NCBI GenBank assembly: GCA_051294905.1 | Contig: CM119371.1 | Coordinates: 16,432,001 to 16,496,000, forward strand | Direction: 5' to 3' | Length of the DNA stretch: 64,000 nt | Origin: Botryllus schlosseri | Lineage: Eukaryota | Shown: positions 1 to 64,000 of the stretch, in pieces | Layout: every line of letters begins with the position of its first letter | Position numbering within the stretch: the stretch's first letter is position 1 | Notes under the pieces: generated by a model | Seen by the model: the letters and a program-made list of their open reading frames with translations, nothing else | Databases searched by the model: none | Told to the model about the DNA's origin: nothing | Program-made: the position numbers and the translations under genes

Positions 1-1164
1 TTCAGCACGACATTTCAACTTGTCACAATAGCTGATTATTCACATATTGATTTGGAGCTAAAGAAATCTTGAACAAGTTATCGGGTTATGTTTTGTTGTA
101 ATTGAGTGTACGGAAATAGTATCACGTGTCGACATCTTACCATCTTACCATATTCAAAGAGTCAACCACAAAAACATTATCAAGTAACTCCGTTTGTAAC
201 TTACCCGACCAACTCAAACAGTATCAGTATGAAAAACAGCCAAGCATACACGAGTCCATAGCAACACTAAAACCTAAAATCCATAACAAGTTCGGTTGTA
301 ATCATATGCCGCCAACTCGTCTTTTTTGTTCAACTGTAAAAGTCGTTACTATTCTGCGAAATTCTACTCGATATATTTTGTAAGACAAAAGTAATTACTA
401 CTCGGTGCAGGTGACTTGAGATTATAACATAATATGTTTGAGTATACGAGATTTGAAAGTCCGACCAACGTAGTTGAGAATTCATTTCTTACAATCGAAC
501 GGTGGTGTTATATTCAAAGTTATCATGCTGTGAACATAAGGATTGACACATTGATTTGACAAATGAGATTTTGTCATAGTTGATCAATACTTCATTTTTA
601 AATTATTTGCGTTAATTAGACCCGGCGCTGTGGTAAATGTTATGACAACAATAAACTTTTCAGTGCAATTGTTATTAACATATTAAATTGTAAAACTATG
701 CGTGTCTGAAATGTTCTTGATAGGAAAATTACTCCACCTTGGTAAAAATCACTCTGCGTATCGCGGATGTCAGGAAATATTTTACAAATGTAATTGTTTC
801 CAGTAACCAAGACTAAAGACGAAACAACAATATCGATAATATTACATTCAACATCCAGTACAATTATTAAAATCTATCGTTTGCTATAACCGGTGCTAAA
901 GATGTAATAATTCCATTATTCATGTATTGAACACCCGATACAAAATGCTTTATTATCACAATTCGTAACGAGTAATTGTAACGACTAAGTGTAGAGTCAG
1001 TATATCACAATGACACGTCGTTACTATTGAACCCAGCAATTGATACGATTTATTGTCGGGATTTGTGACAGCGCATTGAAACATACACAGCTTACAGAGT
1101 GTGAAGATATCACTTTGGGTATCGAGTACCGTTTGAAGCGTGCGATCAATACATAATTCCGTTC
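1..1164 (+). repeat. Left inverted arm (visible part)
   Basis: Base 1 pairs with 14518, 254 with 5620 and 1164 with 4710. Only isolated substitutions were noticed (near 503 and near 1097). It holds the single-copy empty site GTCCATAG at 254-261. Confidence 0.95.
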
Positions 1165-3514
1165 GCACTCTCTAAGACATTGTGAAGTCTACAGATTTAC
1201 ACTTCAAGACTTTCATCAACACAGAAGCAATTTGGAATATTTTTACTGGACGCATCCTGTTCTACTAGACTTGAGTATACGCAAAACTCATAGCATTAAC
1301 AAAAATCGTAATAGGCGCTACACCGAAATCTACAAAATGTGTTTGTATTGTTGCTCAAAGTAGTGATCATGAATTATCATTTGAATCTTCTAAAGTAATT
1401 GAAATCGTAAAACCAAACTTGTGAAAGTCATTACCATAACAAAAGAATATTGTAGGTTGCTTGCTAAATGTATGCCAGAAATTTTGTAGAACGCTCACGA
1501 CCAAAGAAATCGGAAATTTCCCCCCATTGTCATTCGTCAAAGTAAATGTCGTCACAATACTCAGTCAGTAAAAGACGTTACTTGTATGTGATTGAATCGC
1601 CGGTAATTAACTCGCTAAATCAAACCCTAAGGAAATTTCACTCACTCATCGGATATTAAACAGCGTCGCTTGATCGGTGTAGATCGTTTTTTCTAAATGC
1701 AAATCAGACCTAGCCAACAGAAAACAATTTTCACTCACCCGGTAATGACACCAAGTGGTGGGCTTTCTTTCAATATTTTGTTTGTGTCAAATACTTTGCA
1801 ATAAACACGCTGGAGTGGTTGAGCTTTACATCATCAAGCTGTCATCTGTAAATCGAGATTACATCCGACTTGTAACTCTATCGTTTAACTAACCGAGTTG
1901 TATGCACAGTTTGATATTTTGGTCATTTAGTGATTGCTGAACATACCAAACGATACACATTCACTTCCGAAATACTGCATTCATCTCAATTCCCTTTGTC
2001 GTGATAATCAAAGTACTTTTGTTTCGATTTCATAACAACCGACTTCGACACGACGAATTTTTGAAAGTTATGCTAAGAAGATTGGTTGCATATCTCGAAA
2101 AATAATATACCACTCATATTAATACTGTTACTCGTTATTTTCCCGTTGTCGATTTTCAAACGAGTAAAATTTATTACTTGAGTTGCTCTGCTCACTATAT
2201 TTAAATGTAAACTCGCCCGTCTTTCAACAACAAACAATGTTAAAAAAGTATGCAATCAAACACAACAAGTTTTACTTTTGTAGGACACTAATTATTATTC
2301 CACGTATCTCATTTCATACTAAGTGTATATGAAAGATATTCATGGTACACGAAAATATTCGCTCGATATTCCCATGCTACGAACCTGCACAATGATTGGT
2401 GGTGCTTTCAAACTGTTTCGATGTCACAAGAACTTTATTGTCTGAATGGTTGTTCGTGTATCTTAATAATCAAATAGTTCGACACAGAACTAGTACTAAC
2501 AGAAACATCAGAGTTGTTTACACAAAAGTTTGTATGTGTACAGTATGCGAATACCATGTGTAAGTCCAGCACAATTGTAGTAACCATCCGAGTTTAGTTA
2601 ACACAATTTACGACACCGAGGTCGCGTCATTTTTCGTAAAACAAGAAACCAACCAAACCTTCAGGATATGTCCATGTCATAGCAATAAATCAGCTACTCC
2701 AACAACAGAGTACATATGTTTTCTAGTTACGACCCTTACATCTTACACACAAATCTTACACACAAATAAATCTACTTTGCTAACGAAAAGTGCTGAGTCA
2801 TCACATGATTGTCCTCACAACAATACAACTAAAACATACTATCATACAAAATGGTCGTTATAGTTTGCACACCAACGATACATCGTACAAGTAACAAGTC
2901 TCGAGAATCCAGTTATTGAAAAAACGTGAAAGTATTTCCCCTGCACCAAGTCGTTATGTTGACGAAAGCGTGTATTGTAATATCATGATCGATTCGCATT
3001 CGCTGGTCACAAACTGTCACTACTCTAAATAATTATTTTTCAATCAAACACAAAAGCATACTTATCACCATTCGTTTTCGTCAAGCACGAGTTCAAGAAA
3101 CTTACTTACTACGACATGAATTGTTATTTTTATGTTGTGTAAATAGGTAATAATTAATTTGAGTAACACTATATCAACATCATCGAGTTGTGCGAATAGA
3201 TTTACATGTGGTCTTGTGGTTTTAATCGAAGCACACATCGTGGTCTAATGTAGAGTCATCTCTATTGTACAGCAACTCGGTAATCGAAATGCATGCATTA
3301 ACATTTAAACAACGATCTTGGTTCGGCACGCGAAAAATATCTTTACTGTCCCGACACTCTGATACTCTGCACAAGATGTGTAAATCCTTATGACACTCAT
3401 AATAGCAATTTCATTCTTTCCCTTCGTAATTGTATACGCACGAAAATTATATTGTACAAGTCGGCAACTACGTTTAACAAGACCAATCACACTACCAGCG
3501 TTGAACACACGATA

Positions 3515-3930
3515 CCTACCCAAGTAAAAATATCATTTTCGTTTGGACAACTGACGTTTACCTGTGTAAAATTACCATTTTCACTTGGAGGTATGCCGTT
3601 ACCTGAGTAAAAACACCCTTTTCCTTTGGAGATCTATCGTTTACCCAGAGTAACAATACATTTTCACTTTGGGTTCTATCCTTTCGTAGGGAAACAAAAC
3701 CCTTGTCGTTTGCAAATCTATTTGTTTCCTACAACAACAAACCATTTTCACTTGGAAAGATACTTTTACCTAGAGTAACTAATCATTTTCTTTTTGGAAA
3801 TATATTTTCTCCTGGGTAAGAAACCCTTTTCGTTTGGAAAACTGTCATTTACCTGAGTACCAATACCGTTTTCACTTGGAAATCTATCTTTTCCCTGGGT
3901 AACAATATCATTTTCGTTTTGAAAACTGAC
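3515..3930 (-). repeat. Degenerate ~42-bp tandem repeat (about 10 units), reads as a 14-aa repeat on the minus strand
   Basis: Recurrent TTACCTGAGTAAnAAnAnCATTTTCnnTTGGA-type units. ORF 3766-3999(-) gives ...FQNENDIVTQGKDR FPSENGIGTQVNDS FPNEKGFLPR...; the rest is frameshifted. Confidence 0.75.
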
Positions 3931-4709
3931 AACCACACCGGACAATTTGATATTTTTGTATATTGTTACAACGGGCAGTGACAAAATATACACCAACAAC
4001 GACTCCGATACATTTGTCTAATCAAATATTCACTTGCTCTGATGCATCCCATCAAAATCATTGGTTACTCACATACAATAACAATGTGCTGTTGTACATC
4101 GACATGTATGTTTTCAGAATTGGCGAATAAAGGGGTTTCCGATATGTCCGTGATGTCCGGGTTCGTGCTTTGGATTTTCCAGAGTCAAAATGTCTGAATA
4201 AAACACCTCCTCGACTTTGGTAACTGATTGATACACGGATTATGGTGTTCGGAAAACGGATGAATTTATGTTCCCCATCGCGCTAACAACTCCGGGTTAC
4301 TTGTGAGTTTCCTCAGGTCTGTTTACTAAATTGTGTCTTTACTGGTCAATACATATCGCTCCAGTCAGCTGAAACCGGATCACTAATATGAGAAAGTGTG
4401 TGGGCCGGATCCGGATATTCACTCATGAACCAACGACCAATATTCAAGTAAACATGTTACAGACCGTGTTTTGTCTCCATGAAAAATACCAATGCATACA
4501 CCATCACATCAAGTACGTCACGATTGTTCATACACACCAAGTATTCGCGTAAACGAGGTGTACATACAATGTGTCGGTGTACAAACATCATGGAAAACAA
4601 ATTCATGTTCTCAAGTCTCATCATGCGACGACTCTGTACATTAAATGTGGGCATAGATGACTTGGAGACAGGCAAGCAGCCATATATTGCCGTAACATGG
4701 TCTTAGTAT

Positions 4710-5620
4710 GAACGGAATTATGTATTGATCGCACGCTTCAAACGGTACTCGATACCCAAAGTGATATCTTCACACTGTGTAAGCTGTGTATGTTTCAATG
4801 CGCTGTCACAAATCCCGACAATAAATCGTATCAATTGCTGGGTTCAATAGTAACGACGTGTCATTGTGATATACTGACTCTACACTTAGTCGTTACAATT
4901 ACTCGTTACGAATTGTGATAATAAAGCATTTTGTATCGGGTGTTCAATACATGAATAATGGAATTATTACATCTTTAGCACCGGTTATAGCAAACGATAG
5001 ATTTTAATAATTGTACTGGATGTTGAATGTAATATTATCGATATTGTTGTTTCGTCTTTAGTCTTGGTTACTGGAAACAATTACATTTGTAAAATATTTC
5101 CTGACATCCGCGATACGCAGAGTGATTTTTACCAAGGTGGAGTAATTTTCCTATCAAGAACATTTCAGACACGCATAGTTTTACAATTTAATATGTTAAT
5201 AACAATTGCACTGAAAAGTTTATTGTTGTCATAACATTTACCACAGCGCCGGGTCTAATTAACGCAAATAATTTAAAAATGAAGTATTGATCAACTATGA
5301 CAAAATCTCATTTGTCAAATCAATGTGTCAATCCTTATGTTCACAGCATGATAACTTTGAATATAACACCTCCGTTCGATTGTAAGAAATGAATTCTCAA
5401 CTACGTTGGTCGGACTTTCAAATCTCGTATACTCAAACATATTATGTTATAATCTCAAGTCACCTGCACCGAGTAGTAATTACTTTTGTCTTACAAAATA
5501 TATCGAGTAGAATTTCGCAGAATAGTAACGACTTTTACAGTTGAACAAAAAAGACGAGTTGGCGGCATATGATTACAACCGAACTTGTTATGGATTTTAG
5601 GTTTTAGTGTTGCTATGGAC
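4710..5620 (-). repeat. Right inverted arm, inner part
   Basis: Reverse complement of 254-1164; ORF 5491-5712(-) shares its C-terminus with ORF 126-383(+). Confidence 0.95.
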
Positions 5621-5763
5621 CAGTGATGAGCGGAGTCTGCTTTTCGAGACTCCGAGTCCCTCCGACAACTTTGGTCTCTGAGGCAAAATCCCTCCGACTC
5701 CGGGGATCTCAATCCCAGACTCCGAGATAACCCGAAGAATCTTGTCCAGTCCCCGAAATATAT

Positions 5764-6403
5764 TCAGACCATTGCCGAAGAATCCCAATCGATGTTTTCG
5801 ATAGCCTGTCTGATATTCATACCAGTTTTTTTAGTATCCGTGAATTGCCGAACAGTCGCAACATTACTTCTGAGAGTCAAGTTCTCTCCAACAAAATGGA
5901 CAGTCAAGCTAATAGAACTGCGACCCTTTAGATCGGTCCACATATCTGTGGTGATGCCAGCCAGCCCATAACACTTGATAGCAACTCTTAGTTCCTCTGA
6001 CAGCTTCTGCTTCAAAGACGAAGCCTCCTCATCGAACTTACGTTTCACCGTAAATCTGGATGGCAAAACGTCTTCTGCACAACACCACGGCAAACCGGCA
6101 CTTCTTCGGTATTCTCCACCCGGCGATCAGTGTTCCCCATGATCACCTTCTCCTTTGATTACTCGCTTACTTGCATTTCAACTGCGATCAATTCTTCTTA
6201 CAAGCTTCGATATGTCTTCGAAGATGCGACGTACCACTTGTCAACTTGTGATGCTTCAGCTGAACATTGCAATTTTGACATCTCGCAAACCCAGTATACT
6301 GGCCGTTATTATCATGCAGCATCAGAGTGAAATCCTTCCACACGTCACTCTTTTTCTGCGTCTTAGTGAGTAACCCACTTGACGTCGACGGTGCTTCAGC
6401 CAT
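5764..6403 (-). pseudogene. Truncated hAT transposase (BED zinc finger plus N-terminal part of the RNase H-like catalytic domain)
   Basis: 6188-6403(-): KSDVWKDF...ARCQNC...TSGTSHLRRH (BED finger). 5764-6093(-): LPSRFTV...GITTDMWTD...SISLTVHFV...KKTGMNI (first catalytic Asp, 'TxDxWT'). Frames are broken and the sequence stops ~140 bp before the TIR, with no C-terminal dimerisation domain. Confidence 0.9.
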
Positions 6404-7499
6404 TATATTAAGACGACGAAGGAAGACCAGTCAGTTCGAACTAACTACCACTAACACCACTGAAATCGACGATCACATCACAGGTTTCAGTAAATTAAGT
6501 TCCGCATCGCCATGAAACAGTTGATGGAACTGCACTGCACTAAACATACATGATGCATCACTGACGCACAGATCGACGCTCCTTGAAGTTGACTAAATGA
6601 CTAGTGACTTCCAATTTTGAAGCTGATACATGATATCTGGAATTTGGAGTCTGAGACAGACCAGCAGCAGAAACTTGATTGCGGTGCTGATTTTTCATAT
6701 CACATCAAAGTCATTTCTCAATCAAACCAAACATTACATGACGAAAATTCAGAAGAGTTCTGGATGACTGACTACGTCAATCAATATTGAAGGAAGCGTA
6801 GTTGAGTTGATGCGAGCAGAGCAAAGCAGACGGTTGTAGTTATTTAGTGTGGCTGTTCAGAAATTCGGAATATTCTGTTTTTACAGGGTAAGATCAGCTT
6901 ACCTAAGTGATTTATGTATTGTTAAAATCTTTAAAGCGGGCTTAGATGCTGGTATGCCTCTGTGAGCGGATCTTACTAGCAAAAATTCGTCGCAATGTCA
7001 TTAAATCATGTAACACATTGCATAAGTTATTATTGTTTCCATCCAGATACTTGCTTGTTGTATGTATATTTCTCACAGATATAAAGGTAATATTGATGTA
7101 ACACTTATTATCGATATCTCTCACTGCAAATTGCAAGTACGATGAAAGTTGCGAACAGTTATCACAAAAGTGGTATCGGATATTATCTTGTTTCAACTGA
7201 TACCAACGTTGGGAATACATTTTCACAAAATGGACCTATTACTATATTGAATGTCATCAGGATAATGGGATATATTACGTTATGATCATCAACTTGCTGG
7301 AAGAATCAGGGTAGCCAAAGGCTGTACCATAGGGAAGCCCCGCTGTATGTTGCTGATTGTAAATGTTTCGCACAATTACTGCACTGTAAAAATTATTGTT
7401 GTAAAGTACCCTGTAATCAGCTTGTAATGGCGGACTGCAAGCTTGTGGAGGTTGTAAACGCCAAATGCAGGCACATAACAAGCTGTCGTGCTTGTAAAT

Positions 7500-8960
7500 T
7501 GACATGCTTCAGAAATGATGTCCAATAATGTACAACGAAGTTTGAACGTATACTCCAGACATATCTCATACATGATGTCAGACTGGCAACGCAGGTCGAA
7601 CACCCCCGGATATGACCAAGACATGACCCAGACATGACGTTTGAGTTGAAACGAAGTCCAAACTCACCCGGCATGATGTTCGATCTGCAACCCTGTCCGA
7701 ACATACTCCAAACATTTATTAAACATGATGTCCTGTTTCAACACAGTCCGAACACACCCCAGAATTTTGCCATACATGATGTTCGTGTCTCAAACGAAGA
7801 CCGCAGCACTCACGCCACACATATCCCAGACATGATTTTCCGGTGACAACGCAGTTCGAACACACATTCGATATGCCCAGACACGAAGTCGGAGTTGAAA
7901 TGCAGTCTGAACCTACTCCATACATGCCTCTGACATGATGTCCGAGTGTCAACGCAGTCCGAACACACCCCAGACATGTCCCATATACATAGTGTTCGTG
8001 CGATAACGCAGACTGAATTCACCCCACACATAACCCAGATATGATTTCCGAGTGACACACCCAGGCATGCCCAGACATGATGTCCGACTATCAACGCAGT
8101 CCGAACACACACCCAACATGCCCCCGACATATCCCAGACATGATGTCCGATAGAACACGCAGTTCGAACTTACTCCAGATATGCCTCTGACATGATGTCC
8201 GAGTGTCAACGCAGTTCAAACTCACCCCAGACATGCCCAGACATGTCCCAGACATGATGTCTGAGTGTCAAAGCAGTCCTAAAACACCCCTGATATTATG
8301 TTCGATTGGCAACGAAGTCGGAACCAACTCCAGACATGCCTCAGACATGATGTCAGAGCGTCAACGCAGTCCGAACGCACCCCCGACATGACCCAGACAT
8401 GATCTTTGAGTGTCGACAGAGAATAATGAACACGTCCCAGACATGCCTCAGACATGATTTCCGAGTGACAACACAGTTATAGCACACCACAGACATGCCC
8501 CAAACACGATGTCCTAGTGTCAGCGCATTGCAAACTCACCCCAGACATGCCCCATACATGATGTCTGAGTGTCGAGGCAATCCGTAAACACCCCTGACAT
8601 GATGTCCGATTGACTACGAAGTCCGAGCCTATACTCCAGATATGCTGCAGACATGCTGTCGGAGTGTCTAAGCAGTCCAAACACACCCCAGACATGACCC
8701 AGATCTGATCCACGGGGGCCAACGCAGCCCCAACATACATCAGCCATACCGCAGACATGAAGATGATTAAGTGGACACGTAGGCCACACTCTAGTCTTGA
8801 TGTTCGAGTGGAAATAACACAGCCCAAACGCACCCCAGATATACCGCAGACATGGTTTCCGATTGACAACATAATCCGAACACACCCTAGATACGCCCCA
8901 GATTTGATGTCCCACTGGAAACGTAGTCCATAATACTCCATACATACCGCAGGCATACTC
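7500..8960. repeat. Subterminal tandem array (variable ~43-65-bp units built on CCAGACATG)
   Basis: Repeating consensus approx. CCAGACATGATGTCCGAGTGTCAACGCAGTCCGAACACACC(CCAGACATGn)0-2 over ~1.45 kb, directly inside the left EnSpm TIR. Confidence 0.92.
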
Positions 8961-9922
8961 AAGACAACAGAAGTATTATGGTCATTATTTTCCATCATTA
9001 TTACTTTATTCACAGATCGTTAATGCATATTGTACAAAATAAAGACACGGCCGCGGTTGAACCTTGAACAGTTCGGTAAAAGTCCGCCAAAATGTTGCCT
9101 GCCGATTCCTTTCGTTTCGGCTTCACTGGACAGCAGAAGCTTTGCCGTCAGCTGTAGCGTTTGTTGCAGCTTAAGTCGAGATCATAGTCAGGCCGAATCT
9201 TATTGAGGGCTGCTATGTGTCGCGTCATTTGTAGATAGGGAGTGTTAGAGACGTAGTATCTATGTGCAGATTATGAGGTTGTGCATCATTCACCTTTAGT
9301 GAGTACCCTTTGACGTCATATCCGGCTTAATTCGTTTTGTAGTGAGATGGCGCGTTTTGTAGTAGATGGCGCGAATATGTAGTGAGAGTAGAGCAGAGCC
9401 CGGAAAGTTGGCAAGTTTTTCAGTCAGGATTATCTTATTCAGGGATTCCACCGATGCGATGGCTATATTATATAGCCTATATATTCTTGTGCAGTCGTGC
9501 TCAATTGATAACTGCAGCCAATATATTGGTACGTAGAAAAATTATATGTGATTTGGTGACTTTGCAGAATATAGAATTAGTCCTGTTTGCTATAGCGGAC
9601 GTATTCCATGAAGTAGACGATGTCAGCATTGGTTACCGTTACTAAAATGTTGTCTGGGATGGCTGATTCCAACGACGGCCAGTTAAAATTGAATTTAAAG
9701 AGAAATTCAGGTAAATTTCGGCCTCACAGGTCTAGTTAATTAATTACTTGGCATATTTGTGTTACAGATGCTCCAAAAGTGACAGATTTGCCTTGTATAT
9801 GGTCTGTGTAATTCCAATTGATGTGTCAGCATTGTGAATCTATTAATGACACAAGATTGGTAAGATACTCTGCCATCGGATATACTTGATGGTGTAGAAT
9901 TCAGCACAATTTTATCTTGCAG

Positions 9923-12859
9923 GTGATATGTCAAAGTGCTGGAGATGTAGGCCTACCCTGTGGTCTGCAAAAGTCAGAACAACGCAACAATGTTTCATCA
10001 ATCATGACTGATCTCGTAGCCTCTATACTGCGGAAGAAAATAAACAGATGTAGTCGAGTAAGTATTTTGTAAGATATATGTTTGGTGAACGTTTAACAAG
10101 ATTTTAGCTGTCAATCGGTACTGACTGCTTTCGAAATTGCAAGATGCCTATTCACGACTAATGGAAAATGACTGATAATGATGCTATGGCCATGTTTTAC
10201 TCCAGTTCAGCTCTGTTACTTCCACAGCCCAACTCACTGTGTACCAATTTTAGTGCAATCAGGTTGATTATATACGTGAACTTTTTGTTCAGACTTTCTC
10301 CGCCAACGCATGCGAGAAAAGAGGCATGTTCAGCTCTAATTCGGAAATATCCAATTCTGAAATTAGTTACTGCTGATGAAGATAATTTTCTTCCGCCATA
10401 TGTAAGTTTTGAGGCTTGCAGTGTGGAAATATCACACTCTGTCAAATTCGATACATTTTAGCACTCATGGATAACGAGACTCAACGACAAAATATATAAC
10501 GAGCATCGGAAAATGAAAGACACAGACGACCCGGTTCTCCTAGCAAACAGAAAAAAGTTCGGACGGACTGGCCCGCGGATACGGCTTCCTGCTGAAGAAT
10601 CGCCTACGGCAAGCCCACGATGCAAGAAACCCAGAAGTTCTGATGTTGCGGACGAAGTATGAAACTGCTATTTCAAGGGAACCTCAAGGTTGAGAACCAC
10701 TGATTCATATCAATTAAAAATTTCAGGAAATAGAATCGTTGACCAATGATAAAAGTTCAGCTGAACACAAGGCATTCATATTGTCGGAATCGAGTTCGTT
10801 AAACCCAGCGAAGGGAGAGCTATTGAAATCCATGAAAGCCACCTTCAAAGGTCGCCGGTCTGACATAGAAGCCTGCATGCCAACTGCTGAAATTCTTATG
10901 GAATATCCGCTTCTGAGAGAATCATATTGGGTAAGAAAAATATCATTTGTTCGATTTCTGTTTACTGGTAATTGTTGATGTTTCAGCTATTGGAGGAGAT
11001 AAAGATCATAAACAATGGTCTGAATATACTGGACAATATCCAAGAAAAAGCAATATTCTCTCAGCACGCGACAGAAATAAACTGGAGTCGCGTGCCAACC
11101 AGCATTACAGCTGTGATGGGTACGATGCTTCAAGAATAAAAATTATTGGATGTCTCAAACTAAGAATTTTTTTCAGATTCTGTGAAAATGAATTGGATGG
11201 TCGGTATACCTGCAATGTTCAAAGAGTCATACGACAAATTTTTGGTTATAGATCAGGTTCGTACCAAATACATACCATCATTGCATTACTATGAATATAA
11301 CCTTGCTGCGGTCATTATAAGCCAAGAGTTCGATATATTAGTTAGACAATAAGCTCAGCCCACTTCCGCATTGGCAATGTAATTAACCATTGCTTTGAAG
11401 AGGCCAAACACGATCGCTACCAAATACAGAGGCGTATACATGGATGCCTAACGCATTTCCTCGCAGATCGTGTAATACGTGTGAGGATAGCAATACCTCA
11501 ATATTGTAGTTCAGTGGTTCTCAACCTTTTTGACCTTGCGGCACCCTTTGAAAATTATAAATAGTTTGCGGCACACTAGCACAGTGGTTCGCAACATTTT
11601 TTGACGCCTCTGTAAACTGCCAGAATACTGCATTGTCACACAGGCGGCGCCATGTCTGCTGAATTCAGCCTTTCGAGCACACGATGGCATGACAGCAATT
11701 TCGTTTTGTCATATGTACAAACTTAAAATCGAGTCTTATGTAGTACTGATCATTTCCTACATCCTAGAATTATTTTGCACATAATTTCAAAATTTAGAAG
11801 AAATCTCTCACGGCACACCGGTTGAGAACCACTGCTGTAGTTCTATTGGCAGCCACCTGCAGCTCAATTATAGTTCCAACAAACTGGGACGGGGAAATTT
11901 GTTAGCTGATATAATTTGATCAACTATACTTTTCAATTCTCATATTCGGCACCTGTAACATAACGTTACGTTGCACTTCGCGCCTACATTTTAACGGCAG
12001 TACTGATACGCTACCTAACAATCGCAATGTGGATGGCTATGTTCGTCAAATTTTTTAACGGGACCGTCACTTCCAAGTGGGTTCATTTCTCGCTGGTAAT
12101 TAGGAAGACGATGAGGATATGCCGAGTAAAGTGAATTCGAGCGGGGTATTGATTGCGGGCGGGACCAATGTTCCCTCCAATTTTTACGAGTCAGCACACA
12201 CTCAATGCGCGGTTACTTGGACAACAGTACGTAACCACGAAAAAAAAGGTTATCACTTCGAATTTTTTGTGCGCAGCTTAGAGGGAACATTGGGCATGAC
12301 AGCAATTTTGATCCGTCAGATAGAGCCGATTTAGATTAATGATCATTTGCTGTATAAAGGCTGGAAGTATTTCGCGCATAATATCCTAATGTAGAAGAAA
12401 TCTCTTGAAGCACCCTTGCGAGACATAAATTGCACACAAGTGTGTCGCGGCATACCGATTGAGAACCAGTGTGTTAGTAAGTGCTGTACTCGTCATTGTT
12501 GGACCAATTACACCTGTTTGATAAAAAATTACTCTCGTAGTCGTACTACTCTCATTGCCTTTCAATATACAGATGTACCTTTCTTTTCAGGATGATTCGG
12601 AATCACCAAACCCAATCATACATTTGGACACTGGGAAAAAGATATGGACGGTACACTTTGATGGGATTAAGATTAATGACGTTGTAGATTTTATGCATAT
12701 GCATATGCTTTGGCTATCATTCTATCCCTGCATTGGGTATTTAATATCCAATTCAAGCGCAGTGTGAATAACACATTGCATTTCTTATCCATCTGCATTG
12801 GCAAAATCAAGGGACTGCGTGTACCATCTGCAGTCACTTCAATCTGTGATAACATGTGA
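9923..12859 (+). pseudogene. Spliced SAMD3-like (EnSpm accessory/ORF2-type) gene, frameshifted in the last exon
   Basis: Phase-compatible GT-AG exons 10293-10401, 10462-10656, 10727-10930, 10987-11119, 11177-11256 and 12591-12859 give ...ACSALIRKYPILK...PYHSWITRLNDKIYNEHRK...LLKSMKATFKGRRSDI...AEILMEYPLL...GIPAMFKE...SPNPII...ILSLHWVFNIQF...NTLHFL. These motifs are recalled from SAMD3-like proteins of animal EnSpm elements. Frameshift at ~12693-12708; upstream exons (9923-10057 and earlier) do not join cleanly. Confidence 0.75.
11512..11834. mobile_element. hAT (Charlie/Buster-like) MITE in the last intron of the SAMD3-like gene
   Basis: CAGTGGTTCTCAACC...GGTTGAGAACCACTG; flanks TTGTAGTT / CTGTAGTT (7/8). 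Extra related ends at ~11582 and ~12471 suggest a composite. Confidence 0.75.
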
Positions 12860-13467
12860 TATAGAAAGTGATTCGACTGATTTTACAACTAATGGACATT
12901 GATGTAAAGAATGATCAGTTATTAAGAAAATTTAGCTTTTTTGTAGTGCTAAATCACATTTTGAACTGCTCTGAACTTAATTTTTACTCTGCTACTTCTG
13001 TAAAGTACAAATAGAAGTGGAATAAGTTAGTATCTGGCCAAATTAACTGTTTCAGAGTACTTGCGTACTTTCCATTCATTTACTATACCACGAGAAGTAT
13101 CAGCACGTGGCAATTGCTGCCCCTGAGCAATAAATTATGACATTAGGTTTTACCCAAGTTCCCATGCTGAATAATGTGATCTTGCCTTTACTTTGACCTC
13201 TTCAATCTTATTAACACAGGTCTCTGATGGCCAAGTCGTGACACTTTTGTTATTGTTCCATACTGTGTTATTATACTGTGCTGACTGCTGGTGTTACTAC
13301 TGTTCCTGCTGCATGTGTTGCTTCTGCTTCATATTCATTTGCTGTATACAAAATGCCTGTTCTTTCTATTGATTTGTGAACAATTATGACCACCGTGCAT
13401 CATGTCAGTTGTACTGTCGAGTACTGCCAGTATCAGGTGCAAGATTATAGGTATGAGAAAGAGAGAG

Positions 13468-13640
13468 AGCTACAAGCTTATGGTTGTAGTGAGCTTACAG
13501 GGTTATGGCTGTAGTGTGCTTACAGGGTTATGGCTGTAGTGAGCTTACAGGGTTGTGGCTGTATAGTGAGCTTACAGGATTATGGCTGTAGTGAGCTTAC
13601 AGGCTTATGGCTGTTAGCTTGTAATGAGTTTGCAAGCTTA
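13468..13640. repeat. Right subterminal ~25-bp tandem array of the EnSpm element
   Basis: About 6 copies of GAGCTTACAGGGTTATGGCTGTAGT just inside the right TIR. Confidence 0.92.
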
Positions 13641-14265
13641 TGGTTGTAAGCCTGTATTGGAAATCACCAGGCTTTTTGTCGTAAATTTACAACAATAATT
13701 TTTACAGTGTGGAGTAGCATGAAAATTAGTCACGAAACAAATACGCAAGGAGGAATATGATGTGACTATAGAAGACTGCAATGACAGCAACGTGGAAGAT
13801 TCTGGAGATCTTATCTCATAATATGGTGACATTCAGCAGTGGATTCAAAGACTGCATCTCATTGCAGGGAGAAAATGATGCGCTGCGAACGATATTGGGT
13901 GTCTTCAAGTTTGTGAACTACAGACACTGCTCAGCGGAAATGCCTTGCTAGATCACTAGGTTACTCTCCAGTCCCCAATTGCAGTGCAGATGGCTGATTT
14001 TTATGCACTTGTCAATCATTTTTGCATGTTACCGGTCATATTACAACTTTACAAGGTGTCAACTGTCTGTGTTTTGGTTTGTAATCAATAGTGTCTTCTG
14101 GTCAAAGCTATCGAAAGATATCGGGGGCAAAACTAACAATACTCCGTAAAACTCCGGAAAAATATCTGTTGTAAACTCCGACTCCACTCCGGGTATCACA
14201 AAATTGGCAAAACTCCGCTCCGACTCCACTCCGACTCCGCTCCGGTGCTCATCACTGCTATGGAC

Positions 14266-16261
14266 TCGTGTATGCTTGGCTGTTTTTCATACTGATACTG
14301 TTTGAGTTGGTCGGGTAAGTTACAAACGGAGTTACTTGATAATGTTTTTGTGGTTGACTCTTTGAATATGGTAAGATGGTAAGATGTCGACACGTGATAC
14401 TATTTCCGTACACTCAATTACAACAAAACATAACCCGATAACTTGTTCAAGATTTCTTTAGCTCCAAATCAATATGTGAATAATCAGCTATTGTGACAAG
14501 TTGAAATGTCGTGCTGAAATTGCGAGCGGGAACAGTAGGCGCTTGTGTAAATGCGAAGACAGCGATGGTGGTCGTGTGAATAAATTAATCTGAGATACAA
14601 CGGAGGGAAATTTTGCGAGTATGTCTGACAAGTCTACTTCAAATCGCGATATGACAAAGTAGGTTGAAATATTTCGATTCAACTCATCGCATTGCAACTC
14701 GATCGCGTTATGTGCAAGCGGTTGTCAAGTTGGAAATGTTTACAACAATGGGCGATATTTCATTGATTGATTCTATTGTGTGTCGTAACACATTAAAATA
14801 CCGCGATGGTATTTACTGAAACTCTATTTGACAAACGGAAAACTGGATCGCGAATAGAGTTGTAAGTTTCAAGGATTGTTTCAAAGTATAATCTTGAAAT
14901 GCGACTGGATCAAAGTTGGTAGTCATGTTTGTCAAACATATTTCAATTCACACTATGCCAAGGTCCAAATTTTTCATTCTGGATTATCTGAATTTATCTT
15001 TAGTACATCCCGCGAATGGATTCCGACACCGCACTATAACATTCTTAATAATAAGGACTCAAGGATTTTCAATCAACAATACTGGAATTTTTTGGTAATG
15101 TTAGAGTTGGCAAATGATTAGTTGCGTGTTTTTGTTAAGCGTTTGATTTCCCAGTAATAAATACAACGATTGTATGTGCAATATAGGTCGCGCGCGATCG
15201 AAATCCTCTTGCACAACAGGCCGCGTTTCCAAACCGGACGTATTTAGTGGGTCACACATGTCAAAACGCAAGCGCAAACATCTGTTTTTCAAAAATCGCA
15301 CAATGCACTGCAGTTTCCGAAAGTACGAATCATCGCCGCATCCATAAGAATAACGATATATCATTGCCGCACTCCCCGTAAACGTTGGGATTACTTCAAA
15401 TTGGTCATATATAATAATTTGTGATATACACATTAACGAAGTGCCAATCACGTGACTATTTACTTGATACATATTCAACACCGTGTGAGAGATGCCTATA
15501 CCCGAAAGTACGATATGCCGACGCACCCATAAGAACACATGGCGAATCACCACCACAGCCTATACGCGAAAGTACGACGTGCGAGAGATGTCTATACCTA
15601 AAAGTACGATGTGCCAACACGAGTTTCCAATACGACATGCGAGAGATGCCTATACTTGAAAGTACGACGTGCGAGCGCACCCATAAGACACCACACGAGA
15701 GATGCCTATACCCGAAAGGGCGATTCATGACCGCACCCATAAGAACACATGGCGAGTCACCACAGATCCCGTAAGAATACATGACAGGCGAATCACTGCC
15801 ACCGCCTATACCAAAAAAGACGAATCACCACCACGAGTTTTCACGGCGAATCACCACCACGACCTATACCTGAAATCACGACCGCACCCATAAGAACACA
15901 TGGCGAATCACCGCCGAGAGGGAGGTCTAAAAAGGCGATTCACCACCCCAGTTTCCAGGCGCATCACCGCCGCACCCATAAGACATAAGAGCCGCTTGCC
16001 ACCCCCGCCGTAAGACGCAACAGCCGCTTGCCACCCCCGCCATAAGACATAAGAGCCGCTCGCCACCCCCGGTTTTCCAGCCGCATGCGACCGCGCCCAT
16101 AAGAAATAAGAGCCGCTTGCCACCCCCGCCATAAGACGCAATAGCCGCTCGCCACCCCCGCCATAAGAAATAAGAGCCGCTCGCCACCCCCGCTTTCCCA
16201 GCCGCTCGCGACCCCGCCCATAAGAACCCCTGCCAGGTCACGAGCGATCATACTAACTACT
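14266..16261 (-). repeat. Right inverted arm, outer part
   Basis: 14266-14518 is the reverse complement of 1-253 (seen). Continuation to 16261 is inferred from the terminal repeats and the AGTAGT-type end. Confidence 0.7.
15480..16230. repeat. Subterminal tandem repeats of the Maverick-like end
   Basis: 15480-15910: GAGAGATGCCTATACCCGAAAGTACGA, CGCACCCATAAGAACACATGGCGAATCACC units. 15970-16230: GC-rich ~32-bp CCATAAGAnATAAGAGCCGCTyGCCACCCCCG units. Confidence 0.9.
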
Positions 16262-16589
16262 CTCGTATTCACGGAAAATTTTACTTTTTGCAAGTTCTAA
16301 AACGCCCGAGATAAATTATTGTGATCCCAGCAAACTGATGCTTCGAGACATTTGTTCATCAGTAACTCCCGTGACGTCACACTGTACTAGTGACGTCCCT
16401 TTGCACCGCATGCCTAAGCACCTCCGATTATTTCCGAGAGCACAGGCTTTCATAATATATGTGATGGTATAATGGTCTCTTATATTCAGCATGGTATACT
16501 TTATGATAGGCATAAGATATAACAAATAACATTTCGATGACATTTAAATTCTAAACTAATATTAAAATGTTTATTCGGACTCTATTCAG

Positions 16590-19500
16590 GATATCTTAGC
16601 TGCCTTTCATTGGCTCTCAATGGACAACACCAGAAACTACAAGAATCTACAGGAAACGCTATCTTCCGCCGTCATTCCTAATTATATTCTGCTTGGAGTA
16701 GCAATCATTGCGGACGAGGAAAAGTGGCGAGTTGTAACTTCAATTTCAAAAACACGTGAGCTTGGCGCTATCTGTGCGATCAAGCACGATTATAGGCCTA
16801 CGCATTTGTCATTTATGATGATACCATATAGGTGAAGACACGTTGAGACATCTACAAAAAATACTGCTGAAGTTCCTAGAATCGAAGAATAAAAGCACAC
16901 CGATAAGCGATGTCAAGGATCTCCGAGTTCTCCGCCAATGCGGTCCTCTTCTGGCACGTGGTGTTATGACGAGAGTCACCGCGATCAAATTGAACGCAGA
17001 TTGTGACGCATCTGATGTTATATCAGTTGCACAATCGATTCCATCCATTGTTAGAGCGAAAGTATATGGCAGCATGAAGATTTATTCGTCGTCACTTGCA
17101 TTACTAGAAGCAAACGTTGCTATGAATGTAAGTTATAGTTCATTGAGAAATGTTTTACATACATTAAATAACACTGTAAAAATAGAACAATATTCACAAC
17201 ATGTGCTAGTGCTATAGCAGTGGTTGGCATCGTTTTTAAGACACGAAACCAATTCAAAAGAAATTGAATTCATATAAGTTTAAATTAACACACGAGCTTG
17301 ATTTACCGAAAGAAATTTCTACTGAATGAATACTGATTAGCCATATAGCTTACCGGACCACGACCTGACACATCGATCACGCCTTCCGACACATGCCACT
17401 TTTTTGTCACCTGTCCTTTTATAATATTTTCTTTTACTTATGGTGCAGTGTGCACTGTGCATGCCTCCTTTTTTACATTGTCCAGAGCAGATGGATGTCT
17501 GATTTCGAAGACTACTCCAAGTCGTTTCGACACCTTCCCATCGTTTATTGTATCGCAGTCTTGCTCTTGTGGTGTATTGAAATGACAAAATCTTGAGCAA
17601 GTGATTGATTTTAATTGAATTGAAATATTATAAATTTGTCACGAAGTTTACTTTACACTGCGACGATCGCGCTATCTTTGAAGCCACACCTTGACTTTGC
17701 ACAAGCTCAGTCGCATGCCATGCTCTATTCCCTATAGATTGCGATGTTTCGTTTTTACTACAGCCCTCTTATGTGGTCAACGACGGAATAAGTCAACAAC
17801 ATTTGACTGGGTTGGGTACCTTGAGTGCATCAGCATTAAAAAGTAGAGACGAGTCAGGGCTTAAATGTGATCATAAACAGAGCTTATAGGGCAGGACACA
17901 TGAGCCTGTTGCCAATTTGCAGACTCCACAGATACGTTCTTCCATCAGCCCGGCAAATGTATTCAATGATTTCAGTGTAATGACGTAATTGGTTTGGCTG
18001 ACGGGGCATAGAACAGTAAATCAAACCGACTAATTAGACAAACAGTCATCTGCAGTAGGCCTACTGTACGGGAGTAAAAACTTGTTTATTTCTATACTGC
18101 ATCATGACAATCTGAGCTCTGAATCGAATGCTATTATCGCAATGATTGCGAAATTCCTAATATTAGTAATATATCAGGGCACCAGAATTCCCCCAAAATC
18201 GCAAAGGAATTTAAAAATTGAGTTCACTACGTATACTGCCAAGTGCCAACGCAATTTAACAATACGGTGTTAAGCATAAATTAATCAGCCGCAACGATCG
18301 TTGGACTACAATCCGACAATGGTAACGCAGTGTGAGACTGCGCGTTTGACTTCAGACGATTTCTCTATCCGACGGCACAGTTAGATGTGATGTGACCGCA
18401 GGAAAGTTAAGGTTGGCTCACATGGGGTCGCGACCTACAAAGTGCGAACCAGAGTTGGATCAATTGTAATTTGTAATTGAGCTGAATGTAATTAAATACA
18501 TTTTCAATGTAATTGTAATGTAATTGTAATTGAAGCATTTTTATTTTGTGTAATTGTAATTGTAATTGTAATTTGACAAAAATTTTGCTTAATTACAATT
18601 TCAATTACATTAAATTGCTATTGAGAGTTGAGACCTGACAAGCACAACATAAAATAATTGACTTATAATGCATTCTCTTTAAATGTCGACAAGGAATTTG
18701 GTGGATCCATTCGCGGAAGCCCTTGACTGCGCCCTCGCGGGCGAAGTTTTTTACCGCTATGCTGGCCTCGGCTGCCATTGTATACAATTTTCAGATTACT
18801 AACCAACGGATAGATTCGCAACCCGTGACTCACGATTGAATACGCCGAGAAGCGAACTGCTGAGCCGGCTAAAAGCAGCAGAATTGATAGTCCTATAGCT
18901 GGCGATCCAAGCGTCGAAATTTGATATGTATGGTCCTAATCGAAAGCTAGTGTCGCACTGATTCCGCATAAAAGTATATTTCCAGGCAATGGTACCATCC
19001 CAAAATAGTCGAGAAAGTCTGGGAATCGGCATTGTTCTGAACAATCGCTGGGCGTAATTGGTCATTGTTGTGGTCATGCTGCTGCGGCGCTCTCACTTTT
19101 CAGAACAGTCGGCCTTAAACGGCTATTTTGGAGCAGTTACATTGCTCTGCTGAGATTTTAATTTGTATTTTCGGAATTAGTGCATCAATAGCTTACGATA
19201 AAGACCAGATGCATGAAATTTGGACGCTTGGATCGCCAGCTCTAGGACTACAGAGTTTGCTGCTTTTAGCTGGCTCTGCAGTACGTTTGTCGGTGCATTC
19301 ATCCGTGACTCACATCTTGCGCATTTATCCGTGGGTTGGCAATCTACAATACGATTTCAGATCACGATGCTGCATCGTTACTTCGTCTGGCTAGCTAACC
19401 AGACCACTGGATATTATATAACGTCTTATCTGACAAAGCACGGTATTGTTTTTACTCCTCATCCTAATTCCTACGTCCCACGATAAAAATAATATTATTT

Positions 19501-22500
19501 CTTTAATTATATACTATATACGCAAATCCAACACGTGCATATATTATAATACTTTTTTCAACGACATACTGCACCCTATCCTTAATCCTAACCCATAGGA
19601 AATTAGGTCAATAACATTTTACATTTCCAATTACGTGAGCTATAATTACCGAGCATACAAAACACGCTTATATTACGTCACAATGATATCTTACATAGCA
19701 TACTATGCACGCACATAAAAGCATGTATTACTACACAATCTGAACTAGACTTGAATTGTTGTTAAATACGACGCTACGGTTGTCAAGGAGCACGGTTGAA
19801 TTTATGATTATTCAATAACATGGTCAACAGCAGCAATTGTAATTGTAATTGTAATGTAATTGAAGCATGCAAGGAGTAATTGTAATTGTAATTGTAATTT
19901 GATATTTTTACCATGGAGTAATTGTAATTGTAATATAATTGAAACATGCATGAAAGTAATTGTAATTGTAATTGTAATTGAACTGAAATAATGTAATTGA
20001 TCCTACTCTGGTGCGAACCACAGTACAATAGGTTGATTGTGTGTTTATGTAAAAAAAGAATCAATAAAATTCCTTTATCATACCATCTCATCTCTTCATG
20101 CCATCTCAATAGATGAATTCCGATCAATAGATGAATTTCGATCCGATACTTGTAAGCGAGTTGACATTCAAGATCTGCAAATGATAAATGTGTAACTGTC
20201 AACTGCCTTTTGTCACAAAACTTTCAATTCATCGAATCTAATTGTCGACATCAATGGTATTTATTAATTCAGATATCCAACCTGAAAATTGCGGGAGATA
20301 TGCGTGACGATGCAGTAAGACTTTCGCGTCTTCTTGCTACGCGCTCTCACTCGGAAGATGCAGGCTCAATGAAAGTTCAAATAGGATCCGTCGAGCTGTC
20401 GGATTATAATATGAAGTACGACGTTGCGGTAAGCTACATCGATTTTGTGTCAAATTAAAGCAGGTAAGCTAAGAGCACTATTGAGTTAGATAATTCGATA
20501 CAAAGATGACAATACCACAAGCTGCTGAATAAATGTAACTTCGTTGTTTCGATTTCTCGGACTAACTAAGCTCTCGAGTTACAGAGACAGACTTGGATTA
20601 CTAAATAATTAGGGGTTCAAAATGTTTACCAACCAGGGAACACTCACGCTAATCTGCCTACCTTAGAGAAGTGGCCCACGAGAAGGTTTGGAGTGGCCCG
20701 TGAGGTAATTTTCGTAATTAGTCTTATTATAAAAAAATCACCCGATATATTTATTGTTCCTACGCATAAGTGTAGCGTAGCGTAGGTCTTCGTATATTAC
20801 CGTAAAGTAGAATATTTCGGGGCAGATTTATTTGACTTCCAGTTTCCCTTGGAATTTCACGCGATTTACTGTTACTCAATTTCTTTTTTTAATACTGGTA
20901 CCCACTGCAGAGTTGAGTCTAACAAAGACCGCAATTATTAAGAACGTATCGTCAAACATGCGACTTCTCGAGTGTACCCGTAGAAAGATCGTCGGCGATG
21001 AAACGCATTTTCGCCGAAACATTCAATATTCACATGTCCAATCGTCTAATAATCATGTCCTTGTCAAATCAGCCCAGGGTTATACTGAGGCAAACCCGAA
21101 TATACGCAAGCAGCAATGTTATAGACCGAATTCATTTATTATCATTGCGAGATTTTCGCGCTTCTCGCGGTAAGGACATTATTGCCCGCTGAGTTTTCAT
21201 GACGTAATCATTTTTATCGATGTTGATACGTAGTAAGAGAAGTCTTGTTTTCACCGTTACCTAATTTGGTTCGCTCCTATCAGACGACTAGTAAAATGTT
21301 GGCAACATTCAAGTGGTCCGCGCATTGATTCATAAATCTCAAATGGCCCTTTGGCAGAAAAAGTTGGCCCCCCTGCCTTAGCGGAACCCCAAATTTTCGA
21401 TGAGTCATAACAATAAAATCTACACAATCCGCATCAAACTAAACATCTGCTACATTACTATATATGGATATATAAACTCTGTATGTACAGAGTGTCAACA
21501 GAGTAAAACCTTCAAAATATAATTTTCACACAAAACGAAACCTTTACAATGAATATCTATTGGAAATTATTGTGACGTCTGCTGTTACCTTTCAGATGTA
21601 AGTTCAGAAATGTGAGGCTTCCCTTTGGAAAGTGTCATGGTATTGTTTCACCGAAGTGCAACAGTATGGTACAAATTGCTTAACAACTAAAAATCTTATA
21701 AATATTGGAGACAGAATTGGCATTTCATAAGGACTTGGTTTAGATTTCGAACCCCGGAGCCTTGCCTGCGTACGTCTCTGCACACGACGTACCCCTATAA
21801 CAGTCAAAATTTTAAAAGAAGTAACAAAAATATATGTAGCTGTAGTTTTAATTCTACTCCAATTTAAAAATTTGAACTGCGCAAATGTAATTTTAATACT
21901 AATTAAATTTAGGAACCTGAAAATTTTCTAATAGTTCAACTGTGTCCACAGATTCATATGCTTTTCGGGGAATTGCATATCTATGATCGTGATTAGGATT
22001 GCATTTAAAACAAATGGTTGTCTAAAGAACTTATTGGGCAATGAACGTATAAAACAACCAATCATTGAACCATGTTATCCAATAAATTTGACAGTTATGG
22101 AATGTCGGCATTGGATATAGGGTTGCATTTACCACAAATTATTGTTTAACACACTTTGTTTAACATGCTTTTAACAGTGTTTTAAACAAAGGCCCTTTGA
22201 AATTTTTTTACGTTGTAAAAACATGCAATAATTATGTAAATACTTTCCAAAGAACATGTCGTATGAGCCTACGGACAATTACCACCCGATTAAGCCGAAT
22301 TATATCGATATGGAATGTTTGGAACCCTCAAAATAGTCGGTTCAACAGTTATAGTGCAAATATTTCGTCAAAGAAGCTATATTTACCCAATATATTTAAT
22401 GGCCATCGTCAATCCACGATGACGTCACAATTGAATATTCGTGACGTCATTTCTTGAAAGAACCTGGTTTAAACAAGGGCCTTGTTTTAAACATGTTTGT

Positions 22501-25500
22501 TTTATATTGATTTTTGCAACCCTAATCGTGATTTTACTATTTTATTCACCCCTGCGACCGGTGAAGTGTCCGAAGGTTATTGTGATATTACATTTGACGC
22601 AGAGTATATGCTGTTACTTATTGTCGATTAAAGTACAAAATTGTTGCATTAATTGTCGCCACTCGTAATATTTACCCCTCCCATTCATACCGAAAGATGC
22701 AATTTGTTGGTGGAATGAAATGAATTATGTCTCGCCTTATGTTTGTCTATTAGAGGTACGGATCATTCATCTTCGGGATCCGTATCCGATCCGGCTCAAT
22801 AAAGCGCAATCCAGATCCAATTCGGACCCTGTTTCCGTCTTTACTGGTAAATCCGGACCAAAAAGTATCTTGCCCAAGGATTGTTTTTGATATTCATGTT
22901 GTTCATCGACTACTATGGTCATTTACACCAAGTCAATTTTTTTCATTTTTATTCCGTATAGCTGTCGACTTGTAGCACAGCCCACTTCTAGGCTTTCATA
23001 AGACACCGTTTACACGGATGATACGGCGAGGAGGAGCTTAGATACACTGCAAACGCTTAGGGAGGAATTCTGGAGTCGACCTCGATTGGGCTCGAACACG
23101 CAACACATTGGTTTTGCAGCTGTGGATTATACCATTTCGCTATCTCGCCACCTTGCTCAAGGGTGAGCACTGTTCAAGCCCATATTGCCCCTGTCATCGA
23201 CAGAGGTGGTCAGTAACGAAGTATTACTTATGTATAGTATACTTACGGCACTTTTTCAAGTGTTTACAATTTATACCACCTCTACTTCTAATAAAGTTTT
23301 GTTGTCCAAACTACTTACTTTTTCACGTTGAATTTGGTCATGAAGGATTTGCCTAATTGAACTAATTTCTCAAGTGCCTATATATGATTTTAGACTCTAC
23401 CATTTCTACTTCTACTCCTACCGTAAATGCTCAGTTTGACGGCAGAACTAGGCATAGAATGCTCACTTATTCATATATTTGGAACTATCTATTTGTACAT
23501 GAGTAGGAATTAAAGTTACTCCAACTTCTACTCAAGGATCAACCCCCACTAATCTGATCACCTAAACCTCCGTCAATGCATTGAAGTTTGCTATTGAGGA
23601 TTCTTTGAACTTGTGGCGCAATGCAGCACTAGCCGAGTACAAATTGATAAAAACATCAGTGTAAACTCATACTAAGTGATTGTCATACGCTAGAAAAGTA
23701 GGATACTATCCGGATCCGGCAGTCGCGCGGAAACTAGAATTCGGATCCAATCCTCTTCCACAAAACCCTGACGTATTCATGTTCGGCTCGTATCGAAAAT
23801 GTGCGCAGTATATTGAAAAGATTATAACAGAAATGCCACAACTACAACGCAGCAGCAAAGACGATCTCTCTCTCCACGGGTCACAAAGCTCTATGAGCCA
23901 ATATTTACGAACATCAGCAGTCGCACATGCTATGCTCAGCGTCCGAGGTGACAGTCAGTAAAAACAATCTGCACATAGGCGCGGAAAATCCGGATTCGGT
24001 GCATCTCTAATGTCTGTATGGTTGATTAATATGTTCGATTTCGGGTCAAAACAAGCGGAATACCGACCGAAAATGCTTATCATGCACTGTCCATTCAGGA
24101 TTAATCCAATTATTTCGAATTCGTGCGGCGTTACCTGTTGTATAGTCAAACGCGTGTACTTCTGTTGTAGAGCAATTTTTTGGAGGTTGACGAATTGAAG
24201 GAAGATTCAATCAGTGTCATCAACGATCTCTTTCATGTCGGGAAAGGGGGCGCGAAAATACAAGTGCAACGTGTGAACATGGAAAACTTATGTAGAAAAA
24301 GCACGAAGGCGTTCCTTGAGAAAGTCGCCAAGATGCCAGAAGAAGCCAATAATTGCGAATTGAAGGTACAAATGTTGGCATGGTGACGGTTCAGTCAGGG
24401 CTGACATTTATGTCCGTCAGTTAATGGCGTTTCTTTGATGAGGCATTATTGCCTTCATAGAGTCTACGCCATGGAAGGGCCTTTACTATTCCCGACGGGC
24501 CAAATGTGAAGCAGAAAACACGTTTGCAGACAAAAACAAAAGCTAAGACTATAATCTGTGACGTGAAGTTTATTTTTAATTTCAAAGAAGTGAATTACAT
24601 TGTTAATACATCCCGCCCAGTGCATTTATTAATGCTGCGCTGCGTTCCGAGTTTTTTGGGGCTTGGTAAAATAATTCCATACACGTATACCTGCTCGGAT
24701 TCATCATAAACCTGTTCATGGCTGACTTCAGTAAACAGACATTTAGTGCTCCAAATCTCCTTGAAATGTCGACCTTCAACCAATTTCATTGCTTGACAAA
24801 ACGTCGTTTGTGAGTGAGAATGGCTGTTAATTACGTGCACTGATTGCATTATTTTACGAATAGTATTTAGAAACGTACGGCGTAGCAGTTTATAGCACAG
24901 AATTTTTAATTGCCATTGTAACAAAGGAAAAAATAGAAGATTCAAACTTGAATAAGGAAATATGGACTTTAATGCAGTACCAATAACTTCAATTTATACG
25001 GCATACTTTGCTATATATATTTTATTTTGAATACGGATTACTCATGCGTCGTACATAGGTTACAATGACCGTACATAAATAAGCTGGACTGCAAAGTAAA
25101 CAATTTCCCGAATCACTTTATACAGCTCATATAGTTTCAATCCACACATGAACATTCACATATATTTCATGGTCTAAATACGGTGGAACTTTTCACGGGC
25201 GCGCAGAGTCGCCTCACGGGCCGCATTCGGCCCGCGAGCCGCACATTGTCCATGTATGAGCTATGCAGAGGTGTTCAGTACCAAAGCACATCTGCTTTCT
25301 AGGAGTAATCAAGTATAGATTTGTCGACATGCACTATTCACTCAAATTATGTTTCGGGGCCACTTTAGCTTCTACTCACCAGCTTTCCAGTCGTAACTAG
25401 TAACTTCCAGCTCTTTTGGCTCCTTCGTCACCTATTCATTTCTTAAGAAGAATTGCGACATCCGACAAAATAGATCTTCTTCGCTAACAAATCTAAAACA

Positions 25501-28500
25501 TCTGTTTGTTTCCACATGTACTCAATACTGGCCCTTACCTTGTATTATCCGGTGGACAGATTAACGTGTGGAATTGCTCCGACGATATACATTCACCAAT
25601 GGAAATAAAGGAGCTGATGACACACACACAAGGCATTCAAGTTGGCATTTTGAACTACGGAGACATGACGGTTCGGTCACAAGCCCTGTCGGTATGCTTT
25701 CTGTGAAAGTAGTTTGAAATTGATCAATTGCGTCATGCGATGAACAGAAATATGCCACATCAGTGATTGTCTTTTAGTAATATATAACTGAGGCGATAAG
25801 TGTATCTGCTTCGACCGATGATTATTCAAGCATAATCGGCGATATGATGACTGCTGTTTTCTTTGAAGTATAGTAAAAGAAAGAGTGGACATAGCATTGA
25901 GTAGGATTTATATATTCTACCTGACTGTGTTCGTTTAATATCCGTCCCTTTTATTCCTCGCAGTGTAGTGTGAATACTCAATTTTGCGCATTATAGATAT
26001 GAAATTATTCCATATTGTAATAATTCTGTAAATATCTCTTATCGAAGTCGTACATCATACATATTATCCTTGCTACATGAATTTACCTTGTCTTTCAGGG
26101 CGACTATGCCAATAACACGCCATGCCTCGTCACGGACGAGGTGCTAACGGTATCCTCGGCTTTGGTGTCTCTGGTTAAAAGCGGTGTTTGGAATGAAGTT
26201 CGAACAAGAGAATTTAACATATTTGTGGAATTCAAAACAGCTGAGGTACTGCCTTTTTGAAAAATGAGCGTTAAAATCCCTGTTTTTCGTTATAATTACA
26301 TTCCCTCCTTAACCGACAAGATAGCGTAATAGTAAAGCGTCCGGCTGCTTAATCGGTAGGTCGTACGTTCCATTCCCGGACGGGTCAGACTAATGACCTG
26401 ATTAGTAACACCGTTATCCGTGACTTCCCCACTTGGCGTTCATGCATTACTGGGATAGCATGGAGAGGTGGTGCAAGACTTAGAACTCCGTACACTGCTA
26501 TAACTGCACCTTCCTCGTCCAGCGGCATATGCACGTCATGCTCACATGGTATGCATGTGCACAGATCGTGTGTATGTATATCATGAGTCGGTGTATAAGC
26601 CGCAAAAAACATCAAGGACATAAACAAACTACGTCCTTTCCCTTCCTCAACTCATTGCCAATCCATCAATAATTATCATCATTGGTCATAGTTTTCCTTC
26701 TGTTTGTTCATACGTTCAGGATAACCAGAAATATCCATTTTCGTTGCGAGTACAACGTAGTTTCAAGAGAGGTCGCGAGCGCGAAGCCTATGACGAAATC
26801 GTACCTTTAATGATCAGGCTCGGATGCGAAAAATTGGAATTTTCTGATATGATGTTTACGGCGCAATACATTGTCGAAGACGGAGAGAAACAAGTTGGTG
26901 TTTTTCTAAGACTAGCGATATCGATTCGTATGTTCATGATTACATTTATGAAAGGTGGATAAAATGAAGCTGTCTCAAACTTCACTACTATGCGGCTCAC
27001 TAACCAACCAGTATCCACGAGTCAATTCAGGAAAGCAGTACATGGATATGTTCAGATCATTGTTTCAAGTATCCAATGCGCGTCTTATTGAGATTGGATC
27101 ATTAACTTTTCAAAGGAACTGCATTGATCATAACCAGGTAACTTGTGCCAGCGTAAACAGCAAATTACCGCGAAGACTAATCTGATGGTACAAATCTCTG
27201 TTGCAGTCGGCACATGAATGGAACTATAAGGTATTGAATCTTGAATGCGAGGGATTCGGATTTTTGAACGATCTTCAATCGCTATTAAAAACACCACCGA
27301 TCAAAGTCGACCGCTGCTCATTGCATCTCATTGACATATTGTCATTGCAGAAATTAGCATCAAACATTTCTCAGGTTGTAGACGTGTTCATTATGAACTG
27401 GTAAATAGTCTGGACTCTGGATCTATCATTTGTCCATAATAACAGATCGATGAATTGGATATCGATGCCGGCAGATTTTTTGAAATGGCCGATTTACACC
27501 AATTAATTCGAGGGATAAATTGGAGAAAGCTCATGCTACATCTAGATTCACTACGTATTGTCGTCGATCGAAATCAGGTGAATGCTTGATGGAATTTGAG
27601 GATTGATACGTTATCTTCATAAGTAAGAGCGATGGAGAATGTACTGCTACTTTCATATATTTCAGAAGGGCGATATTACCGTTCCGGAAATAACCGTGGA
27701 CCAATTTGATGAGATATTCGTAGGTCTGCTCCCTCTTGTCAATAACAAATCAATTTTTCGCGTAGAGAGACTCATCCTAACACGAGACCTACAGGAAAAA
27801 TGCAAGGAAATTGTGCAATACTTCACCGATGTCCGTGATAACACGAAAGAGTTTATATTGCAGGTGAAAGTGGTTTCTACTTACAGTAGTAAATACATAT
27901 ATAGCAAGGGCGGGCACCTTACCGCCCGCTAGGAGATTTAGAGCGGCCCGCAGAAAGATTCTACCCTAAAAGAAAAATTTCGACCTGAAACATGATGGGG
28001 AATTTTTTGCGTTATTGAATGAATCCAAATTTACCAACATGAGAAAGATCGTCTTGAAACTACTTGTTCAGTTCGGGTCTACATACATTCGCGAGCAAAT
28101 ATTTTCGATCACGAGCATTAACAAGACGAAGCTGCATCCCAATCTAACTGATGTTACGTGCAGTAGGCCTATTTACTAAGGGTTTCTACGTCCGACATGG
28201 AGCCAGAGGTGATAGAACCTGTTGACTACTTTGATCGACCACAGATGCCTCATTGACTACAACAGCGATTGAAGCACATTACGTTACTAAATTCAATAAA
28301 TACTGTTTCGGTGTATGCTTTGAACCTAAAATTTACATTAAATACGATTTTCTACCTTGCATAGGTGGTAGGGTGGAGCGGGTCGACAAATCCTCTGGTC
28401 CGACTCCGATCTTGTTTTTCAATTCTCTTGTCCGGCTCCGGCCTAATATGAAAAAGTCCGGCCGGCTATCCAATTCGGCTTAGGTCCATGCTCCGCCCTA

Positions 28501-31500
28501 CACTTCGCAGTGGTTCCGTGAATTTATAAATATGGCTACTTTATTTTCCCACTGGGTTGGCGGTTACTGCGTGTAGTTGGCTGTTAGTTTAGTTACAAAA
28601 GTCATGCTTATCAGTAAAGATTCTTGCCGTATCACAAAACTACTGATCCGGACAAAATTGGAAAAATCCGGCCGGATGTCCAATCCGGCTCCGGTCCATG
28701 CTCCGCACTAATGGGTGGTTAAATAAGCGAATAATGAATAGATTCAGGAATCTGGAGCGCCGACTACTTCATTTTCCCATATCCGGCCCGCCGACTGGAG
28801 AAGTATCCTACCCCTGACATATAGGCTACGTAGTACATTCCACTACTTAGACAACGATAGAATAAACGCTCGAATCCGACAGAAGTCGATCCCAGAATCC
28901 CTTTCAAGGTCATGCAGATTTATATTGGCTCCTCTTTACCATCCTATCCGCATGGACCTAGAACGAAAGAGCGCCGTGTTATATGTCGGTAGCTGAGAAT
29001 TAATCAATTATAGAATATCGATCTGGCGGCTCGTGAATGATGCGAACTGTAAATGTATTGTATTTTTTGGATAAGATACAACAGTGGTGCTTATGGCCTT
29101 ATGAGACTTTGTGCTCCACGACAATGGCACAATGCCACAATGGCAATTTCAACAGTTCAATGCATTGTTTCTTGGCGACATTTCCTGCTCTCTCTCTCTC
29201 TCTCTCTCTCTTCAATACGCATTCATTCAAATGATCTTTGCTGCTGACTGTCAAGCTCGGCTCACTGTACTTTATGGGCTTTTTAAGTCACTGCAATCGC
29301 AGTGAAGTCAGCGATGAGGAGCCCAGATAAACCTCTGACACATAGAAACTTGGTAGAGCCCACACTCGAACCAACAACCATTGGTGTCATGACGGTGTCG
29401 TTTAGCTTGGCACACTTCGCCACTCGCTTCCCAACTGTGAATGTAGAACCATACCAACGTTGCAGAAAGAACGAAAAAGTAGCGAAAATGTTTATATCTG
29501 GATTTGTGACTGGCTGTGTCCGCTTCCTTTGTCAGTTGGAAGAACTTGCAGTCGACGGCAATTTCATTGATCCGATGCAACTATGCCTGGAAAACGAATC
29601 GCGATTGTTGATCGTTTCCAATATACGATCTTGTGACGGAACTGACATCAAGTTTAAGCACGATCAGAACAATACGGTGAGAGGTGGTACATGACATTAC
29701 TTTGACAGCAATAGTTTGGGCATATATAATTGGGGAAGAATTTAGCCATCTCTGAGACTCAGATGTTCAACTGCTCAGAGGTCAACTAATTACACGCGAA
29801 CGATATTTATTGAAAAGGTATGTGCAATGTGCATGCTGGTTGCAATGCTATCTTAATGCCTCGCGCTTACTTATGCCAAAAACTATAGTGACGAGAGATT
29901 CTCGATTTGGGGCAGAGGCCGCACACTTAACCACTTTTCCGCACTCGAATCGACCTTCATCAAGATCAATCAACAGCGCTTATGCCAGCAGAAGGAGCGT
30001 TTGCATCGGCTATAAATTGGCCACTTGCTGCGCTCGCGGTTTGCCTGTACTCAATTGGATGTATGCAATGTAGTTTTATGCGAGTTTTTGGAATTCTCTA
30101 TATGCTGACAAAAGCTCCTGAAGAGTGTCAGCTCGAAAAGCTTCGGGTTTTAAATCATTTATGATACGAATATATTATTAACATGTATATTAGGGCTGTT
30201 CAAAAATAACTTTTTTTCCTGAATCTTGATGGTTACTTGATTAAATCGTTAGGTTGCCTTAAAAAACGACGCACACCAAATTTGAATTCATTCCGACAAA
30301 TATTCGCGGGTTACGTAGAGTTTGAAAATTTTGGATTTGCCCAAAAACGCAAAAAAATTTTTTTTCCAAATTTTTCTGCCAACCCCATGAAATTGTTGGG
30401 CTGTCTTCAAAAACTATGCAAAACAAATTTGACTCAATTCCAAGCCGTAGAAGCGGAGTTATTCCAGTTTTTCGGTGATAATTCTTGGATTATCCACCAA
30501 TCAAGGATAATCCCAGAATTATCGAATAAAAACTGAAATAACTCCGCTTCTACGGCTTGGAATTGAGTCAAATTTGTTTTGCATAGTTTTTGAAGACAGC
30601 CCAACAATTTCATGGGGTTGGCAGAAAAATTTGGAAAAAAATTTTTTTTGCGTTTTTGGGCAAATCCAAAATTTTCAAACTCTACGTAACCCGCGAATAT
30701 TTGTCGGAATGAATTCAAATTTGGTATGCGTCGTTTTTTAAGGCAACCCAACGATTTAATCAAGTAACCAGCAAGATTCAGGAAAAAAAGTTATTTTTGA
30801 ATAGCCCTAATGTATATCTTAATGACGATCAACGCCGATATGGAGGCCGATAGATTTATTGCGGTGCTTCCATATCGCTTGTGAGGTATTAACCATATTA
30901 AAAATGGAAATGGCGTATTCCAAATTGCAAAGTCACATAACACATTAAAATAAAATTAGTTACAGGCATTTTAAGGCAGTGACTCGTGCCAAGGCAAGTC
31001 ATTGAAAAAAAATGGTCCAAGTCTGACATGAGTCATCAACATTGGGTAATACATATTGGATATAAGGATTAATGGATATAATAGAAAAGCCTTCAGAGCC
31101 TTGTGACTAATTGGTACCCAAGAGTGCAGACTAAGGGTTAGAGATGTATTCACGACATAGACTTAATGAGGCCTCGAACTATTTATGAGTAATCTGTTCT
31201 GTTCAGTAGGGGTGTTAAACTATGATTTTTTTTTAATTGAACTGGCTACTTCATAAACTTGTTAGGTTACCTGAAAAGAACTGCACATCAATTTAGGATC
31301 AATTCCCACCTATAGTGGCACCGATATAAGTAGGATTGCATTTAAACCAATGTTTGTTTAAAACACTTCGTTCAAAACATGTCACAAAATTAGGTTTTTT
31401 CAAGTTGTATAATTATGCCATAATCGTGTAAATACTTACCATAAAACATCTTGTATGAGCCTACGGAAGAATACCACCCGATGTAGCCGACGTATACGAT

Positions 31501-34500
31501 ATAGGATGGTTGGAACCCTCGAAATAGTCGGTTCAGCAGCCATAGTACGTAGATATTTCGTCAAAGGAACTATATTTACCCTATATTTACAATTGTCAAT
31601 GTAAATCCACTATGACGTCACAATTAAATATCCGTGACGTCATAGCTTTGAAAAAACACAATAGAAATCATGTTCTAAACAAGGACCTTACTTTAAACAT
31701 GATTGTTTTAAAATGACTTTTATTTAAATGCAACCCATCTATAGGAGAAAAAGTTTAGGACACATTTATTTAAAAAAATTGAAAAATGTTTTCAAATTTA
31801 ACCGGCTACCACATGAAGTTGTGAAATTGTCTGAAAGAAAACGATGCGAAACAAATTACCGCAATTCAAACATGATGTTCAAAATGTGCGATTTCAAATC
31901 ATAGAATTTACGGTGGGCAACCTTATAGTATATAATTGAAGATTTTTCCAATTCTAAAATTTTATACTACAATAACTTTGTTTGTACTCATTGGAATCAA
32001 GCCAAATTGGTTGTGCATCGTCTTGCCGGATAACGTAACAATTTCACGGGGTAGCCAGTAAAATTTACAAAATATTATATTCATTTTTATTGAATAAATC
32101 CAAAAGATTTTTCTCTTCTAGCAATGCCTCTACTGGTTAGAATTGCACCAAAATTGGTGTGAAGCCTTTAATTAGATAACCTAAACATTTCACTGAGTCG
32201 CCGGTAAAATTTCAAAGAAAAAAGTCATTTTTGAACAATCCTACCATTCAGTGCTAATTACAAACAGCAAAAGCGACCGCGATCATTCGAGAGAACTCAA
32301 ATAGATAAACTAACGCATTGATATCAATTAATCTGTCAATTGCAACTTGATGATATGTATAGCTCTACAATATACACTGACAGGGGCAGGCAACATACGG
32401 CCCGCGAAGGGATTTTGTCCGGCCGTCGGACAGTTTTCCGTCTTATATGATAATGTGACCCGCGACCCGCGACCTTAGTCTGCGTAGATTCCCCACTACT
32501 TGCTTAGTACGTCAAATTTTAGTGACTGTATATTATTATATACGTGTATATGCGCAGCGTGCGTGAGTGGAGCTTACGCGTAAGTTCGTCGAAGCGAGAA
32601 GACTTGCATTATCTGTGGCGAGATAACGTAGTGGCATAATCCACTGCTACAACACCAATGGGTAGTGGGTTCGAGTCCGACCGAGGTCAACTCCAGAATT
32701 CCTACCTAAGTGTTGGAGGGTTATCTAGGCTCCTCCTCGCCATCTCATCCGCGTAAGCGGTGTCTTACTAAAAGCCTAGAAGTGGGCCGTGCTACAAGTC
32801 GGCAGATACGGAATCAAAAACAAGGAATACCGGTCTGGTGTAAATGACCATAGTAATCGATAAACTCCATGAATACCACAAACAACAACAACTTGCATTA
32901 TCGGTATTTACGATATACTCCACCGTAATGTCGTTTGTGGTAATCGTGGTGTTTGTAGACTACAATGGTCATTTACACCAGGCTGAAATTTCTTATCTTT
33001 GCTTCAGTAACCGCCGACTTGTAGCACGGCACATTTCTATGGGCTTTTGTAAGACACCGCTTATGCCAGGGGTCGCCTACCCAAAACGGGTCGCGGGCCA
33101 CTTTTCAAATTTCGTAGAGGACGCGGGCATGCATTCAATATCGAGATTAATTAGGCCACGCAGTTGAACAACGACGCTATCTCGTCACCTACTCAACCTT
33201 AATGAAATGGTATCTTGATAAATTTGGGGTACCGGGCTCATTGAACACCTTGAAATCCCAATTAAGGATTGTATCGTGTGTTGATTGATCAGATAGAAGC
33301 AGACATGGCGGCGCCTGTATAACAATGCTATTCTCAAACCCACATTGTCTTCGTCATTATCGGCGAGAAATGGCATTGAAGTGACATTGCTGTCGTTAAA
33401 ATACATTGATTTAATAAGAGGTATTCCTTGTATATGTGGATAAACGGGCGAGTAAGGTATCGATTCCGCAATCCGGCCCGCCAAGTACTTCATTTTCCGA
33501 TATCCGGCCCGCCGACTGGAGAAGTTGCCCGCCCTGCTTTAAGAGTATATAAAGTATAGACTCTCATTCAACTATTTGTAGTTTGACACGGGCGATCGGA
33601 TAATTTGTATTGAAAGCATTTATGCAATCCAGATTCAAAGCGTCGCAATCAATAATCTGAGACTGGAATCGCTGTTGGATATCGATGCTCGACTGAACCA
33701 ACCGGGAGCTGCCAGACCCAATAGGGTGTTCTGCGTCGAGATTTGCTGCTTTCCGAGAAGTGGATCCCTCACAATGGATGATCAACCTGAAAGACTGAAA
33801 AACATATTAACTAACAGCAAGACGATCTGGAACGTAAGCGTATGGATTGCTATTGCATATTCGGTATTATATTTATGGGGAATGTCTGTAGCTGACTCAC
33901 GGTATTGCTGCAACAGAAAACGCTTTGTGTGACTTGGGCCAATGTCGATTACGCCTCATGAAGTCTTTGTCACCGATCAAGTAGACTCGAAACCTGAACA
34001 TCGGATCTCGCCGTTAAGTTTCAGCGTAATTCGATATAACTTCAGCGTTGCTTCAACAAACGTAGATGTTTAAAACAAGGCCCTAATTTAAAACATGTTT
34101 TTTTTATGTCATGACGTCACGAATGTTCGATTGTGACGTCATAGTGGATTGACATTGACAATTGAAAATATAGGATAAATATTGCTCCTTTGACGAAATA
34201 TCTGTACTGTTAATGTTGAACTGGCTATTCTGAGAGTTTGCAACCATCCCATATCGATATACGTCGGCCATATCGGGTGGTAATTGTCCATAGGCTCATT
34301 CAACATGTTTTTCGGAAAGTATTTACACAATGATGGCATAATTTTACAACTTAAAAAAAACCTATTTTTTTATAGGCCCATGTTTAAAACACCGTTTGTT
34401 TCAAATGCAACCCTAGTAGATGTGCTCACGAAAAATGACAGCATCCAGTCTTAACTTCTTCTCTATACGCTATCGTTGATTCTAGAAACTATTTTCAGAT

Positions 34501-37500
34501 ATCATCTTTGCAACTTCAAGCACCTTTCGACGTCGAAGTCTTCCAAAGCTACAAACAATTTCTAGTTAGTGGCCAAATTGGAGAGATGGTACATCAAGAT
34601 GGAATAAAATTCAGATCAGAGCGATGTTCTGGCGGAAAGAAAGTAAGAATAGATTTCGTGAACTTCGTGAATCCCCCTTTATGTCCAAATTCAGAACTTG
34701 ATTATTACTTTAATATACTGGAAAGACATATTTATATTCAATATCAAAGCCACATCCCGTTTGCTGCAAACATTATATCAATTTAAATGCCACCGTAATC
34801 ATTGGGTCGGAATTTGGAAATGATGGATGTGCAATTTCTCGCCACTATAGACTATAGGGAAGATAAAATAAAATAAATTGAAGCACGCATCTTGTTGGTG
34901 TACGGTCAATGCCGAGATAACCGGTACCGGGAATGCTAATACCTAGAATGGACACCCCCGAGAATGAACATTACTGAGAATGCAATGTAAGCAACGCTGG
35001 TATGTGGTGCATAAGGATATGTGCAGACTGAATCACGGCCTTGCCACTTTCGGTGTCGATTCCCAGAAGGTCACGCAGTAAATTAGATTCTCGGCATTGA
35101 CCAGTCTCGGTGATGTCCATCCCCGGTTACGGAATTATCGGTAATGTCATTTCTCGGTAATGGTTTTCTCGATATTGGTGTAGAACCCATCTTGTTACGT
35201 CACTGTGAAGATTTCCGTGATAAGACATAACTTTACAGTAAGAATAAAACTTTCGACCACTTAATCAATGTTAACTTCCAATCTCTCGCTGTATCAATCT
35301 GACGGAAAGAAAAACAGCTATCACCAATATTATAGTGACAATTATATCGAGAACAGTACTTGAGATATCGCGCCGTCGATATTATGACCGTTGTAAATAC
35401 CAAATTGGAACGCTTCCTTCACTGCTACACCTCCTTGACACGAAAAATGGCAAAATGGCAAGAGTGGGATAATGAACCTATCTTCCAGTGGAGTCTCAGA
35501 CTGAGCTATTTCTGATGTCAGCAACTTTGTTGCAATGAAGCGAAAGTGTACCTGTGCTCTGGAAAACATTTGATCAGCCTAACAATAGCCTACCACTCTC
35601 TTTTGAGTTTTTCTTCGATAGTTCAGGGATTATCCTTGATCGGTGTATAATCCAAGAATTATCATCGAAAAACTCAAATAACTCCGCTTCTACGGGTTGT
35701 AATTGAGTCAAATTTGTTTTGCATCGTCTTTGAAGATAGCGCAACAATTTCATGGGGTTGACAGAAAAATTTGACCAAAATTTTTTTTTGCATCTTTGGG
35801 TAAATTCAAAATTTTGAAACTGTATGAAATCCGCGATTATTGGTTGGAATGAATTAAAATTTGGTGTGCGTCGTTTTTTAAGGCAACCTAACGATTTAAT
35901 CACGTAACCATCAAGATTCAGGAAAAAAAGCTATTTTTGAACAGCCCTATTGACCATTGTTTAGTCGAAAAAAACATGAATGCCACTAACAACATAAACT
36001 CATCACCACCTATCGTTTATTTGTCGTGACACCTATTCCAGTAATTTTAAGCCCGAGGGCAGCCCGACAAATGTCCTTGCAGTTATATGAATAATCAATT
36101 TTAAAACGAACCCCTTTGATGAAGCAAGTCGCTTTATATTCATCTTTATCCATGAACCGAGAAACATTATTTCTCGAATACTAATCGAGATAACGATAGA
36201 AGTCCAAATTAATTTCGACGACCGTCAAGAATTTTGAGATGGGGTAAAAGTAAACGTCGATGTGATTTCAGCGTGAAGTATTCGCCAATATTGACCGCAT
36301 CACGGTGAAAGGCTTGAAAACGTTCCTGGATGACCTAGAAGGAGATTGTTCGGAAATCATCGCAGTTCGGCAGTGTGAAATCGTAGCTATCCAGGATGAT
36401 ATTCGTCGACGACTTATCGGAATGACGGACAGCGATATGTACGAAGTATTGATGGTCGGTTGCATTTCAATATTTAAACCCAACAATAAGACCTAGAACT
36501 CCTAGATTTAGCACTGAATATCCAATAATGTGCTGAACATGATCCGGATTTTTGGATGAACGCGAAAACTATTCGTGCGATAATAGACAAATATCAATAT
36601 AAATTACCCGTCCGGACATCTATGATGTAACACAGGGGCGGGCAACTTCTCCAGTCGGCGGGCCGGATATAGGAAAATTAAGTACTTGGCGGGCCGGATT
36701 GCTGAATCGATACATTATTCGCCCATTTATCCACACATGCAAGGAATAAATCGTATTTAATGAATGTATTTTAACGACAGCAATGTCACTTCACAGTAGT
36801 CCTTTTCGGGTGTTTGACAATGTCCTCCTTTTTGAGATTTTGTCCTCTTTTTTTCTCTAGAATTTTGGGTTGAACACAGGGCAAAATTGGACCTAGACAC
36901 CATAAAATAGCACTGAACTGACGCTCAGGCGGAACTGGCGGGTATTTCGGGTGCTGAGCGAAATTTGACTTTTTTTAGTCAACCGACTGCGAAGTGAGAA
37001 AAATTGACTAATTTTTCAGGATTTTCCACCGGTATTCTAAGTTTGAAAATTTTGACAAAGTATCCTCCTCCTTTTCCGATTCCAAAATATGGTAACCCTA
37101 CTTCACAACCATTTCTCGCCGATAATGACGAAGACAATGTGGATTTGTGGATTTCAGAATAGCGTTGTCATACAGACGCCACCATGTCTGGTTCTCTCTG
37201 ATCAATCAACACACGGCGCAATCCTTAATTAAGATTTCAAGGCGTCCGATAAGTCCAGTACCCCAAATTTACAAAGATATCAATTCATTTGGGTTGAGTA
37301 GGTCACGAGATGGCGCCGTTGTTCAACTGCGTGGCCTAATTAATCTCGATATTGAATTCATGCGGCCTGCGTCCTCTACGAAATTTGAATAGTCACCCGC
37401 GATCCGTTATGAGTTGGCAACCACTGGCATAAGCGGTGTCTTACAAAAGCCTAGAAGTGTGCCGTGCTACATGTCGGAAATTACGGAATCAAAAATAAGA

Positions 37501-40500
37501 AATATCAGACTGTTGTAAATGACCATTGTAGTCGACAAACACCATGATTACCACAAACGACATTGGGGTTGAGTACATCGTAAATGCCGATAATGCAAGT
37601 CTTCTTGCTTCGACGCACTTACGCGTAAGCTCCACTCCGGCATATTATAATAACATACAGTCACCAAAATTGGACCTAGTAAGCAAGTAGCGGGGAATCG
37701 TAGCACACTGCGACCGAGGGCCACATTATCATGTAAGACGGAAAACGGTCCTCGGGCCGGACAAAATCCCTTCGCGGGCCGTATTTTGCCCGCCCCTGAT
37801 GTAACACAACATCAACTATCTTGACATAAAGTTATTTGCCGTGACACGGGGTAACGGAATGCGTGAGAAATGACCTATAACTTATTCATTAGGTAAATTG
37901 ATGGCGAATATTCATCAATTTAATCACAAGGTGCTCGAAGTAGTTAGCGTTGCTAGTCAATTAGAAAAAGCAAATATTAAAATGAGAGCTTCGAAGATCG
38001 AAGTGCAAAAATGGTTTAATATGAACAGAAGTTGAACATGGGACCGTCGACCCTAAGAAACACACGAATACAATTTTCGATCAAGTCGTTGATCGTCTTC
38101 GCCCACGTATATAGACTTACCGGGAAGCTAGTTACTATTCCTGACGCACAGCGCGAAGATTTGCGTTTCCGCCCGAAGTGCGGCAGCGCAACTGAACTCG
38201 GACACGACGATGTGAGTCCCGGTGTCAGTTACCTGTTCTAGTTGAGGAGCATAAACCCTGCCCAGTGCTCTGAATGTCTAATAGTTAAGAAATCTAACCC
38301 AGCACGGACAAATGGCGGGAGCATACTGGTAGCACTACGCAATAATCGGTACCCAAGAAGTAGCTTTTGCTTTCAAAAATTATTGTAACCGTTCGTATTG
38401 AAAGTATTCAACCCTTTTGATGGGGGGGGGGTCACTTTCTGCAAAACTGACCATCACTTTTCAAATTCATACCGTGACCTCACCAAGACTTGAATCTGAG
38501 ATGTTTCAATTTAAAACTTGGCTAGGTATAGCCTTCTACCGTTTCCGCCCTCGTTAGACACCCCATGACATGTCTAGGATTTTTGTAAGACCAAATAAAC
38601 AGACTTTTTTTTCTAAAAAATCTCTTTGTCTCTAACATTTTTCAAGACTGACCCCCAGGATAGCGTCAGAGAGCCAGAAATGATGCCGCAGTGCGTAACC
38701 ACCATTGCCTGGTTTCGAACAAGCAGTCAACCATGGCCGTAAACCGCGCGGCTCGCCTGATATCGAAAAATCTAAAATACATGGAACATTTACATATGGG
38801 CGTGGTCAGTGAATGATCATAATGGCCAAGTTTAAGATCAATACCGAATCGGACCCCTACCGCCCAATTAATGGCATGAAACAACGCGGTATACTTTCCC
38901 TTATCATATCCAACCATTTGCAGGCCTAGTAAACCAGTTTATGACTCAAATTCCGTCACGAACTTGGACTTGAACTTGACTATGTTCTTGAAAATCATTG
39001 AAGCGTGACCACACTTAACAAACCTGCTCAGAAAAATCCCCAGAACAAGGTTTGATGTTCGAAACGTTGAAAAATTACATAATACCGTAAAAGTCTACCT
39101 TTGATGTTCTGGCAGAATTTCTGACGGTATTTCCCACTCGGAAAATATCTGGAAATTTCAAGTGATGCGTATTTTCGGCCGAACTCCACATGTAAGATCA
39201 TCGGTAGTCGAAAACTGTATAGCCTTATACCTTCAAATTTGGTATCATATAAATCAGAAGATAGCTGGCTTTCCATAAATACCAAAAGTAGCCCGCGACG
39301 GCATATATCTTTGGAGATATTGAGAGATGAACTTGAACTTTGGTCGCCAGTGATCCCCCTCCATTAAAACGGTTAAGTAAGTAGTTTTAAAAAGTAGATT
39401 TGATACGGGAGTTGCTTGCCTTCAACAGTGTTAATCGGACATGGCTACTTTGGATTGTGCAGGTAATGCATCGTCTTTGAATACTCCAGAATCTTAAGAT
39501 TTCCTTGTTACAGAAATATTTATGGCTGATATGTAACGAGTATATGACAGACCTTGTGCGGAATGCAGACCTTATATAGCAGGGGTGTCAAACATACGGC
39601 CTGTGGGCCGCATCCGGTCCTCCAGACGATTTCATCCGGCCCGCGAAGTAATTCTGGGTAGATTGAAAAGTTCTTGTATTATCCAGCACATTGGTAACAA
39701 ATGTTGAGATTTTTTGCGGGAAATATTTTCATTAAATATTAGCTCAAGACAGCAAATGCCGAGCATGTTCATTGTTCAATTGTTCATAGGGCACATTATA
39801 ACTACCCGACTACGGCGTCGTGCTTTCAATCTCTCTGATTCGAACAGGCCAACAGTAAACACTGAGTTCCGAGTTTTATGGAAAAAATTGACCAAACTGT
39901 GCGCGGAGACTTTGTCTGCAGTACGCGCACTAGCGTAGCTTAGAGGAAGCATTGCAAATGGGATAACATTTCGGAATCAGTTGACTGATCCGGCCCGAGG
40001 GCGATTTGAAGGCTTGAATCCGGCCCGCGACGCAATTTGAATTTGACACCCATGCTATATAGTAAGTCTATGCTTGGGGCAAGACTTAAGCATGCGTGCG
40101 ACGTCTATTTCCAACAAGAATAACTACGTTGGAACGTGTATTCCACCTGAAATATTCATGTGTGTGTATTCAAGAACGCAGCTATGGAAGCAATACGGAA
40201 GAAGACGAAAGAGCAAATCGACATGCTGGAAAGTATTACACAGCGATACAAGGTTAGAAACTGAAGCAACCAAAACTAATGTATTTGGTATTAGAATAAA
40301 CAAATAAATATAATGGGCATAGAGGTGGCATATCGCTAAATACTACTTTATAGGAATCTGCTAGATATTTTAGATATCGTGTCATATTAACCCGAAACCC
40401 AATCCTTCTGTTCCCTTCCATCTGAAACACCAACAATTGCGCAATCATGAATGCAGGATCTTCGAATAGAAACAATGACAGTTACCGGGTCCGGAGAAGA

Positions 40501-43500
40501 TATTGAAGCAGTCGCAAGAGATGTAATCACTGGAAATGAAAAATCCAACTACTTGTTAAAGGTACAGCGTGCTAATTCCAATATATGTGATTCGCAGTGT
40601 TAGCAGTGATAGTTAACTTTTCCCCCAAGCGCCTCTTTTCAAAAGTTGCCTAGGGGTGGCGCACCCCACATTTTAGGGAGTGTAGTAAAATAACGAATAA
40701 CAGGTCGAAGTCCGGTCGGTATTTTCGTGTTGAAACTTTACTATTTGAATATAGCGCGCTTAAATCGCGCACAAGAACCAATCAATTATTTAACGATTAA
40801 ATAATTGTATTTGCTATATTCGGGATCGAATCAACATTAATAAAACAACCACCGGGTAACGCCTCAAACCATCTGGTCCAAGCTATGGTTGGGACTTCGG
40901 GATTACATTTGAAATCTAGGGATCGGGATATCCCGGGATTTTCGCTTCTCAATTCCGGGATTTCCCCGGGATTAGAAAAGTAGTAGAATACACATACAAG
41001 CTACACCAGCGGTCGGGAACCTATGGCTCGCGAGCCATAAATCGCTCTTTTGGGGTTAAGATATGGCTCTTTGACACATTTTCAATTTCGAATTTGATAT
41101 ACCCGGCATCGCGCGCTGCGTAATCTTGGATTGCACCATACGTTGGTTGATCAAGTCTAGAGGATAGCATACATAGAGACAATCTAGTTTTCAAATACAC
41201 ATTGTCTTCCTGATCTACACCGAGAAATGAACTGCTGCCTTGGCAGCGACATTCCAATTACAAGTTCAAATTACAAACAACGCTTCGCTATCCACGTCCA
41301 AATTGCTAAGTAGCTTTCTAGTACTACCGTCAAAATGTAGGCATATAGTGCAACGTTTATGTTACCGCCGAATTGAGAAGTCCATCAATATTTAGATTTT
41401 CGGAATCAGTGCTATAGTTATATTAGATTTAATATCAACTATTATAAATTCTGAGCTAATTACGACGACTTGCGCTATCACAGGATGATTAGCAGCCTAC
41501 GAGTTTTCACAGAGAAAATATAGCGGCCACGACGAATCCCATGTAGTGAGTTCGAATTAGTACTATCATGACGTCACGAATTTCCAATTATGACGTAACA
41601 ATTGATTGACATGTATGGCTCTTTGGTAGTTGAAATGGAAAATATGGGTCTAACATGGCTCTTCAGACCAAAAAGGTTCACGACCACTGAGCTACACAAA
41701 CAACATTTAGTCCTTGTAATAATGAAGTAAAAACATAAGAGCATTAAGAGTATAATCGTTTAGACCAGGGGTCTCAAACTCAAATTTTCTCGCTGGCCAA
41801 TGTCGTAGTATCTCAGGACGCGGTGGCCGTATCATCAAATAGGGGTATAATATGTATAACCCAAGTAAGCCTTATATGACGGACCTTGCAGACTGGAATT
41901 CCATACACATTGTGAAAATGTGATTCGCTATTGTAATATTCATGAATCTCTTATTAAAAATATTGCTGTGCTTGGCATAATTTGACGAAATAACGAGTTA
42001 TTATCAGTTAGACACCATGCGAGACGACAAATGCACCATGTCATCCTAGAAGCTGTCGCGTTATATGTCGCGGTATAATTTGCCAGCTAGCGGACATTTG
42101 AAGTGAGATAGCGATTCAGGTTTTCGGACCGGTTTTAGAGTGAATTTTAAGTTCTCAAATCCGAAATAAGAAATTTTCGTGTTGAATATTGTCGAATACT
42201 TGAAAAAAATTGTCGACGAGGGCCGCAAAAATGTTGTCGTGGGCCGCGTGCTTGAGATCACTGTTTTAGACAATCAGCCGAGTTTGTGACACTGCTTTAT
42301 CACAAAGATACGAGATATGGCGCTAGGTAAGCCTTGTAGATGCTGTTCACAAACCCTGGTATTTCATTGGGATCAATCCCGGGATCGGGATTGCTTCAAT
42401 CCCCGGGATCACGGGATCGGGTTTTCACGGGGTCACAACGCTAGTCCAAGCATGATATACACATCCCGAATTCACCTTCGCGATTGGCAATACGTTATGT
42501 AATTGTCTTGGGTTTTGTTCTTAGCAATGATGATGTGTAGACATCTTTGGTCGTTCACATTGAATTTAGTACTATACCAAGTTATCAACTTTAACATGAA
42601 TGTATTCCAAACAAACCAACCCACCCATTATCATCTCTAGTATCTACCACAGTACCATCGTCACGGCAGGATGAAGAAATATTCTGACTATTTAATTTTG
42701 CCGCTCTCAAATACAAATATAGGTTATCATTTTGGCGAAAAAGCTGCAAGGCAACTTCAATTTAAAAAAGGATGTCACTCTGAAAAGTGGTACAGTGCTC
42801 CGATTACGAATTGCTGCGCGCTGCTGGATACAATACCTATTTCGAATCATTTTGTGTAAAATAACCTGAGCCAGCGTGGCGGGAGTGCTTTATCGGGGAA
42901 TTGCCGATCTAAAAGTACGCGCAATTCGGTTTACCAGAATTAATGAACCACTGCATTCATGGAAACCAGGCTGTAGAGTCAGGTTGACAGTTTCGCTTAT
43001 TTTTCCCACATTGGGGTCAGAGTCCGGGTCACAAAAATTTGTTAGCGCCCCTAGGAGTTCGATTCGGAGTCGGGAAGAACATACGGGCTGGACTCGGCAT
43101 CGAAGTTTGCAATATGTTGCAGACTCCGACTCCAACTATTAAAGGACTCTGAAAATTGTCAATAGTAAATAGCCGATATTATTGACATTATTGAAAATCC
43201 CTATAATTTTCGAAGTAAATTTCTGGATTTGGATTGGACGTAGGAGTCGTAGTTTTGCGAGACAAATAGTGGATGTCGGAGTTGGAGTCGGTGTCAGTGT
43301 GTTCAACGAATTGGGAATCGGAGTGGGAATTGGAGTCGGTGTACTAAAAATTTCAGGACTCGGGGTCGGAGCTCGAGTCTGCGGTTAAGTTTACCGACTT
43401 CACACAGTTCACAGCCCTGATGGAAACACGTTGAAAACATCGCGGGTATATATTCGCGCGTTGTGCTACGAAACATTTCGAGATTCAACGGATTTTTGTC

Positions 43501-45720
43501 GACTTTTAATTTGCAATGATAACTCAGGGATAATAGAGATATTGTTCCACTATATAATCAATAATCATATGCCTCCACTATACCCCATCAACTGCTAAGC
43601 GATTTTCATCAGGGTCCCCATATCGCCTACTGAGCGTTTACGCCACCTTCAACATCAAAATACCTCTAGAGGGCCCTGGAACCTACGTTAAGAACCAGGG
43701 TGGAGGATATCGATCCGGAGTGGCAACCGTTATTTGATGATTTCGAAAGATAGTAAAGAATACATTGCTAAAACTACTATATGGCAGTGTTGGGATCAAG
43801 TCACTACCTTCGAGTCACGAGTCATCTCGAGTCATTGCAGTCAAGTCAAGTCAATCGATTTTAAAAGGTGACTCGAGTCAAGTCAAGTCACTCGTTTTTT
43901 GGCGGTGACTCGAGTCAAGTCGAGTCAAGTCAAGTCAAGTCACGAGTCAAGTCACAATTCAAGTCAAATTGAAATTTCGAAATATGAGTGAAGATTCAAA
44001 GTCGTTACATTTTTGTAACTGTGTGAAAGACAGATTAATTGATCGTTCATCTTGAATCAAATAACAAATATCTAGGTAAATATACAACATACAAAAAAGA
44101 CGTCGTATCCCTCACACACACACACGTAGAACTGCTAATATCATACGTGCGTAACTGTGCCCGTGTGCAGCTACATGCTACACTCAGTTATTATCAGCAA
44201 AATATAGGTCCTAATACGAAGCTTCGAGAAGTTGAAACAAATTGATATGGCAAAATAGCCTACACTAAACATCTACGCATCCATGAAATATACACGCACA
44301 AACTATGTTTGTTCGATTTAAATCATACAGGATGGTTGGTAAAGGTGAACACTGCGTAACTTAAGCATTGAGAGCCATCTAAGAAACAGAGACACATTGC
44401 TATTTAGATTATTCTTCTACTACTACTACTACTGCTACAACGCAAGCTGTGATTTTTCAATTTGCGGTCAATTTATTTGTGATCTAACAATCGAGGATCA
44501 GTGTATCGTACAATCAGTGAATGGCTGGTAGCTCTCACAAGTGACACCGGCGTATCTCGAACTGTCTCAGCATACACAAGATACAGTGATTTATTCGACA
44601 CCGTTTACTTGATGACTTGAAATTGACTCGTAAATTTTGCTCCGAGTCACGAGTCAATAAACATTTTTTAAGCTCCGAGTCAAGTCAAGTCAAGTCATTT
44701 TTCTAAAGTGACTCGAGTCAAGTCAAGTCATACGAAAAAGTTGACTCGAGTCTGTGACTCGAGTCATCCCAACACTGCTATATGGTCGCATCATGTGGAA
44801 CTATCTATTACGGCAGTGTCGATATCGACCAAGCTCGACTTACACATCATGCGAAAGTATTCGAGAATGACCAATGCTGAGTAGGCATCGACCGGGCAAC
44901 GATGGAGTGACGTCGAACAACGCAGGGCCAGTATTGACGTAACTTGATATTCATCTGCGGCGCATTACCTTGCATATTCGTGCCGAGTAGAATAACAATT
45001 AAATACGACACTCGTATTGCTTCAGGTCAAGAACGTGAAGCTTGATACTTTGGCGCTGGAGAATCATCAATTGGTGGCAAAGGTTCTGAATTCGGGAGTT
45101 GGTTTAGAAGCGAACTGCTTGCTCGTCAACGAACCGAAGGAGAATCGTGGACACTGGACAAAAACAATGAATATGATCAACAACAATAATTTCAAGGTAC
45201 ACCTAACTAAATTGCGTTTGAAATGTCTATTTCAACAGCGTTGGATATTAAGATAAGCTCGTCACGCAATCAGAATGCTGCACGAATAGTAACAATTTTA
45301 CATGAACTACGATCCAAGGATAATGAAATCCAGAATGCATAACAGGTATCGTCAATCAAAACTAAGTCTAACCTGGATTCTGTCCTCCAAGTGATTACCA
45401 AGATATCACAAATCGCAGACCCAAAAATTATTTTGACCGAAGATGCTAACCTAAAGATCGAGAAGCATCCCAGCAATACAGCGGTGAGTTTAGGAATAAT
45501 TCGTTCTGCAACGGAATATTTCGTCACCTATAATCGCACTAGCTAGGTCGGGCATAAGCTATCTGCCAATGAGAGATGGGTACGTTGCGATACCTTCCGT
45601 GGGATAAGAGCTATAATGGGTCTTTGCAGAACGTTTACTTTTCAGAAACTGCTCGTAGCTGTAAAAGGGAGTGCTCGAATGAAATCAATCCGAGAACTGT
45701 CCGGATCACTGAGGATGAAA
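16590..45720 (+). CDS. 3' part of a probable NLR/NACHT-type multi-exon gene (WH/HD2-like region followed by a long divergent LRR-like C-terminus); 5' end not seen in the window
   Basis: Open GT-AG exons 16590-16755 and 16832-17061 (joined in phase 1) read DILAAFHWLS...VIPNYILLGVA...LRVLRQCG...DVISVAQSI, resembling the NACHT 'QEFxAA' / HD2 motifs. Phase 0-0 exons follow: 20273-20428, 24171-24365, 25560-25691, 26099-26245, 26720-26893, 26955-27137, 27207-27374, 27446-27577, 27666-27863, 29536-29676, 29746-29817, 33582(or 33633)-33833, 34499-34642, 36272-36445, 40175-40252, 45026-45196, 45346-45483, 45646-~45720. All are stop-free with lengths divisible by 3. Completeness, single-gene status and 3' end are uncertain. 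Confidence 0.62.
17350..17620 (+). mobile_element. Retroposon 3' end (CR1/L2-like LINE tail or SINE), copy 1
   Basis: Homologous to 50083-50332(-): shared TTACCGGACCACGACCT..., GTCTGAT...CTACTCCAAGT.GTTTCGACACC stem-loop region and (TGAT/TTGA)n tail. Confidence 0.6.
18450..20010. mobile_element. Non-autonomous hAT element with (TGTAAT)n subterminal repeats
   Basis: TIR CAGAGTTGGATCAATT / AATTGATCCTACTCTG (1 mismatch); perfect TSD GTGCGAAC at 18442-18449 and 20011-20018; internal ~125-bp inverted repeat (about 18802-18925 vs 19215-19340), probably a nested MITE. Confidence 0.9.
22118..22524. mobile_element. MITE family with TAGGGTTGCA termini (other copies ~31331-31737 and, inverted, ~34065-34415)
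   Basis: Shared internal sequence ATGAGCCTACGGA...ACCACCCGAT...GGAACCCTC.AAATAGTCGGTTCA...TGACGTCACAATT in three places. Confidence 0.7.
22751..24009. mobile_element. Old hAT-like element with GGATCC/ATCCG subterminal repeats
   Basis: Ends TAGAGGTACGGAT / ATTCGGTGCATCTCTA; flanks TTGTCTAT / ATGTCTGT (6/8). Confidence 0.55.
22880..23150 (-). mobile_element. tRNA-derived SINE (family A), full length
   Basis: Minus strand: A-box TAGCGAAATGG, B-box GTTCGAGCC; homologous over its length to 32614-32890; flanking direct repeat CTTGCCCAAGG / CTTGCTCAAGG. Confidence 0.8.
26315..26630 (+). mobile_element. Probable tRNA-derived SINE (family B)
   Basis: A-box-like TAGCGTAATAGT and B-box-like GTTCCATTCC at tRNA spacing, A-rich 3' end, lies within an intron; no second copy seen. 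Confidence 0.45.
27905..28816 (+). mobile_element. Buster/Charlie-type hAT deletion derivative containing a nested MITE (28369-28710)
   Basis: Ends CAAGGGCGGGCAC / GTATCCTACCCCTG, flanks ATATATAG / ACATATAG. Nested element TAGGGTGGAGC...GCTCCGCACTA has flanks ATAGGTGG / ATGGGTGG; its right end recurs at ~62450-62593. Confidence 0.75.
27998..28256 (+). pseudogene. C-terminal remnant of a Buster/GTF2IRD2-like hAT transposase (dimerisation region)
   Basis: Translates GEFFALLNESKFTNMRKIVLKLLVQFGSTYIREQIFSITSINKTKLHPNLTD/../LLRVSTSDMEPEV...RPQMPH*, matching the FGSTYxCEQxFS...LTD...LR...Q.SH* motif; one frame break. Confidence 0.85.
29188..29210. repeat. (CT)n microsatellite
   Basis: About 11 CT units. 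Confidence 0.9.
30191..30809. mobile_element. Near-perfect palindromic (foldback) hAT-type MITE
   Basis: ~300-bp arms almost fully reverse-complementary around ~30500; termini TAGGGCTGTTCAAAAATAAC / GTTATTTTTGAATAGCCCTA; perfect TSD ATGTATAT (30183-30190, 30810-30817). Partial copies at ~35605-35949 and ~45838-45990. Confidence 0.95.
31207..32243. mobile_element. Diverged relative of the palindromic MITE, interrupted by a TAGGGTTGCA-family MITE (~31331-31737)
   Basis: Ends TAGGGGTGTTAAA / TTTGAACAATCCTA; flanks CTGTTCAG / CCATTCAG (6/8); internal self-complementarity. Confidence 0.55.
32381..33536 (+). mobile_element. Composite Buster-type hAT MITE, copy 1
   Basis: CAGGGGCAGGCAAC...GTTGCCCGCCCTG; colinear reverse complement of 36633-37798 apart from one copy-specific insertion in each; TSD not recognisable. 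Confidence 0.85.
32614..32890 (+). mobile_element. tRNA-derived SINE (family A) inserted in MITE copy 1
   Basis: B-box GGTTCGAGTCC, (CAA)n tail, perfect 12-bp TSD ACTTGCATTATC (32602-32613, 32891-32902); the empty site is present in MITE copy 2 (GATAATGCAAGT at 37589-37600). Confidence 0.9.
36633..37798 (-). mobile_element. Composite Buster-type hAT MITE, copy 2 (with nested insert 36797-37100)
   Basis: CAGGGGCGGGCAA...TTGCCCGCCCCTG; perfect TSD ATGTAACA (36625-36632, 37799-37806). The nested piece ends TATGGTAACCCTA with flanks CTTCACAG / CTTCACAA and is related to 51840-52173. Confidence 0.92.
39580..40054. mobile_element. Buster-type hAT MITE
   Basis: CAGGGGTGTCAAA...TTTGACACCCATG; flanks TTATATAG / CTATATAG; related left end at ~46476. 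Confidence 0.8.
40884..42443. mobile_element. hAT element with CGGGAT subterminal repeats, hosting two nested MITEs (41007-41689 and 41766-42263)
   Basis: Perfect TSD GTCCAAGC (40876-40883, 42444-42451). Nested 41007-41689 has perfect TSD AGCTACAC; nested 41766-42263 (CAGGGGTCTCAA...TTGAGATCACTG) has GTTTAGAC / TTTTAGAC. Confidence 0.85.
42967..43419. mobile_element. hAT MITE with GGAGTC repeats
   Basis: CAGGCTGT...ACAGCCCTG; perfect TSD ATGGAAAC (42959-42966, 43420-43427). Confidence 0.85.
43785..44777. mobile_element. hAT non-autonomous element with (AAGTC/GAGTC)n subterminal repeats
   Basis: 12-bp TIR CAGTGTTGGGAT / ATCCCAACACTG; perfect TSD CTATATGG (43777-43784, 44778-44785). Confidence 0.93.
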
Positions 45721-47534
45721 GTAACCACACAAAATGATTATGAAAATGGTGTGAAAATAACTCTTTTTATGTTGTACGTATATGCCCTTATACGTGTGAC
45801 TGTAGTATATCCGTGTATCCGTGTATATATGCAATATTAGGGCTGTTCAAAAATAGCTTTTTTTCCTGAATCTTGATGGTTACTTGATTAGATCGTTAGG
45901 TTGCCTTAAAAAACGACGCACACCAAATTTCAATTCATTCCAACCAATAATCGCGGATTTCGTGCAGTTTGAAAATTTTGAATTCACCCACTTTTGACCT
46001 CATATATATGTAAATTAGGTGTTTTCGCACACCATGTTAGAATTGTACTACTTATTTTTCTTTTTGGTTGGAACTGTCTGTACTTACGAAGTAATTTGTA
46101 CTGAACTAACTCCATCTTTCCATATAGTTGCGCAGCAGGCTAGCGTGGAACCATTAGGCACATGCATATCCGCGCTAGGACACATCACGACACATAAACG
46201 TTTCGCGAAACCTGCGACTTCGCGAAGTGTGCTCCCAGAAATCTGGACGGTGATAACACCCATAATCCGAAATTAATAGTCCCGCTCTTGAAATCTATAA
46301 GCCCCACGGACAAATGAGACCCGAATAGGGAACACATTAAATGGTCATGAAATACGAACTTGGAATCTTTCCAGTAGCCCAGCGACAATCTTTACCGGAG
46401 GTCACGAAATTACAACATGCTTCAACGAAGTAGCCCGATGTAGACCGACCCGAAAATCCATTTATAGTCTAAATCAGGGGTGTCAAACATGCGGCCCGCC
46501 AGGCGATTTCAGCCGGCCCGCGAAACAATTCTGAGTAGATTTGGAAATTCCTATGTTATGCAGCACAGTTTTAATAAATGTTAGATATTTGGTAGTAAAT
46601 AATTCCATGAAATAATCCTTTCGGGTCACAAATGTTGACATATGTTTATAGGCCGTATTATAACCATATGGCAGCGGTAATATGATTTCACTCCAGTCAC
46701 CATCAGGAACCAGGTCACTGATATTGACACCCAATTCCGGAAAGTAGTTCTTCTCAGTAGTTCTTCTTCTCTTTCTCAATGCGAAACCGTTATATGCATG
46801 CTGCATTGAGAATAAAATAGTCACAAGAATGTGATTCAAATATATATTGTCGCATCTCTGTATCAGTTTTGACTCGAAAGCTCCATCACTGTTCTGTTCC
46901 ATACGTGCCCATGAAATCATGGAAGAAATTGCATTCTTTTTAATGTGTGAGGCTTGGATTGCGAGATGCAACTATAAGTCAAATTTGACTGCGGTCTTAA
47001 AACTTTAGGAACCACTGCTTTAAAGATTTATGATCGATTCAGGATAGAGTACCCGAATCATTATGCCCAACCCGGGTCCCTCCGCTCAGTAATCACTGTT
47101 GAGGGTGGAATGTTTCATGTCACAACGTACATGCGACGTAAGAAAATATGTTTGGAGGACGGAGGGGCAAGTCGAAATTGGAACTAAATCCGTCTAAGAT
47201 TTTATTTCTCTTTCAAAAAAACCGTTGCGTCTCAAAATTATCGATCCTTGTGTATGAATGCGAACTACTAGATATCGTTGCGTTTGCCTGGTACTGCATG
47301 CATCACCGAGCCTCATGTGGCCTCCTCGTCCAAACTGTTTGACACAACTGAGTCGGTTTACCACTCCATAGTCGAAGAGAAGAACGTATGATATCATTTC
47401 GCCCAATTGTATGTTGGCTATACAGAATAACCAGAGAATCGGGATGTTAGGATATCCGTTTCTTATAGAAACACTAAATCAGTATTTTCAAACTGTTAAG
47501 TTGTTTTATTGTCGTTGTTCATAAGAACATACAG

Positions 47535-50500
47535 CAGCGCCGGTGTCTAATCCTGCAGTGCGTCGTCCTCTTGCTCCTCCTGCTCTTCCTATGCCTCTAT
47601 CACATCTGCTGGCGGGATCCAACGGTAAGAATATATACCTTACTTTTATGTCAAGGAGTAATGGACATGGGCATTATAGAATTTGATATACATATATGTT
47701 CGTTGAGAATTTATCTATTTTTAATTTGCGATGGCGTGTAGCATATGGGTCTCTCTCTCAGAGGCGGACACAACGAATCCCATAGATAGACTAATAGAGT
47801 GTGCTTCGATTCCACACCACCATGATCACTAATCGTGATGGTGACGTCACAATCGATTAAAACTGTTGCATGGCTCGTAAGGCAATACAATTGAAAATAT
47901 TGGGGCAATATTGAACTTTTGACGAAAAAGATTTCCGACTGCTGCTACATGGAGTATTTTGTAGTCGGCCTGCTGGAATCCTAAGAGTCAACGGGCATAT
48001 ATGTAAGCGTGAATGGATGGCATTGCACCCAAATAAGTCATTTTGATTAGCCGGTTCATATCTTTCACCATTCAGGAAACTGTAAATATTTGCCTACCGA
48101 CGTACCTGAGCCAAAATACGAAAATCGGCGCCTGCCTCCAACCCCTGCTCGAGGATTCAGGCGGAGCAGCGGTAAGAATACATTAGACATTGTAATACAT
48201 AATATATATAGGCCAACGATATCGAATGCAAATGAGTATTTGGATTCGACCAACCGAAGCGCTAATGCCCATGATATCTTAGGTAAATATTAATTGGAAA
48301 AGTTACATCATTTACTAACCATTAGTAGCAAATCGTCAAATCGTGAAAAATAAAGCACCACACGGCTTATGATAAGGATAGTATGACCCCCTGAAAAGTT
48401 CTGTTTCCGTGTAAACACGAACTTCAAGTCAAGTTTACTCCAACACTTTAGGTACAAATTCTAGAGTCGATCTCGGTCGGACTCGAGCCTGCAACCCGTA
48501 AATGTTGCAGCTGCACAATGTACCACTATATGCTATCTCGCCACCTGCTCGCCACAGCTGTGTCGCAATTACGTAATACAAAATCCGTTTAGTGACCCTT
48601 GAGCTCGTTAAGTCCCTCTGACTATATTTATGTATGTAAAATTGTGAATCTGCGTACAAAACTATGTTTATGTTCAGTAAGCTAGATGGACATTATTTTC
48701 TGGAATTCGCTTGTTGACATTGGTATTAATCCGCATCTATTGTTACGAACTTCTGCTAGTTTATTCGTTTTTAGGGCGCTCTTTACATTCCTTTCCAACC
48801 TGTCTATTTATTAAAATATTGTCTCACCACTAGTCGATGATCAAAATGCCTTTGGTGCTATTTGTGACATCAGTCATAATAATATTGCTTGACCAAACGT
48901 CTATCGTAGGATGTTATAGTACTTTGTTCCAAACTCCATCGTCATATAGGCTATACGAGATTCACAAGTCATATGTAAACAATGGAGTGAAAAATGTTTC
49001 CTGCTATGTCTTAGAACAAGGGCGGGCAACTTTTCACCCGACGGGTCGGATAGGGAAACATGAAGATATGGCGGGCCGGACACCTGAATTTTTTTATGAG
49101 TTGAGGAGAACTCCCGCCGTGGGTACGCGCCACAGATCCGTCCATCCTACCCTGCACTACTCTTTGTACGTACAATTCAGAGACGCACACATTCTAGCAG
49201 ATGCGAACTATATCTGATACTAGGCGACTAACTCACGGGCGAGCCAAATCGGTAATATGAATGTGATAAAAAATCAGTATGCATTTGGCTACCAGTCGCG
49301 CGAAGGGCGAAAACCATTTGAATAAATGAATGAATTTGATCAATGATATTGGTGTGTGTATGAGCAAGTGGTTCCTTCGAAAATTTACGGCACGTAATTA
49401 TTATTTTGAACATTGATCATGGCATAAGAATATTGTCGCAGATTATTCCCTTCGAGCGGGCTCATTCTTATTAATTATTTCATTCAAAACTCCTGCAACC
49501 CAACGGCCTCGGGCGATTCTGGTGTTTCTATGATAGTGTGTTCTCAACATAAAGACACTACACAGACATACTAAATTGCGAGAAGCGCGCGATTTTGTTT
49601 AGTTTGAATCCATCTGCGCGAAAATATTCTACTATTTATCGATATTACGAATATTCTCGAAAATATTGGGTATGGCATTGCCTCATTCGCCCCTGGCTAC
49701 GCCAATGCGGTGGACATCAGTTCTATTGGAACGTTGCTTTGTCTTGCTAATGTTGATGTTTGCGCCCAAATGCATGTAGACGGCGACTTGGGCCACATCA
49801 TCACGCAAGAGCGCAGACTGTCGGCGGGCCGCACAAAATTCCGTCGCGGGCCGGATCCGGCCCGTGGGCCGTATGTTACCCGCCCCTGTCTTATAACCTG
49901 AATAGTGAATATCACACAGTTTCAGATTCACCGGCTCTCGAACCTCACTCTCCAAGGATGACTCACCCAAACACTAGTAAGAATAGAAGATATACATCAG
50001 ACATGCAACAGTCATATTGCTTTAAGTCAGAACGGCTATAAACTGCCAACAAGTAGCCTACTTATGGGTTGTGTTGTGTTTCAATCAATCAATCAGTTTT
50101 ACGAATATTTTCATCATTTCAAAACATCACAAGATTGCAATACAATGAAAAGACAGGGAGGTGTCGAAACAACTTGGAGTAGCGTGTAAGATCAGACACC
50201 CACCTTAGCCTAGGCGAAGTAAAGAAGAGGCATATACTCTAAAGAGCAATGCAGAGAATATATAACGCGTGAGACAAAATGAGGTGGCATGTGGCGGAAA
50301 GCGAGGTCGATGTTAGGTCGTGGTCCGGTAATCCTGAAGGCTGGCTAGTAGGGTTGGTGTGAACCTCTGAAAGGTTCAGGTTCGTGTGAACGATAACCTT
50401 TTTGAAAGGTTAGACTGTGAGAACGCGAATGTGAACCTCATGACGTCACGTGACGTCACATTGCTAATTCCAACCCTACGTTTCCGTGAAGTGATAGCCT

Positions 50501-53500
50501 ATATTAATGTACATTGTACACAATACCTTGCGATGACTCAGGTCATATAATGCCACAATGCTGAAGTACATATTGGCGTTTTAAACGTCGCCAAATATAT
50601 CAACAGGGACAACCAAATGATATAGTAATCCCCTAAAATCAATATCTTCCGTTGCTTTTCAAACAATTTCGACGAGGATTTCCAAGATAATATAAGCTAA
50701 CGCCTTAACGGTCTATAGGCCAGACTGGACAATATACCAAACAAAGTCCGGAGTCTGAGTATTGCTACGTTGATATTGAGCAGAGTCTAAAACGGGTTTC
50801 TATACTTTCAACCGATATTAACCCATTAACAAGTTATATAGCAGTAGCCAAGCCAACACCCCGATCGCAATGATTTGGTTTTTATCATAGAATAGACATA
50901 TGAAATCAAGATTGACCCCGTACGCCTGCTAGATTTTGTACATCTGACAACGATATCAATTTCATTGATTGGGTGAATAAGCAAAGCATCATTCGCTGAC
51001 TACCTTCACTGTAAAAAAAAACTCGATTTACCGCGAAATGTTTGGAAGCACGTTAGCCAGACATTCCGTGGTAATGTAGCATTACCGTTAGTCAATGTAA
51101 ATTTAACTTACACTCGTCCGGTAATCTCACTTTACACGCCAGACTGTAATGTTACAGTCACCTCCGGTATATCCGATCTACATTTTCTCCTGTGCATTTC
51201 CCACTGAGACTGTAATTTTACCGCCTACCAACATACATTCTGTCTGTGTAAATCAGGATTACATACCAGCTTGTAAATTCACGTACATCCCATACCTATC
51301 GCAAAGCAACCCGATGCTAAAATATCGCAAAAGCTTCTTCACACCCCCAAAAACGACATTGGAACAAACTGTATATTTATTCATGATTCACGATGAGAAG
51401 GTTATCGATGGAAAAGTATTGCTGCTGGAGGTCTAATTCTTCTTTAGAAGACATGCAGTAGCACGAGTGGTCTACCACCATCGGTCAAACTTCCAATTGT
51501 TTCTTTTTCTCGTCCTCATTCCTATTTTGCAGTTCCACTAAAAATAATTCATGCGTAAGTCGCTATATTAAGCAAAGTTCCTAACCTAGACATGACATTA
51601 TAAAGACTACTAAGACAAATAGGCTAACAAAAATATAACACTTTTTGAAGTACCGGTACTGGTACATTGTGTGATGACGGCTCCGCCTTTTACATGAGAT
51701 AGCAGAGAGTCATGACCTACTTTATCCAATGCAGCGGTTCTCAATCATTTTGGACATGCGCCCCCCTTGGCGATGGCCAATAAGATTACGCCCCCTGCAC
51801 TTATCGTCATGTCAAAAAGAGCACATCATCTAATATAGATAGGCTTACCATATTTTGGAAATGTAAAAAGAGGACACTTTTTCAGAAATTTACAAGATGC
51901 AAAACCGGAGTAGAATTCTCAAAAACCGGTGAATTTTCCCCACTTTCGCTCAGAGCTAAAATCACTGTTTTTAACTCCGAAATATCCGCCGGACCGTCAC
52001 TTCTGTGCTAATTTGCGGCATATCACTTGCGGTTTGCTCTAAATCTGACCTAAATTTTCAAAAAAGAGGACAAAATCTCAAAAAAGAGGACAAAAGGGCG
52101 TCCTCCGAGGACACTTTCAAAAAAGTCAAAAAAGAGGACAAATCCTCTTAAAAGAGGACGTATGGTAAGCCTAAATATAGAGATAGGCTATGTTAATCTG
52201 TCTAAGTCCAAATTCCTTCCCGGTGAACTCTGGACTATTATACTTTTCACAAAGGGCTATTGTACGCACCGAAATCCCCAATGGCAATGCTATAAGTAGT
52301 TGCTGGGATTCCATATTTTTTCGCAGAGCGGAGCGCGAATTTTTTTTAGATTCACGAATGAATACCGTAAGTAATAGTAGCAGTATCACATATTACTGTA
52401 AAATATTTATCCTTTTCCAGCCCATATGATCAGATTCACCGGTAGGGTTCATGGACGGAGTGCTTTCGAAAATTTAGGGAAAGTTATAAATGATAATTAA
52501 TCTTTTTGTGGGCCAATTGTTATTAGTCATGCACTTTGCTGCATGCTGTTATTTGTTGACCCCCCATCAGGATTGTCCATCGTATCGGTAGTGGAAATAT
52601 ATTGAAATCGCCCAAATGTACCGTAAAAAAAATTCTCTCGTGAGCACGGGATTCTGATTCCTGCTCAGATTTAGAAGGGCGCTACTATATTAGAATCGAA
52701 AAATTAGGTTATGTTGAATTGCGTGGAGCGCGAAGAAAATTTCAAGATTAATTAAAATCTCTCAAAAAATTGGGAGTGAATTAGTAATTTCAATTTGCAT
52801 GTCGACTGATGCTAACATATACTAAATGAATTAGGTGTCGACGGCCGCACAAATTTTCTTCTAGGGCAGCAGGTTGCCCATCCCTGATCTAATAATATAC
52901 ATATGGTATGTCTTACGCCAAGTTTGAATCCGTATTCCAGTCTTTAACATTTCTGACAAATTTCCCCAAACTTGTTTGAAAATAGCAAAAAAGCATTAAA
53001 CAATACATCAATTTATTACAAGGTAGGATGCACTGAGACTAATCCTAATGCTGGTAGTTACTATAGAGAACAAGGCGTCGTTCTGTACTGCCATGCCCAA
53101 TTTGATCAGTTTTGGAATTGAATTAAATTGTGTTGATATAGGGTAGCTTAATTGAGGGCAAAACCGAGCAACGTATATTGCATCTAAGTCTGCCTTACGT
53201 AGTGCAGTTCGCCAGCTATTAACAACAGCGACTCAGCGCACCGAGCTTTAGGCTACTGCCAAAGCTATGAAGTAATGAATGACTTACACGTGGGAATTCC
53301 TCTAAATCTTCAAAGAATATCAAAATTTGCTCAAATGAAGTTGAGCGCGACTGCTGGAGTTTGAATTTGGCGAGCTTTCTTGAATACGAAATAAGTTTCA
53401 TCTTCAACAATCGTCTTCTGAAAATGGTTGCGAAACACATGTTTAGTCAGAATTCCTATAGACTTCGCGTTCCCCAGGTTGAGAACCCCTGATCTTATGT

Positions 53501-56500
53501 ATTGAAACAAAAGGTTCCTCATTTGAGGTGGCATGTGTGCCAAACAAATCCAGCAGTGGATGAAAACATCTCTATGCTATGGGTCGAAAATGACATAAAC
53601 ATGCCAACAGTTTCAACTCCTCCGCGGCAGAGTATGTGGTGTCACAGGTCACTATATAAGTCGACTAATATCCCAAAATAGAACAGAGAATGCGGCGAAT
53701 TAAATATTTCAATCATGCAATCAAAGTCATCCCGTTGGTGTGCACAGTCGTAGATATTCACGGTAACGAATGCTATGTAGTACTGTAACTTTTACGATGC
53801 GTATCCTATTCAGGATTCCTAGGAATCTTCAACGATCGTGTCCACTTTCTTCAAGCACAACAAGCTTCGCTCCACCCTTTGCTCAAATCAGAGATGCCAC
53901 TGAGATATTTCGGGAAAACCCAGATGCGGAGGCCAAATACCCCCATAAAAACCCAGATCCTGTATTTCACTCAAAATACATGAGATAGCTGTAAAAGTGG
54001 AGCCTGATAGTCATTGAATACACTCATACAGTCGTTGAAGCCTTTGATATTGAATTTATAACAGTTTATAATACACATTTTGCTTGGTTAACACTGCGAA
54101 TCGCACGAAAAACATGTTGTTTTCCTCTCGACACATCGCATTGAAACAATAGGGGTGCAGCGTGAATACGTAATAGTATAATACTTAATAATTAAATCAT
54201 CGCGCTGCGAAAGTTCAATGCAATGTCATCCATTCCCTATTTCTAAGGATGATTTCATGTATTTTCAGTGACCGGAACAGATTGAAAGTAGCTTTCGAAT
54301 GATTAATCATTTCCTAGGACAATCACTTTCATCTGGAATAATCACAGACCAATGTTTAGTCGAAAAAATAACTGCCAAATCATGAAATTCAGGGTGCATT
54401 CCAATGTGCTGATACTACAACTAACTGTCCGTCTTTCTCTCCTGAGTGTCCCTGTTGGAACTTAATATACTCGTATACAATAGGATTATATTAGTCGGAT
54501 CATCACCTGGTCTGTTCATGTGTTTGTGCATACCATACAGTTACATGTTATTTACCGATACACGCCGAATTGTTCACCAAGTGCCGTCACTACTGGCAAC
54601 CGTCCTATATGAACAGGACTTTCTGCGACCTGGGAGTTACCATTTAATGAAGCTCCATCGCATCAAGCCGAAGCCTCTCATTTTAGTATTGAAATAGTTT
54701 CTCAACACTCAGTCGTTACAACAACAGCAAAATCCATCGACAATGGCTAACTCAGTGCGTGCATTTAACAATATTGCGAACTTACTTATCGAATTATTAA
54801 TTTTCAAGCATAAAGCTGACCTGGCGAACTAGGTGTTGAAAGAAACCCAGATTTCAAGGACAAAAACCCAGAAACCCAGGTTATGCTAAAAAAACACAGA
54901 TCTGGGTGGAAAAACCCAGGAGTGGCATGTCTGGCTAAAATCTCAATAATGATCAACCGACGATACGCCACTCGAACGATTTCGAAATACGAGTATTCAT
55001 CCGCTGGCATGTCACCAATAATATTTACTGCCCACTGCGTTATAATGTTTGATTTAGGTCGTTTTTTTCATACAGAAACATTTATCTTTACATATAGTTC
55101 TTTCCTTTTCCATCTAATTGCGTATAAATTGATATATATTCCATGTGTGGGTCACTACTTACAATACTAACTAAACCAGACGCTGCCTGTGATGTCACAG
55201 TTGTGCGATGGTTGTTTACTACGAATCTCAGAAAAATCAGTAACGCGTAACGTTAACCTATTGCAGTGGTTCTTAACCTTTTTTCCTCCAGCGCCCCCTT
55301 TCAAAAATTATCGTGCTCCAGCGCCCCCCCCCCACTTCATACTGTAAGGAATGTAATAAAGACAATGAGTAAGAGGGAGGGCCGTAACAGCACTTCGTCA
55401 ACCCCCTAAAAACGACTGCCTTGCGCAACCATAGCGTGATAAACCGAACTTCTCTGTTGCAAAACGGTCTCTGCGCACAGAAAATCTACGTTGCGCACAA
55501 CAAATCCGAAGTTATTACCTTTTATTAGTCGATACGCACTGTTGTCCAGGGGTCAGCGCAGTGAGTTGTTGAGTGTGCGCAGACTCATCAAAACTTAAAG
55601 CGAACATTGTGAGGTTTCTTGGAAACTGTAGGGCCCGTTACTAATAATTAAACATATTCGGGCGGGCGAACCCGTTGGTATGACATCGTTGCATGATGTT
55701 ATTTCGTGACCCCCTGTCTGCAATATCAAAAAATATAGAATCGCTCAACGGTGATATCGCCCAACAGGAATAGGCTATCCCTGTCGCCCAATCGTACTAA
55801 ACTAAAAGACGCACACGATTTCAGATTGGTATTTCTTCACTTACATATAATTTTTCCCTGCCAGATGGAATTCGTCTTCTGGGGTTCAGATTGCCAAGAC
55901 AGGAACATTCGGTGTCAGTCATTTAGGCGCCCATGGACAATTAAACCTTTACGTATTTTGAAGGCTATATGTAACGAAGTTTTCGGTGTTAATTTGCTCT
56001 GAATACTCATTAAGGATATGTCCTATCACCACATCATCTACTGCGAAGCCATTTTTCTCCAGCGCCCCCCATACCGCCCCCCTGAGCCCAGCGCCCCCCA
56101 TATTGCCCCCTGAGCGTTTCAGCCCCCTTCAAAATCGCCAGCGCCCCATGGGGGGCGCTGGGGGCATGGTTAAGAACCACTGACCTAATGTAACCTAATA
56201 CAGGTCGCCAAGTTCGCCATTAACGAATGGTCAACAGAGCATGCTGTGCTGACATTTCTAGTTTCCCGAACAATATTATACATCCTAAACTGATATTCCA
56301 ACTCATCAGTCCTATACGTGACAACGAATGTAACCAGCGAGTCCGGCATTATAGCCATAGCCTTATAATAAGGGCAAGTTTTTTCTACTTTTGCAACTTT
56401 TTTTACAGCTTCCGGCAGCTTCCTAAATACTCGTAAGATATGTGGAATGCTGTTTCAAGCTGTTTGAAGGAATCTTATAGTGCAACTTTTTGCAATTTTT

Positions 56501-59500
56501 GTCTATTTTTTTAATGCAACTTTTTGCAACATTTTGCAACTTTCTCGATTTTTCATGAAAGTATTTTCGATTCTGGTGAAATACGCGGCCAAATTCGACT
56601 GAAACACCGTAAATCAGCACCGAAGTAAGGCTTGTACGGGTATTTTTTTAGTCAACCGAGCAAAATGTGGTCAAAATGCGACTTATGCAACTTTTTTCAA
56701 AAATAAATGCAACTTTCCACGGATTTAACTGCAACAAAAACTTGTCCTACTTATATTTAATATAGTGGCTATCAGGGCTTTGGAGCAGCCGTAAATATAC
56801 ATTGCTCCAGCTCAGGCTCCGGAGCTTTCTTCTATCATACATTAGCTCCGGCTCCAGCTCCGGAGCCGCATTATTACCACTCCTCCGGCTCCAGCTCCGG
56901 CTCCAGCTCCGGCTCTGAATACTATCGAAGGTGGATGTCTATATCAGGGGTGGGCAACCCGCGGCCTGTGGGCCGTATGTGGCCCGCGAGAAGGTTTTGA
57001 GTAGCTCGCGAGCTAATTTCCCATTATAGTATCGAAATTCTGTTTATCGAAATTAAATTGCTCAGATTGAGAACTTGCAAGGCCAACCAAAAGTATGATT
57101 GGTCTGGCCGTGACACTTGGGATGTTGATGACTAAAATATCAGTTCCGACGCATTGGCAGATCCAGGTTCCAGTCACATTTTTAGTAAGTCGTCGTACAT
57201 TACAATAAACTAAAAAAGTAGTAACATTTTTCTTCACGCTTCGCGTGTTCAATTGTCACACGATTACTTGCTTTGTAGCTTAACCCCACCTAAAAATGAA
57301 AAAACGCCTGATTTAGCCGATTGAGTATAACTATATTCGCAATTCTGGGAGAAAATCTTTACGCGTTTGTGCTCGCAGAAAGATCGTCGACGATGAAATG
57401 TAGGCACAGAATGATTGTCGTATATTAGCGGAAATCTTCGATATCGATATGTCCAGATGCAGAATAGTCCTGTCTTTGCAAACTGAGCCCAGTGGGCAGT
57501 ATAGAGTCGACCCGCAATGTACCCAAGTAATATTAATATTAACTTTGAAAATTTTACGCGCCTGGCGCGGCTAGTGAGCAGAGCACTCGTTCAGCAATGT
57601 CATGTAGCCCTTTAGCCGAAATGGTTGGCCACCCCTGGTCTATATAGATTACTAATTTACCCGTAGGTAAGGTATCTACAGTAATCTAGAGCAGTGGTTC
57701 TCAACCTTTTTCACCCCGCGGACCGGTAAAATTTCAAAAAATGTCCGGCGTACCGGTGAACTTTCAAAATTGAAATGAAGCCAAAATGTAGAGTATGCAA
57801 CCGTTTTTTGCAATTATATGGTGCTAGAGCAGGGGTAGGCAAACTACGGCCCGCGGTCTGCATGCGGCCCGCAAGACCGTTCTGTGCGGCCCGCGAGACT
57901 CTAAAGAAACTTTTTAAAAATATTGATAAAATGCGTGCTGAAATCGAAATAACTTTATTATACTTTTTCTTAGTATATTTCACCGTGATAATTCAGTGGT
58001 TCTCAAACTGGGGGCACCCCTTGGGGGCGTGAAAGTATCTGAAGGGGGCGTGAAGCTAATATAAACTGAAAAAATGTTCGCGCTTTGCGCGAATTACATC
58101 CAATTCATAGTCATTGCTCTGTATTTAGTATGAATTTAACATTTTAAAATATCTCATCCGCAGTCGTAACCTTCCATGTCATCAAACTATCCATTAGGTT
58201 TGCTAGCATCCTGGTTGCGTTTTGTGATATGACGATGAGGGGTGCGTGAAATCTTTCACCATCATAAGGGGGGGGGGGGTGGGGGCGGGTCTTAAAAAGT
58301 TTGAGAACTACTGTTCTAAGGTTACTACTTTCTATATTATTTTATATGTTTAAATTTGCTGCGCGACAGCCCGATCTCAAGGCCCACACAGTTTAAAAGG
58401 TTTCAACTGCTAAACATCACAGAAACCCTAAACGAGATTGACATAATTCGGATCGCCACTGAGATTTCAGATTGGCTACTCTTGTTTTAATTAATTCAGG
58501 GATGTGCGTATAAAAAACGATTCCTCGAGTCTTAGAGGTAGATTCTTTCTGTGTATGCGTGTTATTGGGGTATTGCTATTTTATCTACACCTGCGTGTTT
58601 GAAGCTAACATGGTTATGATGCTGTCAGCATTGTGAGTCCTGGAATTTAGGCAAAAGTGCAATCAGTAAATCTGTGAACAAATCGTTACTCACAGATCTA
58701 AATTTCAATCCTGTTCTAAGAATCGCGATAACCGACTTTCATCTCTATAGTTTTGACAAATTGTTTATTGAGGTCGGCCAGCCTATGAAATCTCGCGACT
58801 ATGTTTCTGACGGGTGTACGACATCATCAAAGCAATGTTTGTTTTGTTTTAAATAACCACAGATACTATCTCCATGTCCTCACTATATAATCAAATACCA
58901 ATATTGCGTTTTGGTTTAGAATCCCAATTTTATATAGTGCGGCCCGCGAATGGATTCAGATGTTGAATGCGGACCGCGCGCTCAAAAGTTTGCCCACCCC
59001 TGTGCTAGAGAGTGACATTTTATGGTGGTGAGTCTGCCGAGTCGAAGTAAAATTGCCTTGTCCAGATAAACGTGATACCGCCGAGAGTCGTTTACAGTCT
59101 TTCGCGCCGAAGATCGTGGGTTTAACCGACCACGCCAACTCGAATAATATTCTTCCTTTTGACAATATCGAGAGAAGAAGCGTTTCGTAGTTGAATCAAG
59201 CACATTGTCGTGCTACCTTGCTCATTGCCCACTACCACCAGATGCAGGCTACTCTGGCAGCTACGAATACAATGCGTACCGCAAAAAAAAAACACCTTAC
59301 AGCAGCTATACCGGCCATGCGCAAATCCATGCCGAAAAAGCACTTCGTCAGCCCACCCTCAAAAACGTTGGTCTTGGGCCCCCACAAGGCGATAAGCAAA
59401 ACCTTCGGGGACTTCGCCCCCAGACCCTGCAGTTGGGTGGAGGTTTTTACCTGTAGCCTACTAGTGAGCACATTCAATCTACTCAGTGTAAGCAGAGAGT

Positions 59501-62500
59501 TTATGTAGCTTAGCGAATTTTTTTTATCATTCATGACTTGATCGATTTTCTCGCTGCCGAAATTTAAGCACGCCTCTCGGCAGGGTTGTAACCAAGTCAC
59601 AAGGCTTCGACTCACAAGTCAATCTCACTTTATAGTTTTGACATTTTCAATTCACCACCGAGTCAAGTCCGAGTCCAAGTCAGCGAGCAGAGGGTCAAGT
59701 CTGAGTCATGGTATTATGACTCAAGTCCGAGTCCAAGTCATTTTGTTGACTGTTCAGTTTCCAGTTAAATTCTTGACCCACTTTTTAGAACTCTGTTTGA
59801 TGATATCGAATGGTTCGCATTAATAATATCCCTCACTTTCAGCAGTTTTTGGTCGCATTTTCAAGTACGAGTACTAATAGACGAGATCCCAATATTGTCG
59901 TTGCTTTAATATTGTTCGAAATTACAATGAAATGTCGGTCCTGGCCGTCTGAGTCTCGAATCATACGACTTGGTTCGAATCATGCACATTGACTCGAGTC
60001 CAAGTCGAGTCAATACACAGATTGACTCGAGTCGAGTCGAGTCGTTTCCGTATTTTGAGAAAATAACTCGAATCAAGTTGTGTCATCCGAATATCGTATG
60101 ACTCGAGTCATTACAACCCGGCCTTTCGGAGTTCCATGTTAGCGTGAACCTCATTATGTGTTGGTACGTCGTGGCGCGCTAATGGCTGACGCAGCAATGC
60201 CTAATCCTATAAATCATGCGTATTTCTCGGAGAAGGAAACCTAATAATATGCAAGACATTCAGTGACACTAAATCCCGCAAAGCGGAAAAAGAAATTGAA
60301 AAATGTTGGAAAAAGTTTTTAAAAATATACGCTATGATTTATGTTCATTTGCAAAATAATTTTGAGCCCTTTTCAAGCTCTACCCCTCTCCAATTGGGCG
60401 GTTTGGGGTGCCCCAGTTACGGCCCTACACAAAATGAATGAATTGAAAACGAATGATCGTGCAAACTGCACTGTTTAACGATGAGCTCGTATCTGTTCTG
60501 TACGTATCGCCTTCAACATTGCATCTTGAAATTAACGTATAAAATTGTAATATACCTGGCGGACCGGCAGGAATGTCGTCACGGACCGGTGCCGGTCCGC
60601 GGACCGGCGGTTGAGAACCACTGATCTAGAGTCTGTCAGCCATCAGTAACATCGGATGCAGCAACGAAGACATAGGTGCCGCCGTGCCGTTTTGTGACGT
60701 CATATTGAATACTTGTCAATTGTCGATAACATCATAGTTGCACTAGAACGCACTTTACTCGGTGCCATTGCTGCGTACAGCATTAAAATTCCGATGCGGC
60801 GTTTTAATACTGGCACTGTACTCGTTAACATTGAGCCATACAGCTCAATTCAATCTTCAAATGTGCGATTATGATTCAACTGTAACTGTAGTAAGAACAA
60901 TATAGGCAGATATCACGACGTGATCAATAGAAATTCGATGTGTACCAAATGGCCAATGGTTTGACGTTCGATATTGGTGCACTCGTTACCAGTCCATCCG
61001 GTGTCGATCAAGTTTATCGGAATATAATATTTTCCCGTTGAAACGAATCGAATAGTCGAATTAAACACTGTGCCATGCACATTGCGCCATGTCAATAACG
61101 AATTAAACTATGCAGTATGCACATTGCACATTTTCAAGTCACAGTGCGCGATAATCCGGGAATACTAGAGTATCAAGCAGACATCAAGAATGAATTTACG
61201 AAACAGATGATTACAAATTGGAAATCGCGTATCAAATCAGTAGGCCTACTTTGTCTCCAACATAAAATACCACGGGGTCGTGACTCCTGACATCGCGTTG
61301 AGTAGCTCGCACTGCGACAATTGTTTGCTGAGTGTAACCGTAACGGCGTTTTGGGCTACTCTTCCGCCATCCCCTATTTACGCTCGAAAATCCTTACTGG
61401 CGTGAATGACGATCATGCGCAGTAATGAATTCCAATTAGCATGCATGATTGCATACTCAATAACACTCTCCAATTTCGCGGCCCGATTAAAGAACTAACA
61501 CGAAAGAACGACTATTTGCTCATCCGATTCATAGCAACGATGAGATGGAATTTCTCGGCTCGTGCTCGTCATATTGACATGTGCAACAAAATCAATTTTT
61601 GATCCTCTGTCCCATTTCACGTAATACACAGTCATCATTATTTTCGAACCGTACGATTGGCCAACAAGGTTATGCTGATGATGAATTTGCGGGTATGCCG
61701 AATACCGACAATATTCACAGGCATGTTTCGCATACCGCGAGGTTCGGCACTCATGTATGAAAATTGAACATTGAACATATGACTGTTCGGCTGTTAAATC
61801 CCCCGGAGCATGGTTAGTCGGAAAAGGTAACGCCAAAGAGGAAAAGATTCTTAATTTCGCGAAGGCGCGCTGTTGAATTATGTGAAATCAGCAGATATGG
61901 TTGTATCATATATAATAGCATCTTATGAAACACGTCGGAGCCGGAGCTACCCCTCAAATAACTGGCTCCAGCTCCGACTCCGGCTGAATTTTATGTAGAG
62001 CTCCGGCTCCGGCTCCAAAGCCCTGTTGGCTATGGTGTACCACATTAGCTACGCTTGTCAGTTGTTTCTTTTACCCTACTATGTACTATACTGAAATTGG
62101 TACTAGGGCCAAAAATCTCCGTATGACAGACCCCAGACTCGCGAACGAGGTTGAATCAGGTCAAATGACCACGAGAATGATATCAGTAACATTCAGTTCC
62201 ACGTATAAATTGGCCCCATAGATTTTCACGCTAATCAATTTTGCCTATAGCTGGGTAAACTTCAGTAACGAGTAACTGTCGGTAATTTTGCGAAAAATTC
62301 TGGTAACTTGACTTTACAGCTAATTTGAGGTAATTTTACTTATCACAATGTAAAATTACAAGCTACGCACAGTTATTGGCTGCGACCAGTAATTCGTTGC
62401 AAAATTTACAGAGATTTCCCAGTAAATCTACCAGATTTTCAACAGTGTAGTTATTTGATTAAAAAAGTCATGCTTATCAATTAAGATGCTAGCCGGATCA

Positions 62501-62976
62501 ACAAATTACTGACCCGGCTCCGATACGGCTCCGGCCAAAATTTAAAAAACCCGTCCAGATATCCAATCCGGCTCTGGTCCATGCTCCGCACTAATATGAA
62601 TGCTGATTTCTGTTTCCATTTAATTGGGGTCGCCTCTTGAAAATACTGTAAACCACCGATCTACGCGCCGAATTGCGCAGGTTCGCAATCTGAAAACGAA
62701 CTGGAACACACTGTTCGCTACATGCCTATATCATCAATACTTGAATCGATTCGGAGAACTGGTTAAAGGAAGGCATCGGCGTGGATTGGTGACATTGTTT
62801 CCTGATATTTTCTCCATGATGATTCTGTTATGAACAAAGGTGTCCGATTTTATGGGTTTAACATACATTTCAATATGTTTCAGAACTGCATGACCACATC
62901 CCATCTCCTCGACCTCCTCCTCCTCCTCCTCCTCCTCCTCCACCTCCACCACCTCTACGAGGGGTCGAACACAGCG
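47535..62976 (+). CDS. Partial gene: short symmetric phase-1 proline-rich exons (47535-47624, 48076-48171, probably 53554-53631, 62884-62976); product unknown
   Basis: Lengths 90, 96, 78 and 93 bp, all AG|...|GT. Three end in the same (A/G)CG|GTAAGAATA donor context. Translations: APVSNPAVRRPLAPPALPMPLSHLLAGSN; GNCKYLPTDVPEPKYENRRLPPTPARGFRRSS; VDENISMLWVENDINMPTVSTPPRQ; LHDHIPSPR(P)nLRGVEHS. Confidence 0.55.
49017..49888. mobile_element. Buster-type hAT MITE
   Basis: CAAGGGCGGGCAAC...GTTACCCGCCCCTG; flanks TCTTAGAA / TCTTATAA. Confidence 0.8.
50083..50332 (-). mobile_element. Retroposon 3' end (CR1/L2-like LINE tail or SINE), copy 2
   Basis: Reverse-complement homologue of 17350-17620 with a (TGAT)n tail. 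Confidence 0.6.
51007..51300. mobile_element. EnSpm-like terminal fragment
   Basis: Starts CACTGTAAAAAA followed by TTTAC/GTAAT-rich subterminal motifs; partner end not established. Confidence 0.45.
51840..52173. mobile_element. hAT MITE with AAGAGGACA repeats
   Basis: 13-bp perfect TIR TAGGCTTACCATA / TATGGTAAGCCTA; perfect TSD AATATAGA (51832-51839, 52174-52181). Confidence 0.93.
53889..54933. mobile_element. hAT non-autonomous element with AAACCCAG repeats
   Basis: TIR CAGAGATGCCACT / AGTGGCATGTCTG (1 mismatch); flanks GCTCAAAT / GCTAAAAT. Confidence 0.82.
55264..56182. mobile_element. Buster/Charlie-type hAT MITE with CAGCGCCCCC repeats
   Basis: CAGTGGTTCTTAACC / GGTTAAGAACCACTG; flanks ACCTATTG / ACCTAATG. 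Confidence 0.88.
56370..56749. mobile_element. hAT MITE with TGCAACTTT repeats
   Basis: AGGGCAAGTTTTT / AAAAACTTGTCCTA; flanks CTTATAAT / CTTATATT. Confidence 0.75.
56945..57637. mobile_element. Nested Buster-type MITE
   Basis: CAGGGGTGGGCAACC / GGTTGGCCACCCCTG; perfect TSD GTCTATAT; related to an element at ~20635-21376. Confidence 0.9.
57692..60623. mobile_element. Nested Buster-type element that itself hosts 57830-59002 (containing 57994-58313) and 59581-60121
   Basis: Outer CAGTGGTTCTCAACC / GGTTGAGAACCACTG with perfect TSD ATCTAGAG; 57830-59002 perfect TSD TGCTAGAG; 59581-60121 CAGGGTTGTAA / TTACAACCCGG with CCTCTCGG / CCTTTCGG; 57994-58313 has TIRs but no clear TSD. Confidence 0.9.
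62215..62447. mobile_element. EnSpm-like right-terminal fragment
   Basis: GTAA/TTAC-rich subterminal motifs ending in TTTTCAACAGTG. Confidence 0.4.
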
Positions 62977-63243
62977 GTAAGAATACAACGTAGGCTACAC
63001 CCGGACTAGGTTGAACTACAACTTGCTAATTTGTGGCTCACATCTTATAGGGCCCATGCACGCTAATAGATATTGACATCTCCGAACTTCAAATGTACAA
63101 ATTAGTTGAGCAGTTATTTGATACTGGAGTACCTTCTCTCAATCCCAGAGATCTGTTAAATTCCGAGTATGGTATATCATAGTATAGACTGGAGACAAAA
63201 ATTAATTTACAGGGTAAATTACTCCCTAGCAATGCATATAGCT

Positions 63244-63889
63244 CAGTGGTTCTTCCGGTGTTTCATGAAACACTAGAAGTTCCATGAGCCCGTCGCTGGG
63301 GTTCCGAGGAGCTCATAAACTCAACTAGTACATATGATTTATGGTGATAGGCTCGTTTTAGTCATCGTTCATTGCAGGGAAGTACTCCCAATCAGTCTTC
63401 TAATTGTGAGTGCTGTGAGTGCTGCGTCGTCTGCAGTAGCGTACGCTGGTGAAGTGGACGTTTGAAACCTAAACCGTGACCCACTGAAATGCCAAATCAA
63501 TCTCCAATATTCATAAGCTCATTCGTAATTAAGTTGTTGGTATCACGCTGTTGCGTTTCGACCGAACTATACGATGAAACGTTCCAAGGTGTAGACTCAC
63601 ATTTGTGAACTAGTATCTGAAAGGGAACTGCAGAATTTGCAGTGATTTGCAATAAATATTCAATATGATGTTTTCGTTGTGTGTGAAAATCGCATGCTAA
63701 TGGTTCAATTGTTTTTGCACTAATGATGATCCACAGTTCAATTTGTACACCTGTAATGTATTAGATGTGTAGTCGGTTGCGTGTTGTGGTCGCTTTTTGT
63801 TTTTATGACTCATCCAAAAATTGGGATTCCACGAAGGCTTGAAGATTAGCGTAAGTGTTCCGTGGGTTAGTAAAGGTTAAGAACCACTG
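63244..63889. mobile_element. Buster/Charlie-type hAT MITE
   Basis: CAGTGGTTCTT / AAGAACCACTG; flanks ATATAGCT / ATATATCT. Confidence 0.82.
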
Positions 63890-64000
63890 ATATATCTTGA
63901 ATGTTAACATGGTTAACGATAATGCTACACATCATATGATGACCTGTTTTTAGTAGCATACAACATATATCACTTGAGTTCGTCTCAAATTTCTCAGATT

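What the first reader, a model, noticed from the sequence alone, without database searches (positions are those of the whole stretch)
1..16261. Gene-less Maverick/Polinton-like element with giant (~2.9 kb) near-identical inverted arms
Seen: 1-1164 is almost perfectly inverted at 4710-5620 plus 14266-14518, and the right side continues through GC-rich tandem repeats to an end whose reverse complement is AGTAGTTAGTATG. Known: Polintons have 5'-AG termini with short AGT/AG repeats, 6-bp TSDs and TIRs usually of hundreds of bp. Inference: without the hAT insertion the element is ~9.36 kb (2907-bp arm + 3545-bp core + 2907-bp arm), about 60% TIR. Arms and core look like decayed coding DNA, yet the arms are nearly identical. 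This suggests a recently mobilised non-autonomous 'satellite' of a Polinton/adintovirus whose arms were extended and homogenised by panhandle-type replication.
Basis: partly seen in the sequence, partly recalled or inferred. Interest (0 to 1): 0.78.

Follow-up and report, generated by a model that had tools for sequence, protein, structure and literature searches.

The report
Gene-less Maverick-ended element, matched long arms
This is one copy of a many-copy jumping DNA element in an animal genome that has no recognisable genes, ends like a virus-like Maverick/Polinton transposon, and keeps its two long mirror-image arms almost identical, which hints at how such elements copy themselves.

Summary
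The structure is real. The arms match at 1162 of 1164 visible bases. An 8637-bp hAT with an 8-bp TSD, holding a CACTG-ended element, splits the right arm. In 3 of 3 DNA runs, arms and core are a high-copy repeat. The left arm/core junction and hAT-free arms occur in all three; the junction sits at about 110-140 times single-locus depth in one run (rough). Three alleles rare in the family (1.1% of depth or less) sit in both arms, so the arms evolve in concert. The right end carries the Maverick (ACT)2 motif. The left end and TSD lie outside the window and no genome was held, so Maverick membership is likely but not shown. No gene was found, and 'decayed coding DNA' is not supported. Best reading: a recently copied non-autonomous Maverick satellite whose arms are homogenised during fold-back replication. 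Arm plus core is 6.45 kb, like the arms of 13-14.5-kb Maverick-ended palindromes this scan noted earlier on other DNA of this genome (unchecked), so the arms may be shortened rather than extended.

The parts
1..1164 (+). Left inverted arm, visible inner part (runs off the window)
   Evidence: 1-253 mirrors 14518-14266; 254-1164 mirrors 5620-4710; 2 mismatches
1165..4709 (.). Core, 3545 bp, single in this copy but high-copy in the genome; no gene detected
   Evidence: depth
3523..3924 (+). Degenerate 42-bp tandem array inside the core
   Evidence: 7.7 copies, 66% matches, at 3602-3924; 3.6 copies at 3523-3672
4710..5620 (-). Right arm, inner 911 bp
   Evidence: joint 1165/4710 on opposite strands in 3 of 3 DNA runs
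5613..5620 (+). 8-bp target-site duplication of the hAT, first copy (CTATGGAC)
5621..14257 (-). Inserted hAT-type element (11-bp TIR CAGTGATGAGC), about 2.3 kb of its own plus a nested element; not part of the Maverick-like element
   Evidence: hAT-free joints 5609>14262 and 5613>14259 in 3 of 3 DNA runs
5764..6430 (-). Two open pieces read as the N-terminal part of a hAT transposase (weak BED finger); too short for a whole transposase
   Evidence: PF02892 E=0.018, below the curated cut-off
7382..13709 (.). Nested element with CACTG-started TIRs and a 2-bp TG duplication (CACTA/CMC-like by its ends; label from recall), with 52-bp subterminal repeats
   Evidence: empty-site joint 7379>13710 in 3 DNA runs and the RNA run
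14258..14265 (+). 8-bp target-site duplication of the hAT, second copy
14266..16261 (-). Right arm, outer 1996 bp
   Evidence: for 14266-14518; high-copy depth to the 15961-16508 bin, single-copy beyond
15484..16226 (+). GC-rich subterminal repeats (about 32-bp and 121-bp periods)
16256..16261 (+). Proposed terminus ACTACT, the 3' half of the (AGT)2//(ACT)2 Maverick end motif
   Evidence: only ACTACT in 15900-16400; motif as in PMC8097293
16262..16267 (+). Candidate 6-bp TSD CTCGTA; unverified because the left end is outside the window
   Evidence: sequence; inference

Best explanation
A recently inserted copy of a non-autonomous, gene-less satellite of a Maverick/Polinton, in a family of roughly a hundred or more copies. 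SHOWN: the TIR-core-TIR build, high copy number, the same left inner arm boundary in many copies, concerted change of the two arms, later interruption by a hAT, and a Maverick-type motif at the one visible end. INFERRED: a helper Maverick supplies protein-primed PolB and integrase in trans. The displaced single strand folds back so that its arms pair into a panhandle ('racket') several kb long. Mismatch repair or re-priming in that duplex copies one arm onto the other at each round, so mutations gathered by a source lineage appear in both arms. Integrase then inserts the product with a 6-bp TSD. After insertion the arms drift apart (2 differences so far) and the hAT landed in one arm only.
For: Arms 99.83% identical. 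Summed contig depth over arms is about 1,800-7,900 times the unique flank in 3 of 3 DNA runs (not a copy number). The arm/core junction has depth 9322 in X7 against 66-83 for a single locus, about 110-140 fold, and is 8-13 times a nested low-copy element in X7 and X12. At 3 of the 4 arm substitution sites listed (4895, 4949, 5105), alleles other than the majority one make up 0.6%, 0.4% and 1.1% of depth in X1 and none in X7 or X12, yet both arms of this copy carry the minority allele (mirror sites 979, 925, 769 are not among the two mismatches). Of 14 listed core sites, 2 are at single-copy depth in X1 (2481, 3460) and 12 are shared with other copies; about 3 post-insertion changes are expected from the arm divergence. 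This fits a young copy of a diverged sub-lineage. End motif matches 5'-(AGT)2//(ACT)2-3' (PMC8097293 passages). The racket-shaped single-strand intermediate is the standing model for Polintons (PMC4196379 passages).
Against: No TSD, left end or helper could be seen (terminal loose ends were among the 3599 not shown). No Maverick protein remnant was found, so kinship rests on one 6-bp motif that has a 6-23% chance of occurring in the relevant span. Only 40 of 676 differences were listed, chosen by the tool, and contigs drop rare variants, so allele absence in X7 and X12 is weak. The non-majority depth is an upper bound on this copy's allele. Core depth is not half of arm depth (1.2-1.6 times), so the family is not simply many copies of this arm-core-arm build. 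Most laid contigs are 90-99% alike, so the family as a whole is not young.
Confidence: 0.6

Rival explanations
1. Same family and helper as the best reading, different origin of the shape (not exclusive of it): the copy is an asymmetric derivative of the 13-14.5-kb palindromic Maverick-ended elements. Arm plus core (2907 + 3545 = 6452 bp) is one whole long arm, and the other long arm has lost its inner 3.5 kb and the spacer. The arms were shortened, not extended.
For: 6452 bp falls in the 6.2-6.8-kb arm range of earlier scan notes on this genome (unchecked AI notes). Core depth is 1.2-1.6 times arm depth instead of 0.5. The left junction's depth is close to local core depth (X12: 219 against 223-250 at 1214-1482), as expected of a native junction.
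Against: No sequence comparison with those palindromes was possible. By-sequence look-ups were blank, but so was a control repeat, so they say nothing. Summed contig depth is not copy number. No loose end at 4709/4710 was among those shown.
Confidence: 0.4
2. A foldback-type non-autonomous cut-and-paste DNA transposon (Galileo/P-like or MULE-like) with long, internally repetitive TIRs. Gap repair or recombination homogenises the arms, and the AGTAGT end is chance.
For: Long TIRs with internal tandem repeats and TIR extension by recruiting internal sequence occur in non-autonomous Galileo copies (PMC3573991 passages). Subterminal repeat arrays are present. The motif can arise by chance. No Maverick protein trace.
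Against: Galileo TIRs reach about 1.26 kb, and the longest pair was 95.2% identical, against about 2.9 kb and 99.8% here. The end matches a published Maverick motif. Earlier notes report 6-bp TSDs on similar elements in this genome (unchecked).
Confidence: 0.17
3. An old insertion whose arms were made alike in place by gene conversion between nearby inverted repeats, not during transposition.
For: Runs from other studies hold at most about a third of the sampled words of 1165-5620, so this copy differs by a few percent from their copies. It has taken up a large composite insertion.
Against: Only 2 of 14 listed core differences are at single-copy depth in X1; an old copy should carry mostly private changes. 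Identity is equally high on both sides of the 8.6-kb insert. The nested element's internal insertions are also present in X12's copies, so the stack need not have built up here (table 8).
Confidence: 0.12
4. A local inverted duplication or an assembly or polishing artefact.
For: The window is one assembly, and no laid record spans the whole element.
Against: The inverted junction is in 3 of 3 DNA runs from 3 studies at high depth. hAT-free arms exist. The arms differ by two bases and by a TSD-bounded insertion.
Confidence: 0.04

Closest known systems
Autonomous Mavericks/Polintons (vertebrate survey PMC8097293, passages; nematode survey PMC10748475, passages; anole element PMC3014272, passages)
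   Same: TIR-bounded; (ACT)2 3' end motif; multi-kb size; dispersed copies.
   Different: No pPolB, integrase, ATPase, protease or capsid detected; about 9.4 kb against 12.7-24.6 kb; TIR at least 1164 bp and about 2907 bp by extrapolation, against 46-1447 bp; far higher copy number than the fewer than 10 in anole, where no non-autonomous copies were seen; TSD untested.
Butterfly polintons with about 2-kb TIRs and polB-less, TE-carrying polintons (bioRxiv 10.1101/2025.02.07.637071, passages and sections 12-13)
   Same: Kilobase TIRs; loss of autonomy; nested transposon inside the element.
   Different: Those TIRs carry hexon and protease genes and the elements keep most core genes. Here no gene is detectable, and the hAT is in one arm of this copy rather than shown to be amplified cargo.
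Galileo 2-TIR and 2RT non-autonomous copies (PMC3573991, passages)
   Same: Non-autonomous copies made largely of long, internally repetitive TIRs whose length changes.
   Different: P-superfamily cut-and-paste, 7-bp TSD, TIRs up to about 1.26 kb, no AGT end motif reported in the passages read.
13-17-kb palindromic Maverick-ended elements noted earlier by this scan in the same genome (unchecked AI notes)
   Same: Maverick-type end, near-identical arms, no core genes, hundreds of copies reported.
   Different: They are about 93% palindrome with 6.2-6.8-kb arms and a spacer near 0.9 kb; this copy is about 62% arm with a 3.5-kb core. Sequence kinship was not testable.

Membership tests
Maverick/Polinton | Terminal inverted repeats | tested here: met
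   1164 bp of arm verified; junction in 3 of 3 DNA runs; extension to the left end is outside the window
Maverick/Polinton | End motif 5'-(AGT)2//(ACT)2-3' or (AG)3//(CT)3 | tested here: inconclusive
   ACTACT at 16256-16261 where repeat depth falls to single-copy; only one end visible; chance 6-23%
Maverick/Polinton | 6-bp target-site duplication | not testable with these tools
   no genome held; terminal loose ends not shown
Maverick/Polinton (autonomous) | pPolB and retroviral-like integrase genes | tested here: not met
   longest stop-free frame in core or arms outside the terminal repeats is about 100 aa, 152 aa where one overlaps the repeats; Pfam on all six frames of core and arms with X at stops: two chance-level hits only
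Maverick/Polinton (autonomous) | ATPase, protease, major and minor capsid genes | tested here: not met
   same Pfam scans; one core frame against 1.84 billion proteins gave one non-family singleton; suspected penton remnant unsupported
Maverick/Polinton (autonomous) | Size about 13-25 kb, TIR 100-1500 bp | tested here: not met
   about 9.36 kb and about 2.9-kb arms without the insert (left end extrapolated); ranges
Non-autonomous Maverick derivative | Dispersed multi-copy family with a conserved boundary | tested here: met
Non-autonomous Maverick derivative | Terminal sequence shared with an autonomous Maverick in the same genome | not testable with these tools
   no genome; collection scans gave only chance matches
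Foldback/Galileo-type cut-and-paste element | Long TIRs with internal tandem repeats | tested here: met
Foldback/Galileo-type cut-and-paste element | 7-bp (Galileo) or longer TSD and a cognate transposase | not testable with these tools
   left end not available; no transposase hit in arms or core
hAT (the insert) | Short TIRs with 8-bp TSD | tested here: met
   empty-site joints

The most novel reading that the evidence does not exclude
Mavericks in this animal have spawned a large family of gene-less, DNA-only satellites, similar to defective snap-back genomes of viruses but fixed in chromosomes. Their arm length is reset during fold-back replication. This 9.4-kb copy would be a short-armed member of the series that includes the 13-17-kb palindromes, and its shared rare alleles record arm-to-arm copying at each round. 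Arm length and allele sharing across copies would then test the racket-intermediate model of Polinton replication directly from genome data.
Probability: 0.35. Interest if true: 0.8.

Novelty: new variant of a known kind. Interest (0 to 1): 0.55.

Why it matters
Polinton replication through a folded single strand is a model drawn from sequence (PMC4196379 passages). A high-copy family whose multi-kb arms share rare mutations gives a natural record of arm-to-arm copying that can be tested by comparing copies. It would also show that a virus-like transposon can be outnumbered by gene-less parasites, as cut-and-paste transposons are by MITEs. Such elements would be missed by gene-based Maverick surveys. 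Six full-text searches (listings seen, nine papers read in passages or sections) showed no report of gene-less Maverick satellites with multi-kb arms. The library lacks most subscription papers and Repbase reports, and no supplements were read.

Tried and rejected
Whole-genome checks: none held. Terminus scans: IMG/VR 17-mer gave 2 loci and a gapped pattern gave 72; JGI metagenomes 20-mer gave 0 and a gapped pattern 34. None of the 72 or the 34 aligned to the element at E<=0.05, and the first two matched only the 18-base seed; all taken as chance. Penton-remnant idea for the minus strand near 1265-1645, a resemblance from recall: no PDB sequence hit, no homologue among 53 candidates, no family hit in the 1.84-billion search, single-sequence model pLDDT 34 (uninformative); rejected as unsupported. 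P0001 (137 aa, singleton on a 729-bp ENA contig) matches core 1930-2343 but switches between two reading frames of the window (compare), so it is read as a called ORF on a diverged copy of the same repeat, not a conserved protein. Low-stop frame in the outer arm (14402-15121 minus): 0 of 48 candidates scored. 80-aa ORF at 4460-4702 minus: no homologue; Atlas best score 0.76, low recognition. Codon periodicity: mean chi-square 5.8 (left arm), 7.4 and 4.7 (core), 6.4 (outer arm) against 6.3-7.8 in five background stretches; stop counts in core plus frames are lowish (48-61 against 81 in base shuffles, but background frames also fall below their shuffles). RNA: no listed holder on record as RNA; about 6% of one RNA run gave depth 0-4 per strand on arms and core, and 93% of laid reads ran on into unlike sequence; no conclusion drawn. 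By-sequence look-ups in earlier findings were blank, control blank too. The sigma-70 scan was irrelevant for an animal genome.
Full report
Observation. Self-BLASTN finds 254-1164 inverted at 5620-4710 (911 bp, 99.78%) and 1-263 inverted at 14518-14256 (100%). Base-by-base comparison gives two mismatches in 1164 bp and a sharp inner boundary at 1164/4710. The right arm is interrupted by 5621-14257, bounded by 11-bp TIRs and the 8-bp duplication CTATGGAC at 5613-5620 and 14258-14265. These are hAT hallmarks (established knowledge), with a weak BED-finger hit (E=0.018). Inside it lies a second element, 7382-13709, with CACTG ends and a TG duplication. Without the insert the right arm is 2907 bp and the core 3545 bp. 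The arm ends in GC-rich repeats and then ACTACT at 16256-16261, the only such hexamer in 15900-16400. The left end is outside the window and no genome was held.

It is a multi-copy family. Twenty of 24 listed runs, from 9 studies, hold part of 1165-5620. I laid 4 of the 24 on 1165-17600 at 90% likeness. In all three DNA runs arms and core are far deeper than the unique flank at 16509-17056 (arm means about 142,000, 147,000 and 1,400 against 18, 81 and 0.58). These sums are inflated by overlapping contigs and are not copy numbers. A better gauge is the opposite-strand joint 1165/4710, the left arm/core junction, which was not in the laid reference. It appears in 3 of 3 DNA runs, at depth 9322 in X7 against 66-83 for a single locus, about 110-140 fold. 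hAT-free arms (joints 5609>14262 and 5613>14259) are in 3 of 3 runs. Depth drops to single-copy after the 15961-16508 bin, and a single-copy contig begins at 16308, so the repeat ends near the proposed terminus. The terminal loose ends that would have shown flanks were among 3599 not displayed. A local duplication or assembly artefact is therefore unlikely.

The arms change together. Most laid contigs are 90-99% alike to the window, yet the arms differ by 0.17%. Of the four arm substitution sites listed, three (4895, 4949, 5105) have non-majority depth of only 0.6%, 0.4% and 1.1% in X1 and none in X7 or X12, while both arms of this copy carry the minority base. The fourth (4903) is common in X1 (44%). 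Independent origin in both arms is implausible, so one arm has been copied onto the other. Of 14 listed core sites, 2 are at single-copy depth in X1 and 12 are shared with other copies; about 3 post-insertion changes are expected from the arm divergence. This favours a recent copy of a diverged source lineage over an old copy converted in place. The caveats are real: only 40 of 676 differences were listed, the tool chose them, contigs drop rare variants, and X1 may be the sample the window came from.

No genes. Pfam on all six frames of core and arms with X at stops gave two chance-level hits, E=0.16 and 0.08. One 600-residue core frame searched against 1.84 billion proteins returned a single unnamed singleton. 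That protein switches frames against the window, so it looks like another copy of the repeat with no frame conserved. Three targeted homologue searches found nothing, and an Atlas look-up gave only low scores. Codon periodicity equals background. The claim of decayed coding DNA is unsupported, though very old remnants would escape these tests, and only one of the six core frames went through the deepest search.

Mechanism. Most likely (0.6) this is a helper-dependent Maverick satellite. The end matches the commonest vertebrate Maverick motif, (AGT)2//(ACT)2 (PMC8097293, passages). The standing model has a single-stranded Polinton folding into a racket whose paired TIRs template protein-primed synthesis (PMC4196379, passages). 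With multi-kb arms that duplex would erase arm differences at each round. The helper, the fold-back intermediate and the 6-bp TSD are all inferred. The motif alone is modest evidence: about 6% by chance in the 82 bp between the last repeat and the first single-copy contig, 23% in 347 bp.

One result does not fit a family of simple arm-core-arm copies: core depth is 1.2-1.6 times arm depth instead of half. Arm plus core is 6452 bp, within the 6.2-6.8-kb arm length of 13-14.5-kb Maverick-ended palindromes that this scan noted elsewhere in the genome (unchecked notes, which also report some 55-60 gene-carrying Mavericks). This copy may be one whole long arm plus the outer 2.9 kb of the other, so shortened rather than extended (0.4). 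I could not compare sequences: the look-ups were blank for the element and for a control repeat. Other rivals are a Galileo- or MULE-like foldback element (0.17; PMC3573991 passages), in-place conversion of an old copy (0.12) and artefact (0.04).

Comparison and novelty. It fails the tests for an autonomous Maverick (genes, size, TIR length), so it is not filed as one. It probably works as a Maverick-dependent derivative. Published TIRs are 46-1447 bp in vertebrates and 100-1500 bp in general (PMC10748475 passages). Butterfly polintons with about 2-kb gene-bearing TIRs and polB-less, TE-carrying copies are the nearest published cases (bioRxiv 10.1101/2025.02.07.637071, sections 12-13). Anole showed no non-autonomous copies (PMC3014272 passages). 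Passages of PMC11414722, PMC6431247 and PMC9863843 added only background. Six searches listed no paper on gene-less Maverick satellites with multi-kb arms; the library is partial and supplements were not read.

Verdict: real, mobile, gene-less as far as tested, with directly supported concerted arm evolution. New variant of a known kind; interest 0.55.

Noticed in passing
window 7382-13709: A 6.3-kb element with CACTG-started TIRs, a 2-bp TG duplication, 52-bp subterminal repeats and what look like short-intron exons on the plus strand (about 9700-11300, no Pfam hit). Low copy (depth about 1000-1200 in X7 against 66-83 single-locus); RNA reads cover parts of it.
   Followed up: partly
window 5621-7381 and 13712-14257: The hAT without its nested element is about 2.3 kb and holds only the N-terminal part of a transposase. 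RNA depth is 10-26 per strand, and the empty-site form is in RNA reads (34 reads). Nine RNA molecules end at 6406, three bases upstream of the likely start codon.
   Followed up: partly
window 1560-1831 and 2598-2909: Other family members skip 270 bp and 310 bp of the core (joints), so internally deleted variants exist; the 42-bp array and subterminal repeats also vary in length.
   Followed up: no
window 3523-3924: The 42-bp tandem array is a multiple of three and reads on the minus strand as a 14-residue repeat with few stops (ORF 3766-4017); no Pfam hit.
   Followed up: partly
window 16389-17409: Run X7 has contigs identical to the right flank over about 1 kb but shows none of this copy's rare alleles; the insertion may be absent from that haplotype, though contigs cannot show absence.
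   Followed up: no
window 30177-30823 (related pieces at 35602-35952 and 45834-45990): A 647-bp almost fully palindromic repeat (94.6% self-inverted) with partial copies in the window; also a 68% palindrome at 18793-19345 and a 77% one at 32751-33066.
   Followed up: no
window 17350-17610: A separate high-copy repeat (depth as high as the arms), with a diverged inverted copy at 50087-50331.
   Followed up: no
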